32,000 nt of DNA from Flavobacteriaceae bacterium (GTDB lineage: Bacteria > Bacteroidota > Bacteroidia > Flavobacteriales > Flavobacteriaceae). The stretch is taken from positions 4,980,001 through 5,012,000 of the forward strand of contig OZ245049.1 in assembly GCA_965224465.1 (NCBI GenBank). The letters are read 5' to 3'. The notes beneath the pieces were generated by a model. It worked only from the letters and a program-made list of their open reading frames with translations, was not told the origin of the DNA and did not search any database. This document shows positions 1 to 32,000 of the stretch, piece by piece; position 1 is the stretch's first letter; each line of letters opens with the position of its first letter. A program made the position numbers and the translations under genes.

Positions 1-2838
1 GTAAATGGACGAAGAGTGCTCAATGTTAAGTTAGCTCAAAGTGCAGAGTCGTTAAACGAAGTCGTTGTAACTGCTTTGGGGATTAAAAGAGAAAAAAGAT
101 CCTTAGGATACTCTGTTTCTGAAGTAAAAGGAGCATCGGTTTCTTTAGCAAAAGAATCAAATGTTGTAAATTCATTAGCAGGTAAAGTTGCAGGGGTCGT
201 AATTACCCAGTCAGCCTCTGGACCTGCAGGAGGAACAAGAGTCATCATCAGAGGGAATAACTCTATTACAGGGAACAATCAGCCATTGTATGTAGTAGAT
301 GGTGTTCCTATAGATAATTCTGGTATTGGTTCTGCAAACGGTTCAAATACGGGTGAGTATAGTCGTTCAGATTTGGGAACTGGTATTTCGGATATTAATC
401 CTGACGATATCGAATCTATGTCTGTTTTAAAAGGACCAAACGCAGCAGCTTTGTATGGTTCAAGAGCAAGTAATGGTGTAATAATTATTACAACAAAAAA
501 AGGCGGTGAACAAAAAGGATTGGGAGTTTCTTTAACTTCAAGTACAACTTTTAACTCTCCTCTAGTTTTACCTCAATATCAAAATCAATATGGTCAAGGT
601 AAAGATGGCAATTTTGCTACTGATTTAACAGAATTAAAATCAAATGGTTCTTGGGGGCCTAAATTTGATGGATCTTCACAATTGTATTATAATGGAGAAA
701 ATAGACCTTATGTTGCACAACCAAATAACGTTGAGAGCTTTTTTCAAACAGGTGTGAGTTTGGTAAATACAATTGCTGTTAGTAAAAGTACTACAGATTC
801 ATCTTTAAGATTTTCTTATTCTAATTCAGATTTAGGATCTATTTTACCTAATTCTAAAGTGAAAAGAAATAATTTTAATTTAAGAGGTTTCTCAAAAATT
901 ACAGATAAGTTTTCTTTAGATGCTAAAGTAACTTATTTTTTACAAGATGCTAACAACAGAGCTACACAAGGAACCGAAGGTATTATGGCGTATGTATATG
1001 GTATGCCTAGAAATATTGTAACAGAGGATTTAAAAAAATACCAAGATCTAGACAATGGTTATGGTATTATTGCTCCAAGTTCTAGTGGGGGTAATCCTTA
1101 TGCTATTTTGTACAATGATTTGAATGAAGATGACAGAACTCGTTTTACAGGTTTTGCAAAAGCACAATATGATTTTAGTGATAAATTACAAGCATTTATG
1201 AGAATAGGTACTGATGCAGTTTCACATAACACAAAAAGTGTGACAGCTGTAGGGCATCATTTTTACCCAGATGGAAGAATTAGTTATTCCAAAAATGATA
1301 GAAGAGAGACCAACTATGATTTCTTATTTATGTATAATGATGATTTAAGTGATGCTTTTAATTTGTCTGCAAATTTAGGAGGAAATTCCTTACATTCTAC
1401 ATATATAGGATCCTCTATAAGAGGTGAGGACTTTAAAATTCCAGGTAAGTATTTTATTTCAAATACAGATGGAGAGAAAATAAGAGTTTCACAGTCTGAT
1501 TTGATCGAGAAAAAAGTAAACTCTTTATATGGTTCTACTTCATTATCGTACAAAAACATGGCATATTTAGATTTAACAGGTCGTAATGATTGGTCGTCTG
1601 CTTTAGCGGCAGAGAACCGTTCTTATTTTTATAAATCTGCAAGTTTAAGTTTATTAGTAAGTAAAATGGTTGATTTATCTGCTGCAGGAGTTGATTTTGC
1701 AAAAATCAGATTTAGTTTTGCAAATGTTGGTAACGATACAGGAGCACAACAGATAGTGAATTTGTATAGCGTTGCTTCAAATGGTTATTTAGGAAATGTT
1801 ACTGTGTCTAGACCTAATATTAAGTTTAGTAAAAGTTTAAGGCCAGAAGATGTTACATCTACAGAAGTTGGTTTTGAGTTAAAGGCATTTAAAAATAGAT
1901 TTTTTGCAGATTTCACTTATTACTCCATAGCGTCAAAGGATTTAATTTTTGATGTACCTGTAGATGCTGCAACTAAATATTCGCATTTTAGAGAAAACGT
2001 TGGAGAAATCACCAATAAAGGATTTGAGTTGATGCTTGGGGGAACCCCTATTAAAAACGAGAATTTTATATGGACTGTGTCTGCAAATATATCACAAAAC
2101 AAAAATAAATTAGTTAGTTTGATAGAGGGGCAAGACTACTTTAAATTTTCAACATCTAATAGTGGAGTAATCGATGTAAGAGCTCAAGTAGGAGGTGGAT
2201 TTGGTGATATCTATGGAAAGACATGGAAAAGATCAGAAGATGGACAAATATTACTAACTGCTACAGGAAGACCTCAAGCAAGTGATGAAAGAGTGAAGTT
2301 AGGGAACTATCAACCAGACATGGTTGGAGGGCTAACCAATAGTTTTAACTATAAAAATTTCTCTGTAAATTTCTTGATCGACTTTAGGATTGGTGGAGAA
2401 ATTTATTCGGGAACAGACGCTGCTTTAGATGCAAGTGGATCTTCTTTACGTTCATTAAAATACAGAGAAGGTGGAGTAATTGTCGACGGAGTTTGGGATG
2501 ATGGAGGTGTTTTAAAAGCAAATACAACAAATATCAGTGCTCAGGATTACTGGGGGTCTGTAAGTGGTATTGCTTCTGAGTATATATACGATCAAACAAA
2601 TGTACGTTTGAGAGAGTTGAGTGTAACTTACAAAATGCCTTCTAAAATGTTAAGTAAAACATTTATTAAAGATGCATCTTTAAGTCTTACAGGAAGAAAT
2701 CTTTTCTTTATTTATAAAGAAAGTGAGAATTTTGATCCAGAGACAAGTTACTCTACGAGTAATTTTGCACAAGGAGTATTGTATTACAACTTACCTACCA
2801 CAAGTAGTATGGGAGTGAGTTTAAATGTTAAATTTTAA
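1..2838 (+). CDS. SusC/RagA-like TonB-dependent outer-membrane transporter, 5'-truncated by the window edge
   Basis: Frame 1 is open from base 1, and the listed start at 16 is an in-frame GTG. The segment AESLNEVVVTALGIKREKRSLGYSVSEVKG matches residues ~97-127 of the full-length paralog at 4839. DDIESMSVLKGPNAAALYGSRASNGVIIITTKKG is a plug-domain motif. The protein ends in a terminal Phe (SLNVKF), and a SusD-like lipoprotein gene starts 11 bp downstream. Confidence 0.9.
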   Translation, partial: VNGRRVLNVKLAQSAESLNEVVVTALGIKREKRSLGYSVSEVKGASVSLAKESNVVNSLAGKVAGVVITQSASGPAGGTRVIIRGNNSITGNNQPLYVVDGVPIDNSGIGSANGSNTGEYSRSDLGTGISDINPDDIESMSVLKGPNAAALYGSRASNGVIIITTKKGGEQKGLGVSLTSSTTFNSPLVLPQYQNQYGQGKDGNFATDLTELKSNGSWGPKFDGSSQLYYNGENRPYVAQPNNVESFFQTGVSLVNTIAVSKSTTDSSLRFSYSNSDLGSILPNSKVKRNNFNLRGFSKITDKFSLDAKVTYFLQDANNRATQGTEGIMAYVYGMPRNIVTEDLKKYQDLDNGYGIIAPSSSGGNPYAILYNDLNEDDRTRFTGFAKAQYDFSDKLQAFMRIGTDAVSHNTKSVTAVGHHFYPDGRISYSKNDRRETNYDFLFMYNDDLSDAFNLSANLGGNSLHSTYIGSSIRGEDFKIPGKYFISNTDGEKIRVSQSDLIEKKVNSLYGSTSLSYKNMAYLDLTGRNDWSSALAAENRSYFYKSASLSLLVSKMVDLSAAGVDFAKIRFSFANVGNDTGAQQIVNLYSVASNGYLGNVTVSRPNIKFSKSLRPEDVTSTEVGFELKAFKNRFFADFTYYSIASKDLIFDVPVDAATKYSHFRENVGEITNKGFELMLGGTPIKNENFIWTVSANISQNKNKLVSLIEGQDYFKFSTSNSGVIDVRAQVGGGFGDIYGKTWKRSEDGQILLTATGRPQASDERVKLGNYQPDMVGGLTNSFNYKNFSVNFLIDFRIGGEIYSGTDAALDASGSSLRSLKYREGGVIVDGVWDDGGVLKANTTNISAQDYWGSVSGIASEYIYDQTNVRLRELSVTYKMPSKMLSKTFIKDASLSLTGRNLFFIYKESENFDPETSYSTSNFAQGVLYYNLPTTSSMGVSLNVKF

Positions 2839-2849
2839 TTCTATTTAAA

Positions 2850-4544
2850 ATGAAAAATATCAAATTATTTATATTTAGTGCGCTGTTTTTTACAGCGTTA
2901 TCTTGTACCGGAGATTTTGATGAAATCAACACTAATAAGCAAGGTTTTGATTCGTCGGAGTTAAATGCTAACTTTTTTATTACAGAAGCGCAATTCCAAT
3001 TATATGCGCCAGCACGTTATCCATACTGGAGAGCACAGTTAATTCATGCAGATAGATTTGCAGGGCATTTTACATTTGGACACGATGGTTCTTGGTGGGG
3101 TGATGGTTTAGGCTATAATTATTCAGCAGGATATACGGATGCAACTTATGGTTGGATGTCTGGTTATTTTGGTAAAGTTCAGGCTTTTATCGATATTACC
3201 AAAAAAGATGCTGAGTTTGATAACGAATATTTGTATTCAATGGGACTTATCATGAGGTCTTTATATTATCAAATGTATACAGATACCTTTGGAATGATTC
3301 CTTATAGTGAAGCTGGGGTTGAAGGTATTTTAACACCAAAATTTGATTCTCAAATGGACATTTACAAAAATGTAATTGCCGATTTAGATGAAGCGATGCA
3401 GATTATTGGAGATACTGAAAAAACGGCTGTAGGAGTAGAGGCTATTTCAAAAAATGATGTGTATTGTGGAGGGGATTTACAGAAGTGGAAAAAACTCGCA
3501 AATACATTAAAATTAAGAATGGCAATGCGTGCTTTAGGTGCTTCGGGAGAAGATTTTGCTGCCAATGCAATTAATGCTGCTTTAGCAAGTCCTTTGTTAG
3601 ATATGAATACAGGAAGTGTTACCATGATAAAAGACGTAAAAATTGGTCAATGGGCTAGTTGTGCTTATGGAGATGTATGGCATAGTTTTGGTCGTGGTTC
3701 CGACTGGACAATGGGAGAAACTTTGATTAATATATTAAAAAGCACCTCAGATCCACGTTTAGCTGCTTACGCAAAACCTGTTGTAGGGGGAGAATTTGTA
3801 TTTGAATTTGTGCCTTCAGATTCTGATGGAGCAGATAAAAAAATAGATTTTAATCAAAGACTGGATTTTATGATTGCTACTTTAGATAAATCAAATGCAA
3901 TTTATACAAAAACGGTGGTTGGTGAAATCACAACCATTACTATTGAACCAGGTCAGTTTATTGGTCAACCAACAAGATTGAATGGAGACATCAAGCCATT
4001 GGTGAAATTTGATATGTTTAGTTCTCCAAGTGAGTTGGTGACACAGAAAACAGGTAAGGGGCAAGAAGCGTATCCTGAAATTATATTGACCAGTGCAGAG
4101 GCTTATTTTTTACAAGCTGAAGCAGCGGTTAGAGGTATTGGCTCAGGAAATGCTCAAAGTTTATTTGAAAATGGAATTATGGAAGCAATGAAATTGTGGA
4201 ATGTAAGTGATGGAAAAATCGCTGTGTACATAGCAGATCAAGATGCTGCAAATATAAGTGCAGGTACTCTGGACGAGAAACTTAAAAAAATAGCGATTCA
4301 ACGTTGGTTATTAAATTATACGGACGGTTTTGAAGCATGGGCAGTAGTTCGTGATACAGGATATCCAACCGAGTTGTATCAAGGAGTTTCTGAAGCAAAG
4401 ATTTTTGAGTTAGGAACTTTAAATGGTGCTTATCCACAGCGTATGAGGTACGGTAGTGATGCGCAAACAAATCCTAATTATTCTGCAGCTATCTCTGCTC
4501 AAGGAGAGGATGTGCAAGGAACAAAGCTGTGGTTTGCTAAATAG
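2850..4544 (+). CDS. SusD/RagB-family nutrient-binding outer-membrane lipoprotein
   Basis: It has a signal peptide with a lipobox (FFTALSC) and is 564 aa. It lies immediately 3' of a SusC-like gene. The Ala/Leu-rich helical segments (KWKKLANTLKLRMAMR) are typical of SusD-like proteins. Confidence 0.85.
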   Translation: MKNIKLFIFSALFFTALSCTGDFDEINTNKQGFDSSELNANFFITEAQFQLYAPARYPYWRAQLIHADRFAGHFTFGHDGSWWGDGLGYNYSAGYTDATYGWMSGYFGKVQAFIDITKKDAEFDNEYLYSMGLIMRSLYYQMYTDTFGMIPYSEAGVEGILTPKFDSQMDIYKNVIADLDEAMQIIGDTEKTAVGVEAISKNDVYCGGDLQKWKKLANTLKLRMAMRALGASGEDFAANAINAALASPLLDMNTGSVTMIKDVKIGQWASCAYGDVWHSFGRGSDWTMGETLINILKSTSDPRLAAYAKPVVGGEFVFEFVPSDSDGADKKIDFNQRLDFMIATLDKSNAIYTKTVVGEITTITIEPGQFIGQPTRLNGDIKPLVKFDMFSSPSELVTQKTGKGQEAYPEIILTSAEAYFLQAEAAVRGIGSGNAQSLFENGIMEAMKLWNVSDGKIAVYIADQDAANISAGTLDEKLKKIAIQRWLLNYTDGFEAWAVVRDTGYPTELYQGVSEAKIFELGTLNGAYPQRMRYGSDAQTNPNYSAAISAQGEDVQGTKLWFAK

Positions 4545-4578
4545 CGATTGTTAATACAGATACATATATAAGTTTTTT

Positions 4579-4613
4579 AAAGAGGTTGTCAATTTTATTG
4601 ACAACCTCTTTTT
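4579..4613 (+). terminator. rho-independent terminator after the first SusC/D pair
   Basis: A perfect 14-bp stem (aaagaggttgtcaa / ttgacaacctcttt) with a 5-nt loop runs into a T-rich stretch 35 bp after the SusD stop. Confidence 0.8.
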
Positions 4614-4838
4614 ATTTTATTTATTAATATTTAACTTAAAAATGGTAATTCATTTTGTTTTTTTCTGTTAGGGGTGTTAATTTTATCAATATCGTATCTA
4701 TTCCTTGTTTTTACTGCATATTTACTCGGATTATACAGCCTTCCTACAACGATGTAGAAGCGCTCTTGGTCGAAAACATTCCACCTAAAAGCTCAATTTT
4801 ACTACTTTTAACAAGATATTAACTCAAACAATTAATTA

Positions 4839-7800
4839 ATGATGCAAAATGTATTAAAACTGTTTTTTGCTATTTGTATACTAGGAATCTCTAGTTTGCA
4901 AGCACAAACAGTAAATGGAACAATTACAGATGCCGTAGATGGGAGTCCACTTCCTGGTGTGAATGTAATTATTAAAGGAACTTCAAATGGTGTTTCTGCA
5001 GATTTTGATGGTAAATATTCTATCAATACAGAAAAAACCAATGCTATCCTTGTATTTTCATACATGGGATACACAACTAAAGAAGTTGCGGTGAATGGAA
5101 AAGCTATGATTAATGTAGCTTTAGAGCAAAGTGCAGAATCTTTAAATACAGTTGTGGTAACTGCGCTTGGGATTAAAAGGGAAACTAAGAAATTAGGTTT
5201 CGCTATGACAGAGGTTAAAGGGGCTGAATTGGCTAAGACAAATGCTATAAATCCTGTATTGGCTTTACAAGGTAAATCTGCCGGTTTAAGTATTGGTGCT
5301 TCTGATGGAGGTTTATTTGGGAATTCTAAAATTCAAATTAGAGGTATCGCTTCTTTAAATTCAAATAATAACCAACCAATTTTTGTGATTGATGGTGTTA
5401 TTTTAGAAAACAGTGTTTCTGATGCTAGTGCCGATTGGAATTCAAGTGCGAATGACTACGGTAATATATTGAAAAACTTAAATCCAGATGATTATAAAAG
5501 TATATCTGTATTAAAAGGTGCGGCAGCAACTGCATTGTATGGTTCTCGTGGTATCAATGGTGTTATTATCATTCAGTCTAAAGATGGTGAAAGTGCTCGT
5601 GGGATTGGTGTTTCAATAAAACAAACTGTTGGTTTTGAAACAGTTTACAAGCAGCCAGGACTACAGTATGAGTACGGTGAAGGAAAGGTGGCTGGTTGGG
5701 TTACTTATGGTAAAAAAAATCCAGCAGGTGGATTCTATAAGTTTGATACACAACAAATGTTTACTGATACTAATGGGGATGCTACTTTAGTAAATCGACC
5801 TTGGACAGGGTGGATGGGGAACGGCCCTAAATATGATGGACGCCCTATAATTGGATATGATGGTGAAATGACCACTTATAGTCCTGTAAAAAATAATATG
5901 ATTAATGCTTATGATACAGGATATAATTCCAATACATCTATCGCATTAAAAGGAGGGAATGAAAAAGGTAATTTCTACTTGTCTGACTCCTATAATAAAA
6001 GAACGGGAACTATTCCTAATAGTGAGTTTTTAAGAAATTCAATTTTATTGTCTGGATCTTATCAATTAGCTCCTTGGTTAAAAGCAAAAGCATCTATTTC
6101 TATTGCTCATTCTGTTTCTAAAAATCCTAAGAGTGACCTTTCTCAAATGTTCTTAGGAGGCGGATGGACAAATATTTACGATACTAATAAGTATAAGCAA
6201 AACAAATATTGGCAAGCTACACATGGAGGTGTACCTAGTTCTAAATACGGTGATAAATATACAAATGTACCCAATGGAGGTGTTTGGTTTGATTATTTGA
6301 TGCAAGATTTTGAACGTAAAGAGCAAGTTGTTAGACCCGTTGTGCGTTTGACTGCAACTGTAACGGATTGGTTATCACTTGCTGTTGAAGGTAATATGAA
6401 TAGTTATACTATTAAAACAGAAAATAAAGAAATTGGTACTGGGTACTTTAATTACGGAGGTTCGTATGCTTTGAATCACGATACTGATGAAAGTATGACA
6501 GGTAAGTTTACGGCAAACTTTTCTAAAGATTTCTCTAAAGATTTTACGGCTTCATTACTTTTAGGGTCTGAAATATGGAAACAAGAAAAATCATATACCA
6601 AAGTAAAAACAGATGGAGGTTTAATTGTTCCAGGTCGTTTTTATCTTGGGAATTCAAAGAAGACATTAAAATCTGAAGGTGGTGTTTACGGAACAAAACA
6701 AATTAGTTCAGCGTATTTTATGGCTAGTTTTGGTTTTAAAGATCAATTGTTTGTGGATGTTACAGGTCGTAATGACTGGTCATCTGCATTAGTGTACACG
6801 GATGGTACGGGGTCTAATTCATATTTTTACCCTTCAGTTTCTACATCTTGGATTATGGATAAAACCTTTGATATGCCAGAATGGGTGTCATTTTCAAAAT
6901 TGAGAACTTCTTGGGCACAGGTTGGTTCTGATACGGATCCATATGCTATTAATAAAGGATATAATGTTGGGAAATATCAAATGGACGGAGGTAATTTTGT
7001 GTATCATAATGGAATTAATACAACATTAGTAGATCGTTCAATAAAACCAGAAAGAAAAAATTCTTTTGAAATTGGAGCAGATTTACGATTTTTATCTAAC
7101 AGATTAGGTTTGGATATAGCTTATTATGATGAGACTATTAAAAATCAAATTGGTAGTGTGCCATTGAATAAAGAAACAGGGTATAAAAACTTATTGTCCA
7201 ATATTGGAACGTTGACAAATAGAGGGTATGAAGTTACTTTAAACGCAACACCTGTTAAAACAGCAAATTTTAAATGGGAAACAACAGCTAGTTACTGGAC
7301 TTCTAAAACAGAAGTAAAAGACCTGCATAAAGATTATGGAGATTATAAACCTTTAGCAGGAGATGTTTCTTATGGAAGTTTCCGTGTTGGATCTGTTGCT
7401 TTCGAAGGAGGCGAATATGGGGTCTTAATGTCTGATTCTACCCCTTTGGTTTGGCAGTCAACTGATGTTGACGGTAAGAATATTTCGGATCCAAGAAACG
7501 GTATGAAAGTGTTAACTTGGTCTGATTCTAAACGTGGTGCTGCTTATACTAGATCTAATGAAAAAAAAGTAATAGGAAAAATGTTGCCTGATTTTGAATG
7601 GTCTTTTAGTAATAACTTTACATATAAAGGATTTAATTTGTCAGTATTACTAGATGCCCGTTATGGGGGGTATATGGCCTCGTACTCTAATAGATATGGA
7701 ACAGCTTACGGTTGGTTAAATACATCATTAAAAGGTAGAGATGCTGAACACGGTGGTGTGGCTTGGGCTTCTTCTTATGCTGATGATAAAGGTTCTAAGT

Positions 7801-8249
7801 ATCAAGATGGTGTAATTCCTGAGGGGGTTTTTGCTGAAGGACAAACAATCAAAGGGCCCAAAGGATCTGTAGATGTTGGTGGTTTAACATATCAAGAAGC
7901 TTTTGATCAAGGTTTAGTAGAACCTACTCACGCAAGTTATTTCCATTACCGTAATAATTCATGGGCAGATGGAGTGGTTAATGACGATTGGTTTAATGAA
8001 GTAAAGTATATCGCTTTGCGTAATATTTCTATTGGGTATAATTTACCTAATACTGTAGCGGATAAAATAGGTGCAAAAAGCTTATATATATCGTTAAATG
8101 GGAGGAACTTAGGGTATTTGTACAATTCACTACCTAATGATTTGAATCCTGAAAGTTTTAGAGGGACAAGTAGTAGTGCTTCTTTTCGTGAGCGTTCATT
8201 CAGTCCATATACTGCAAGTTATACAATGACAATTGCAGTTGACTTTTAA
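4839..8249 (+). CDS. SusC/RagA-like TonB-dependent transporter, full length with N-terminal carboxypeptidase-regulatory-like domain
   Basis: It has a signal peptide (ISSLQAQ). The segment TVNGTITDAVDGSPLPGVNVIIKGTSNGVSADFDGKYS is a CarbopepD_reg-like fold motif. The SusC signature AESLNTVVVTALGIKRETKKLGFAMTEVKG and the plug motif ISVLKGAAATALYGSRGINGVIIIQSK are present. The protein is 1136 aa and ends in a terminal Phe. Confidence 0.92.
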   Translation: MMQNVLKLFFAICILGISSLQAQTVNGTITDAVDGSPLPGVNVIIKGTSNGVSADFDGKYSINTEKTNAILVFSYMGYTTKEVAVNGKAMINVALEQSAESLNTVVVTALGIKRETKKLGFAMTEVKGAELAKTNAINPVLALQGKSAGLSIGASDGGLFGNSKIQIRGIASLNSNNNQPIFVIDGVILENSVSDASADWNSSANDYGNILKNLNPDDYKSISVLKGAAATALYGSRGINGVIIIQSKDGESARGIGVSIKQTVGFETVYKQPGLQYEYGEGKVAGWVTYGKKNPAGGFYKFDTQQMFTDTNGDATLVNRPWTGWMGNGPKYDGRPIIGYDGEMTTYSPVKNNMINAYDTGYNSNTSIALKGGNEKGNFYLSDSYNKRTGTIPNSEFLRNSILLSGSYQLAPWLKAKASISIAHSVSKNPKSDLSQMFLGGGWTNIYDTNKYKQNKYWQATHGGVPSSKYGDKYTNVPNGGVWFDYLMQDFERKEQVVRPVVRLTATVTDWLSLAVEGNMNSYTIKTENKEIGTGYFNYGGSYALNHDTDESMTGKFTANFSKDFSKDFTASLLLGSEIWKQEKSYTKVKTDGGLIVPGRFYLGNSKKTLKSEGGVYGTKQISSAYFMASFGFKDQLFVDVTGRNDWSSALVYTDGTGSNSYFYPSVSTSWIMDKTFDMPEWVSFSKLRTSWAQVGSDTDPYAINKGYNVGKYQMDGGNFVYHNGINTTLVDRSIKPERKNSFEIGADLRFLSNRLGLDIAYYDETIKNQIGSVPLNKETGYKNLLSNIGTLTNRGYEVTLNATPVKTANFKWETTASYWTSKTEVKDLHKDYGDYKPLAGDVSYGSFRVGSVAFEGGEYGVLMSDSTPLVWQSTDVDGKNISDPRNGMKVLTWSDSKRGAAYTRSNEKKVIGKMLPDFEWSFSNNFTYKGFNLSVLLDARYGGYMASYSNRYGTAYGWLNTSLKGRDAEHGGVAWASSYADDKGSKYQDGVIPEGVFAEGQTIKGPKGSVDVGGLTYQEAFDQGLVEPTHASYFHYRNNSWADGVVNDDWFNEVKYIALRNISIGYNLPNTVADKIGAKSLYISLNGRNLGYLYNSLPNDLNPESFRGTSSSASFRERSFSPYTASYTMTIAVDF

Positions 8250-8266
8250 TATTAATATGAAATAAG

Positions 8267-10126
8267 ATGAAAAATATATTTAAATTAAGTTTAATTCTTT
8301 TAACTGTTTTTGTTACAAGTTGTGATAAAGATGAGTTTGCGAAATTAAATAGTAAGCCATCAGAATTGTCAAAAGCAGAATTGAGATATTCAGTGACAAG
8401 GTCTGTAGAGCAAATGTTTGAGAACGATTATACAGTATGGTTCTACAATAATTTTGATTACGCTTTTCCTTGGGGGCAGTTAACAGGGGTAGGAACAGGT
8501 AATGACGAGAACTTTGTAAAGATGGGGGCTTCTTCTTCTCAGAGTAGAGGTCTGTATTTAGGGGTAATTCCAAATACCTTGGATATTAGAAATACAATAG
8601 ATAATAAATTGGACACGGAAACATCTGCGAGTATGCAAGCGATGCGTGCAATGACGTATGCTATTCAGATTCAACCAGCAATCACAATTACTGATAATAC
8701 GGGGTCTATGGTGTATTCTGAAGCAGGAATGGCAGCTTATACGACTCCTGTTCTTTTAACTCCTAAGTATGAGAGCCAAAAGGAATTGTTTACTGTTTGG
8801 TTAAGTGAATTGGATGCTGCAATTGTTGGGTTAGCAAAAGAAAATCAATTTAACATTGGTGCAAATGATGTTATTTATGGTGGTGATTATGCGAAATGGG
8901 CTAAATTTTGTAATCTTTTAAAGTTAAAAATAGCTGCTAGATTGGTGAATACTGATCGATCAAGAGCATTGGCTATTGCAGAAGAAGTTGCGAATTCAAG
9001 TGCTGGTTTTATGTCTAGCTTGGATGATGACTTTATTTATAGAAGAGGAATTAAATATTTTGGAACTGGAGATGGTACAGCTCCAGGAGGAGCAGGTAAA
9101 AATATCATCGATTTTTTAGTTGCTAATAAAGACCCTCGTGTACGTTTCTTGTTTACAAAAAACTCTTTCAATGCAGAGGTTGTTCAGCAGTTTATCAAAG
9201 AAGGTGTTAATTTACCTCCATACGTAAAAGCAAACATTGTCTTTGATGGAAATGGTGATTTTAAAGAATGGGCTGGTGCTGGAGAGCCTTGGGTTCGTTA
9301 TTATGGAGCGCCATTGTCTCCCGATGCACAAAATAATCCTGATAATGATATCTATTTTAGACAAGGTCTTCTTAATAAAATAGTTATTGGAGATAAACAA
9401 AAATCTTACGGGTCTACTTCTAGTTATTCTGAAAGAATAACACGTACGGGAATGAATTTTACATTCCCTACTAAAATAGGAAGATTGTTAGAGGTAAAAG
9501 ATAATTATCCTGGGGTAAATGTTATTTTAGGTTCGTCTGCTGAAACAAATTTATATTTAGCAGAGTTTAAGACCTTAGGAGCGAATCTTCCTGGTTCTGC
9601 GCAACATTATTTTAACGAAGGTGTTCGTTTGTCTGTAGAAAGATTAGACGCCTTGGCAAAAAATAATGGAGATCCTTATTATAAAGGAGATCCTGTTTAC
9701 GCAACTGAAAATGAGAAATTGACAGGTGCAACCAAATTAGTTTCAGGTGAGATTACTGCCTTGTTATCAACTCCTGCATGTGATTTGTCTGTGGATGGTT
9801 TGGAGAAAATATATATTCAACAATATATCAATTTCGCTGCAACTCCTGGTGATTTTTGGACAACGGTTCGTCGTTCTGGAATTCCTAAAACAGGAAGTAC
9901 TATTTTTCCAAGAGAGCCTTTCTTAGCAAGTGGAACTGAATTAACAGTGCCGCGTAGGTTTGTTGTTGCTGCTGCTTCTACAGGGAGTAAGAACTATGAG
10001 AATGAGAAAAAAGCTATCGATGAGCAAGGGTTTACTGGTGGTTCTAATAATCCTACAATCTTAAATAAAGAAAGATTATGGTTTGATATTAGCAACCCTT
10101 TATACGGTGCTGGTCCAAAGAACTAA
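8267..10126 (+). CDS. SusD/RagB-family lipoprotein (second pair)
   Basis: It has a lipobox (VFVTSC), is 619 aa and lies 17 bp after the SusC-like stop. KWAKFCNLLKLKIAARL is a SusD-type helix. Confidence 0.85.
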   Translation: MKNIFKLSLILLTVFVTSCDKDEFAKLNSKPSELSKAELRYSVTRSVEQMFENDYTVWFYNNFDYAFPWGQLTGVGTGNDENFVKMGASSSQSRGLYLGVIPNTLDIRNTIDNKLDTETSASMQAMRAMTYAIQIQPAITITDNTGSMVYSEAGMAAYTTPVLLTPKYESQKELFTVWLSELDAAIVGLAKENQFNIGANDVIYGGDYAKWAKFCNLLKLKIAARLVNTDRSRALAIAEEVANSSAGFMSSLDDDFIYRRGIKYFGTGDGTAPGGAGKNIIDFLVANKDPRVRFLFTKNSFNAEVVQQFIKEGVNLPPYVKANIVFDGNGDFKEWAGAGEPWVRYYGAPLSPDAQNNPDNDIYFRQGLLNKIVIGDKQKSYGSTSSYSERITRTGMNFTFPTKIGRLLEVKDNYPGVNVILGSSAETNLYLAEFKTLGANLPGSAQHYFNEGVRLSVERLDALAKNNGDPYYKGDPVYATENEKLTGATKLVSGEITALLSTPACDLSVDGLEKIYIQQYINFAATPGDFWTTVRRSGIPKTGSTIFPREPFLASGTELTVPRRFVVAAASTGSKNYENEKKAIDEQGFTGGSNNPTILNKERLWFDISNPLYGAGPKN

Positions 10127-10146
10127 TAGAATTCTAATTATTATTA

Positions 10147-10181
10147 AAAGAGGTTACTTATAAAGTAGCCTCTTTTTTTTT
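10147..10181 (+). terminator. rho-independent terminator after the second SusC/D pair
   Basis: The stem is aaagaggttactt / aagtagcctcttt (one G.T pair) with a 3-nt loop, followed by a run of 9 T. Confidence 0.8.
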
Positions 10182-10608
10182 GAAATATTTTTAAAAATAA
10201 AAAAGACGTTTAGGAGATTAAATCTGCCATTGGTCGAATTTTTTATAATATGTAGTGTAAATTAAATATCTTTATTTGGGTTTAAACCACAATTTGTTAA
10301 ATCCATTTTCATAAAGATTACGTATCGTTTTAGGACGGTACTACAAGTGTTATTTTGAATTAAGATAGATTAATAAAGGAGAATTAGTGATGTGGACTAG
10401 TTCTTCTTTTTGTTTGAAACCCATTTAGTTATAGCAGTTGTTTTTCTGTATAATGTTTACAAACAGAATTAAAAATTGTTAATTAATATTAAAAAACTTA
10501 AGTGCGTAAATAGCTTTAATTGTGGGATAGGTTTGAAAGAATTGATTGAAATAAAAAATATTTGAAGAAAGAAAAATCAACCTTTTTTAAGGTTTAAATT
10601 ATATATAA

Positions 10609-11538
10609 ATGAAACAGAATATAGCCATAGGAGTAGATGTAGGAGGTAGTCATATTATAAGTGCTGCGGTAAATTTAAATACATTTGAAATTATTCCGAA
10701 TTCTACTTTCTCGGAAAAAATAGATAATAAGGCTGCTAAAAGTGTGGTCTTATCTGGATGGAGTCAGGTAATTAATAAAACTATTAATAGTGTTAACGAA
10801 TTAAAACAAAACACAAAAATAGCGTTTGCGATGCCTGGTCCATGTAATTATAAAAAAGGAGTGACGTTGTTTCAAAACAACGATAAATATGAAAACTTGT
10901 ACAATGTTTCTATTCCAAAAGAATTGTCTCGGTTTTTAGAAGCATCAGGAGTTGATTTTCGTTTTATGAACGATGCGACTTCCTTTGGTGTAGGTGTCGC
11001 TAGATTGGGAGAATCTAAAGGAGTTAAAAAAGTAATTGCATTGACTTTGGGAACAGGGTTTGGAGCTACTTTTATAAACGATGGATTGCCTGTTGTAGAA
11101 GCTATAAATGTTCCTAAAGGAGGTTGTTTGTGGGATAAAAAATTCAAAAATGGAATGGCTGATGATTATTTTTCGACACGATGGTTTGTAAAACGCTATT
11201 TCGAATTGTCAGGAATTGAATTGAAAGGTGTAAAAGAAATTGTTCGTAATTTTACAACTGTTTCTGCTCAAGTTTTTTCAGAATTCAGTTCCAATTTTGT
11301 GAAATTTATGATGCCTTATATCATACAGTTTGATCCGGAATTGATAGTTTTAGGAGGGAATATATCCAATGCAAGTACTCATTTTTTAGAAGACGTAGAA
11401 GCAGGATTTAAAGCGCAAGGCGTAGACGTTAGACTGCAAGTTTCGAAAGAAGGTGAAGCGGCAGCGATTGTTGGAAGTGCTCAGTTATTTTCACCATTGT
11501 TTTGGGATAAAATTAAAAACGACTTGCCAGAAAGTTAA
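10609..11538 (+). CDS. ROK-family / ASKHA-fold sugar kinase-like protein
   Basis: The N-terminal phosphate-1 motif IAIGVDVGGSHI and the later LTLGTGFGATFINDG motif are present. I could not see the classical ROK Zn-binding CxCGxxGC motif, so the substrate is unknown. Confidence 0.65.
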   Translation: MKQNIAIGVDVGGSHIISAAVNLNTFEIIPNSTFSEKIDNKAAKSVVLSGWSQVINKTINSVNELKQNTKIAFAMPGPCNYKKGVTLFQNNDKYENLYNVSIPKELSRFLEASGVDFRFMNDATSFGVGVARLGESKGVKKVIALTLGTGFGATFINDGLPVVEAINVPKGGCLWDKKFKNGMADDYFSTRWFVKRYFELSGIELKGVKEIVRNFTTVSAQVFSEFSSNFVKFMMPYIIQFDPELIVLGGNISNASTHFLEDVEAGFKAQGVDVRLQVSKEGEAAAIVGSAQLFSPLFWDKIKNDLPES

Positions 11539-11643
11539 GGAATACTTTTTAGAACGTTCGTGTAATAAGTAAAATATAGAAATTACGTTCTCCATATTTA
11601 GAACGCAGCTGTTTTAACGAATTACTTTTGTTTGTATTGTTAT

Positions 11644-11677
11644 AAAAAAAATGCTCACTTTAAAAGTGAGCATTTTT
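11644..11677. terminator. bidirectional terminator between the convergent ROK and 11693..12331 genes
   Basis: A 10-bp stem (atgctcactt / aagtgagcat) is flanked by an A7 run on one side and a T5 run on the other. Confidence 0.75.
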
Positions 11678-11692
11678 AATGTCTAACCAAAT

Positions 11693-12331
11693 TTAGATCA
11701 TTTCTCCTAAAACGGGTTTTTTAGAGGCCCTTATAGTAGAAGTATTGTATCCTGAGAACTTTTTCATATAGTGCCTAATGCTTGTGCCATTGGCATCTTC
11801 AAATGCATGTGATCCTCCTGTTCTCAGGAATTTTTTAACATTTCCTGCGCCTGCTAAATGTGCAGCTGCAAGAATTCCGGATTCCGTTATTCTTACCCCG
11901 TTCATTCGTTTCCCAACACTTCGTTTGATATCTCTTCGTAGAATCCATTTATTTAACGAGCATAAAGCTATAAATGCATCCTCTTGAAGTTGAGGTGTGT
12001 TTAGAAACTTACGGGTATCGTAAATTTTGAACCTTTTTAAGGTCGATTTCCCAAATTGGTACTTTCCTAAGTAGCCTAAACTATTTACAACGGAATACTT
12101 TCCTTGAGATTCTTTAAAAGCAACCGCTTCTTTGAATCCTACAAATGAGTTTCCTGCAAATGGTATTTGAGATGTTTCTTCTTGTTCACTGGCTTCTAAA
12201 GCTAAAACGGTACTTACGGTATTTTCGTTGTAAGTAACATTATAAATAGAGGTGTTCTTCTTTTTCGTTAGTGCTAAAAACGAAAATATAAGTGTAACAA
12301 TTATTGTATACAGTATGTGTCTTTTCATCAT
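11693..12331 (-). CDS. secreted lysozyme-like / lytic-transglycosylase-like protein (weak call)
   Basis: It has an N-terminal hydrophobic signal/anchor. The spacing of KESQG ... GYLGKYQFG ... AAHLAGAG resembles the ES / GLMQ / AYNAG motifs of SLT-type domains. This is recognised by eye only. Confidence 0.4.
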   Translation of the reverse strand: MMKRHILYTIIVTLIFSFLALTKKKNTSIYNVTYNENTVSTVLALEASEQEETSQIPFAGNSFVGFKEAVAFKESQGKYSVVNSLGYLGKYQFGKSTLKRFKIYDTRKFLNTPQLQEDAFIALCSLNKWILRRDIKRSVGKRMNGVRITESGILAAAHLAGAGNVKKFLRTGGSHAFEDANGTSIRHYMKKFSGYNTSTIRASKKPVLGEMI

Positions 12332-12466
12332 TTTCAGGGTTTTAGGTTAAAATATCCCTTTAAAATTTCGAGGTGCAAAGATATATAAATATTTGTAATT
12401 AACAAGTGTTCATTGTTTTTTTATTTTTTATTGCTATTTTTAGCTATTGTGTTAGATGCTAGCTTT

Positions 12467-13501
12467 CTATCTTCGTACCCCTTGTTGGTTCAGCCATTGC
12501 TGATATTTTACTGCATTTCTATTGTGTTGCGACAACGTTTTCGCAAAAACATGTTTTCCAGGTGTATTTATATTGGCGCACATGTAAAAGTAATCGTGTT
12601 TTGTAGGGTTTAAAACGGCGTCAATAGCAGAAATATCTGGCATTCCAATAGGCCCTGGAGGTAAACCTTTGATTTTGTAGGTGTTGTAGTTTGATTCTAT
12701 TTTTAAATCTTTCAATAAGACTCGTTTGATAACCGTCTCTTGCCCTTTTAGAGCTTTGATACAGTATATAATTGTAGGGTCTGCTTGTAAAGGCCAACCG
12801 TTATTTAACCGATTCAAATATAATTGAGCAACTTGGGGACGTTCGCTAATAGCGGCGGTTTCTTTTTGAACAATAGCCGCTAAAGTACTTACTTGTATTG
12901 GCGTTAATCCTTGCTTTGATGCTTTTTCTTTTCTTTTACTATTCCAAAATCGAAGGTATTCTTTGTGCATTCGAAGCTTGAATTTTGACACAGAGGTATT
13001 CCAATAAAATTCATAAGAATTTGGAATATACATGGCTAGTGCAGTTGCTGTATTGAAATTGTTTTTGGATAAAAAAGAAGGTTCTTTAAATTCCGTTAGA
13101 ATACTTAAAGAGTCTGCTTCTATTTGTGCTGCAATACGACCCGCTAGTTTTTCTAAGGAATCTTGGTTATTAAAAGCTACTTTTACAGCTTTTTGCTTGC
13201 CACTTCTCAATAGGTTGATGACGCTGTTGTTGCTCATTCCTTTACGTATGAAATAGCGACCAGCCTTTATTTTTGAAGGATACTTCTTTTTGTTTGCGAC
13301 CCAATTTAATGGTTTTACTCGTTTTACAAAAGGGCGAAGTAAGTTTTGGACTTCGGCGTAATTAGCGCCTGTAGGAATGTATAAATAGCCTTCCTTAACG
13401 GTGTTTGGGCTGTAAATTTTGCTGTAATAGCTATAGGCTAAAACACTTGCTAAAATAAGTAATAGGGTACTTATTAGGAGAATGAGTTTTGTTTTATTCA
13501 T
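12467..13501 (-). CDS. mltG: endolytic murein transglycosylase MltG (YceG-like)
   Basis: It has a single N-terminal TM helix and is 344 aa. The C-terminal motif block LQADPTIIY ... YNTYKIKGLPPGPIGMPDISAIDAVLNP is characteristic of YceG/MltG. Confidence 0.85.
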   Translation of the reverse strand: MNKTKLILLISTLLLILASVLAYSYYSKIYSPNTVKEGYLYIPTGANYAEVQNLLRPFVKRVKPLNWVANKKKYPSKIKAGRYFIRKGMSNNSVINLLRSGKQKAVKVAFNNQDSLEKLAGRIAAQIEADSLSILTEFKEPSFLSKNNFNTATALAMYIPNSYEFYWNTSVSKFKLRMHKEYLRFWNSKRKEKASKQGLTPIQVSTLAAIVQKETAAISERPQVAQLYLNRLNNGWPLQADPTIIYCIKALKGQETVIKRVLLKDLKIESNYNTYKIKGLPPGPIGMPDISAIDAVLNPTKHDYFYMCANINTPGKHVFAKTLSQHNRNAVKYQQWLNQQGVRR

Positions 13502-14012
13502 GGGTGTTTATCAACTGAAATAATAATTCGTCTTTATAGGTGTTTTTTGTGTAGATCCAATCTTTCTTGCATCCTACTTCTTTGAATTTTTTTTGTGTAA
13601 ATAATTGGATGCTATGGTCGTTGTCTGTAGTAATGTTTGCATAGAGTTGATGTAATTGTAGTTGGTTAAAACTATACGAAATCAATAGGTCCAAAGCTTC
13701 ACTAGCATGTCCTTGATTTTTAAATTTTGGGAGTATAATAATTCCGATACCTGCTCTGTGGTGTAGTGGCTCAAAATCAAAAAGATCAATCATGCCTATG
13801 GGAGTATTGTTCAAGTCAATGACAAAACGTAGTTGCTGTGCTTCAAAAATACTTTGATGAGCATTGGAGATGTACTGTTTTAAAATATGTTTTGAAAAAG
13901 GACTTACTGTACCACTTATTTCCCAAAAATCTTGATTGTTTTCTGTATCAAATAAAAAGGGTAGATCTTCTGGTTCTAAAGCGCGAAGTTTGATGTTTTT
14001 TCCGTGTAACAT
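13494..14012 (-). CDS. GNAT-family N-acetyltransferase (RimJ/RimL-like)
   Basis: It is 172 aa, and HRAGIGIIILPKFKNQGHASEAL is an acetyl-CoA-binding (motif A-like) segment. It overlaps mltG by 8 nt, which indicates an operon. Confidence 0.7.
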   Translation of the reverse strand: MLHGKNIKLRALEPEDLPFLFDTENNQDFWEISGTVSPFSKHILKQYISNAHQSIFEAQQLRFVIDLNNTPIGMIDLFDFEPLHHRAGIGIIILPKFKNQGHASEALDLLISYSFNQLQLHQLYANITTDNDHSIQLFTQKKFKEVGCKKDWIYTKNTYKDELLFQLINTHE

Positions 14013-14016
14013 ATGT

Positions 14017-14796
14017 TTAAAAATCTAAATGTCCAAAAAATGTATTTACGGCAGGTCCTGTCAAAAATATGTTGGTATACACATCGTCTTCTATGGAAAA
14101 TGACACGTTTAACAATCCTCCTTCTACTTGTAGATCGATGCTTGTAGCTGTCGTTTTTTCTAGGTTATGGGCTATAATTGCGACAGCAGTAACCCCAGTT
14201 CCACAGGCGAGTGTTTCATCTTCTACGCCACGTTCGTAAGTACGTACTCTAAAGTGTGCATCGCCTGTTTGAGTGACAAAATTAATATTAGAACCTTCTT
14301 CTAAATACAAATCTCCATATCTGATAGCTGCTCCTTCTTCTTTTACGTTTACCAATGCTACATCCTCGCAAAACTGAACGTGATGTGGGGATCCTGTATC
14401 TAAAAAACTATAGCCTTCAAAATGTGTGAGGAGGTTAATATCTGCCATTTGTAAACTCACAATACCGTTTGTAATGGATGCGCTGTGCAATCCGTCAGCA
14501 GCATTAAAGGTGGTTTTTGTATCGATTACACCAATCATTTTTGCAAAGGCTACTGTGCAACGGCCTCCATTTCCACACATACTTCCTAGAGCACCATCGG
14601 CATTAAAATAAATCATTTTAAAATCACTTTTAGAATCATTTTCTAATAGAATTAATCCGTCAGCACCTACTCCAAAACGTCGGTCGCATAATTTGTTTAT
14701 TAATTTTTTGTTATCTTTTGGAAAATCCAATGATCTATTGTCAATCATAACAAAGTCGTTTCCCGTTCCTTGGTATTTGTAAAATTCTAGTTTCAT
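14017..14796 (-). CDS. dapF: diaminopimelate epimerase
   Basis: The motifs GTGNDFVMIDN, MCGNGGRC (first catalytic Cys) and LACGTGVTA (second catalytic Cys) are present. The protein is 259 aa. Confidence 0.92.
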   Translation of the reverse strand: MKLEFYKYQGTGNDFVMIDNRSLDFPKDNKKLINKLCDRRFGVGADGLILLENDSKSDFKMIYFNADGALGSMCGNGGRCTVAFAKMIGVIDTKTTFNAADGLHSASITNGIVSLQMADINLLTHFEGYSFLDTGSPHHVQFCEDVALVNVKEEGAAIRYGDLYLEEGSNINFVTQTGDAHFRVRTYERGVEDETLACGTGVTAVAIIAHNLEKTTATSIDLQVEGGLLNVSFSIEDDVYTNIFLTGPAVNTFFGHLDF

Positions 14797-14943
14797 TCGG
14801 ACAAATATACTAAAAATAGGAATAATTTTTGAGGTCTATGTGCTGTTCCTTTATATTTTGTTAAATTCAGTTAAGGTTTAGTTAACTGTAGTTAAAGATA
14901 ACTATTGAAGTATTTTAAGGCCTACTTTTGAGAAGGAATGTGA

Positions 14944-16362
14944 ATGGATTATAAATCCCTAAAATATAATATTATGAAGAAAATTGGAGAAATGTTGTTG
15001 GTTTCTATGTTAGGAGGTGCACTTACTCTTGCTGCATACGTTACGTTAGTGGATGGTGATACTTCATCTATCGAAGAAGTCAATCATTCAGAACAGGTCA
15101 ATCATCAAGTAAAGACTAATTTTAACCCTAGGGCTGTGGCTTCTTTTGAGAATACAGATTTCACACATGCAGCAGAGAAAACATTAAATGCTGTGGTTCA
15201 TGTAAAAAACACGGCTATTAAGACGTATTCAGATCCTTTTACCGAATATTTTCATGGAGGATCAAATGGTTTACAAAAAAGAGCTCAAATTGGTACGGGT
15301 AGTGGCGTTATAATTTCAGCAGATGGGTATATTATCACAAATAATCATGTGATTGATAATGCTACAGAAATTGAAATTACAATGGATAATAAAAAAACAT
15401 ACATTGCGGAATTGATAGGAACTGATATTAAAAATGATATTGCGCTGGTAAAGATAAAAGGAACTGATTTCCCGTATATTACTTTTGGAAATTCCGATGA
15501 TGTAAAAGTGGGAGAATGGGTATTGGCTGTTGGAAATCCTTACAATCTTACCTCAACCGTTACTGCAGGTATTATTAGTGCAAAAGGTCGTGATTTGAGT
15601 GGTAATTCCTCCATAGATTCTTTTCTGCAAACAGATGCTGCCGTAAATCCAGGAAACAGTGGAGGTGCTTTGGTAAATGTTCGTGGAGAGTTGATAGGGA
15701 TTAACACAGCAATTTCTTCACAAACGGGGTCGTTTATTGGCTATTCTTTTGCAGTACCTTCTAATATTGCCAAAAAAGTGATAGAGGATATTATGGAATA
15801 CGGTACAGTGCAACGTGCGTTGATTGGTATTTCTTACAGTACGCGTGGTAATGATCATTTTGAAGGTGTGAAAATTGGTGAAATTACTCCCAATGGAGGT
15901 GCTGATTTAGCGGGTTTAATTAAAGATGATATTATTACAAGAATCAATGAGGTGAAAATTACAGAATTCTCAGATTTAAGCGGTCAATTGAGTGCAAAAA
16001 GACCTGGGGATAGTGTAGAAGTGACTTTTTTGAGAAACGGTAAAGAATTGTCAAGAACAGTAATATTGACAAAAAACAATTTTAAGGAATTAAAAATATT
16101 AGGATTGATATTAAAGGATGTTGATAAGAAAGAAGGGAAGAAGAATGGTATAAATGGAGGCGCTAAAATTGCATCGGTCTCCAATAAAGACTTGGTGAAT
16201 TTAGGCGTAGAAAAAGGGTTTATCATTGTAAAAATAAATAAAAAAGAAGTGAGAAGTGCAGATGATGCCATTCAAATTATTTCTAGTAAATACGGAAAAG
16301 AAGTGATGTACATAGAAATGTTGAACAACCGTGGGCAAATAGAAAGGTATGTATTTAGATAA
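14944..16362 (+). CDS. htrA: HtrA/DegP/DegQ-family periplasmic serine protease with PDZ domain(s)
   Basis: The catalytic motifs TNNHV (His), NDIALVKI (Asp) and GNSGGAL (Ser) are present, with PDZ-like C-terminal repeats. The true start may be the second ATG at 14974 (MKKIGEMLLV... signal anchor). Confidence 0.9.
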   Translation: MDYKSLKYNIMKKIGEMLLVSMLGGALTLAAYVTLVDGDTSSIEEVNHSEQVNHQVKTNFNPRAVASFENTDFTHAAEKTLNAVVHVKNTAIKTYSDPFTEYFHGGSNGLQKRAQIGTGSGVIISADGYIITNNHVIDNATEIEITMDNKKTYIAELIGTDIKNDIALVKIKGTDFPYITFGNSDDVKVGEWVLAVGNPYNLTSTVTAGIISAKGRDLSGNSSIDSFLQTDAAVNPGNSGGALVNVRGELIGINTAISSQTGSFIGYSFAVPSNIAKKVIEDIMEYGTVQRALIGISYSTRGNDHFEGVKIGEITPNGGADLAGLIKDDIITRINEVKITEFSDLSGQLSAKRPGDSVEVTFLRNGKELSRTVILTKNNFKELKILGLILKDVDKKEGKKNGINGGAKIASVSNKDLVNLGVEKGFIIVKINKKEVRSADDAIQIISSKYGKEVMYIEMLNNRGQIERYVFR

Positions 16363-16385
16363 ATTGATTGATTATAATAGCTAGT

Positions 16386-16421
16386 AAAAAGTCCTTTCCA
16401 TTTTGGAGAGGATTTTTTTTT
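16386..16421 (+). terminator. rho-independent terminator after htrA
   Basis: The stem is tcctttcc / ggagagga (one G.T pair) with a 5-nt loop, followed by a run of 9 T. Confidence 0.7.
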
Positions 16422-16515
16422 GAAACATGCAGCGAAAACGTTTGAAATAGCTACTTTTGCCGAAAAACAACATTAATCGTCATTCCTATGAAAGTGGGAA
16501 TGTAAAACTCAAACA

Positions 16516-17955
16516 ATGCAAAACACGGAAGTTTACGAAAAAGAACTTGCTTTTCAAGCCAAACGCAGAAGAGCAACCGTTAATTTTATTAAAATTATTA
16601 GCGACTTTTGGTATGATGATACCATCGAATTGATTTTATTTAGAAACCAATTGCTCGATAGAAATGTGAGTGAAATTTTATCCTTGCTAGAATACGCAGG
16701 TGATTTTGTAGAGAAGCCTATTTCAATTTTTGATGCTTTGGAAATGGCGAATGCTATTAAAAAAATAAATTTACCTCCTGCCAAATTAGATATTGGTAAA
16801 TTGGTGTATGAGTTTCATTCAAGCCAGTCTTCCATCGGTGTTTTTATTGAAGGGAAGTTGAGCGGAGCTAAAAAAGCCAATGGATTTGAGCCTAGAGACG
16901 TTGTGCTTTATGGTTTTGGACGTATCGGACGCTTATTGGCTCGTGAGTTAATGACAAGGACGGGAAAAGGAAACTTGATGCGTTTAAGAGCTATTGTTAC
17001 ACGTGGTGAAATTACAGAAACTGTTTTGGAAAAACGTGCAGCATTGCTAAGAGACGACTCTGTTCATGGTGATTTTAGAGGGACAGTACAGACCAATATA
17101 GAAAAGAAAGCGCTTATTATCAATGGAACTACAGTTTATATTATTTCAGCCGATAAGCCAGAAGAGATAGATTATACCCAATACGGTATTCATAAAGCTT
17201 TGATTTTGGATAATACAGGGGTATTTAGAGATAAAGAAGCGCTGAGTAGACATCTAAAATCTAAAGGTGCAAGTAAAGTTATATTGACGGCGCCAGGGAA
17301 AGGAGTTCCAAATATAGTGTACGGAGTGAATCATTTAGAACACTCTCCGGATAACGTTGATATTTTTTCTGCGGCTTCTTGTACTACCAACGCTATTGCG
17401 CCAATATTGAAAACGATAGAAGAGAGTTTTGGAATAGAAAACGGGCATTTAGAGACGATACATGCTTATACCAACGATCAGAATTTGGTAGATAATATGC
17501 ATAGCAAATATCGTAGAGGACGTGCTGCTGCATTAAATATGGTTATTACAGAGACGGGTGCTGGAAAAGCAGTGGCTAAAGCGTACCCCATTTTAGAAGG
17601 GAAATTAACTTCCAATGCCATTCGAGTACCAGTTCCAAATGGTTCCTTGGCTATTTTAAATTTAAGGATTGTAAACGCAGCCAGTATTGAAACCGTAAAT
17701 CAAGCGGTAAAAAAATATGCATTGGAAGGAAGTTTGGTTGAACAGATTAAATATTCGAAAAGTAACGAACTGGTGTCTTCTGATATTGTAGGGGTTTCAG
17801 CACCATCTATCTATGATAGTAATGCTACTATTGCTACGGCAGATGGTAAAAGTATTGTGCTGTATGTTTGGTACGATAACGAATATGGATATAGCCATCA
17901 AGTAATGCGTTTGGCGCGCTATGTTTCCAAAGTAAGAAGGTTTACCTATTACTAG
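16516..17955 (+). CDS. gap: glyceraldehyde-3-phosphate dehydrogenase, long form with ~130-aa N-terminal extension
   Basis: The NAD-binding motif VLYGFGRIGR and the catalytic SCTTNA motif are present, along with C-terminal WYDNEYGYS. The protein is 479 aa. Confidence 0.9.
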   Translation: MQNTEVYEKELAFQAKRRRATVNFIKIISDFWYDDTIELILFRNQLLDRNVSEILSLLEYAGDFVEKPISIFDALEMANAIKKINLPPAKLDIGKLVYEFHSSQSSIGVFIEGKLSGAKKANGFEPRDVVLYGFGRIGRLLARELMTRTGKGNLMRLRAIVTRGEITETVLEKRAALLRDDSVHGDFRGTVQTNIEKKALIINGTTVYIISADKPEEIDYTQYGIHKALILDNTGVFRDKEALSRHLKSKGASKVILTAPGKGVPNIVYGVNHLEHSPDNVDIFSAASCTTNAIAPILKTIEESFGIENGHLETIHAYTNDQNLVDNMHSKYRRGRAAALNMVITETGAGKAVAKAYPILEGKLTSNAIRVPVPNGSLAILNLRIVNAASIETVNQAVKKYALEGSLVEQIKYSKSNELVSSDIVGVSAPSIYDSNATIATADGKSIVLYVWYDNEYGYSHQVMRLARYVSKVRRFTYY

Positions 17956-17978
17956 CCCCATGCATTTGTTAATATTTA

Positions 17979-18011
17979 AGAACCGAAGTCTGTCTCAGCT
18001 TCGGTTTTTTT
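17979..18011 (+). terminator. rho-independent terminator after gap
   Basis: The stem is aaccgaag / cttcggtt with a 10-nt loop, followed by a run of 7 T. Confidence 0.75.
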
Positions 18012-18033
18012 GTATATTTTCGCTCCATATTAA

Positions 18034-20055
<2,022 letters not shown>

Positions 20056-20100
20056 TCTATATTCTGAGGGAGTTATAAAAAAGTAGAGTGAGGCATTTAT

Positions 20101-20257
20101 ACCAACTAAAATCCAAAATGACCGATATAAATAGGTTGTTTTTTGTTCTAGTGTTGTTAAGAAATAGAACGATAGCTAATGCTATCCATCCATTTTTCGA
20201 TTAGCTAAAACAAAAAATAAATTCATTTCTAAACCTTCACTTGGAAATGTGTTTGGT
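20101..20257. repeat. intergenic repeat copy A (~155 bp)
   Basis: It aligns by eye with 21211..21365, e.g. atccaaaat[ga]ac[cg]gatataaataggttgtttt, gttcta..tagaac, gatagc-nnnn-gctatc and ggaaatgt. Its 3' 70 bp also aligns with 22519..22588. Confidence 0.8.
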
Positions 20258-20346
20258 GTTATCCAAATATCCCCGTAATTTTCGCCATTGCGAAAAGTGT
20301 AGGACACAGTGATTTTTAATCCCACTAGTGGGTTTAATTTCCCCAT
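20182..20346 (-). pseudogene. 54-aa minus-strand ORF, probable remnant of a decayed gene family
   Basis: My own translation is MGKLNPLVGLKITVSYTFRNGENYGDIWITPNTFPSEGLEMNLFFVLANRKMDG. It is below the ORF-track cutoff. The C-terminal FPSxGLxMxLFF segment is also encoded in copies B and C, where it is cut by nearby stops. Confidence 0.35.
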
Positions 20347-20511
20347 GCTTGCATCGAAATGATTAAGGTTTTTTTCTTTTTCATGCCTCGTGGGCTTGCT
20401 CCGAGGTTATTGACTTCTTTATTGAGGGGGCAAGGGTATGTCCCTTAAAAGGAAAAAAGTCTTCGAAAAAAAAGCACGTACTCTTGTCAAGTCTATTCAT
20501 TTTTTTTACAT

Positions 20512-20547
20512 AAAAAAAAGCTCCATCAAATGAAGCTTATTTTTTTA
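20512..20547 (-). terminator. rho-independent terminator of the cold-shock gene
   Basis: The hairpin is agctccat / atgaagct (one mismatch), flanked by A8 and T7 runs. It lies 17 bp beyond the csp stop on the minus strand. Confidence 0.7.
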
Positions 20548-20563
20548 AAAAAGTTGCGTAAAA

Positions 20564-20755
20564 TTAAATTACTTTAACGTTTACTGCATTTAATCCTTTT
20601 TTACCTTCTGTTAATTCGAATTCAACTGCGTCTCCTTCTCTTACTTCATCAATCAATCCTGTAACGTGTAGGAAATACTCTGTTTTTGAATCGTCTTCTA
20701 TAACAAAACCAAAACCTTTAGATTCGTTAAAGAACTTTACTGTACCATTTTTCAT
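20564..20755 (-). CDS. cold-shock protein (CspA family, single CSD)
   Basis: The protein is 63 aa and carries the RNP1 motif GTVKFFNESKGFGFV and the RNP2-like YFLHV. Confidence 0.93.
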   Translation of the reverse strand: MKNGTVKFFNESKGFGFVIEDDSKTEYFLHVTGLIDEVREGDAVEFELTEGKKGLNAVNVKVI

Positions 20756-21210
20756 TTGTGTATTATGTTTTACTGTTTGATAATTTTTTAACTTACTTAT
20801 ATGACTGAAAATGACATAAAAATCCAGTACTAATAAGGCTAAATCACTTACCTATATTAATTTATATTTCAAAGATAAGATTAATATTTCTTGATTTAAC
20901 ATAATTTGTCTAGTTTTTTTAAAATTGATCAAGACACTAAGATAAAATTGCATTGTTTTTTTTGTTGTTTGAGGGACACTTAAGTAGTTCAGTTTGTTGT
21001 TTTGTAACGGTTAAGTGTGTCCTGTCTGATTCTGTATAGCAATAAGATTATATAGTTTTTTTAAAAAAGCGTCAATAAAACATTTGTTGGAATGGTGGTT
21101 TTTCAAATAATAGCTTAGAAATAGAGGGGGATTTACTGCGGTCGTCCTCTATTTTAAGGATTGAAAAGATGAGGAGTTTTAGCGTCGATTAGATTCCCTA
21201 AACTATTTGT

Positions 21211-21365
21211 ACCATTTACAATCCAAAATAACGGATATAAATAGGTTGTTTTACGTTCTAGTATTGTTGAAAAACAGAACGATAGCGAAGGCTATCCTTA
21301 GAATTTTCACCTAGCTAAAAAAAAATAGTTTCATTTTTAAACCGTGACTAGGAAATGTATTGGAC
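21211..21365. repeat. intergenic repeat copy B
   Basis: See copy A. Both small hairpins are preserved, with gttct..agaac and gatagc gaag gctatc. Confidence 0.8.
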
Positions 21366-21759
21366 ATTACAGAATTCAATTGTACTTATTTAGGGTTCTA
21401 TAGATTATTGTTAAAATAGGGGGCTATTAATTATATGGAACTCTTCTCTTTATTGCGTATTCTGTTTTTTATCGAGCGATTTTTTTTTAGTGTAGAGAAG
21501 TAAACTGATGTTCATTGGAGTTGTATTTTAGATCGGCAGTTGGGAGATGTTTAAATTTAAGGTTTCGGTTTTTTTTGGAGACTGAATTCAGACAACATAA
21601 AATGTAAAAAGTATTACTTTAGTAGTATGAATAAGAAATAATTTTATATTTTTCAACAATCATTTCTGTAAATTAATAAAGAAGCCCGTAGTACTATTAA
21701 ACTCTTTCCTTTGGAGAGATGCCAAACAAAGCGGGGGTAATGAATCAAGAAACCAATCA

Positions 21760-22413
21760 ATGAATAAAAAAATAGCCCTATTTATCTTTACAAGTGTAGC
21801 ATGCATAGATATGCTCGGAATTATTCTTGAAATTGAAGTACTACGATTTGTATTTAAACCTTTAATTCTACTGTCCTTAATGGCATTGTATAAGGTAAGT
21901 ACGAGTAATGGAATACACGCTCCCTATTTATTAGCCTTGGTGTTTTCTTTTTTTGGAGATGTTTTTTTGTTGTTTCAAGGGGATTTGTTTTTTATGTTAG
22001 GATTAGGAGCTTTTTTGATAGCGCATTTGTTTTTTATCAAACTCGTAGTTTTGTGGTGGAAGGAATTTAGATTGAGAAATTTACTTTTAACGGCGGTTCC
22101 TTTTGTGTTATTGGTTACAGGTTTGATTGTGTTTTTAAGAAGTTATTTAGATGAAATGTTTGTTCCTGTTGTTGTGTACGCCATGGTTATAGGTGCCTTT
22201 GGGACAGTGGCTACGATATTGTATCAGCAAAGAAAAACGAAAGCTGCATTTACCATGATGCTAGGTGCATTTGTATTTATGGTGTCAGATACCATCTTGT
22301 CTATCAATTTGTTTTACAAACCCATGATGCTGTTGAATATCTTAGTGATGTTTACGTATGTCCTAGCGCAGTACTTGATTTATAGTGCTGTTGTTTTGAA
22401 ACAGAAAATCTAA
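21760..22413 (+). CDS. YhhN-family (lysoplasmalogenase/TMEM86-like) integral membrane protein
   Basis: The 217-aa protein is hydrophobic almost throughout. It has the FSFFGDVFLL and GAFVFMVSDTILS motifs typical of YhhN. Confidence 0.75.
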   Translation: MNKKIALFIFTSVACIDMLGIILEIEVLRFVFKPLILLSLMALYKVSTSNGIHAPYLLALVFSFFGDVFLLFQGDLFFMLGLGAFLIAHLFFIKLVVLWWKEFRLRNLLLTAVPFVLLVTGLIVFLRSYLDEMFVPVVVYAMVIGAFGTVATILYQQRKTKAAFTMMLGAFVFMVSDTILSINLFYKPMMLLNILVMFTYVLAQYLIYSAVVLKQKI

Positions 22414-22518
22414 AATTCAGGGGGCTAGACTTCGAAATAGAAAATAGTCTTTGGGGAATTTACATCGGACTCTTGAGGTGAAGTTGTTGCTTGGGAAACT
22501 GAATGGATTCTATGGGTA

Positions 22519-22588
22519 ATCCTTAGAGTTTTCGCCTAACTAAAACAAAAAATAATTCCATTTCTAAACCGTCACTTGGAAATGTATT
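22519..22588. repeat. intergenic repeat copy C (partial), abutting the first RHS cassette
   Basis: The segment atccttagagttttcgcctaactaaaacaaaaaataattccatttctaaaccgtcacttggaaatgtatt aligns with the 3' halves of copies A and B. Confidence 0.75.
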
Positions 22589-22595
22589 TTATAAG

Positions 22596-23786
22596 TTGCA
22601 AAAAACGATCATTGAAAAAAATACTCCAAATGCACTTACCCAATATGTAGGTAATTATGTGTGTAAGAATAATGAATTACAATTCTTTAATCATGCCGAA
22701 GGCTATGTAGAACCAGTCATTGCGAGCGGTAGCGCGGCAATCTCATTCTTTAACTATGTGTACCAGTACAAAGACCATTTAGGGAATATCAGACTGTCAT
22801 ACACAGATGCAGATGGGAATGGGACAATTAAACAGGATGAGATTATTGAAGAAAATAATTATTATCCCTTTGGACTTGAACATAAAGGATACAATAATGT
22901 TGTCAATGGTGCGGAAAACAACTACTACAATTATAACGGGAAAGAGCTTAACGAATCTTTAGGTTTGAATTTGTTAGAATATGAAGCGAGAAGTTATGAT
23001 CCAGCTATAGGAAGATGGACGAGTGTTGACCCGTTAGCTGATAAGTATTATAAATTTAGCCCTTATGTTTATGTTGGTAATAGTCCTACAATAGCAGTCG
23101 ACCCAGATGGAAAAAGAATACTATTTGTAAATGGATATTGGAATAGTTGGATTGGAGGTCTTATAGGTTCAAGTAATCTAGGTAAGAAATACTGGGGAAG
23201 TGGATTTACAAGTGCTGCTCAAAGATTTTTTGGAGATTATTCATCTGTTTCTGATTCTAATTATATTGATGGTTCTTCATCTTTTGGAGGAGATTCAAGT
23301 GGTGGCGGTAGAGAAAAAGATGGATATGCATATGCTAAAGCAAATTATACTACATTAACAGATGGTTTAGCAGAAGATGAAACCTTTAAACTTGTCACTC
23401 ATAGTGAAGGAGGTGCATATGGAGCAAGAGTTGCGAGATATCTAATAGAGAAAGGACATACCGTAGAAACCGTTCTACATTTATCTACAGATGAAGGAGA
23501 CGAATTCGAAACACCTGAAGAAGCAGATACTTATCAATTAAGTTATGGTGGAGATTGGGTAACTGGAAATAAAGAAATCAGTAAAGGTGTTGATATTATT
23601 GGTGTAGTTGATAAATATGAGAAGAAATCAGACAAAAATAAGTATGCTCACGGTTCTACTAAAGGTTCATCTGTGTTTAAGTCTGCCAAAGCTTTATTAA
23701 AAGCAGCAGCGTCAGGAGCGACAGGTGTTAATGTAACTGAAACAAAAAGTGGAATTAAATTTGAATTTATAAGAGATAATAATTAA
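22596..23786 (+). CDS. orphan RHS C-terminal fragment 1: RHS core plus alpha/beta-hydrolase (lipase/esterase-like) toxin domain
   Basis: The RHS core motifs YVYQYKDHLGNIRLSYTD, NNYYPFGL, RSYDPAIGRWTSVDPLA and the cleavage-type VDPDGK (23100..23114) are present. Downstream lie ILFVNG, the nucleophile elbow VTHSEGGAYG (Ser codon 23403..23405) and AHGS. The only start is a TTG, and the fragment lacks the upstream YD repeats, so it may not be translated. Confidence 0.75.
   Translation: MQKTIIEKNTPNALTQYVGNYVCKNNELQFFNHAEGYVEPVIASGSAAISFFNYVYQYKDHLGNIRLSYTDADGNGTIKQDEIIEENNYYPFGLEHKGYNNVVNGAENNYYNYNGKELNESLGLNLLEYEARSYDPAIGRWTSVDPLADKYYKFSPYVYVGNSPTIAVDPDGKRILFVNGYWNSWIGGLIGSSNLGKKYWGSGFTSAAQRFFGDYSSVSDSNYIDGSSSFGGDSSGGGREKDGYAYAKANYTTLTDGLAEDETFKLVTHSEGGAYGARVARYLIEKGHTVETVLHLSTDEGDEFETPEEADTYQLSYGGDWVTGNKEISKGVDIIGVVDKYEKKSDKNKYAHGSTKGSSVFKSAKALLKAAASGATGVNVTETKSGIKFEFIRDNN
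22638..22915 (+). repeat. conserved cassette block, copy 1 (3' half only)
   Basis: It aligns from TQYVGNY onward. Together with cassette 3 it shares the extension NVVNGAE beyond KHKGYN. Confidence 0.85.
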
Positions 23787-23790
23787 AAAG

Positions 23791-24105
23791 ATGACTAATA
23801 TTAGTAAAAACACTTATTTAACGGTTAATATTATACTGGTACTATTAGGTGCATATATTGTGTATTTTATATCCAATTTTTGGATTGGTAGCCAAGACCA
23901 ACACGAGATGGTTATTGACAACTCGGGAGTATCTTTTTTCTTTAAGAAGTTTGTTCTTAATTTAGCGGTAATAGCTCTTATAATAGGCTTTATGGCTATA
24001 GTTAATAAATTGCTTAAAAATAATAATATAAAAAAGACTTTATTATATAGTACTATTCTACTTATTGTATTGTCAATAGTAGCAATATCTTTTTCAATGA
24101 GTTAA
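23791..24105 (+). CDS. small 3-TM membrane protein, candidate immunity protein for cassette 1
   Basis: It is 104 aa with three hydrophobic helices. It starts 4 nt after the toxin stop and is followed by a strong terminator. Confidence 0.55.
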   Translation: MTNISKNTYLTVNIILVLLGAYIVYFISNFWIGSQDQHEMVIDNSGVSFFFKKFVLNLAVIALIIGFMAIVNKLLKNNNIKKTLLYSTILLIVLSIVAISFSMS

Positions 24106-24127
24106 TGTTTAAAATAATATTTATAAT

Positions 24128-24156
24128 AAAAAGCCACTCTTCGGAGTGGTTTTTTT
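24128..24156 (+). terminator. rho-independent terminator after immunity gene 1
   Basis: The hairpin is gccactc ttcg gagtggt, followed by a T7 run. Confidence 0.8.
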
Positions 24157-24210
24157 ATGCTCTAAAGTAAAGCTATATTTTTATCAAAAAAATCTTTAAA
24201 CTTCATATTG

Positions 24211-24352
24211 GTAAGCCCCTGATGCCGCGCGAGTAACCGCAGCGCTACTGCGAGATTGTGTCTCGTGGCGTCAACGTTAAGACCCGAACGCGCGGACATG
24301 TCACCAACGTGATAGCGCGAGATTTGTAATCCGTGCCCTGCATGAGTAAGCC
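24211..24352. repeat. GC-rich junction modules, junction 1 (Y unit with an X unit nested in it)
   Basis: A GC-rich island of about 140 bp sits in an AT-rich background. The Y unit (gagtaaccgcagcgctactgcgagattgtgtctcgtggcgtcaacgttaag) and the X unit (cgcgcggacatgtcaccaacgtgatagcgcgagatttgtaatccgtgccc) both recur at 28622..28780. Confidence 0.8.
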
Positions 24353-24420
24353 ATACAATAGGTATAAAAGCAACCATTAAACGGATTTGTAATCGTTCTT
24401 TTAGGGAACAGTTTAATTCA

Positions 24421-24975
24421 AAAACCAAGGCAGCCATGTTGTGGTTTTTTACATGCTGGCTACACATACATTTCCCTCCTCCTCCTTGTCAAAACCTACG
24501 GATTCAAAAACGGCACAAATACAGGGGGCGAATACCTACGACAAAAACGGAAACATAATCTCCGATGCCAATAAAGGGATTAGCGCCATAACCTACAATT
24601 ATTTAAGCCTACCCGTCAAAGTAGTTTTTGGAACTAACCGTTTTATTGATTATATTTACGATGCCTCAGGTGTAAAACAACAAAAAGTAGTAACTGAGGG
24701 AAGTTCTTTAACAACCACGCAATACGTAGGTAATTATATTTATGAGAATAACAACCTTCAATTCTTTAATCATGCAGAGGGCTATGTAGAACCAGTCATT
24801 GCGAGCGGTAGCGCGGCAATCTCATCCTTTAACTATGTGTACCAATACAAAGATCATTTAGGTAATATTCGACTGTCATACACAGATGCAGATGGGAATG
24901 GGACAATTAAACAGGATGAGATTATTGAAGAAAATAATTATTATCCCTTTGGACTGAAACATAAAGGGTATAATA
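24421..24975 (+). repeat. conserved cassette block, copy 2
   Basis: It is a near-identical direct repeat of 26766..27375, 28768..29350 and 30902..31497. Its 3' half also matches 22638..22915. Confidence 0.9.
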
Positions 24976-25169
24976 ACGGAATAAGCTCTTTGGGTAACTC
25001 GGTTGCGCAACGCTATAAGTTTGGAGGAAAGGAATATGATGAGAGTTTTGATGGTACTTTAAATACCTATGATTTTGGAGCTAGGAATTATGATCCTGCA
25101 ATTGGTAGGTGGATGAATATTGACCCACTGGCTGACCAAATGCGTAGACACTCTCCGTATAATTATGCT
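24441..25169 (+). pseudogene. orphan RHS C-terminal fragment 2, truncated by IS insertion
   Basis: The YD repeats and RHS core (YDKNGNIISDANKG ... YQYKDHLGNIRLSY ... NYDPAIGRWMNIDPLA ... SPYNYA) run straight into the IS left end at 25170. The ATG conserved in the other cassettes is ATA here (24555..24557). No DPxG motif or toxin domain remains. Confidence 0.85.
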
Positions 25170-26437
25170 GGTTCTACCACGAATGTTGTGGAATTAGTAT
25201 CTTTACCTCAAAAAGATGTTTTCAACAAAACTGTTTGAGTTACTATTAAATTTAGGAACAGATTGGAAGGTTTGTGATGTAAAAGTTAATTATCTAGATT
25301 CAGAAATAGACATATTTATAGACTATATACCAACTAAAGCATCTTGTCCAGACACAGAAGAGTTGTGTAGTATTTATGATCATAGAAGCACTCGTAGATG
25401 GCGTCATTTAGACACCTTACAATTCAAAACCTACATTAATTGTAAAGTCCCAAGAGTTAAGTCAACTAAAGGCGTTAAAACGATAACGGTACCATGGGCT
25501 AGTAATTTTTATCGTCATACTTATCTATTTGAAAGGCTAACTATAGACTTATTGAAAGCAACAAAAAATCAAAGTCAAACGGCTAAACTATTACGTTGTG
25601 GCTTTAATATTGTAAACCGAATCATACATACTTCTGTAAAAAGAGGGCTTTCTAAGAGGTCAGAAAACCAAAAATTTTCTCATCTAAGTATTGATGAAAA
25701 AGCTTTCAAAAAGGGGCATAACTATGTGACTGTAGTTAGTGATCCGAGTACAGGAATTGTAATTGATGTTGCAGAAGGCAGGACTAAAAAAGAGACTAAA
25801 ATTTTACTTAAAAAGATTGTAAATGAGATAAATAGAGATGAAGTAGAGACCGTTTCTATTGACATGTGGAAAGCCTATTTATCATCAGTAAAAGAAGTTT
25901 TTCCAAATGCGAAAGTTGTCCATGATCGATTTCACTTAGTAAAGTACTTAAATGATGCTATAGATAAAGTTCGCAGACGTGAAGTGAAAAAAGAAGAAGG
26001 TCTTAAAAATAGTAGATTTGTATTGCTTAAAAATAAAGAAAACTTAACGGATAAACAAAGAGTATTATTTGACAAAATACAAGAAGCAAATTATCAAGCA
26101 AGTAAAGCATGGTTAGCTAAAGAAAATTTTAAAAATATATTTAGAAGCCCATCTTTGAAAGTTGCTTTAGGTCTTTTTATCAAATGGGGAGCAAGTGTTT
26201 TGGAAACAAAAATTAAAGAAATTATAAAGGTTGCTAAGATGTTTAATAACCATATAGAAGGGGTGTGTAATGCAATGATTGAGACTGCTTCTAATGCAAT
26301 GGCAGAAAGACTAAATGGTAAAATACAAGAAATAAAATCTATCGGTAAAGGTTACAGAACTTTCGCTAATTTTAGAAGTGCAATACTATTTTTTAATGGA
26401 GGTTTAGATTTGTACCCACACAAATCGTGGTAGAACC
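25170..26437 (+). mobile_element. ISL3-family insertion sequence (~1.27 kb)
   Basis: The terminal inverted repeats are GGTTCTACCACGAATGTTGTGG (25170..25191) and the reverse complement of 26416..26437, GGTTCTACCACGATTTGTGTGG (19/22 identical). They enclose a single transposase ORF. Confidence 0.88.
25216..26433 (+). CDS. ISL3-family DDE transposase
   Basis: The motifs IDEKAFKKGHNYVTVVSD, SIDMWKAYLSSVKEVFPNAKVVHDRFHLVKYLNDAIDKVRRRE and AERLNGKIQEIKSIGKGYRTFANFRSAILFFNG are typical ISL3 transposase blocks. The protein is 405 aa. Confidence 0.88.
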   Translation: MFSTKLFELLLNLGTDWKVCDVKVNYLDSEIDIFIDYIPTKASCPDTEELCSIYDHRSTRRWRHLDTLQFKTYINCKVPRVKSTKGVKTITVPWASNFYRHTYLFERLTIDLLKATKNQSQTAKLLRCGFNIVNRIIHTSVKRGLSKRSENQKFSHLSIDEKAFKKGHNYVTVVSDPSTGIVIDVAEGRTKKETKILLKKIVNEINRDEVETVSIDMWKAYLSSVKEVFPNAKVVHDRFHLVKYLNDAIDKVRRREVKKEEGLKNSRFVLLKNKENLTDKQRVLFDKIQEANYQASKAWLAKENFKNIFRSPSLKVALGLFIKWGASVLETKIKEIIKVAKMFNNHIEGVCNAMIETASNAMAERLNGKIQEIKSIGKGYRTFANFRSAILFFNGGLDLYPHKSW

Positions 26438-26723
26438 TTATTACATTGTTAAATATGGGGTTCATAAATCAGAATTAACCCCACATATAGATTCTATTGC
26501 TTTACGGTTAAATTATAAAAAATACGGAAAAGAAAATGTGTTTTTTAATCCTAATTCAAAAAAGTTAGAAGTAATAGAAAAGAAATTTGAAATATTATAT
26601 TTAGATAAAGATAGGGTTTGGAAAATAGTTAATTATTCATCCGACATGAAATATCTTAACAGGTATTTTGGAAAAGGGTTTTCTGAGTGTATTAAATCAA
26701 ACCCTCCACTGCTGCAAGAATAA
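26438..26723 (+). pseudogene. 5'-truncated ORF remnant downstream of the IS (possibly the tail of the lost cassette-2 immunity gene)
   Basis: The listed ORF 26427..26723 starts at a GTG inside the IS right inverted repeat. The first internal ATG is near its 3' end. The stop lies inside the GC-rich junction module. Confidence 0.4.
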
Positions 26724-26780
26724 CCACCATCGCTACCGCGATATTCTATCTCGTGGCGTCAACGTTAAGCCACGCAGCAA
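26702..26780. repeat. GC-rich junction module, junction 2 (single Y unit)
   Basis: The unit aataaccaccatcgctaccgcgatattctatctcgtggcgtcaacgttaagccacgcagc is homologous to the Y units of junctions 1, 3 and 4. Confidence 0.8.
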
Positions 26781-27375
26781 TTAAAACTACTAAAACCACA
26801 GCAGAAATGTTGTGGTTTTTACATGTTGGCTACACATACATTTCCCTCCTCCTTCCTCTCCTCCTTGTCAAAACCTACGGCTTTAAAGACGGCACAAATA
26901 CAGGCAACGACTATACCTACGACAAAAACGGAAACATGATCTCCGATGCCAATAAAGGGATTAGCGCCATAACCTACAATTATTTAAACCTACCCATCAA
27001 AGTAAGTTTTGGAACTAACCGTTTTATTGATTATATTTACGATGCCTCAGGAGTAAAACAACAAAAAGTAGTAACTGAGGGAAGTTCTTTAACAACCACG
27101 CAATACGCAGGTAATTATATTTATGAGAATAACAACCTTCAATTCTTTAATCATGCAGAGGGCTATGTAGAACCAGTCATTGCGAGCGGTAGCGCGGCAA
27201 TCTCATCCTTTAACTATGTGTACCAATACAAAGATCATTTAGGTAATATTCGACTGTCATACACAGATGCAGATGGGAATGGGACAATTAAACAGGATGA
27301 GATTATTGAAGAAAATAATTATTATCCCTTTGGACTTAAACATAAAGGGTACAATAATGTCGTGAATGGTGCGGA
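26766..27375 (+). repeat. conserved cassette block, copy 3
   Basis: It is a direct repeat of the other cassette blocks, and the differences are mostly third-codon-position changes. Confidence 0.9.
26796..26820 (+). terminator. terminator-like hairpin plus T-run inside junction 2
   Basis: The hairpin ccacagca gaaa tgttgtgg (8 bp, one G.T pair) is followed by T5. The same element occurs at 28798..28823 and 30931..30956. Confidence 0.6.
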
Positions 27376-28258
27376 AAGTAAGTACAAATACCACGGAAAA
27401 GAGCATCAAGAAGAATTAGGTTTAAATTGGTACGATTATGGAGCAAGGAATTACCAACCTGATATTGGAAGATGGTTTAATCCAGATCCTTTAAGTGATG
27501 AGTTTCCAGAATGGTCACCTTATAACTTTGTTAAAAATAATCCTTCTTTTTATATCGACCCAACAGGATTAGCACCTGAAACTATTTATGAAGATATAAA
27601 TAGTGGAGAAACAGTTGAAGTAGATGATGGTATTGACAAGACTATAAAAGTTAATAGTTCTAATTTTCAGAAAGCGAAATCTTTTGCTAATGAAATCAAT
27701 TCCAATCCAGATGCAAATGGTATGACATCTATTGGTGTTAGTAGAGATGTAGCTGATGGATATAATGAGTTTTATAATAGTGTTAACTCTTATGATGGTT
27801 TTAGTTTATCAAACTTATATGATTATGCTTTTGTCCAACCTGAACTAACTGTTACAGGAGAAGTTACAGGTTCAGCAGGTGCTTTAGAATATGTTTCTGT
27901 TGGTGTAGGTGGTTTTATCTTAAAAAGTTTAGGAAATAACCTTGCAAGAAATAGTTCAAAAATATTGAATTTCACTTCGAAACAATTACAAGCTAAATTT
28001 AAACATGCAGTAGATTTTGGTGTAAAAGGAAGTTGGAATAAAGGAGCAGGTAGTAAATTTAGTTCAGTTATTAACCAACATATTAATTCTTCGAGTGTTC
28101 AAATTATACAAGGAACTTATAGAGGTAATCCTGCAGTTCATTATTTAAATTCGAAATCTGGATTAAATGTAATTGCAAATCCAAATGGAACTTTTGTTAG
28201 TGGGTGGAAACTTAATTCTAAACAATTAGAAAATGTAATTAAGCATGGAGGATTATAA
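26936..28258 (+). CDS. orphan RHS C-terminal fragment 3: YD repeats plus RHS core plus colicin-D-like (tRNase-type) toxin domain
   Basis: It starts at the conserved ATG (MISDANKG), and the frame is also open upstream to 26753. The RHS core ends at IDPTGL (27557..27571). The C-terminal ~110 aa (QLQAKFKHAVDFGVKG ... IQGTYRGNPAVHYLNSKSGLNVIANPNGTFVSGWKLNSKQL) resembles my recollection of the colicin D nuclease family. Confidence 0.8.
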   Translation: MISDANKGISAITYNYLNLPIKVSFGTNRFIDYIYDASGVKQQKVVTEGSSLTTTQYAGNYIYENNNLQFFNHAEGYVEPVIASGSAAISSFNYVYQYKDHLGNIRLSYTDADGNGTIKQDEIIEENNYYPFGLKHKGYNNVVNGAESKYKYHGKEHQEELGLNWYDYGARNYQPDIGRWFNPDPLSDEFPEWSPYNFVKNNPSFYIDPTGLAPETIYEDINSGETVEVDDGIDKTIKVNSSNFQKAKSFANEINSNPDANGMTSIGVSRDVADGYNEFYNSVNSYDGFSLSNLYDYAFVQPELTVTGEVTGSAGALEYVSVGVGGFILKSLGNNLARNSSKILNFTSKQLQAKFKHAVDFGVKGSWNKGAGSKFSSVINQHINSSSVQIIQGTYRGNPAVHYLNSKSGLNVIANPNGTFVSGWKLNSKQLENVIKHGGL

Positions 28259-28270
28259 AATGATTAAAAA

Positions 28271-28510
28271 ATGAAAGCAGAAAAAATTAAAAATAATATA
28301 TCAATTGAATTATCTAAAGAAGAAGCCATTGTTTTTCTAAATTGGTTATTTACATTCAATGAAAAAAAGCATCCTGATTTATTTCAAGACCAATCAGAAG
28401 AAAGGGTACTATGGGATATTGAAGCAACATTGGAAAAAGCTGTAGATGAAACTTTTAGCAATAATTATAACAATATATTATCAGAAGCAAGAAAAAAAGT
28501 AAGAGATTAA
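28271..28510 (+). CDS. small acidic protein, candidate immunity protein for cassette 3
   Basis: It is 79 aa, Glu/Asp-rich and has no signal peptide. It lies 12 nt after the toxin stop. The size and charge fit a cytoplasmic nuclease inhibitor. Confidence 0.55.
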   Translation: MKAEKIKNNISIELSKEEAIVFLNWLFTFNEKKHPDLFQDQSEERVLWDIEATLEKAVDETFSNNYNNILSEARKKVRD

Positions 28511-28621
28511 CTATTGCTTTTACCAGTTTTTTATTGTGCTGATTTTTGAGTTAAGTCAGCTTTAAAGACAAAAGTAAGTAAGTATTATAAAGCAGAACTT
28601 GACGCAATCAAGAAAATGAAA

Positions 28622-28780
28622 TCCCGATGGCGCGGACATACCGCCCACGTGATAGCGCGGATTTGCAATCCGTGCCCACAAAGTGCGTCACGTAAGGTTG
28701 CTCCCCCCGCTGCCGCGTGAGTAACCGCAGCGCTACCACGTAGATTGTATCTCGTGGCGTCAGAGAGTAAGCCACGCAGC
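28622..28780. repeat. GC-rich junction modules, junction 3 (X unit then Y unit)
   Basis: The X unit is ggcgcggacataccgcccacgtgatagcgcggatttgcaatccgtgccc. The Y unit is gagtaaccgcagcgctaccacgtagattgtatctcgtggcgtcagagagtaagccacgcagc. The order is the opposite of junction 1. Confidence 0.8.
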
Positions 28781-29350
28781 AATTAAAACTACTAAAACCA
28801 CAGCAGAAATGTTGTGGTTTTTTACATGCTGGCTACACATACATTTCCCTCCTCCTCCTCCTTGTCAAAACCTACGGATTCAAAGACGGCACAAATACAG
28901 ACAACGACTATACCTACGACAAAAACGGAAACATGATCTCCGATGCCAATAAAGGGATTAGCGCCATAACCTACAATTATTTAAACCTACCCACCAAAGT
29001 AAGTTTTGGAACTAACCGTTTTATTGATTATATTTACGATGCCTCAGGTGTAAAGCAACAAAAAGTAGTAACTGAGGGAAGTTCTTTAACAACCACGCAA
29101 TACGCAGGTAATTATATTTATGAAAATAACAACCTTCAATTCTTTAATCATGCAGAGGGCTATGTAGAGCCAGTTATTGCGAGCGGTAGCGCGGCAATCT
29201 CATCCTTTAACTATGTGTACCAATACAAAGACCATTTAGGGAATATCAGACTGTCATATACTGATGCAGATGGGAATGGGACAATTAAACAGGATGAAAT
29301 TATTGAAGAAAATAATTATTATCCCTTTGGACTGAAACATAAAGGGTATA
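28768..29350 (+). repeat. conserved cassette block, copy 4 (homology with copy 2 continues to ~29510)
   Basis: It is a direct repeat. The extra ~160 bp (SSLGNSVAQRYKFGGKEYDESFDGTLNTYDFGARNYDPAIGRWMNIDPLA) is shared only with cassette 2. Confidence 0.9.
28798..28823 (+). terminator. terminator-like hairpin plus T-run inside junction 3
   Basis: The hairpin is ccacagca gaaa tgttgtgg, followed by T6. Confidence 0.6.
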
Positions 29351-30294
29351 ATTTTAATACATCTTCTTTAGGGAATTCGGTAGCGCAACGCTATAAGTTT
29401 GGAGGAAAGGAATATGATGAAAGTTTTGATGGCACTTTAAATACCTATGATTTTGGAGCAAGGAACTATGATCCTGCAATTGGTAGGTGGATGAATATTG
29501 ACCCGCTTGCGGAATTAATGATGACATATAGTCCTTATAATTATGCATTTAATAATCCGATTTATTATATTGATTCAGACGGAATGTCGCCCTATAATTC
29601 GGTAATTAAGTCTGATTATTATAGAGATAAGAACAACAATGTATGGTATGATTCTAATGTTTTTGGCCCTAGTGATGTTCCTAATGGAGGGACTTATATG
29701 GGACCCACATATTATGATGAAATAAATGGAACATTTTGGGATGTAAATGGGGATCCTCACACTAGAGTGCAGGCTTTAAATGAAGTAGTTGTAACAGGAA
29801 CATCTTCTAGTGCTTTTACTATTTATGGAATCGGTACAGATACTTCAGTAGAAAAATCTAGTGGTTTTACTACTCATGGGGCTGGTACAGATACTTCAGG
29901 TAGAGAGGGTATTACTACTCATGGAATAGGTTATGATGATTTTACTCCTTTAGGTGGCGGAGGTAAATCAAGTTCTGTTTTAGCTCAAATTTTAAGATTT
30001 ATTAGTGGTTTATTCTCAACGGTAAATAATGTAAATAAAGTATTTGAACCTAATGTGTCTACAATGGAGAACATTGAAAAAGAGGAATCAAAGAAAACAC
30101 CAGGAAATGTGAAAGTTGTTTTAAAACATTATCTAAAATCATTTCATAAAAAAGATGGAATGGGCAATGTTTTTCATAAAATTGATTCTATAGTTCGAGA
30201 TACTGTTGAAATTAAAACTTTTAACATAGAGAAAACAAAAGATTCAGTTAGAAATCAAAATGCAAATAGAAAAAGGAGAGTAAGAGAATGGTAA
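28933..30294 (+). CDS. orphan RHS C-terminal fragment 4: YD repeats plus RHS core plus C-terminal domain of unknown type
   Basis: It starts at the conserved ATG (MISDANKG). The RHS core ends at IDSDGM (29572..29586). The ~235-aa C-terminus has three tandem [FI]T[IT][YH]G[IA]G[TY]D[TD] motifs, a Gly run, a hydrophobic helix and a Lys/Arg-rich tail. I recognise no catalytic motif. Confidence 0.8.
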   Translation: MISDANKGISAITYNYLNLPTKVSFGTNRFIDYIYDASGVKQQKVVTEGSSLTTTQYAGNYIYENNNLQFFNHAEGYVEPVIASGSAAISSFNYVYQYKDHLGNIRLSYTDADGNGTIKQDEIIEENNYYPFGLKHKGYNFNTSSLGNSVAQRYKFGGKEYDESFDGTLNTYDFGARNYDPAIGRWMNIDPLAELMMTYSPYNYAFNNPIYYIDSDGMSPYNSVIKSDYYRDKNNNVWYDSNVFGPSDVPNGGTYMGPTYYDEINGTFWDVNGDPHTRVQALNEVVVTGTSSSAFTIYGIGTDTSVEKSSGFTTHGAGTDTSGREGITTHGIGYDDFTPLGGGGKSSSVLAQILRFISGLFSTVNNVNKVFEPNVSTMENIEKEESKKTPGNVKVVLKHYLKSFHKKDGMGNVFHKIDSIVRDTVEIKTFNIEKTKDSVRNQNANRKRRVREW

Positions 30295-30317
30295 TTTTAA
30301 TTAAAAAAAACATAATT

Positions 30318-30830
30318 ATGTATAAATATTTTTATTCATTTATCCTAGCATTAGTTATTGTTATTGGCTGTAATAATAGAAACCCCAGCATTAAAGAATC
30401 TAATATAAAAAGTGAAGAAGTAGTAAAATCTAATAATTCATTCCAAATTATTGAAAAGAAAAAAACAGAGTACAATGAGTATATAGGATTGATTGAGTTA
30501 AGTGACACTATATATATTGGAAAGAACGTTGGAAAAATTGTTAATTATAAGCCAAGAAGGAGTGATATCGATTATTTATTATCAGTTATTATTGAAAACG
30601 AATATGATAATGGCAGAATAGTTAAAGATACATTTAGTGATGGCACATTAGCCCCTTGGTTTGGGGTCTATGCAAACAAGATTGGTTTCAAAAAAATTAG
30701 AGGGACTATTTTAGAAGAAGCTCTGAATGACGATAAAAGTAAATTTGATAGCGTTTTACGAATTGAAAGAACTTTTATTCATTTCGTAAAAGAAGTGTAT
30801 GTAATGGATAGTATTTTCAGGGTAGAGTAA
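30318..30830 (+). CDS. lipoprotein, candidate immunity protein for cassette 4
   Basis: The internal start MYKYFYSFILALVIVIGC gives a signal peptide with a lipobox Cys. The listed start at 30288 overlaps the toxin stop (ATGGTAA) and is the alternative start. Confidence 0.55.
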   Translation: MYKYFYSFILALVIVIGCNNRNPSIKESNIKSEEVVKSNNSFQIIEKKKTEYNEYIGLIELSDTIYIGKNVGKIVNYKPRRSDIDYLLSVIIENEYDNGRIVKDTFSDGTLAPWFGVYANKIGFKKIRGTILEEALNDDKSKFDSVLRIERTFIHFVKEVYVMDSIFRVE

Positions 30831-30835
30831 GCATA

Positions 30836-30907
30836 CCTCCCCGTTGGTGCGCGAATAACCGCCATCGCTATTACACGAATCTTTCATGTAGTGTCCACGA
30901 GTAAGCC
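30836..30907. repeat. GC-rich junction module, junction 4 (single, more diverged Y unit)
   Basis: The unit is cctccccgttggtgcgcgaataaccgccatcgctattacacgaatctttcatgtagtgtccacgagtaagcc. Confidence 0.7.
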
Positions 30908-31497
30908 AACAAGCAATTAAAACAACAAAACCACAGCAGTAAGCTGTGGTTTTTTTATATGTTGGCTACACATACATTTCCCTCCTCCTCCTTGTCATTT
31001 CCATAAAGGAAAGACAAAACCTACGGATTCAAAGACGGCACAAATACAGGCAACGTATACCTACGACAAAAACGGAAACATGATCTCCGATGCCAATAAA
31101 GAGATTAGCGCCATAACCTACAATTATTTAAACCTACCCGTCAAAGTAGTTTTTGGAACTAACCGTTTTATTGATTATATTTACAATGCCTCAGGAGTAA
31201 AACAACAAAAAGTAGTAACTGAGGGAAGTTCTTTAACAACCACGCAATACGCGGGTAATTATATTTATGAGAATAACAACCTTCAATTCTTTAATCATGC
31301 AGAGGGCTATGTAGAACCAGTTATTGCGAGCGGTAGCGCGGCAATCTCATCCTTTAACTATGTGTATCAATACAAAGACCATTTAGGGAATATCAGACTG
31401 TCATACACAGATGCAGATGGGAATGGGACAATTAAACAGGATGAAATTATTGAAGAAAATAATTATTATCCCTTTGGACTGAAACATAAGGGGTATA
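30902..31497 (+). repeat. conserved cassette block, copy 5
   Basis: It is a direct repeat of the other blocks. It contains a 19-bp palindromic insertion (atttccataaaggaaagac) after the CCT tract and a 2-nt deletion near 31055. Confidence 0.9.
30931..30956 (+). terminator. terminator-like hairpin plus T-run inside junction 4
   Basis: The hairpin ccacagc agtaa gctgtgg is followed by T7. The loop differs from junctions 2 and 3, and the G.T pair is now G-C, so the stem is preserved. Confidence 0.6.
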
Positions 31498-32000
31498 ATA
31501 CTAACATAAATGGAAGGTATCATAAATATGGTTTTAGTGGTAAAGAAGAGCAAGATGAACTAGGTCTTGGCTGGATTGATATTACTGCTAGGAATTATGA
31601 TGCTGCTTTGGGTAGATGGATGAACATTGACCCATTAGCAGAAAAAATGCGTAGACATAGTCCATATAATTATGCATACAATAATCCTATTTTCTTTATT
31701 GACCCTGATGGAATGGCACCTGTAGATTGGTATATTGACAGAAGAACAGGTAAGGTTCTTGGGCAAGATGGTGCATCAACGAATAATTTAAGGGTTATTG
31801 ATAAACGTGAATGGGACGGCGTAAAGGAAGATCACGGAGGTAGTATTTCTACTGCAGCGACAAAAGAACTTCAAGATAATAGTAAATTAATAACAGTTAA
31901 TGAATCGCAAATTCAAAATGAGGTTCAATCTGTTGCTGATGACACAAAAAGTGAAGGATTCGAAAATCAAGCGTTTATAACATTAAATGTGAATTCAGGA
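31080..32000 (+). CDS. orphan RHS C-terminal fragment 5 (3' end beyond the window), with a further distinct C-terminal domain
   Basis: My own translation from the conserved ATG at 31080 is open to the window end (307 codons). It reads MISDANKEISAITYNYLNLP ... YQYKDHLGNIRLSY ... ARNYDAALGRWMNIDPLA ... FFIDPDGM (31701..31715), then unrelated sequence (APVDWYIDRRTGKVLGQDG...). The ORF track does not list it because it has no stop in the window. Confidence 0.8.
   Translation, partial: MISDANKEISAITYNYLNLPVKVVFGTNRFIDYIYNASGVKQQKVVTEGSSLTTTQYAGNYIYENNNLQFFNHAEGYVEPVIASGSAAISSFNYVYQYKDHLGNIRLSYTDADGNGTIKQDEIIEENNYYPFGLKHKGYNTNINGRYHKYGFSGKEEQDELGLGWIDITARNYDAALGRWMNIDPLAEKMRRHSPYNYAYNNPIFFIDPDGMAPVDWYIDRRTGKVLGQDGASTNNLRVIDKREWDGVKEDHGGSISTAATKELQDNSKLITVNESQIQNEVQSVADDTKSEGFENQAFITLNVNSG

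What the first reader, a model, noticed from the sequence alone, without database searches (positions are those of the whole stretch)
22440..32000. Tandem array of at least five orphan RHS toxin/immunity cassettes with no full-length rhs gene ahead of it
Seen in the sequence: five same-strand copies of a ~0.3-0.6 kb block encode the last YD repeats and the RHS core. Each block ends in a DPxG[LMK]-type cleavage motif. Each is followed by a completely different C-terminal domain and, where intact, a small unrelated ORF. The genes directly upstream of cassette 1 are yhhN and a cold-shock gene, not an rhs body, and cassette 1 is the most 5'-truncated. No T6SS, T9SS or other secretion gene, PAAR/VgrG gene or recombinase is in the window. 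Established knowledge: orphan rhs/cdiA CT-immunity modules normally sit directly downstream of a full-length gene. They can replace its tip by homologous recombination through the core-coding homology, as shown experimentally for Salmonella rhs orphans. Arrays of orphan immunity genes also act as acquired interbacterial defence islands in Bacteroidales. Inference: this is either a silent toxin-tip library for a full-length rhs elsewhere in the genome, or an immunity island in which the toxin remnants are hitch-hikers. Either would be unusual in a flavobacterial context, and at least two toxin domains look uncharacterised.
Basis: partly seen in the sequence, partly recalled or inferred. Interest (0 to 1): 0.8.

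Follow-up and report, generated by a model that had tools for sequence, protein, structure and literature searches.

The report
Headless array of orphan Rhs toxin cassettes
A marine flavobacterium carries a row of at least five leftover toxin-tip and antidote gene pairs whose parent toxin gene has been lost, each separated by a conserved folded DNA/RNA spacer not previously described; the array itself is an ordinary kind of thing, the spacer is the new part.

Summary
Five same-strand rhs fragments (22590-32000) all hit the RHS core domain. Each carries a different C-terminal domain and is followed by a small ORF. One is a colicin-D tRNase, one a lipase-like hydrolase, two are unknown, and one was destroyed by an ISL3 insertion.

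The window lies on a 5.24-Mb chromosome. Its annotated proteins include all five cassettes and a sixth. No long Rhs protein with a similar block was found; the best long match anywhere is 71% identical. So the "silent library for a full-length rhs elsewhere" reading is not supported.

Cassette 1 has no spacer and is cut off against a local repeat. It is probably the stump of the deleted main gene.

Cassettes 2-5 share one 5' junction and a spacer, which I call E. E holds a 9-bp hairpin with compensatory changes, then an intrinsic-terminator hairpin. E recurs at rhs loci of Tenacibaculum, Aquimarina and Flavobacterium, including loci with an intact DUF6443-Rhs gene.

Orphan cassettes are common in Flavobacteriia, so that context is not unusual. 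My best reading is a decapitated, partly decayed displacement array. It was built by recombination between the 0.57-kb block and E, and is now at most an immunity store.

The parts
22519..22589 (+). Copy C of a local ~70-160-nt repeat (copies A at 20095-20254 and B at 21205-21360). Its right end abuts the truncated 5' end of cassette 1.
22590..23114 (+). Cassette 1 rhs stump. It is the last ~175 codons of the Rhs shell/core, ends in DPDGK (23100-23114), and has no E element ahead of it. The first ~45 nt are diverged from the other copies.
23115..23786 (+). Cassette 1 C-terminal domain. It is a minimal alpha/beta hydrolase (lipase-like) with an invariant Ser (THSEGG) and nearly invariant Asp and His.
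   Evidence: (pLDDT 90)
23791..24105 (+). 104-aa ORF with three hydrophobic segments, the candidate immunity gene for c1. A homologous ORF follows the same CT family in L011 (69% identity) and L012 (33% identity). A TAAATTTG -7-like box lies at 23756.
24106..24490 (+). Spacer E1. It holds two hairpin modules (24243-24281, 24310-24349), a terminator-like hairpin (about 24421-24450), the leader ACATGCTGGCTACAC and a (CCT)n tract.
24491..25169 (+). Cassette 2 rhs block. It is cut after YNYAG by the IS, before the DPxG motif (P0001).
25170..26437 (+). ISL3-family insertion sequence with 22-nt inverted repeats and a transposase ORF at 25216-26433. There is no target-site duplication, which implies an adjacent deletion.
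26438..26723 (+). 3' fragment of a gene left by the IS-associated deletion, probably the end of cassette 2's immunity gene. Its stop codon lies in the GAATAACC box of E.
26702..26869 (+). Spacer E2, with a hairpin module (26731-26769) and a terminator-like hairpin (about 26792-26821).
26870..28258 (+). Cassette 3. It comprises the rhs block up to DPTGL (27557-27571), a linker and a colicin-D tRNase domain (P0297).
28271..28510 (+). 79-aa ORF, the candidate immunity gene for c3. It has no family match.
28600..28866 (+). Spacer E3, with two hairpin modules (28650-28688, 28731-28770) and a terminator-like hairpin (28794-28826).
28867..30294 (+). Cassette 4 (P0307). It comprises the rhs block up to DSDGM (29572-29586) and a rare uncharacterised C-terminal domain (29587-30294).
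30288..30830 (+). 180-aa ORF with a lipoprotein-like N-terminus (...VIGC), the candidate immunity gene for c4.
30838..31015 (+). Spacer E4, with a degenerate hairpin module, a perfect terminator hairpin (30927-30953), and a 19-nt insert carrying a stop codon in the leader.
31016..32000 (+). Cassette 5. The rhs block runs to DPDGM (31701-31715) and is followed by an uncharacterised C-terminal domain. It runs off the window; the complete protein is P0300 (434 aa).

Best explanation
This is a decapitated orphan array of the flavobacterial DUF6443-type Rhs family.

Each standard cassette (c2-c5) has four parts in order:
- E, a sense-strand structured hairpin followed by an intrinsic terminator.
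- The same 5'-truncated last ~235 codons of an Rhs shell/core.
- A private core end and toxin domain.
- An immunity candidate.

How it arose (inferred). E is the native 3' flank of every rhs-CT/immunity module in this family. A tandem duplication once joined the end of E to an internal rhs position and created the E|block junction. After that, the ~0.57-kb block served as the left homology arm and E as the right arm. Modules could then be duplicated, converted and swapped with foreign DNA by homologous recombination. That would explain the identical junctions alongside unrelated tips.

The head. Cassette 1 has no E, and its Rhs-like coding runs straight up to a repeat-associated breakpoint. 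It is most likely the stump of the former full-length gene, whose 5' ~3 kb were deleted.

Current state (inferred). With no intact partner gene in the genome, the toxin parts cannot be delivered. Each sits directly behind a terminator with no recognisable promoter, so they are probably not expressed. What selection can still see is the immunity genes. The array is therefore in effect an immunity store and a reservoir of tips for horizontal exchange, and insertion sequences are slowly eroding it.

Shown here: anatomy, domain identities, the shared junction, E conservation and covariation, recombination mosaicism, and the lack of a matching long Rhs among annotated proteins.
Inferred: the order of events, transcriptional silence, and an immunity benefit.
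For: - Five Rhs core domains sit on one strand, each with a different CT.
- c2-c5 begin Rhs homology at the same base (24491, 26870, 28867, 31016), behind the same non-coding element. Four more units on ENA contig L009 do the same.
- Cassette homology to full-length proteins starts at c3 aa 40-42, matching L002 aa 1064 of 1538, so these are 5'-truncated genes.
- c1 lacks E and abuts repeat copy C.
- Block variants differ mostly at synonymous sites: dN/dS is 0.02-0.24 in 8 of 10 pairs. Variable sites are mosaic. This fits divergence inside functional genes followed by recombination.
- E also lies after the immunity gene of intact main rhs loci (Tenacibaculum L003 and L005) and before each orphan in Aquimarina and F. 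crassostreae.
- The E hairpin shows 92% of cells paired against 71% in shuffles, 6 of 9 pairs with changes on both sides, and a covariation score of 0.537 against 0.193 (0 of 500 shuffles reach it). A G.U pair is invariant.
- A terminator-like hairpin sits immediately before each block.
- The chromosome's cassettes are in the protein collection, but no long Rhs from it turned up, and the best long match anywhere is 71% identical.
- Decay is visible: an ISL3 insertion with an adjacent deletion here, and IS200, IS30-like insertions and frameshifts in L009.
Against: - Four of the five toxin ORFs are fully open (c1, c3, c4, c5). That is more than simple neutral decay would predict in a 34% GC genome, so they may be recent, selected, or expressed.
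- Absence of a full-length partner rests on annotated proteins of 784-2464 aa listed among the best 120 hits. A pseudogenised or longer main gene, or one with a more diverged block, would be missed.
- On L009 the array begins with an intact E about 25 nt after a housekeeping gene, with no stump. A mechanism that inserts arrays at E explains that as well as a deletion does.
- There are no expression data. Only one immunity gene has a plausibly placed -7 box.
Confidence: 0.55

Rival explanations
1. Silent toxin-tip library. The cassettes are kept so that a full-length rhs elsewhere in the genome can acquire new tips by homologous recombination through the shared block, as shown for the Salmonella orphan.
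For: - The shared block is ~570 nt at 90-97% identity between cassettes. That is similar in size and identity to the 522-bp, 95% region used in Salmonella (PMC3967940).
- Four toxin ORFs are intact.
Against: - No long Rhs protein from the 5,241,564-bp contig appears among the best 120 of 7789 long hits to the block, although c1-c5 and a sixth cassette from that contig are in the collection. The best long match anywhere is 71% identical.
- Where a main gene is present (Aquimarina L010), main-orphan block identity is only 70-77%, which is poor substrate for homologous recombination.
- In c2 and c5 a 2-nt deletion puts the first ~15 block codons out of frame.
Confidence: 0.1
2. Integron-like cassette system. 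The E hairpins are recombination sites, structured in single-stranded DNA like attC. A site-specific recombinase encoded outside the window excises and inserts E-bounded rhs-CT/immunity cassettes, so arrays can be seeded without a main gene.
For: - The E hairpin has a conserved base and a variable but complementary top, a strand-specific G.T pair, and the same orientation as the rhs genes or cassettes in 22 of 23 hits.
- On L009, E bounds the array at both ends, and the array starts directly after a housekeeping gene.
- E is joined to different Rhs positions in different lineages.
- Bacteroidales rAID-1 arrays are a precedent. They have repetitive intergenic sequences described as integron-like, plus a XerD-type recombinase (bioRxiv 10.1101/471110).
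- Two tyrosine recombinase genes lie ~2 kb beyond E in L003.
Against: - No tyrosine or serine recombinase is in the window, in L009, L010 or L012.
- The hairpin is only ~21 nt.
- Every unit carries ~570 nt of near-identical sequence, which suffices for RecA-dependent exchange.
- E also sits after solitary main-gene modules, as expected of an ordinary 3' flank.
Confidence: 0.12
3. In-situ expression. The truncated genes are translated from the ATG just after the terminator (MLATHTFP(S)n...) or from internal starts. They would act inside the cell as toxin-antitoxin-like modules, as reported for the Salmonella rhs orphan.
For: - Six of eight units (window plus L009) carry a 2-nt deletion that puts the ATG of ACATGCTGG in frame with the block.
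- Annotators call proteins from these starts (P0001, P0121, P0297).
- Toxin ORFs are intact.
- There is precedent in PMC7043789 (abstract seen).
Against: - No promoter-like -33/-7 pair or TAnnTTTG box lies between the terminator and the start.
- The alternative MLW start lies inside the terminator stem.
- c5 and L009 unit 3 have a stop codon in the leader, and two L009 units are frameshifted.
- There is no secretion signal.
Confidence: 0.1
4. Pure genomic fossil. On this view neither the toxins nor the immunity genes are under selection, and the array is debris from past displacement events.
For: - IS insertions, an adjacent deletion, frameshifts and a lost main gene.
- Variable microsatellite and indels at the junction.
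Against: - Three immunity ORFs and four 220-codon CT ORFs remain open in an AT-rich genome.
- The c1 CT and membrane ORF pair is conserved across genera.
- E keeps its structure through compensatory changes.
Confidence: 0.13

Closest known systems
Orphan rhs-CT/rhsI modules of Enterobacteriaceae (Poole 2011, PMC3150448; Koskiniemi 2014, PMC3967940)
   Same: - 5'-truncated rhs fragments keep the core.
- Each has a different toxin tip and a downstream immunity gene.
- They are arranged in tandem on one strand.
- They share about 0.5 kb of near-identical homology.
   Different: - No full-length gene lies ahead of the array, and none was detected in the genome.
- All orphans share one exact 5' junction and a conserved structured spacer.
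- The parent family is the Bacteroidota DUF6443-Rhs type rather than PAAR/VgrG-linked Rhs.
[quoted passage not shown]
   Same: - Both occur in Bacteroidota.
- Both are co-oriented arrays of small immunity-type genes with repetitive intergenic sequence.
- Both can function without a linked delivery system.
   Different: - No XerD-type recombinase is seen here.
- GC content is not skewed relative to the flanks.
- Near-complete toxin domains and Rhs core fragments are retained.
- The intergenic element is a different sequence, made of a hairpin plus a terminator.
Canonical flavobacterial rhs locus, e.g. Aquimarina sp. AU119 OMPF01000014 (L010)
   Same: - The block belongs to the same protein family.
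- An E-like hairpin plus a CCACAGCA..TGTTGTGG terminator precedes each orphan.
- The orphans are 390-410 aa and are followed by small ORFs.
   Different: - L010 keeps the 1203-aa DUF6443-Rhs main gene, and the window does not.
- E joins the Rhs sequence ~35 codons further downstream in Aquimarina.
Integron gene cassettes with attC sites
   Same: - Both are arrays of promoterless cassettes.
- The cassettes are separated by imperfect palindromes in which structure is conserved more than sequence.
   Different: - There is no integrase, attI or Pc here.
- The hairpin is far shorter than attC.
- The cassettes share long homologous coding blocks.

Membership tests
Rhs/YD polymorphic toxin, orphan rhs-CT module | RHS repeat-associated core domain (TIGR03696) | tested here: met
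   All five fragments score above the curated cutoff, with E-values from 7e-11 to 8e-18.
Rhs/YD polymorphic toxin, orphan rhs-CT module | A PxxxxDPxGL-type motif marks the start of the toxin tip | tested here: met
   DPDGK, DPTGL, DSDGM and DPDGM are present in c1, c3, c4 and c5. c2 is cut by the IS before the motif.
Rhs/YD polymorphic toxin, orphan rhs-CT module | Variable C-terminal toxin domains | tested here: met
   c3 is a colicin-D tRNase. c1 has an alpha/beta-hydrolase fold with a Ser-Asp-His triad. The c4 CT is found at the C-terminus of a 1220-aa DUF6443-Rhs. Toxicity itself was not tested.
Rhs/YD polymorphic toxin, orphan rhs-CT module | Cognate immunity gene immediately downstream | tested here: inconclusive
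   Small ORFs follow c1, c3 and c4. Only the c1 pair is shown to co-occur elsewhere. No known immunity family matched.
Rhs/YD polymorphic toxin, orphan rhs-CT module | Located directly downstream of a full-length rhs gene | tested here: not met
   The genes upstream are YhhN and a cold-shock protein. No matching long Rhs from the same chromosome is in the protein collection.
rAID-1 (Bacteroidales) | XerD-family tyrosine recombinase at the head of the array | tested here: not met
   No Phage_integrase hit in the array ORFs (22596-30830) or in 10 of the upstream window ORFs. The region beyond 32000 could not be examined.
rAID-1 (Bacteroidales) | Conserved repetitive intergenic motifs between co-oriented short genes | tested here: met
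   The E element lies between all cassettes. Homology to the rAID motif itself could not be tested.
rAID-1 (Bacteroidales) | GC content skewed relative to the host genome | tested here: not met
   The array is 0.29-0.40 GC and the upstream 22 kb are 0.28-0.38 GC.
Integron | IntI integrase, attI, Pc promoter and attC sites | tested here: not met
   There is no integrase in the window. The E hairpin is ~21 nt, not an attC.
Colicin D tRNase domain (PF11429), for c3 | Domain match above cutoff and a conserved KHA catalytic-His motif | tested here: met
   Pfam gives 88 bits against a cutoff of 25. PDB 1v74 matches at 3e-11, with FKHAVDFG aligned to YKHAGDFG.
ISL3 insertion sequence | DDE_Tnp_ISL3 transposase, terminal inverted repeats, and an 8-bp target duplication | tested here: inconclusive
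   The transposase (1.6e-68) and 22-nt inverted repeats are present. The flanks ATTATGCT and TTATTACA are not a duplication, which implies an adjacent deletion.

The most novel reading that the evidence does not exclude
The E hairpin-plus-terminator element is the recombination site of a Flavobacteriaceae-wide, integron-like capture system for Rhs toxin/immunity cassettes. Alternatively, it is a new structured 3'-UTR RNA that controls those cassettes.
Probability: 0.15. Interest if true: 0.8.

Novelty: new variant of a known kind. Interest (0 to 1): 0.5.

Why it matters
Orphan toxin/immunity arrays are thought to drive rapid turnover of bacterial weapons and defences. How cassettes are added, and why they persist, is known mainly from enterobacteria and gut Bacteroidales.

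This locus shows three things in marine Flavobacteriaceae:
- Cassettes are standardised modules bounded by a conserved, covarying structured element.
- Arrays survive loss of the delivery gene.
- The arrays hold untested toxin families: a lipase-like domain with a membrane immunity partner, and two domains with no known relatives.

The E element gives a searchable marker for such arrays. It also offers a concrete handle (recombination arm, recombination site or RNA element) for testing how polymorphic-toxin loci diversify.

Tried and rejected
**Searches that found nothing useful**
- Exact-protein look-ups for the source genome failed for c3, YhhN, P0009, P0001 and P0121. I could not read the chromosome beyond the window.
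- The genome-contig scan with the invariant 28-mer did not return the source genome. It gave three Tenacibaculum full-length genes and five gammaproteobacterial hairpins.
- Two metagenome scans, one with the E|block junction and one with a block 32-mer, found nothing.
- Rfam found no family in 20000-32000 at E <= 1 apart from three chance-level hits.
- ARAGORN found no tRNA. That removed my idea that the GGATTTGCAATCC module is a tRNA-Cys remnant.
- The plasmid search gave only two weak core-domain matches, and the phage search gave none.
- No paper in the library mentions DUF6443.

**Toxin and immunity domains**
- PDB sequence searches were negative for the c1, c4 and c5 CTs and for the c3 immunity candidate.
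- The AlphaFold2 model of the c4 CT reached only pLDDT 55, so I did not run a fold search on it.

**Promoters**
- Sigma-70-type and Bacteroidota -33/-7 scans gave no promoter ahead of any block.

**Tool behaviour**
- The search for homologous proteins returns only proteins between roughly 0.55-0.75 and 1.75 times the query length.
- My first block search therefore could not see long proteins.
- I repeated it with six blocks in tandem to reach proteins of 784-2436 aa.

Full report
**1. Observation**

The region 22590-32000 holds five direct copies of an rhs 3' fragment on the plus strand.
- The repeat finder reports a 288-nt family at 22638, 24717, 27098, 29095 and 31242, and a 300-nt family just upstream of it in copies 2-5.
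- All five translations hit the RHS repeat-associated core domain TIGR03696 above its curated cutoff.
- In the DNA alignment, copies 2-5 are 90-97% identical over about 570 nt. They are then 65-75% identical over the last ~230 nt of the core, and unrelated beyond that.
- The tip-boundary motif is DPDGK, DPTGL, DSDGM and DPDGM in c1, c3, c4 and c5.
- Cassette 2 is cut before the motif by a 1268-bp ISL3 element (25170-26437). The element has 22-nt inverted repeats and a transposase hit at Pfam 1.6e-68. Its flanks are not a target duplication, so an adjacent deletion removed the c2 tip and the start of the next gene.
- Upstream lie YhhN, a cold-shock gene, ligA, HtrA, YceG, ROK and two SusC/SusD pairs. 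No secretion gene is present.

**2. The tips and their neighbours**

- **c3** carries a colicin-D tRNase domain (Pfam 4e-25; PDB 1v74 3e-11, with the KHA motif aligned).
- **c1** belongs to a CT family with many homologues.
  - One Ser (THSEGG) is invariant, and an Asp and a His are nearly invariant.
  - The AlphaFold2 model has pLDDT 90. Its best matches are minimal lipases and cutinases, at modest TM-scores of about 0.5.
  - The 104-aa three-segment membrane ORF after c1 recurs after the same CT family in a JGI contig (69% identity) and in Flavobacterium crassostreae (33% identity). That is the pattern expected of a toxin/immunity pair.
- **c4** has a CT with only 19 relatives among 1.84 billion cluster representatives. 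One of them is the C-terminus of a 1220-aa DUF6443-Rhs. The CT has no Pfam or PDB match, and its model was too poor to use.
- **c5** is complete as P0300. Its CT also has no match.
- The ORFs after c3 (79 aa) and c4 (180 aa, lipoprotein-like) match no known family.

**3. Is there a full-length partner?**

P0009 and P0001 are identical to c1 and c2. They come from a single 5,241,564-bp NCBI/ENA contig, and LigA from the window maps to the same contig.
- P0297, P0307 and P0300 are c3, c4 and c5.
- P0121 is a further cassette with the same leader that is not in the window.

So the collection holds this chromosome's annotated proteins.

The homology tool only returns proteins up to about 1.75 times the query length, so I queried with six blocks in tandem (1408 aa).
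- It returned 7789 hits. The 120 listed are 784-2436 aa, and most of them (109 of 120) carry DUF6443.
- The best identity was 71%, and none came from the 5.24-Mb contig.
- A main gene sharing the block at the 90-97% seen among the cassettes would have ranked first.

Three caveats remain:
- A pseudogenised main gene would be missed.
- A gene longer than about 2460 aa would be missed.
- A gene with a much more diverged block would be missed.

**4. What the cassettes share besides rhs**

Copies 2-5 start Rhs homology at the same base (24491, 26870, 28867, 31016), which corresponds to aa 1064 of 1538 in a Tenacibaculum full-length protein. Ahead of that point all four carry the same non-coding element, which I call E. 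In order, E contains:
- GC-rich modules.
- An A-rich stretch.
- A terminator-like hairpin, AAAACCACAGCAG-AAAT-GTTGTGGTTTTTT.
- The sequence ACATGCTGGCTACACATACATTTC.
- A (CCT)n tract.

Four more units on an unrelated ENA contig (L009) have the same E and the same junction. That array begins about 25 nt after an RNase T-like housekeeping gene, again with no rhs gene ahead.

**5. E is conserved across genera and is structured**

The GC-rich module is a 9-bp hairpin of the form GCGC-NNNNN-loop-NNNNN-GTGC. It is preceded by GCTA and followed by CAAAG and a GAGTAAGCC-like box. The inner five pairs differ between lineages but remain complementary:

| Inner stem | Where found |
|---|---|
| GGATT/AATCC | window, Tenacibaculum L005 |
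| GAGAT/ATCTC | window, L009 |
| TCGAT/ATCGA | Tenacibaculum L003 |
| TCGTC/GACGG | Aquimarina |
| AGATA/TATCT | F. crassostreae |

Measured on 13 instances:
- 92% of cells pair, against 71% in shuffles.
- 6 of 9 pairs change on both sides.
- The covariation score is 0.537 against 0.193, reached by none of 500 shuffles.
- Versions with the 3' partner slid by 1-3 columns pair at 27-57%.
- One pair is an invariant G.U. The structure therefore exists only on the sense strand, as RNA or as top-strand DNA.

A covariance model found 23 hits in 129 kb.
- 22 are in the orientation of the rhs genes.
- All lie after immunity genes or between cassettes.
- There are none in the first 24 kb of the window and none in five gammaproteobacterial loci.
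- Rfam has no such family.

E also follows the immunity gene of intact main-gene loci (L003, L005). It is therefore the normal 3' flank of an rhs-CT/immunity module, not something peculiar to orphans.

**6. How the array was probably built (inference)**

A tandem duplication of [block-tip-immunity-E] creates an E|block junction.
- The junction sits at a different Rhs position in each lineage: KTYGF here, NITYIYD in Aquimarina, and EFSYVQ in P0354.
- That fits independent duplications rather than one inherited junction.
- After a duplication, every tip is flanked by two conserved arms. Homologous recombination can then duplicate, convert or replace modules.

Three observations fit this:
- Block variants differ mainly at synonymous sites, with dN/dS of 0.02-0.24 in 8 of 10 pairs. 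The counts are small.
- Variable sites are mosaic between units.
- L009 units 2 and 4 share an identical 62-nt deletion.

Cassette 1 is different.
- It has no E.
- Its Rhs-like reading frame (YKLQKTIIEKNTPNALTQY) continues to position 22590.
- There it abuts the third copy of a local ~150-nt repeat.

I read c1 as the stump of the former main gene, or of a unit that followed it, left by a repeat-associated deletion.

**7. Present function**

- Each block sits directly behind a terminator.
- No sigma-70-like promoter or Bacteroidota -33/-7 promoter lies between E and the block. The only well-placed -7 box (23756) precedes the c1 immunity ORF.
- The MLW start that annotators use for c3 lies inside the terminator stem. 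The alternative ATG is in frame only where a 2-nt deletion occurred, and it is blocked by a stop codon in c5.

With no delivery domain and no partner gene, the toxins are most likely silent. Immunity is the only part that can plausibly still be selected. The integrity of four toxin ORFs remains unexplained under this view, and it keeps the expression and recent-acquisition alternatives open.

**8. Comparison with known systems**

- The array is a member of the orphan rhs-CT/rhsI kind described in enterobacteria (PMC3150448, PMC3967940). It fails the feature 'downstream of a full-length gene'.
- It resembles Bacteroidales rAID-1 arrays in having repetitive intergenic motifs and in working without a weapon. 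It lacks the XerD recombinase and the GC skew that define them.
- Orphan cassettes are common in Flavobacteriia.
  - 2021 short Rhs-core proteins matched the block.
  - Aquimarina sp. AU119 has a 1203-aa DUF6443-Rhs followed by two E-preceded orphans whose blocks are only 70-77% identical to the main gene.
  - The flavobacterial context is therefore not unusual.

**9. Verdict**

This is a real feature of a known kind. Three points go beyond the known picture:
- The main gene has been lost.
- The cassettes are standardised.
- A conserved, covarying inter-cassette element is present that I could not find in Rfam or in the literature library.

Interest is moderate (0.5). It would rise if E proves to be a recombination site or a regulatory RNA.

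Noticed in passing
window 22700-22727, 24779-24806, 27160-27187, 29157-29184, 31304-31331; L004 2763-2840: The invariant 28-mer ATTGCGAGCGGTAGCGCGGCAATCTCAT lies inside the rhs block, where it encodes VIASGSAAIS. The same 28-mer occurs exactly in five gammaproteobacterial or unclassified MAG contigs. Two were inspected and the 28-mer is intergenic in both; in L004 it is one arm of a ~25-bp-stem hairpin. The hairpin looks like a REP-type element. Why the same 28 nt sit in a flavobacterial coding sequence is unexplained.
   Followed up: partly
window 20095-20254, 21205-21360, 22519-22589: Three same-orientation copies of a ~70-160-nt non-coding repeat lie after ligA, before yhhN and after yhhN. 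The third copy ends exactly where the truncated cassette 1 begins. The repeat has no Rfam match and its nature is unknown (a MITE or another repeat).
   Followed up: partly
window 24470-24483, 26850-26866, 28848-28862, 30977-30990; L009 12070-12112: A (CCT)n microsatellite sits at the E|block junction. It varies from about 4 to 14 units between cassettes. A T-run of variable length and a 2-nt (AC) indel lie alongside it. Together these shift which upstream ATG is in frame with the block.
   Followed up: partly
L009 (ENA ERZ25073217 ctg10704l) 4219-14000: A second headless array of four units starts about 25 nt after an RNase T-like gene. An IS200-type Y1 transposase gene lies in unit 1 and an IS30-like gene follows unit 2. 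Units 2 and 4 share a 62-nt deletion, and an E remnant lies at the array end. P0121 from the window's own chromosome carries the same disrupted C-terminus as unit 1 of L009 (P0122), which lies just upstream of the IS200-type gene. A homologous array therefore probably exists in the source genome.
   Followed up: partly
L005 (Tenacibaculum sp. M341) 265-1523: At least five E-type hairpin modules cluster within 1.3 kb downstream of an intact rhs/immunity pair. They lie next to an IS110-family transposase fragment, with no cassettes between them.
   Followed up: no
L003 1721-3533: Two adjacent tyrosine recombinase genes lie about 2 kb beyond the E element of a Tenacibaculum main rhs locus. Whether they are linked to the rhs locus or belong to an unrelated mobile element was not examined.
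   Followed up: no
window 29806-29899: A 43-nt imperfect tandem duplication, spaced 51 nt apart, lies inside the cassette 4 toxin domain (SSAFTIYGIGTDTS / SSGFTTHGAGTDTS). The region is low-complexity and Gly/Thr-rich.
   Followed up: no
window 26721-26723; L009 6934-6936: In two cases the ORF upstream of E runs into E and stops at the TAA of its conserved GA(G/A)TAACC box. The last ~10 codons of those ORFs are therefore E sequence, which suggests recombination breakpoints inside the 3' ends of immunity genes.
   Followed up: no
window 11693-12331 (minus strand): A 212-aa ORF with an N-terminal hydrophobic segment lies between the ROK kinase and YceG genes. It has no Pfam match at E <= 1e-5.
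   Followed up: no
window 18052-20055: LigA from this genome is a singleton at 90% identity among 15 billion proteins. The source species therefore has no close sequenced relative in the collection.
   Followed up: no

What the first reader, a model, noticed from the sequence alone, without database searches (positions are those of the whole stretch)
28622..28780. GC-rich modular units (about 50-75 bp) form a conserved non-coding junction between cassettes
Seen in the sequence: every cassette junction (24211..24352, 26702..26780, 28622..28780, 30836..30907) contains one or two GC-rich units that stand out sharply from the AT-rich background. The Y units share taacc[ga]c[ca][ga][ct]cgcta[ct]. 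This is followed by a short hairpin whose stem sequence differs between copies but still pairs: gaga/tctc in J1, agat/atct in J3, gata/tatc in J2 and gaa/ttc in J4. A second hairpin follows (gtggc ... gccac in J2 and J3), ending in [ag]gt[ta]aagcc. The X units look like diverged paralogues of Y, for example gcgagatttgtaatccgtgcc versus gcgagattgtgtctcgtggcg, and both end in agtaagcc/gttaagcc. The minus-strand ORFs predicted here (24162..24467, 28585..28782) are just translations of these repeats. Inference: stem preservation with sequence change suggests a structured RNA or a DNA hairpin. Candidates are a REP/MITE-like element, a recombination or processing site, or a small RNA associated with each cassette. 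Standard orphan-cassette models do not predict conserved non-coding sequence upstream of the homology block.
Basis: seen in the sequence. Interest (0 to 1): 0.7.

Follow-up and report, generated by a model that had tools for sequence, protein, structure and literature searches.

The report
REP hairpin repeats at Rhs cassette junctions
The GC-rich units between the toxin cassettes are copies of a known kind of small hairpin-forming repeat (REP elements, partnered with a RAYT transposase) that in flavobacteria pile up just downstream of Rhs toxin-immunity modules.

Summary
The units are real: four Y units and two X units, all on the + strand. They are the only strongly GC-rich non-coding islands in the window. 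Within the window, the evidence for a structure is weak. Across 200 related loci, however, the central hairpin is conserved, with many compensatory stem changes and a near-constant G.T wobble (CGC-N5-loop-N5'-GTG).

Both unit types flank REP-associated tyrosine transposase (RAYT) genes as inverted pairs. This holds in Spongiimicrobium, Ulvibacterium, Wocania, Polaribacter, Aquimarina, Kordia, Psychroflexus and Flavobacterium. X-type and Y-type units go with different RAYT clades. So the units are REP elements of the atypical Bacteroidota RAYT group (subclass 2.6 of Quentin et al. 2018). They are not an integron-like site, a tRNA remnant or decayed coding sequence.

In the window, the Y REP is the 5' edge of the repeated junction block (REP, terminator, leader, YD-core fragment). 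It was therefore most likely amplified passively with the cassettes.

One thing is not ordinary: a strong enrichment. In 39 loci, all 50 model hits lie 1-7.6 kb downstream of the Rhs core, with none in about 36 kb of other ORF-free DNA. RAYT genes also often sit beside Rhs modules. The cause of this association is unknown.

The parts
24216..24284 (+). J1 Y unit. It is a composite: a hairpin-less REP head (CCCC..GCCGCG-GAGTAAcc, 24216-24239) followed by a full Y-type REP. The REP has head CGCTAC, a hairpin at 24248-24268 (TGC-GAGAT-TGT-GTCTC-GTG) and the tail ..CGTTAAG.
   Evidence: Sequence; alignment; covariance model R1 hit 24235-24287, 31.8 bits, E 4e-6.
24283..24352 (+). J1 X unit. X-type REP: CCCGAACGCGCGGA.. 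then GATAG-CGC-G(A)GATT-TGT-AATCC-GTG-CC (hairpin 24315-24336, one bulged base) and the tail ..ATGAGTAAGCC.
   Evidence: R1 hit 24302-24355, 30.9 bits.
26702..26772 (+). J2 Y unit. Hairpin at 26736-26756 (CGC-GATAT-TCT-ATCTC-GTG, one mismatch). The stop codon of the upstream ORF 26427-26723 lies inside the hairpin-less head (gaaTAAcc).
   Evidence: R1 hit 26723-26775, 35.9 bits.
28623..28700 (+). J3 X unit. A truncated head (CCCGATGGCGCGGA) followed by a full X-type REP, GATAG-CGC-GGATT-TGC-AATCC-GTG-CC (hairpin 28655-28675, perfect).
   Evidence: R1 hit 28642-28694, 40.9 bits, E 5e-9.
28703..28773 (+). J3 Y unit. Hairpin-less head (CCCCCCGCTGCCGCGTGAGTAAcc) followed by a Y-type REP. Hairpin at 28736-28757 (CAC-G(T)AGAT-TGT-ATCTC-GTG), tail ..GAGAGTAAGCC.
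   Evidence: R1 hit 28723-28776, 23.8 bits, E 0.0015.
30836..30907 (+). J4 Y unit, degenerate. The closing triplets have changed to TAC...GTA and still pair. Hairpin at 30872-30890 with one mismatch; tail ..CGAGTAAGCC.
   Evidence: R1 does not detect it at E<=1.
24421..24450 (+). Intrinsic-terminator-like hairpin plus T run. Together with the leader TACATGCTGGCTACACATACATTTCCCTCCTCC it belongs to the repeated junction block that follows the REP(s).
   Evidence: Repeat family D5; sequence.
26792..26821 (+). The same terminator-like hairpin in junction J2.
28794..28823 (+). The same terminator-like hairpin in junction J3.
30927..30957 (+). The same terminator-like hairpin in junction J4.

Best explanation
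The X and Y units are REP (repetitive extragenic palindromic) elements. They are the cognate hairpin repeats of the Bacteroidota-type REP-associated tyrosine transposases (RAYT, an HUH/Y1 enzyme; subclass 2.6 of Quentin et al. 2018, group 5 of Bertels).

Each unit has four parts: a conserved 5' head (CCCC-GCT-N-S in Y, CC-GAT-R-G in X); a 9-bp hairpin closed by CGC...GTG with a G.T mispair; a 3-4 nt loop; and often a GAGTAAG tail 8-10 nt after the stem.

By analogy with E. coli TnpAREP and IS608 TnpA, the element works as single-stranded DNA (inferred). The enzyme would bind the folded hairpin on one strand, and the mispair and head would give strand and site specificity.

In this window the REPs are probably not transposing (inferred). 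The Y REP is the first element of a repeated block (REP, terminator, leader, YD-core fragment) that was duplicated along with the orphan cassettes. Co-orientation with the rhs genes and the position just after immunity-gene stop codons mean the hairpins are also likely transcribed into the 3' end of the toxin-immunity mRNA. There they may act as REPs do elsewhere, as a stabiliser or terminator. This last step is inference only.
For: Hairpin and covariation.
- An anchor-only search that imposed no 3' requirement gave 41 distinct instances. Of these, 28 have a contiguous stem of at least 8 bp with many different stem sequences.
- In the 45-sequence alignment A2, the pair 14-34, which my selection did not impose, is GC 21, CG 17, GU 2, other 5.

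RAYT flanked by inverted units.
- L050 has two RAYT copies flanked by X-type units, L060 has Y-type units, and L042 and L035 have upstream Y-type units.
- These proteins hit NCBIfam NF047646 'REP-associated tyrosine transposase' at 85.8-105.2 bits (cut-off 80), plus Pfam Y1_Tnp.
- A profile of them has PDB 4ER8 (E. coli TnpAREP) as its top hit, E 1.2e-6.
- Their motifs S/N-H-[VIL]-H, WQ and YIHNNP match subclass 2.6 in PMC6006769.

Independent check.
- Model R1 was built from Rhs-linked units. It finds inverted REP pairs around RAYT in six loci that were fetched through the RAYT protein alone. These include new compensatory stems such as GGACT/AGTCC.

REP type tracks RAYT clade.
- The clade scoring >=286 bits has X-type flanks. 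The clade scoring 105-194 bits has Y-type flanks.

R1 recovers five of the six window units.

Dispersed copies.
- A metagenome scan gave 148 distinct Y-type instances on 120 contigs. Most are away from Rhs genes, with up to 4 per 8 kb.

Block edge.
- Homology between the window and the relative L085 begins exactly at the Y head, at 26703, 28701-28705 and 30839.
Against: - No RAYT gene lies in the window, and I could not retrieve the source genome. Its own RAYT and genome-wide REP census are therefore unknown.
- The canonical GT[AG]G guide tetranucleotide of classical REPs is absent.
- The 22 kb of ordinary genes in the window contain no unit.
- In Rhs-centred loci the units are confined to the zone after the toxin-immunity module. 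This is unusual for a randomly dispersed REP family and is not explained by the REP identity alone.
- The sequences used to build R1 were chosen for perfect inner stems, so covariation counts for those five pairs are circular.
- A single RAYT sequence gave no PDB hit; only the profile did.
Confidence: 0.82

Rival explanations
1. The REP/RAYT system is functionally coupled to Rhs cassette turnover. Directly oriented REPs bracket each toxin-immunity module the way the LE and RE hairpins bracket an IS200/IS605 element. A RAYT could then excise or insert modules as single-stranded DNA. Alternatively, the REP-tail-terminator acts as the 3' homology arm for cassette swapping.
For: - All 50 model hits in 39 loci lie 1-7.6 kb downstream of the core, with none in about 36 kb of other ORF-free sequence.
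- RAYT genes sit directly after Rhs modules in about 9 of 78 Rhs-centred loci.
- Rhs cassettes lie within 10 kb in 2 of 6 RAYT-centred loci.
- Y-type REPs with the GAGT tail had an Rhs core upstream in 6 of 7 informative metagenome cases. The figure was 0 of 30 for the dispersed GTTTTTCTTACAA-tail subfamily.
- The units are co-oriented with the rhs gene.
- The repeated block in the window starts exactly at the REP head.
Against: - No excision product, empty site or cassette precisely bounded by REP cleavage sites was found.
- RAYTs are generally regarded as domesticated and not known to move cargo.
- Rhs 3' regions collect other mobile DNA too (ISL3 in the window, IS200 in L085). The enrichment could simply reflect tolerance of insertions plus hitch-hiking on horizontally exchanged modules.
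- Within arrays, the long core fragment already supplies homology.
Confidence: 0.1
2. The units act mainly as RNA. They would be a structured 3'-UTR element or small RNA (hairpin, GAGTAAG, A-rich linker, terminator) that stabilises or regulates toxin-immunity transcripts. Any link to RAYT would be incidental.
For: - The closing G.T would be a G.U pair only on the + strand.
- The units are co-oriented with the rhs genes.
- In most Rhs-linked copies the hairpin is followed by GAGTAAG, an A-rich stretch and an intrinsic terminator whose stem sequence varies.
- REPs elsewhere are known to stabilise mRNA and terminate transcription (PMC6006769, background section).
Against: - No Rfam family matches.
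- The same hairpins occur in both orientations around RAYT genes and in inverted clusters, which an RNA-only element does not predict.
- In J1 and in several relatives a terminator lies upstream of the unit, so read-through from the immunity gene is uncertain.
- No expression data are available.
Confidence: 0.06
3. The units are attC-like sites of an integron-like array, comparable to the recombinase-associated rAID-1 arrays of Bacteroidales. A tyrosine recombinase would recombine them.
For: - The units are imperfect palindromes at the 3' end of each cassette.
- J1 and J2 end in GTTAAGC, which fits GTTRRRY.
- rAID-1 arrays have repetitive intergenic sequences 'reminiscent of integrons' (10.1101/471110).
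- The T. maritimum locus L001 has a Phage_integrase gene upstream of its Rhs array.
Against: - Tyrosine recombinases were found in only 4 of 85 loci and not next to the arrays; the window has none.
- The family-wide tail is GAGTAAG, not GTTRRRY, and there is no RYYYAAC partner.
- The L001 GC-rich patches are coding sequence and unrelated to the units.
- The units demonstrably flank HUH transposase genes instead.
Confidence: 0.02

Closest known systems
REP elements with RAYT of subclass 2.6 (Quentin et al. 2018, PMC6006769), equal to RAYT group 5 of Bertels et al. 2017, mostly Bacteroidetes
   Same: - The RAYT is about 184 aa with [SN]H[VIL]H, WQ and YIHNNP motifs.
- The gene is flanked by inverted hairpin repeats, and copies of the hairpin occur elsewhere in the genome.
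- Hairpin type co-varies with the RAYT clade.
- The canonical GTAG foot is absent; the paper calls these 'atypical secondary structures'.
   Different: The paper does not describe the sequence or structure consensus (head, CGC...GTG closing with G.T, GAGTAAG tail), the X and Y subfamilies, or the concentration downstream of Rhs toxin-immunity modules. I could not see its figure 7, so I could not check whether any of its examples is identical.
Classical gammaproteobacterial REP/BIME/REPIN with group 2/3 RAYTs (E. coli TnpAREP, PDB 4ER8)
   Same: - Short GC-rich imperfect palindromes that are extragenic and often clustered.
- Inverted pairs around the RAYT gene (a REPtron).
- A mismatch in the stem.
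   Different: - There is no 5' GT[AG]G; the head is CCCC-GCT-N-S or CC-GAT-R-G.
- Copies after Rhs modules are mostly single and co-oriented, not inverted doublets.
- The protein is only distantly related (profile E 1.2e-6).
IS200/IS605 subterminal hairpins (IS608, ISDra2)
   Same: - Hairpins recognised as single-stranded DNA by a Y1 HUH enzyme.
- A conserved short sequence 5' of the foot and another at a fixed distance 3' of the hairpin.
- Same-strand orientation of the two ends.
   Different: The window has no transposase between the units. The true IS200 copy in L085 (5100-5660) has unrelated hairpins.
Integron attC sites and rAID-1 intergenic repeats (Ross et al. 2019)
   Same: A structured imperfect palindrome at the 3' end of each cassette in an array of toxin and immunity genes.
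   Different: There is no integrase or XerD-like recombinase and there are no R''/R' core sites. The associated enzyme is an HUH transposase.

Membership tests
REP / RAYT system | Short (about 20-65 nt) imperfect palindrome able to form a hairpin, conserved in structure | tested here: met
   A 9-bp stem with a 3-4 nt loop. In the anchor-only search, 28 of 41 instances have a contiguous stem of at least 8 bp. The unbiased pair 14-34 covaries, GC 21 and CG 17.
REP / RAYT system | RAYT (Y1 HUH) gene flanked by two copies in inverted orientation | tested here: met
   Met in relatives: L050, L060, L086-L088 and L209-L211. The proteins pass the NF047646 cut-off. Not testable for the source genome, because the window has no RAYT.
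REP / RAYT system | Many dispersed, mainly extragenic copies in one genome | tested here: inconclusive
   The window has copies only at the four junctions. Metagenome contigs carry up to 4 Y-type copies per 8 kb away from Rhs genes, and 99 of 110 matches lie outside ORFs of at least 100 aa. The source genome could not be fetched.
REP / RAYT system | Conserved guide tetranucleotide GT[AG]G at the 5' foot (canonical groups 2/3) | tested here: not met
   The head is CCCC-GCT-N-S (Y) or CC-GAT-R-G (X). This agrees with the 'atypical' structures reported for subclass 2.6.
REP / RAYT system | REP type co-varies with its RAYT lineage | tested here: met
   Where flanks were detected, X-type flanks occur only with the >=286-bit clade and Y-type only with the 105-194-bit clade.
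REP / RAYT system | RAYT binds and cleaves the single-stranded REP | not testable with these tools
   Requires biochemistry.
Integron attC | R'' RYYYAAC and R' GTTRRRY core sites pairing in the folded strand | tested here: not met
   GTTAAGC occurs only in J1 and J2. The family tail is GAGTAAG, and there is no RYYYAAC partner.
Integron attC / rAID-1 | Adjacent tyrosine recombinase (IntI or XerD-like) at the array end | tested here: not met
   The window has none. phmmer with XerD finds recombinases in only 4 of 85 loci, not array-linked.
Known RNA families (Rfam) and tRNA | Match to a curated covariance model or a cloverleaf | tested here: not met
   There are no hits at gathering score, and no hit over the units at E<=5. 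ARAGORN finds no tRNA.

The most novel reading that the evidence does not exclude
In Flavobacteriaceae a REP/RAYT system is mechanistically tied to Rhs toxin diversification. Co-oriented REP hairpins would mark the ends of toxin-immunity modules. An HUH transposase would use them to move or exchange modules as single-stranded DNA, or they would be the selected 3' recombination arm. Either way this would be an HUH-driven counterpart of the integron.
Probability: 0.1. Interest if true: 0.8.

Novelty: new member of a known kind. Interest (0 to 1): 0.35.

Why it matters
The identification removes a false lead: this is not a new cassette-junction RNA or an integron-like site. It also gives a sequence and structure definition (head, CGC...GTG hairpin with G.T, GAGTAAG tail, and X and Y subfamilies) for the poorly described 'atypical' REPs of Bacteroidota RAYTs.

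The remaining puzzle is why these REPs, and often the RAYT gene itself, gather immediately downstream of Rhs toxin-immunity modules across many genera. If this is more than hitch-hiking, it would link a domesticated single-strand transposase to polymorphic-toxin evolution.

Tried and rejected
1. tRNA-like reading. Loops such as TTTGCAA and TTTGTAA resemble anticodon loops, but ARAGORN finds nothing, there is no T-arm, and the loops are simply near-palindromic.

2. Coding remnant. All Y units have an in-frame R/Q-E-TAA. This is explained by the repeated GAGTAA tail motif. X copies differ by a 1-nt indel, stems covary, and no Pfam family matches.

3. Integron or rAID-like attC site. Rejected for lack of a recombinase and of core sites.

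4. The GC-rich patches in T. maritimum L001 are coding sequence and unrelated to the units.

5. The IS200 copy in L085 looked at first like the cognate transposase, but its end hairpins are unrelated to the units.

6. Fetching the source genome failed. Two exact-protein look-ups found nothing, and the genome-contig scan did not return the source species (best identity 70%).

7. A single-sequence PDB search with the RAYT found nothing. A profile was needed.

8. Rfam at relaxed thresholds gave only chance-level hits, all outside the units.

Full report
**The setting**

The window comes from an AT-rich member of the Bacteroidota (34% G+C). It carries SusC/SusD pairs, ligA and other housekeeping genes up to yhhN at 21760-22413. 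From 22596 to the end of the window there is an array of five Rhs/YD C-terminal cassettes on the + strand. Their core fragments start at about 22599, 24534, 26873, 28870 and 31056. Cassette 1 is interrupted by an ISL3 transposase, and cassette 2 ends in a Colicin_D domain.

Every junction has the same layout:
- the immunity-side ORF;
- one or two GC-rich units;
- the sequence TAAGCCACGCAGCAATTAAAACTACTAAA;
- a terminator-like hairpin with a T run;
- the leader TACATGCTGGCTACACATACATTTCCCTCCTCC;
- the YD core fragment.

**Checking the observation**

Apart from one conserved coding stretch of the core, they are the only GC islands in the cassette region. Four Y units and two X units align with each other, and their motifs are well above chance.

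Inside the window, though, the case for a structure is thin:
- Fold energies are within about two standard deviations of shuffled sequence.
- The stem differences between J1, J2 and J3 are partly register shifts, not compensatory changes.
- The second hairpin is not conserved outside the closest relatives.
- No Rfam family and no tRNA matches.

**Bringing in relatives**

A protein search with the YD core, look-ups of the contigs that encode the hits and a scan of species-representative genomes gave 85 loci from many Flavobacteriaceae genera. Profile searches with the window units found similar GC-rich units in these loci. They almost always lie 1.5-5 kb downstream of the core match and on the same strand.

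A structural search showed a common design:
- a head, CCCC-GCT-N-S in Y-type units and CC-GAT-R-G in X-type units;
- then CGC, five variable bases, a 3-4 nt loop (often TGT or TGC), the complement of the five bases, and GTG.

There were 62 such sites against 3-14 in shuffled sequence.

That search required perfect stems, so I repeated it with the head alone as anchor. Of 41 distinct instances, 28 have a contiguous stem of at least 8 bp directly after the anchor, with a wide range of stem sequences. The rest are chance matches in coding sequence or visibly truncated units. In the gapless 45-sequence alignment A2, the outermost pair was not imposed by my selection, and it switches between G-C (21) and C-G (17). 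The hairpin is therefore real and under selection. The G.T in the closing triplet is nearly constant.

**What the window's Y unit is made of**

The Y unit turns out to be a composite. It starts with a hairpin-less head that ends in GAGTAA, followed by a complete REP that ends in GAGTAAGCC or GTTAAGCC.

**Identity**

In Spongiimicrobium (L050), two copies of a 184-194-aa ORF are each flanked by X-type units in inverted orientation. The ORF is a Y1 HUH transposase (Pfam PF01797). It passes the curated cut-off of NCBIfam NF047646, 'REP-associated tyrosine transposase', as do its homologues in L007, L018, L067 and L037.

Homologues lie just after Rhs modules in about nine of the Rhs-centred loci. 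In Ulvibacterium marinum (L060) the gene is flanked by inverted Y-type units. The protein family is large, with 3749 hits, and public sources name it RayT. A profile of it finds E. coli TnpAREP (PDB 4ER8) as its best solved relative, followed by IS200/IS605 transposases.

For an independent test, I fetched six loci through the RAYT protein alone: Wocania, Polaribacter, Aquimarina, Psychroflexus, Kordia and Flavobacterium. The covariance model R1 was built only from Rhs-linked units. It finds inverted REP pairs around the RAYT gene in all six loci, with further compensatory stems.

RAYTs flanked by X-type units form one clade and those flanked by Y-type units form another. This is the RAYT-REP co-evolution expected for such systems. 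The motifs ([SN]H[VIL]H, WQ, YIHNNP), the length and the 'atypical secondary structures' match RAYT subclass 2.6 of Quentin et al. 2018, which is mostly found in Bacteroidetes. R1 recovers five of the six window units, and the J4 copy is degenerate.

**Are the units cassette-specific?**

No, but they are strongly enriched.

- *Rhs-centred view.* Most Rhs-centred loci have a single core, meaning a full-length gene with no orphans, yet they still carry units after the toxin-immunity pair. In the 39 loci with 10 kb on both sides of the core, all 50 hits lie 1-7.6 kb downstream of the start of the core match. That is 1.3-2.2 hits per kb of ORF-free DNA. There are none in about 26 kb of ORF-free DNA upstream and none in about 10 kb at the far downstream end. 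Twenty-two of the 39 loci have at least one unit.
- *REP-centred view.* A metagenome scan for Y-type REPs gave 148 distinct instances on 120 contigs. Among those with at least 2 kb of upstream sequence, 15 of 76 lie within 6 kb downstream of an Rhs core on the same strand. A large subfamily with the tail GTTTTTCTTACAA is dispersed (0 of 30 near Rhs; up to four copies in 8 kb). The subfamily with the GAGT[AG] tail, to which the window units belong, had Rhs upstream in 6 of 7 cases.
- *RAYT-centred view.* In the RAYT-centred loci, two of the three REP clusters away from the RAYT follow an Rhs-immunity pair (L086 at 1456 and L088 at 20498). The third follows a helicase gene.

**How the units behave in the window**

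Alignment with the close relative L085 covers a similar array that sits in a different genomic neighbourhood. It shows that the conserved junction block starts exactly at the Y head (26703, 28701-28705, 30839). The block then runs through the terminator and leader into the core fragment, while the toxin and immunity parts differ. In L085 a Y unit also precedes the first cassette.

The window copies are therefore best explained as one REP that became the 5' edge of the repeated block and was amplified with it. Independent insertions at each junction are less likely. J1 and J3 additionally carry an X-type REP on different sides of Y, which indicates at least some separate events.

**What is shown and what is inferred**

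Shown:
- the hairpin and its covariation;
- the inverted flanking of RAYT genes;
- the correspondence between REP type and RAYT clade;
- the enrichment after Rhs modules;
- the position of the block edge.

Inferred from established knowledge of TnpAREP and IS608 TnpA:
- recognition as single-stranded DNA;
- the G.T mispair and the head as strand and site determinants.

Speculative:
- any role in mRNA 3'-end formation or in cassette exchange.

**Alternatives considered**

The integron or rAID-like reading fails because there is no recombinase and there are no core sites. The tRNA-remnant and coding-remnant readings fail. I found no paper in the searchable library that links REP elements to Rhs cassettes.

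**Verdict**

These are REP elements, an ordinary kind of sequence. The notable and unexplained feature is their accumulation, together with their RAYT genes, at the 3' ends of Rhs toxin-immunity modules in Flavobacteriaceae.

Noticed in passing
window 25216-26433: An ISL3-family transposase (DDE_Tnp_ISL3, E 1.6e-68) is inserted in cassette 1. It separates the toxin tip from the 98-aa ORF 26427-26723, which runs into the J2 unit.
   Followed up: partly
window 20095-20262, 21205-21361, 22519-22595: A second, AT-rich intergenic repeat family of about 70-170 nt, ending in CACTTGGAAATGTRTTT. It flanks the region between ligA and the first cassette. A 74%-identical copy occurs in L085 at 1309-1500. 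It is unrelated to the REPs and its nature is unknown.
   Followed up: no
window 22596-23786: The first cassette is 5'-truncated relative to the others: its core homology starts at query residue 63. It abuts yhhN and has no REP, terminator or leader in front of it.
   Followed up: partly
L007 13068-13743 (Aquimarina pacifica): Directly downstream of a RAYT gene there is a tandem array with a 167-bp period, made of alternating + and - X-type REPs (four repeats).
   Followed up: no
L085 5100-5660: A compact IS200-type element is inserted in frame-breaking fashion inside an Rhs cassette. It encodes a class-1 Y1_Tnp (118.6 bits) and has its own end hairpins (GGGACTTTCAGTCCC, CTCTGCACTTTTAGTGCAGAG). 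It is unrelated to the REP hairpins.
   Followed up: partly
L050, L007, L018, L060, L042, L035, L037, L026, L067; L121, L167; L086, L088: RAYT genes, normally single-copy domesticated genes, lie within a few kb of Rhs toxin-immunity modules. This holds in about 9 of 78 Rhs-centred genome loci, in two metagenome contigs and in 2 of 6 RAYT-centred loci. L050 has two RAYT copies bracketing a 170-aa ORF.
   Followed up: partly
window 24340-24352, 26763-26772, 28764-28773, 30897-30907, and relatives: Rhs-linked REPs of both X and Y type carry a GAGTAAG tail 8-10 nt after the stem. The tail is followed by an A-rich linker and an intrinsic terminator whose stem sequence differs between genera. The fixed spacing recalls the cleavage-site distance at the right end of IS608.
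   Followed up: partly
L016 11893-11989, L062 14830-14946: A sub-module, CCCGATCGCTCGGATATG(N)GATAGC, can be tandemly repeated upstream of an X-type hairpin. The 5' part of the window's X units (CCCGATGGCGCGGACAT..) appears to be the same sub-module.
   Followed up: no

Follow-up and report, generated by a model that had tools for sequence, protein, structure and literature searches.

Organization of the orphan Rhs cassette array

The window analyzed here is a stretch of 32,000 nucleotides from a low-GC Flavobacteriaceae genome, and its region 22596-32000 is occupied by five tandem Rhs C-terminal cassettes, all of which are 5'-truncated and each of which is followed by a small ORF. The segment 28781-28935 (155 nt) is a repeated spacer between these truncated Rhs toxin/immunity cassettes. 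The same junction block precedes four of the five cassettes (junctions 1 to 4, or J1 to J4). An earlier note on this DNA had placed a hairpin, a CCT tract of variable length and an A-rich ATG in front of every cassette. This held for four cassettes and failed for the first (22596-23786), which has another 5' cut and no junction block, and, as regards the ATG, for junction 1, which has ATA. The main features of the array are as follows:

24131..24158, + strand: separate strong terminator of the first module (GCCACTC-TTCG-GAGTGG and T7; -15.1 kcal/mol)
24145..24203, - strand: remnant, the 3' end of a convergent HTH_3/XRE regulator gene (translation ending in MKFKDFFDKNIALL and a stop)
24420..24557, + strand: junction 1 block, with a degraded hairpin, a 12-nt CCT tract, a 2-nt deletion and ATA for ATG
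26792..26938, + strand: junction 2 block, with a T5 run and an imperfect 21-nt CCT tract
28623..28677, + strand: GC-rich unit B, a REP-like hairpin (GCGCGGATT-TGC-AATCCGTGCC) in the upstream part of junction 3
28703..28771, + strand: GC-rich unit A, REP-like (C-run, GCTACC-stem-loop-GTGGCG), ending in a GAGTAAG box
28765-28771, + strand: GAGTAAG box
28933..30294, + strand: cassette 3, an Rhs core remnant with C-terminal toxin, read from the YD-repeat Met (MISDANKG...; TIGR03696, E=2.6e-14)
30288..30830, + strand: small ORF after cassette 3, presumed immunity gene (no Pfam match)
30927..31082, + strand: junction 4 block, with a 7-bp all-Watson-Crick stem, AGTAA loop, T7 and a 12-nt CCT tract

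A profile search found TIGR03696/Rhs_assc_core in all four cassettes tested, and alignment of the cassettes placed the start of Rhs homology at KTYGFKDG. Pfam searches identified a Colicin_D toxin domain in cassette 2 and gave no family match for the other cassette C-termini or for any of the small ORFs; the latter are presumed immunity genes, a role that we infer solely from their position after the toxins. The product of cassette 3 is identical to a protein (P0003) whose start a gene caller had set at the same ATG, and its toxin ORF and the small ORF that follows overlap by 7 nt. Three cassettes retain a long intact toxin ORF and a small downstream ORF, several are pseudogenes, and an ISL3 element is inserted in cassette 1. 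The score of the HTH remnant at 24145..24203, whose intact homologues are HTH_3 proteins, was reached by none of 500 shuffles, and a further HTH gene 3'-end remnant lies at 28525-28552. These fragments within junctions 1 and 3 are scars of stepwise assembly.

The window array is located after a YhhN gene. A second array, in a close relative (L080), lies after an RNase T gene and contains four further copies of the junction block; it has unit A at both ends, with Y1_Tnp genes adjoining. The 5' breakpoints are uniform within one array and differ between genomes. No full-length rhs gene adjoins either array. Absence of full-length rhs as judged from the protein search was rejected as an argument, because that listing was biased: there were no long proteins among the best 120 matches, yet full-length homologues exist. 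The window genes scanned for a recombinase, at 2850-17955, were all housekeeping genes (the scan left out the ORF at 16-2838 and small ORFs between 20 and 21.7 kb), and the L080 locus contained no XerD/IntI-type tyrosine recombinase. Membership in an integron or a rAID was rejected, as no recombinase was found among the scanned window genes or in L080.

The junction block and its copies

The block consists, in order, of a hairpin with its T-run, a 23-nt spacer, the CCT tract, 66 nt of decayed YD-repeat coding sequence and the ATG. In junction 3 these parts are:

28794..28823, + strand: intrinsic-terminator-like hairpin (A4, 8-bp stem CCACAGCA/TGTTGTGG, GAAA tetraloop, T6)
28794-28797: A-tract
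28798-28805: hairpin 5' arm CCACAGCA
28806-28809: loop GAAA
28810-28817: hairpin 3' arm TGTTGTGG
28818-28823: T6 run
28824-28846, + strand: 23-nt spacer ACATGCTGGCTACACATACATTT
28847-28861, + strand: CCT tract, (CCT)5
28862-28866, + strand: TTGTC
28867..28932, + strand: decayed YD-repeat coding remnant (KTYGFKDGTNTDNDYTYDKNGN)
28933, + strand: ATG

Every statement about the sequence itself in the earlier note held, coordinates included. The variation in CCT tract length was confirmed and extended: between ACATTT and TTGTC the tract measures 12, 21, 15 and 12 nt in junctions 1 to 4 and 12, 12, 15 and 36 nt in L080, where the longest is (CCT)12. It is a true microsatellite, ranging from 12 to 36 nt over eight paralogous copies, and was of equal length in the one orthologous pair compared. 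The junction 2 tract arose by duplication of a 12-nt period, and junction 4 also carries a 19-nt fold-back insertion and a 2-nt deletion. Together with TTGTC, (CCT)n marks the joint where Rhs homology begins. The sequence CCTCCTCCTCC, with at most one mismatch, occurs six times in the window versus 0.12 expected, and five of the six are inside junctions.

Searches for relatives of the block returned little. Its motif had a sole match in 79 Flavobacteriaceae Rhs loci (in L038), which was rejected as a chance match in coding sequence, and the spacer was not found elsewhere in those loci or in phage and plasmid searches. An origin of the leader as the end of an IS, phage or plasmid was also rejected: the phage search was empty and the plasmid search matched unit B only, in a Tenacibaculum Rhs array. 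A relationship between the spacer/CCT leader and the long structured leader of Poritiphilus arrays was discarded since 219 of 500 shuffles scored equally; the hairpin alone is shared.

Divergence of the leader is near-neutral, at roughly the pace of third codon positions. Pairwise identity was 95% in the leader, 94% in the pseudo-YD stretch and 97/97/93% at core codon positions 1/2/3, and the spacer, which contains a "-7-like" box (TACATTTC) and an out-of-frame ATG, was likewise at 95%. The leader is G-poor and unstructured, folding worse than shuffles (z=+1.5), and contains 0-1 stop triplets, below shuffles in all three frames (0.1-4% of shuffles). Passive decay predicts neither the weak folding nor the scarcity of stop triplets.

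The hairpin as a candidate intrinsic terminator

The junction hairpins combine a stem-loop and U-run with a location 3' of a co-directional stop codon and with compensatory changes, as intrinsic terminators do. Fold energies were -15.4 kcal/mol in both J2 and J3, -16.0 in J4 and -10.1 in the degraded J1. The J2-J4 hairpins had z-scores of -4.9 to -5.9 (J3, -5.1), none of 200 shuffles was equally stable, and T-runs of T5-T7 follow them. The J3 stem contains one G.U pair, which is replaced by G-C in J4, where the loop also differs; the J4 hairpin was additionally flagged in a terminator scan. The G.U pair would be functional on the cassette (+) strand only, as the other strand would have an A.C mismatch.

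Comparative evidence came from other Flavobacteriaceae genera, in which a hairpin of the same design (A-tract, CCACA...TGTGG stem, T-run) lies just 3' of Rhs toxin/immunity modules, also where no further cassette follows, and frequently a convergent HTH_3 gene shares it. At least 15 of 25 metagenome loci had it after an Rhs-CT and small-ORF module, and the interval 0.6-4.5 kb 3' of Rhs core matches was 5.7-fold enriched in such hairpins (p=4e-4). The distance from the upstream co-directional ORF stops is ~70-290 nt in the window and ~20-60 nt in loci without GC-rich units. The loop is a GNRA in 28 of 41 copies, compared with roughly 12-17% by chance; the basal 5 bp of the stem are nearly invariant and distal pairs 6-8 covary. 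An Rfam search of the array and four related loci gave no match of any weight.

Fold energy, position and comparative evidence together support the assignment of the hairpin as a putative Rho-independent terminator, and transcription presumably ends at it. The terminator-like hairpin of the earlier note was thus upheld by the stable folds of J2-J4, the recurrence across genera, the GNRA loop and the covarying distal pairs. The CCACA/TGTGG base is near-invariant, and an identical 20-nt hairpin occurs in genomes only ~60% identical in the Rhs core, conservation that would appear to exceed the needs of a plain terminator. Among 226 terminator-like hairpins of these loci, 46 end in GTGG.

GC-rich units and the module-end signature

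Homologues of both GC-rich units were identified in other loci, with stems that have changed in a compensatory manner. Those of unit B, in other Flavobacteriaceae loci, have the stems CGGAAT/ATTCCG and CGGAAA/TTTCCG, while the unit A homologues (L024, L048, L012, L034 and L071) have the covarying stems CGAG/CTCG, CTAG/CTAG and CCAG/CTGG. Sequence 3' of Rhs cores is enriched in same-strand copies of unit B (odds ratio 15, p=0.002). A tRNA-like origin of unit B, which resembles a tRNA-Cys anticodon arm, was rejected as ARAGORN found nothing and there was no Rfam match.

A composite of GC-rich unit, GAGTAAG, A-rich spacer, CCACA hairpin and T-run was present in 13 loci of several genera, and also in every junction of a Tenacibaculum finnmarkense plasmid array. 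A Y1_Tnp gene adjoins unit A in L080 and a GC hairpin in a further locus (L081); there is none in the window. None of the motifs occurred in 38 kb of housekeeping DNA of relatives. The site downstream of YhhN in two related MAGs was variable and also free of the motifs, and a REP element at an "empty site" of relatives was rejected on this evidence.

Promoter and start codon

The earlier note had read TACATTTC as a loose -7 box of the Bacteroidota type, a suggestion that our analysis did not bear out. No junction contains an exact TAnnTTTG; TACATTTC matches it at five of six positions, as is expected by chance, and the + strand of the window has 154 copies of TAnnTTT alone (4.8 per kb). Inspection of the junctions found no TTTG or TTG at a spacing of 19-21 nt from the -7-like box: the nearest TTG is 8 nt (J2, J4) or 24-25 nt upstream, and the terminator T-run (TTTT) alone falls at 19 nt. 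Both the -7 box and the -33 element that are looked for in a Bacteroidota sigma-A promoter were therefore missing. A sigma-70-type promoter scan, which showed no enrichment, was set aside because that consensus is not the relevant one for this phylum. The absence of a promoter motif is not decisive against an internal promoter; expression of the downstream ORFs would require a promoter 3' of each terminator. The cassettes may be a silent stock, or may be weakly expressed from some promoter.

The ATG, as judged from the alignment of homologues, is the ancestral Met of the YD repeat Y-D-x-N-G-N-M, and of 74 homologues that were full-length or edge-cut, 61 have Met here. By the same alignment its A-rich context is the codons for D-K-N-G-N, which is inherited coding sequence. 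In F. johnsoniae, A-3, A-12 and A-13 are positive determinants of initiation (PMC6847099); the junction ATG has A at -3, -11, -12 and -14, and positions -6 and -13 are not A. Seven of the 8 copies retain an in-frame ATG ahead of the core/toxin boundary, junction 1 having ATA (24555-24557); the YD frame upstream of the ATG is intact in J3 and J2, and a 2-nt deletion disrupts it in 6 of the 8. Where orphan cassettes of other genomes are cut downstream of this Met, the first in-frame ATG comes only after 24-191 codons, or there is none; in 6 of 13 such cassettes it is at least 119 codons in. With an ancestral Met codon, one copy lost and other arrays having no nearby ATG, the A-rich ATG, which the earlier note had read as an internal start, was not supported as an evolved start, and the junction bears no apparent sign of one. 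Of the insulated transcription unit proposed in that note, the terminator part was supported and the promoter and start parts were not.

Discussion

Arrays of orphan rhs-CT/rhsI and cdiA-CT/cdiI cassettes are known from polymorphic toxin loci (Poole et al. 2011, PMC3150448; Koskiniemi et al. 2014, PMC3967940; Zhang et al. 2012, PMC3482391). The arrays described here resemble known orphan rhs-CT arrays in their tandem 5'-truncated cores with differing C-terminal toxins and small downstream ORFs, in a conserved core that offers homology for recombination, and in that some cassettes are decayed or hit by an IS. They differ in that both stand alone by housekeeping genes with no full-length rhs immediately upstream, that all cassettes but the first share both the cut point and the terminator-bearing non-coding leader, each identical among them, and that the host is a flavobacterium, whose delivery route and expression signals differ. 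In Salmonella, main and orphan rhs genes carry promoters within the coding core, which were located with 5'-RACE and reporters, and also an internal (CTG) start that gives a toxic C-terminal product, so that they act as TA-like modules (Starsta et al. 2020, PMC7043789). The concept is that of the earlier note, namely a truncated C-terminal Rhs and an immunity protein expressed independently of the delivery part; by comparison, the junction here is read from sequence alone, its leader has no promoter motif and its candidate start is an ancestral Met. The rAID-1 systems are Bacteroidales orphan-immunity arrays, made up mostly of immunity genes, with a 5' XerD-like recombinase (Ross et al., bioRxiv 10.1101/471110). 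They are likewise interbacterial-conflict gene arrays of Bacteroidota with repetitive intergenic sequences, whereas the genes scanned here included no recombinase and the cassettes retain full toxin domains.

The hairpin resembles intrinsic terminators, including the bidirectional ones that convergent genes share, in its A-tract, G+C-containing stem, stable tetraloop and T-run after a co-directional stop codon. Unlike ordinary terminators, it is conserved in sequence across genera in its CCACA/TGTGG base and often over its whole 20 nt, and it usually follows a GC-rich REP-like unit and GAGTAAG box. REP elements go with RAYT/IS200-type Y1 transposases, and units A and B share with them the short imperfect palindrome, the many copies and, in L080 and L081, an adjoining Y1_Tnp; unlike REP elements, they look enriched at Rhs module ends and not genome-wide in the limited sample available. 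Simple-sequence contingency loci are phase-variable microsatellites. The CCT tract is similar in being a short tandem repeat of 4 to 12 units with length polymorphism among copies, but its 3-nt unit cannot shift the frame and it is not between recognizable -33 and -7 promoter elements. Neisseria pilS loci are silent, promoter-less, 5'-truncated copies in arrays away from the expression locus, with conserved flanks. The likeness to them is one of array anatomy as read from the sequence.

We conclude that 28781-28935 is probably nothing more unusual than a junction in an array of orphan cassettes, although this leaves some conserved boundary elements without explanation. Taken as a whole, the block is probably a combination of a terminator, a microsatellite joint, an unconstrained coding remnant and an ancestral Met. 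The hairpin would act as RNA on the cassette strand to stop transcription from the preceding module, and hairpins of this type would close Rhs toxin/immunity modules across Flavobacteriaceae. The 23-nt spacer, which is specific to this lineage, and (CCT)n would occupy the illegitimate joint at which a former Rhs core was cut, with the tract changing length through replication slippage. The 66-nt YD-repeat stretch would be free of constraint, and the ancestral Met codon would simply be the first in-frame ATG, which is why gene callers start there. Homologous recombination between conserved core segments of ~0.5 kb would carry the block along with the cassettes (concerted evolution), and such travel, which we infer, would account for the same leader before every cassette of the two arrays that carries it.

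A possible but rather unlikely alternative is the insulated unit, in which the terminator is followed by a Bacteroidota-type promoter in the spacer (TACATTTC as its -7 box) and by translation from the A-rich ATG, giving an N-terminally truncated Rhs tip and the downstream protein in the manner of a toxin-antitoxin module or immunity island, with the CCT tract in the 5'UTR or at the transcription start site. The terminators would hinder read-through expression of downstream cassettes, the arrays stand alone with no full-length rhs adjoining, and the internal promoters and start of Salmonella rhs are a precedent (PMC7043789), but a ~440-aa Rhs tip would be without shell and delivery domains and several cassettes are pseudogenes. 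Long ORFs begin at the ATG though the YD frame upstream is broken in six of the eight copies, that ATG with its A residues at -3, -11, -12 and -14 is kept in seven, and the leader is unstructured; against this, both ATG and context were inherited from the ancestral coding sequence (A being absent from -6 and -13), the codon is ATA in junction 1, no ATG lies close to the 5' cut of other orphan arrays, the divergence of the leader roughly matches that of third codon positions, and the spacer contains only a chance-level match to TAnnTTTG and no TTTG/TTG at 19-21 nt. A translated leader we consider highly improbable. Here an upstream ATG, in the hairpin 3' arm or at ACATGCTGG, would open an ORF fused or coupled (by an ATGA overlap) to the cassette, with CCT encoding a poly-Ser, poly-Leu or poly-Pro linker and the T-run and indel variation setting the frame. 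Stop triplets are few in the leader (0-1) whichever of the three frames is read, and gene callers have made fused ORFs (P0001, P0121 and P0123), but the frames differ among copies with no single conserved peptide, and a 3-nt repeat unit cannot switch them. Four of the 8 copies have an upstream ATG that reads in frame and without a stop into the cassette, and 2 of 8 have a uORF ending in an ATGA overlap; four of eight is what chance predicts given two ATGs in two frames, and selection for an upstream in-frame ATG was rejected on that basis. The upstream ATGs also lie inside or right after a stable hairpin, and the leader ATG is ATA in two copies.

It is also distinctly unlikely, to our minds, that hairpin, GC-rich unit, GAGTAAG and A-rich spacer form a dedicated boundary element of Flavobacteriaceae polymorphic-toxin cassettes that acts in recombination. 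Unit A or B, GAGTAAG and the hairpin would then be a 3' homology arm or recognition site for module swaps between stand-alone, pilS-like silent arrays, expression loci and genera, possibly through Y1/RAYT-type transposases, and the polypyrimidine (CCT)n mirror repeat might form H-DNA that stimulates recombination near the core or tunes expression. This reading would accommodate the recurrence of the composite in 13 loci of several genera and all T. finnmarkense plasmid junctions, its absence from 38 kb of housekeeping DNA of relatives, and an L080 array flanked by unit A on both sides with Y1_Tnp adjoining; it has to be set against the lack of a recombinase among the genes scanned near the window array. 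Breakpoints are uniform inside arrays, but homologous recombination through the core alone accounts for that pattern. The stem base is conserved in sequence, but a CCAC...GTGG base is common among the terminator-like hairpins of these genomes, and the GNRA loop and strand-specific G.U pair point to a role at the RNA rather than the DNA level; H-DNA formation is conjecture.

If the ordinary junction reading is true, proteins of ~430-450 aa annotated as "RHS repeat-associated core" and starting MISDANKG, along with many similar ones in Flavobacteriaceae, are orphan cassettes with a start codon that merely reflects the cut point as an artefact, and a terminator walls off each cassette. The module-end signature (GC-rich unit, GAGTAAG, CCACA-stem GNRA hairpin) could be used to delimit flavobacterial toxin/immunity modules. 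Rhs biology is almost unexplored in Flavobacteriia, and if independent expression or a recombination signal proved true, the internally expressed Rhs toxins of Salmonella and the organized immunity arrays of Bacteroidales would be extended to this class.

Array and Its Chromosomal Setting

The window has a low GC content (~34%), and the scanned ORFs of 2850–17955, which include SusC/SusD pairs, ROK, YceG, DapF and HtrA, are housekeeping genes. From 22596 to the window end there is an array of five 5'-truncated Rhs C-terminal (orphan) cassettes, C0 to C4, all on the plus strand and each with a small ORF at its 3' side. The Rhs-associated core domain TIGR03696 was identified in all four cassettes tested (C0, C2, C3 and C4).

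Features of the window from the DNA ligase-like ORF to cassette C4
18052–20055, DNA ligase-like ORF, housekeeping
21760–22413, YhhN gene, housekeeping
22596–23786, plus strand, cassette C0
24441–25238, plus strand, cassette C1, interrupted by an ISL3 element
25170–26437, ISL3-family insertion sequence in the toxin part of C1, with 22-nt inverted repeats
25216–26433, ISL3 transposase gene
26753–28258, plus strand, cassette C2, with a Colicin_D domain
28933–30294, plus strand, cassette C3, behind the junction under study
From 31080 on, plus strand, cassette C4

The ORF at 26427–26723 may be the displaced immunity gene. Within the C-terminal toxin region of C3 there is a 51-nt tandem duplication (29806–29904, 1.9 copies, 83% matches). 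What follows the YhhN (lysoplasmalogenase) gene varies between genomes (window 21760–22600; L107 3703–9500 and L108 10001–12560 in two related MAGs): the source genome has the Rhs cassette array at this site and the MAGs have a MutS2-like gene or ~5 kb of small ORFs; full-length rhs was found there in neither MAG. A second array, on a 15.7-kb metagenome contig of a close relative (L080), follows an RNase T gene at a different place in the chromosome and adds four copies of the junction block.

Anatomy of the Junction Block

Re-examination of the junctions before C1 to C4 (J1 to J4) found the sequence statements of the earlier note to be correct. J2, J3 and J4 carry AAAA-CCACAGC(A)-loop-(T)GYTGTGG followed by T5–T7, the changed loop of J4 is accompanied by conversion of G.T to G-C, and the stem of J1 is degraded. 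The fold energy of J1 is -10.1 kcal/mol and those of J2, J3 and J4 are -15.4, -15.4 and -16.0 kcal/mol, with 0 of 200 shuffles equally stable for these three. The hairpin is followed by ACATG[CT]TGGCTACACATACATTT, a CCT tract (6 matches to the motif versus 0.12 expected), TTGTC, 64–66 nt and GACAAAAACGGAAAC-ATG. The tract differs in length between junctions as described (12, 21, 15 and 12 nt in J1 to J4), and J4 bears an extra 19-nt fold-back insertion. The statement that the block and its ATG stand in front of every cassette held for C1 to C4 as regards the block, but C0 has another cut point and lacks it, and J1 has ATA in place of ATG.

In L080 the tracts are 12, 12, 15 and 36 nt long, the 36-nt copy being (CCT)12, and the copy with the 15-nt tract shares the fold-back insertion of J4. 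The tract is therefore a genuine trinucleotide microsatellite, and its three-base repeat unit alone accounts for length changes in multiples of three. Judged by the criteria for contingency loci, the junction is not one.

The Hairpin as a Probable Module-End Terminator

The proposal that the hairpin is a terminator gained support from cross-genus recurrence, GNRA loops, covariation and enrichment after Rhs cores. The same hairpin (basal CCACA/TGTGG, 7–10 bp, T-run) lies directly 3' of Rhs toxin plus small-ORF modules at comparison loci from other genera (L040, L053, L030, L056, L024, L054, L001 and L013, with further examples at L042, L061 and L077 of Poritiphilus and L048 of Flavivirga), and it is present also at loci without any following cassette. 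An exact-pattern scan of metagenomes identified 25 hairpin loci, at least 15 of which had an Rhs C-terminus and small ORF upstream; in many of the 25 the hairpin is common to the Rhs module and a convergent HTH_3 regulator gene. GNRA tetraloops are present in 28 of 41 distinct copies. Among 23 copies from loci that were found via protein, and so are unbiased by the hairpin, the basal 5 bp are near-invariant and pairs 6–8 covary (e.g., A-U to G-C in L056). As read from the sequence, the cassette strand has G.U at stem pair 6, which would be A.C on the opposite strand. Hairpins were 5.7-fold enriched 0.6–4.5 kb downstream of Rhs core matches (p=4e-4), and homology between the window and Poritiphilus junctions does not extend beyond the hairpin and the few bases that precede it. 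On these comparisons, a Rho-independent terminator marking module ends is the best interpretation of the hairpin. Part of the conservation of its stem base reflects a general tendency of these genomes: 46 of 226 terminator-like hairpins in L001–L079 and the window (~1.07 Mb) end in GTGG immediately before the T-run, a frequency suggesting that Flavobacteriaceae terminators throughout the clade favor a CCAC...GTGG stem base.

Every window junction retains at least one good terminator: the first hairpin of J1 (24131–24158) is good and its second degraded, and J3 has an eroded first hairpin and a good second one. Both junctions hold 3'-end fragments of a convergent HTH_3/XRE regulator gene, the intact form of which lies directly after the Rhs-module terminator in other loci.

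Regulator gene fragments, ending in KFKDFFDKNIALL and the stop
24145–24203, minus strand, in J1
28525–28552, minus strand, in J3

These fragments are scars of stepwise array assembly, in which modules came with their own 3' flanks.

In Poritiphilus flavus a conserved, GC-rich leader of ~220 nt comes after the terminator (L077 3035–3260, 5490–5715 and 13065 onward; L042 4090 onward), with long-range complementarity, ACCCTTCTCCGAAGTAT ... ATACGGAGAAGGTGT, enclosing several hairpins. This leader precedes each orphan and is present also after the last module; it matched nothing in Rfam and is a candidate for a structured RNA not described so far.

Boundary Composite and GC-Rich Units

Upstream of the terminator hairpin are two GC-rich units, A and B. 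Each is a short hairpin whose stem covaries, with a C-run on the 5' side and a GAGTAAG/GTTAAG box on the 3' side, and an A-rich spacer comes next.

GC-rich units and Y1 transposase genes
28703–28771, unit A, upstream of the hairpin
28623–28677, unit B, upstream of the hairpin
24216–24353, 26700–26775, 28623–28771 and 30835–30910, GC-rich units of the window (34% GC genome)
L080 4240–4310, 6920–6985, 9880–9925, 11925–11990 and 13880–13965, GC-rich units of the second array
L080 5178–5606, intact IS200-type Y1 transposase gene inserted in the first cassette of the second array
L080 within 13965–14670, decayed Y1/RAYT-like gene after the terminal unit A, with an inverted unit-A-like hairpin on its far side

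The units are distributed over many genera of the Flavobacteriaceae, and most lie where an Rhs module has its 3' end; they matched no Rfam family or tRNA, and 38 kb of housekeeping DNA from two related MAGs contained none. In L080 and L081 units of this kind have Y1 (IS200-type) transposase genes as neighbors, in the latter as a Y1_Tnp gene immediately after the hairpin, and the decayed gene of L080, with unit A on one side and the inverted unit-A-like hairpin on the other, forms a REP/RAYT-like arrangement. The units could be of the REP type, or they could represent a structured RNA not described before.

On a Tenacibaculum finnmarkense plasmid, the composite of GC-rich unit, GAGTAAG box and A-rich spacer stands in front of all orphan cassettes of an Rhs/DUF6531 array.

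Comparison array
L106, plasmid CP116296, 28009–34034, Rhs/DUF6531 gene, then orphan cassettes (DUF4329, RHS core, AHH)

Every junction there has unit B, GAGTAAG, an A-rich spacer, CCACAAC-GCAA-GTTGTGG, a T-run, a ~100-nt leader and an ATG within the core (ADHLGTPTSMCNEEGE), which is the junction design of the window with a different core family and cut point. The plasmid leader holds TTG-N20-TATATTAG, a somewhat better promoter-like match than the window's.

Origin of the ATG and Possible Expression of the Cassettes

The cassette frame upstream of the ATG reads K-T-Y-G-F-K-D-G-T-N-T-x-N-D-Y-T-Y-D-K-N-G-N-M, a canonical YD repeat, and 61 of 74 full-length or edge-cut copies likewise have Met at this alignment position (tblastn, 79 Flavobacteriaceae Rhs loci). 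On this evidence the ATG and its "A-rich Shine-Dalgarno-less context", which corresponds to the ancestral D-K-N-G-N codons, are inherited coding sequence, and the proposed restart gains no support as an evolved start. Of the best 120 database homologues, ~30 are orphan-sized proteins with a gene-caller start exactly at this Met, as expected where the first ATG is chosen after a cut a few codons upstream. Orphan cut points are common to one array and not shared between genomes, falling elsewhere in other genomes (query positions 2 to 86). In orphans cut downstream of the Met, the first in-frame ATG is 24–191 codons in (at least 119 in 6 of 13) or missing, and so cassettes of this kind do not generally have a start codon at their 5' edge. 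Of the positive determinants in F. johnsoniae, A-3, A-6, A-12 and A-13 (PMC6847099), the junction context has A-3 and A-12, with G-6 and C-13 instead of A.

Leaders (hairpin to ATG), G-poor and unusually unstructured
24451–24554, J1
26821–26935, J2
28824–28932, J3
30957–31079, J4

Three observations favor a start at the ATG. A 2-nt deletion breaks the upstream YD frame in 6 of 8 copies, so that any translation of the cassettes has to begin at this ATG or close to it; the leader is less well folded than shuffles (z=+1.5); and it has only 0–1 stop triplets across all three frames, a number reached by 0.1–4% of dinucleotide shuffles per copy in a post hoc test on copies that are not independent. 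Selection for an upstream in-frame ATG was rejected, this being in frame in 4 of 8 copies, the chance level.

The earlier note had envisaged each cassette as an insulated unit with terminator, promoter and internal start at MISDANKG. We regard this insulated-unit model as unlikely, although the intact toxin and downstream ORFs, both arrays standing alone and the Salmonella precedent (PMC7043789) speak for it. The cassettes may be a silent stock, or an unrecognised promoter may express them. The suggested -7 box, TACATTTC, fits TAnnTTTG at 5 of 6 specified positions and is not exact; no junction has an exact box, and TAnnTTT occurs 154 times on the window plus strand. Neither TTTG nor TTG was found at the usual 19–21 nt spacing, where the sequence has just the terminator's own T-run. 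Pairwise identity among the eight copies was 95% in the spacer and 94% in the pseudo-YD stretch, and 97, 97 and 93% at core codon positions 1, 2 and 3. The leader thus changes at roughly the pace of third codon positions, which fits sequence that duplication and conversion have brought along. A role of the conserved boundary composite as a recombination element is less likely than the insulated-unit model.

An exact Bacteroidota -7 box, TAAGTTTG, is present inside C1 and C3 (25016–25023 and 29394–29401), at the same place in both, 461 nt after the ATG/ATA, in R-Y-K-F-G codons shortly ahead of the core/toxin boundary. The match may be fortuitous, or it may act as an internal promoter that drives the downstream ORF, comparable to the Salmonella case.

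Comparison with Known Systems

We think it probable that the block is the junction of an orphan-cassette array. Its order is a probable terminator, a lineage-specific spacer with a slippery microsatellite at an old illegitimate joint, decaying core sequence and an ancestral Met. Core repeats would have recombined with one another and so copied the block together with the cassettes. An rAID-1 or integron-like array was rejected because no recombinase was found among the scanned genes of 2850–17955 or in L080. The array is a new instance, in Flavobacteriaceae, of a known system, the polymorphic-toxin orphan cassettes (PMC3150448, PMC3967940, PMC3482391), and the conserved module-end signature is the most useful by-product of the analysis.

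Follow-up and report, generated by a model that had tools for sequence, protein, structure and literature searches.

Rhs toxins and their possible TonB-dependent import

The variable C-terminal tips of Rhs proteins are classically delivered by T6SS or by other contact-dependent systems. Several of the TonB-dependent bacteriocins act in the periplasm and are matched by periplasmic immunity proteins (ColM with Cmi, pesticin with Pim). The immunity proteins of pore formers are typically integral membrane proteins. For the SusC proteins, functional proof of the TonB box has been published (PMC7782687, PMC10350073). Its consensus, DEVVV(V/T/I), comes from 100 B. theta SusC proteins (PMC10350073), and in Bt1763 the box is 81-VDEVVV-86 (PMC7782687). 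In the literature searched, no paper connects TonB boxes with Rhs tips.

The locus described here, cassette 4, lies in a tandem array of orphan Rhs cassettes within a 32,000-nt stretch of Flavobacteriaceae DNA (contig OZ245049.1, positions 4,980,001 to 5,012,000), referred to below as the window. All the sequence features that a first-pass annotation had described for cassette 4 are present at or near where it placed them; several of them now read differently.

An orphan Rhs cassette

The toxin ORF of cassette 4 (28933-30294, 453 aa) contains the TIGR03696 Rhs-associated core domain at aa 129-218 (nt 29317-29586), with a score of 53.5 bits against a cutoff of 32.5. The core closes with PIYYIDSDGM (nt 29557-29586, aa 209-218), a candidate DPxG-type autoproteolysis motif, and relatives carry D(P/x)xG(M/L) at the equivalent core/tip boundary. 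The tip comprises the 235 aa after IDSDGM (aa 219-453). The features of the cassette are as follows.

28794..28859, + strand: inter-cassette element, a terminator-like hairpin (AAAACCACAGCAG..TGTGGTTTTTT) plus junction sequence, repeat family D4
28933..29586, + strand: 3' fragment of an Rhs core (orphan), with the TIGR03696 match and YD-repeat remnants
29587..29775, + strand: module A, a small β module rich in Tyr, Asn, Gly and Pro (DYY..YDxNVxGPxDVPxGxTYxGPTYxD..TGTFWDxNG)
29776..29799, + strand: TonB-box-like motif LNEVVVTG, from the SusC match, the published consensus and family conservation
29800..29949, + strand: Ser-rich linker and three tandem Gly-rich units, from TRF, a repeat search and identity counts
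29950..30042, + strand: GGGG hinge and conserved amphipathic helix, from family alignments, hydropathy and helix prediction
30043..30102, + strand: motif C, FEPNVSTMENIEKEESKKTP (family consensus KPNESTMExKVEEEAKNxP), where the constant core ends
30103..30294, + strand: variable basic tail (63 aa) and stop codon, net charge +9, predicted β-β-α
30288..30830, + strand: immunity lipoprotein ORF, from its lipobox, homologues and AF2 model
30927..30953, + strand: terminator-like hairpin that ends cassette 4, with an 11-bp stem and a T run behind it, a member of D4

The ORF has neither a YD shell nor an N-terminal trafficking domain: it begins inside the last YD repeats, it is preceded by in-frame stops, and neither a long Rhs ORF nor a full-length rhs gene is found in the window. 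As an orphan, the toxin may never be expressed. Its core DNA matches the corresponding region of the other cassettes at 83-97% identity (repeat families D1/D2), a degree of sharing that fits recombination into an rhs gene that is expressed. The D4 element, present in four copies (at 24421, 26791, 28794 and 30927), precedes cassettes 2-5; the copy at 30927-30953 was scored as an intrinsic terminator, and cassette 5 starts just past this hairpin. Cassette 2 has already been interrupted by an ISL3 transposase. In cassette 4, the 453-codon ORF is intact, overlaps the immunity gene, and keeps every motif conserved in the family.

A rare family of Rhs tips

An exhaustive phmmer search with the tip returned 16 real relatives among 1.84 billion representatives. 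Nearly all are Rhs tips, and the domain is C-terminal on long Rhs proteins such as P0017 (1220 aa) and P0023 (590 aa). Two further matches, P0019 and P0032, were dropped as compositional: both are eukaryote-like repeat proteins, rich in Ser and Pro, in which many stretches matched. A word-indexed homologue search with the tip found no relatives, and a genome scan with the narrowed family alignment gave one locus only. In 11 loci the adjoining downstream gene encodes a lipoprotein, yielding 11 toxin/lipoprotein pairs.

Residues 219-453 have no threshold match in Pfam, NCBIfam, PHROGs, PADLOC, a phmmer search of the PDB, or a PDB profile search. The AF2 model of the tip, built from an 18-sequence alignment, has a pLDDT of 51, with core and tail poorly modelled; because of this low value, the Foldseek output (best E 0.25) is regarded as noise. 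The tip lacks a Cys-His, GxSxG or lysozyme-type catalytic signature. The lipocone superfamily was considered because its toxins attack lipid head groups (PMC12419801), but the four-helix cone is not apparent in the mixed α/β structure predicted for the tip. The earlier proposal of a candidate new toxin family, for which no known toxin fold was recognized, is borne out in silico: neither the curated families, nor the PDB searches, nor Foldseek on the low-confidence model supplies a known family, and the domain recurs as an Rhs C-terminus, with a lipoprotein neighbor in the 11 loci. On sequence grounds, cassette 4 thus belongs to a rare, previously undescribed Rhs toxin/immunity family, made up so far mainly of Flavobacteriaceae-type sequences.

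Module A and the TonB-box-like motif

Module A is the only part of the tip that AF2 models confidently (pLDDT about 80, residues 10-45). It is also present in P0024, P0025, P0026, L021 and L022, each time with a different C-terminus, and in P0025 and L021 it is fused to glycine-zipper membrane toxins. Some of these other toxins also have membrane-located immunity; the partner of the L021 toxin has two predicted TM segments. The L022 toxin carries a partial module A and its partner has no signal peptide, so module A does not always signify action in the periplasm. A module A profile matches a chain of the CNF1 catalytic domain (1hzg) with an E value of 0.006, an unconfirmed lead.

The motif LNEVVVTG, which follows module A, had been described simply as linker-like. 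It is also the best-conserved short element in the N-terminal half of the tip, recurring across the toxin family as LDEVVV(T/S)(G/A), and it equals the consensus of the SusC TonB box, a match made at the sequence level over 6-8 residues. The SusC-like transporter encoded in the window has the same seven residues, LNEVVVT, in its TonB-box region (ESLNEVVVTALG, nt 52-75); the next residue is G in the toxin and A in SusC. Since only 19/24 nt are identical between the two, the match is one of protein rather than DNA. The idea that the toxin gene recently captured the TonB-box DNA of SusC is rejected, as the differences fall at synonymous sites. Within the 179 kb of DNA examined, these toxins and the SusC gene are the only places where the motif is found. 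It is retained where module A has been replaced and is present too on a glycine-zipper toxin tip.

The sequence downstream of the box is of a distinct composition. In cassette 4, 64% of the next 45 residues are S, N, G, T, D or Q, versus 37% in the remaining tip; across the members this fraction is 51-69%, and the segment has a pLDDT below 50. Between the predicted processed N-terminus and the box there are 29-69 residues (59-69 in most members), and in most members the box is preceded by a module of ~60 aa that AF2 folds confidently, whereas the TonB boxes of colicins and pyocins are closer to a disordered N-terminus. The combination of a SusC-type box with a Ser/Asn/Gly-rich sequence behind it suggests that import may be colicin-like.

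Gly-rich units, helix and motif C

After the Ser-rich linker come the three Gly-rich units: FTIYGIGTDTSVEKSSG (29815-29865), FTTHGAGTDTSGREG (29866-29910) and ITTHGIGYDDFTP (29911-29949). TRF reports a period of 51 nt with 1.9 copies, 83% matches and a score of 142, and the repeat search reports 43 nt at 84% identity (D11). Copies 1 and 2 share 27/33 nt, and copy 3 shares 20-21/30 nt with the others; among comparable pairs of in-frame windows from the same coding region, only 2/507 reach that level of identity. The triplicated motif that headed the first-pass annotation is present in three copies, but the family is not characterized by it. In relatives the number of units is two, FTIWGxGxxxSGxxG and TTxHSIxHxD, which makes one unit of cassette 4 a lineage-specific duplication rather than a family signature. 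Judging from the DNA, two of the three units are a recent 51-nt duplication. The region, which has a pLDDT below 50, closes with a conserved motif of the S-I-D-x-D-D type (GIGYDD in cassette 4).

A hinge, LGGGGK (29950-29967), leads into the helix SSSVLAQILRFISGLFSTVNNVNKV (29968-30042; family consensus N.F..FLR....L.S), which AF2 places at tip residues 131-152 and which has a hydrophobic moment of 1.6 and a mean hydropathy of 0.9. Motif C, the most conserved stretch of the family, follows and contains the invariant residues T159, M160 and E167 as well as S158, which is nearly invariant.

Exchange of the tail with the immunity gene

The tip, previously treated as one unit, is divided at motif C: the core that ends there is constant, and the tail behind it can be swapped and co-varies with the immunity gene. 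Across the 55 non-independent pairs drawn from the 11 loci, tail and immunity identities are correlated (Spearman 0.57), but core and immunity identities are not (0.04). A mosaic breakpoint is visible between L019 and L020, whose DNA is 95-100% identical up to the end of motif C (EAKNVP) and 58-68% identical immediately past it. L011/P0020 has the same tail type as cassette 4 (47% identity; the cassette 4 tail has a net charge of +9 computed over 30103-30291), and the neighboring immunity protein of L011/P0020 is 64% identical to that of cassette 4 over the last 125 residues (55% by BLASTP). The tip is nested: a constant core extending to KPNESTME..EAKNVP, then a basic tail of ~65 aa that evolves fast and swaps together with the immunity gene.

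The immunity lipoprotein

The first-pass annotation was also right about the partner gene, whose first ATG (30288) overlaps the toxin stop TAA (30292-30294) in ATGGTAA and whose product carries a lipoprotein signal. A start at the internal Met at 30318 is more likely than one at ATG 30288. The predicted lipobox is VIGC, with the Cys codon at 30369-30371; this Cys is invariant in 12 homologues, a lipobox is found in all 13 immunity homologues, and in all 11 partners a hydrophobic stretch is followed by [S/G]C. The sequence is compatible with a lipoprotein on either the periplasmic side or the cell surface.

The AF2 model of the immunity protein begins with a disordered tether of ~35 aa and continues as an all-β, Ig-like sandwich domain (pLDDT 66 overall; about 60-89 per 10-residue block in the core). 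With this model, Foldseek finds generic Ig-like sandwiches only and no specific inhibitor family. Profile comparison of nine partners (subfamilies A5-A7) points to a common β-sandwich domain; the hhalign links between the subfamilies have probabilities of 93.5% (E 2e-7), 78% and 65%, so that two of the three reach only 65-78%. The homologues P0008 and P0010 lie in long, same-strand, toxin-less arrays of small lipoprotein genes, and in the L001 array a conserved repeat of about 150 nt lies between the small genes. The toxin-less immunity arrays derive from marine or environmental Bacteroidota MAGs.

How the toxin might work

Cassette 4 can be explained as an orphan Rhs tip/immunity module that acts outside the cytoplasm, is neutralized through its tail, and carries a mimic of a TonB box; taken as a whole, we give this explanation an even chance of being right. 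Recombination would place the tip on a full-length Rhs protein, which would then deliver it to competing Bacteroidota. The delivered tip would act in the periplasm or envelope, a site proposed because the immunity protein is a lipoprotein, and this lipid-anchored, Ig-like protein would neutralize the toxin by binding the variable tail. LDEVVV(T/S)(G/A) would mimic the SusC TonB box, allowing the released, unfolded tip to engage the TonB of the victim and to be pulled through a TonB-dependent transporter in the manner of group-B colicins and pyocins.

The role of the motif is where this explanation is most readily challenged. The same toxin/immunity family could exist with LDEVVV serving as a structural β-strand or linker, for example one that packs in the Rhs shell or helps unfolding, and with contact-dependent delivery to the periplasm (T6SS-iii or another Rhs export route) in which TonB has no role. 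Such delivery would be in keeping with the classical routes of Rhs tips. The motif is also short, it lies in most members 59-69 residues past the cleavage site, behind a module folded by AF2, and a link between TonB boxes and Rhs tips is absent from the literature searched. Against this, the motif agrees with the SusC consensus at every position, flanking L and T[G/A] included, is conserved whatever precedes it, and outside these toxins occurs in the 179 kb only in a SusC TonB box. In addition, the full-length Rhs-like gene of L011 has an N-terminal Sec signal peptide and not a PAAR/VgrG-type N-terminus, which argues against obligatory T6SS delivery for some Rhs proteins of these organisms. 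Delivery without TonB is a real possibility, although we lean against it.

The nature of the killing activity raises a different alternative. The first-pass annotation suggested a possibly membrane-active tip, in which the amphipathic helix together with the cationic tail would insert into or disrupt the inner membrane from its periplasmic side: the helix is conserved and follows a flexible GGGG hinge (moment 1.6), the +9 tail of cassette 4 could bind anionic lipids, and module A is fused to glycine-zipper toxins in P0025 and L021. Yet this one amphipathic helix is accompanied by neither a glycine zipper nor a hydrophobic stretch of TM length (the maximum 19-residue Kyte-Doolittle mean is 1.2), and the partner is a tethered, soluble-type Ig-like β-sandwich, unlike the 2-TM partner predicted for the L021 glycine-zipper toxin. 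A pore-forming tip is thus improbable, and a soluble periplasmic effector that uses the acidic motifs (SIDxDD and NESTME..EEE) is favored over it. Least probable among these alternatives is that the toxin ORF has no present function and persists as a silent, undeliverable fragment because the immunity gene guards against the toxins of relatives. The cassette is an orphan, with neither shell nor trafficking domain nor a main rhs gene in the window, cassette 2 has been disrupted by the ISL3 transposase, and immunity homologues survive in toxin-less arrays. Against a relic of this kind stand the intact ORF of 453 codons, with the customary overlap with the immunity gene and all the family motifs retained, and core DNA that is up to 97% identical to that of the neighboring cassettes, as would fit its recombination into an rhs gene that is expressed.

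The explanation by TonB-box mimicry also has a more far-reaching form, which is speculative and, in our judgment, rather doubtful. Some Bacteroidota Rhs toxins might not be injected at all; instead, the tip, unfolded once it has left the Rhs shell, would thread a SusC-type transporter and offer a copy of that transporter's own box (LDEVVVTG), by which the TonB of the victim would pull it in, after which a two-part toxin, composed of a constant acidic core and a swappable basic tail, would kill in the periplasm unless a tethered Ig-like lipoprotein captured the tail.

Significance

These proposals touch on the question of how Rhs proteins without T6SS adaptor domains move their tips across the outer membrane of the victim, especially in Bacteroidota. 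A TonB-box mimic within an Rhs tip makes the route of entry testable in a concrete and cheap way. If such a mimic operates, the two leading modes of protein warfare among Gram-negative bacteria, contact-dependent Rhs weapons and TonB-parasitizing bacteriocins, would be joined in one molecule, and target range could also be predicted from the motif, since it would indicate which transporter is hijacked. The catalogue of polymorphic toxins gains a new putative toxin domain and a new immunity domain. The family also supplies a clear natural case of second-tier cassette exchange, in which tail and immunity gene are swapped behind a conserved junction peptide, and a compact (about 115 aa) putative periplasm-acting killing module without a recognizable catalytic signature.

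Comparison with known systems

Cassette 4 shares with the Rhs/YD-repeat polymorphic toxins of Enterobacteria, Pseudomonas and Bacteroidales the core domain, the DPxG-type motif, a variable tip, and an immunity gene directly 3'. As in other sets of Rhs orphan cassettes, the cassettes form a tandem array with common core-encoding DNA, which makes recombination possible. It differs in its undescribed toxin family, its nested tip, its lipoprotein immunity, and an array without an upstream full-length rhs gene in the window.

The nested modularity is like that of the bipartite CdiA-CT toxins, in which an N-terminal entry domain and a C-terminal toxin are exchanged at VENN; in both, a conserved junction peptide (KPNESTME..EAKNVP in cassette 4) precedes a toxin end and an immunity gene that are swapped jointly. 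However, cassette 4 belongs to another secretion family, its variable part is only ~65 aa, and its immunity protein is exported and lipid-anchored rather than cytoplasmic. In this last respect it resembles the periplasm-acting T6SS effectors (Tae/Tai, Tge/Tgi, Tle/Tli and Tse3/Tsi3), whose immunity proteins have an export or lipoprotein signal, implying an extracytoplasmic target, and a small β-rich binding domain, although no sequence or fold similarity to these effectors was found. The toxin-less, same-strand arrays of small genes that contain P0008 and P0010 recall the AID/rAID orphan-immunity arrays of Bacteroidales, from which they differ in deriving from marine or environmental Bacteroidota MAGs.

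The TonB-dependent bacteriocins (colicins B, D, Ia and M, the S-type pyocins, and pesticin) likewise have a short TonB box in Gly/Ser/Asn-rich sequence before the killing domain, and the logic, mimicry of the transporter's own TonB box, would be the same. In cassette 4, however, the box has the SusC form (DEVVV), is set back by 29-69 residues from the N-terminus that cleavage would create, and is encoded in an Rhs tip rather than in a stand-alone bacteriocin with its own receptor-binding domain.

Genomic setting of cassette 4

The final part of this Bacteroidota chromosome segment holds five orphan Rhs cassettes arrayed in tandem, and no full-length rhs gene is present in the window. The core-encoding DNA of the five cassettes is 83-97% identical, the tip and the small partner gene differ from cassette to cassette, and a conserved terminator-like hairpin lies between successive cassettes.

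Features of the window
16-10126: two SusC/SusD pairs, followed by housekeeping genes (htrA-like, GAPDH-like, ligA at 18052-20055, YhhN gene at 21760-22413)
22596 to window end: the five orphan Rhs cassettes, in tandem
24421-24486, 26791-26856, 28794-28859, 30927-30992: 66-nt element (terminator hairpin plus ACATGCTGGCTACACATACATTTCCCTCCTCCTCCT) before cassettes 2-5
25216-26433: ISL3-family transposase (NF033550, E 2e-87), interrupting cassette 2 (24441-25238) right behind the core domain

P0016, a protein from an unrelated metagenome, begins with MLWFF, the peptide encoded by the hairpin of the 66-nt element; thus, the element accompanies orphan cassettes in other genomes too. The tip of cassette 1 (22596-23786) has no Pfam match and contains a THSEGG nucleophile-elbow-like motif, by which it may be a lipase/esterase-type effector; its 104-aa partner (23791-24105) has the appearance of a multi-pass membrane protein. 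The C-terminal domain of cassette 3 (26753-28258) is colicin-D (PF11429, E 4e-25). About 95 residues past DPTGL this tip has another TonB-box-like beta-strand motif, QPELTVTGEVTGSAG, with Gly/Ser-rich sequence behind it, and its partner (79 aa) lacks a signal peptide.

A new toxin tip with a lipoprotein partner

The toxin ORF of cassette 4 (28933-30294) encodes 453 aa, with an Rhs-associated core domain (TIGR03696, 53.5 bits) at aa 129-218 that closes with PIYYIDSDGM, leaving aa 219-453 as the tip. All features named in the first-pass annotation are present: a Tyr/Asn/Gly-rich stretch (module A), followed by LNEVVVTG, three Gly-rich units, GGGG, an amphipathic helix, and a basic tail (charge +9 in this copy), as well as a partner ORF that overlaps the toxin stop (ATGGTAA) and has a lipoprotein signal. 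The triplication itself is specific to the lineage of the window copy, since relatives of the tip have two Gly-rich units only. Units 1 and 2 arose by tandem duplication of 51 nt (27/33 nt identical; TRF score 142), and unit 3 matches them at 20-21/30 nt, a level reached by 2/507 control window pairs; by this measure unit 3 is older than the duplication.

Searches of the tip against Pfam, NCBIfam, PHROGs, PADLOC and the PDB, the last by both sequence and profile, gave no credible match. An AF2 model from 18 sequences is confident for tip residues 10-45 only; the remainder is predicted at low confidence as two helices, two strands and a last helix, and Foldseek returned noise only. Thus, the earlier statement that no known toxin fold can be recognized holds. 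Relatives are rare. Exhaustive phmmer against 1.84 billion representatives gave 19 matches, comprising the query, 16 real relatives, and two compositional artefacts that were discarded. Among 5.8 billion clusters a profile search matched 10, several labelled "RHS repeat-associated protein", and scans of species-representative genomes and metagenome contigs added loci L014, L019 and L020. Where a source is named, it is Flavobacteriaceae, Lutibacter or a Bacteroidota MAG. Both orphans and long Rhs proteins (P0017, 1220 aa; P0023, 590 aa) carry the domain, the latter at their C-terminus, so that the recurrence as a C-terminal Rhs tip expected of a toxin family is found.

The partner has a signal peptide and a lipobox, VIGC, whose Cys is invariant among homologues, and the downstream gene encodes a lipoprotein in all 11 loci where it is readable. 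With the lack of family matches and the recurrence of the tip, this supports the proposal of a new toxin family with a new, lipoprotein immunity family. The window partner has 13 homologues (52-100% identity). In profile-profile comparison its subfamily and the partners of other tips are related with a probability of 93.5% (E 2e-7), and longer partners with extra N-terminal repeats are linked at 65-78%. In the AF2 model the signal peptide is followed by ~35 disordered residues, a tether, and then by an all-beta sandwich whose only matches are generic Ig-like domains. Homologues P0008 and P0010 lie in toxin-less arrays of at least 12 small same-strand genes, many for lipoproteins. The lipoprotein character, the shared sandwich domain and the toxin-less arrays together support an immunity protein that neutralizes outside the cytoplasm.

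In the P0008 array (L001:1-8400, GCA_051751125.1, a Bacteroidota MAG; also L002) at least five genes have lipoboxes, and a conserved intergenic repeat of ~150 nt (...GTCCTGCGGACAATCACGC.CGCCAGCTCGCACAGTTTTTATACGAGACGTT...) separates the genes. The arrangement is reminiscent of integron- or rAID-type cassette arrays composed of orphan immunity genes. Bacteroidales acquired-defence islands hold orphan immunity genes in such arrays (cf. PMC10470768).

A TonB-box-like motif in the tip

LNEVVVTG, previously read as linker-like, is indeed present, but it matches the SusC TonB-box consensus. The plug of the window's SusC-like transporter starts ESLNEVVVTALG, sharing LNEVVVT with the toxin, after which SusC has A and the toxin G. 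The pattern occurs only in these two places in six frames of the window, and [DNEP]EVVV in the 179 kb of DNA examined is confined to these toxins and the window SusC gene. Across the toxin family the consensus is LDEVVV(T/S)(G/A), and the TonB box of 100 aligned B. thetaiotaomicron SusC proteins is DEVVV(V/T/I) (PMC10350073). Deletion or mutation of 81-VDEVVV-86 in Bt1763 gives a levan-growth defect like that of a SusD deletion (PMC7782687), and import of the toxin BfUbb requires 115-DAVVV-119 of ButC (PMC11467351). The motif is kept in P0028, P0030 and P0036, where an unrelated 28-residue segment replaces module A, and where the tip bears a different payload (P0024; P0025, which ends in a glycine zipper). 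The 45 residues past it are 51-69% S/N/G/T/D/Q, versus 30-39% elsewhere, and have pLDDT <50 in the model. Recent capture of a SusC gene fragment is ruled out, since the motif DNAs are 19/24 identical and differ synonymously; the likeness is therefore protein-level mimicry or convergence. A literature search found no paper linking TonB boxes and Rhs tips. Thus, at the sequence level, the tip contains an exact TonB-box motif, although the argument rests on a short motif sited behind a folded module.

Module A also occurs elsewhere. At L021:56-1627, with a degenerate box (LEGVVAIA), it is fused to a glycine-zipper C-terminus, and the protein encoded next has 175 aa and a predicted pair of TM helices; this is a different envelope toxin/immunity pair. 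At L022, a partial module A precedes a toxin, and the partner of that toxin has no signal peptide. In module A (window 29614-29780), the family profile matches CNF1 catalytic-domain chain 1hzg at residues 53-109 (E 0.006; FYDNTVGPNGIPTLNTYTGE versus YDPNVxGPDDVPxGxTYIGP), perhaps through a small motif common to both or by composition.

Exchange of tail and immunity gene

Behind the helix, KPNESTMExKVEEEAKNxP is strongly conserved (T159, M160 and E167 invariant in the alignment), and the last 57-74 residues diverge fast. Among 11 toxin/immunity pairs, tail identity correlates with immunity identity (Spearman 0.57, nominal p 7e-6 for 55 non-independent comparisons), versus 0.04 for the core (helix plus motif). 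In L019 and L020, from one metagenome, the cores are 100% identical in protein, the tails 38% and the immunity proteins 51%; DNA identity is 95-100% as far as the codon after EAKNVP, 58-68% across the tail and immunity gene, and 90-100% again past the latter. Conversely, the tails of the window copy and L011 are 47% identical and their immunity proteins 64% (over the last 125 residues), on cores only 40% identical. Therefore, sequence comparison shows tail and immunity gene to swap as one sub-cassette, with the conserved KPNESTME..EAKNVP peptide as its junction.

Delivery and mode of action

At L011:1539-4391 a full-length Rhs-like gene directly follows a toxin/immunity pair of this family. 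It starts with a Sec-type signal peptide (MRKLYYYVVFFVLLSLSFKGFTQ) rather than a PAAR or VgrG-adaptor N-terminus, a hint that such Rhs proteins are exported by a route other than the T6SS. A conserved module directly precedes orphan Rhs-tip and immunity cassettes at L003:386-7369, L004:139-6787, L017:2691-9847 and 10100-16905, and L018. It comprises an opposite-strand HTH gene, a ~515-aa PF27228 protein and two tyrosine recombinases, with an ORF6N gene in L004, L017 and L018; L017 carries tandem repeats of this whole unit. Toxin ORFs of L017, L018 and short contigs with P0030 and P0033 start MGCKRLNTDFF.FLEIVHSKKS..EEKK.INYYPFGL, a start resembling a junction into the terminal part of an Rhs core, so the unit is possibly a mobile element by which Rhs tips are carried or swapped. 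The window's own copy is an orphan and may be silent.

We infer that the periplasm or envelope is the toxin's site of action and that the immunity protein binds the variable tail. The suggestion that the tip is membrane-active is not supported: speaking against a pore former, the tip has no TM-length hydrophobic segment and its immunity protein is a soluble-type beta-sandwich, whereas the module-A-bearing glycine-zipper toxin of L021 has a predicted 2-TM partner. No catalytic signature is recognizable in the tip; its conserved acidic motifs (SIDxDD, NESTME, EEE) would be compatible with a binding site or with an enzyme of metal-dependent or glycosidase-like type. For import, the victim's TonB would pull the tip through a SusC-type transporter; cassette 4 is thus a polymorphic Rhs toxin with a possible bacteriocin-style import signal. 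The Ser/Asn/Gly-rich stretch past the motif recalls the translocation regions of colicins, which are disordered and Gly-rich, and the KPNESTMExKVEEEAKNxP junction of this family resembles VENN in CdiA.
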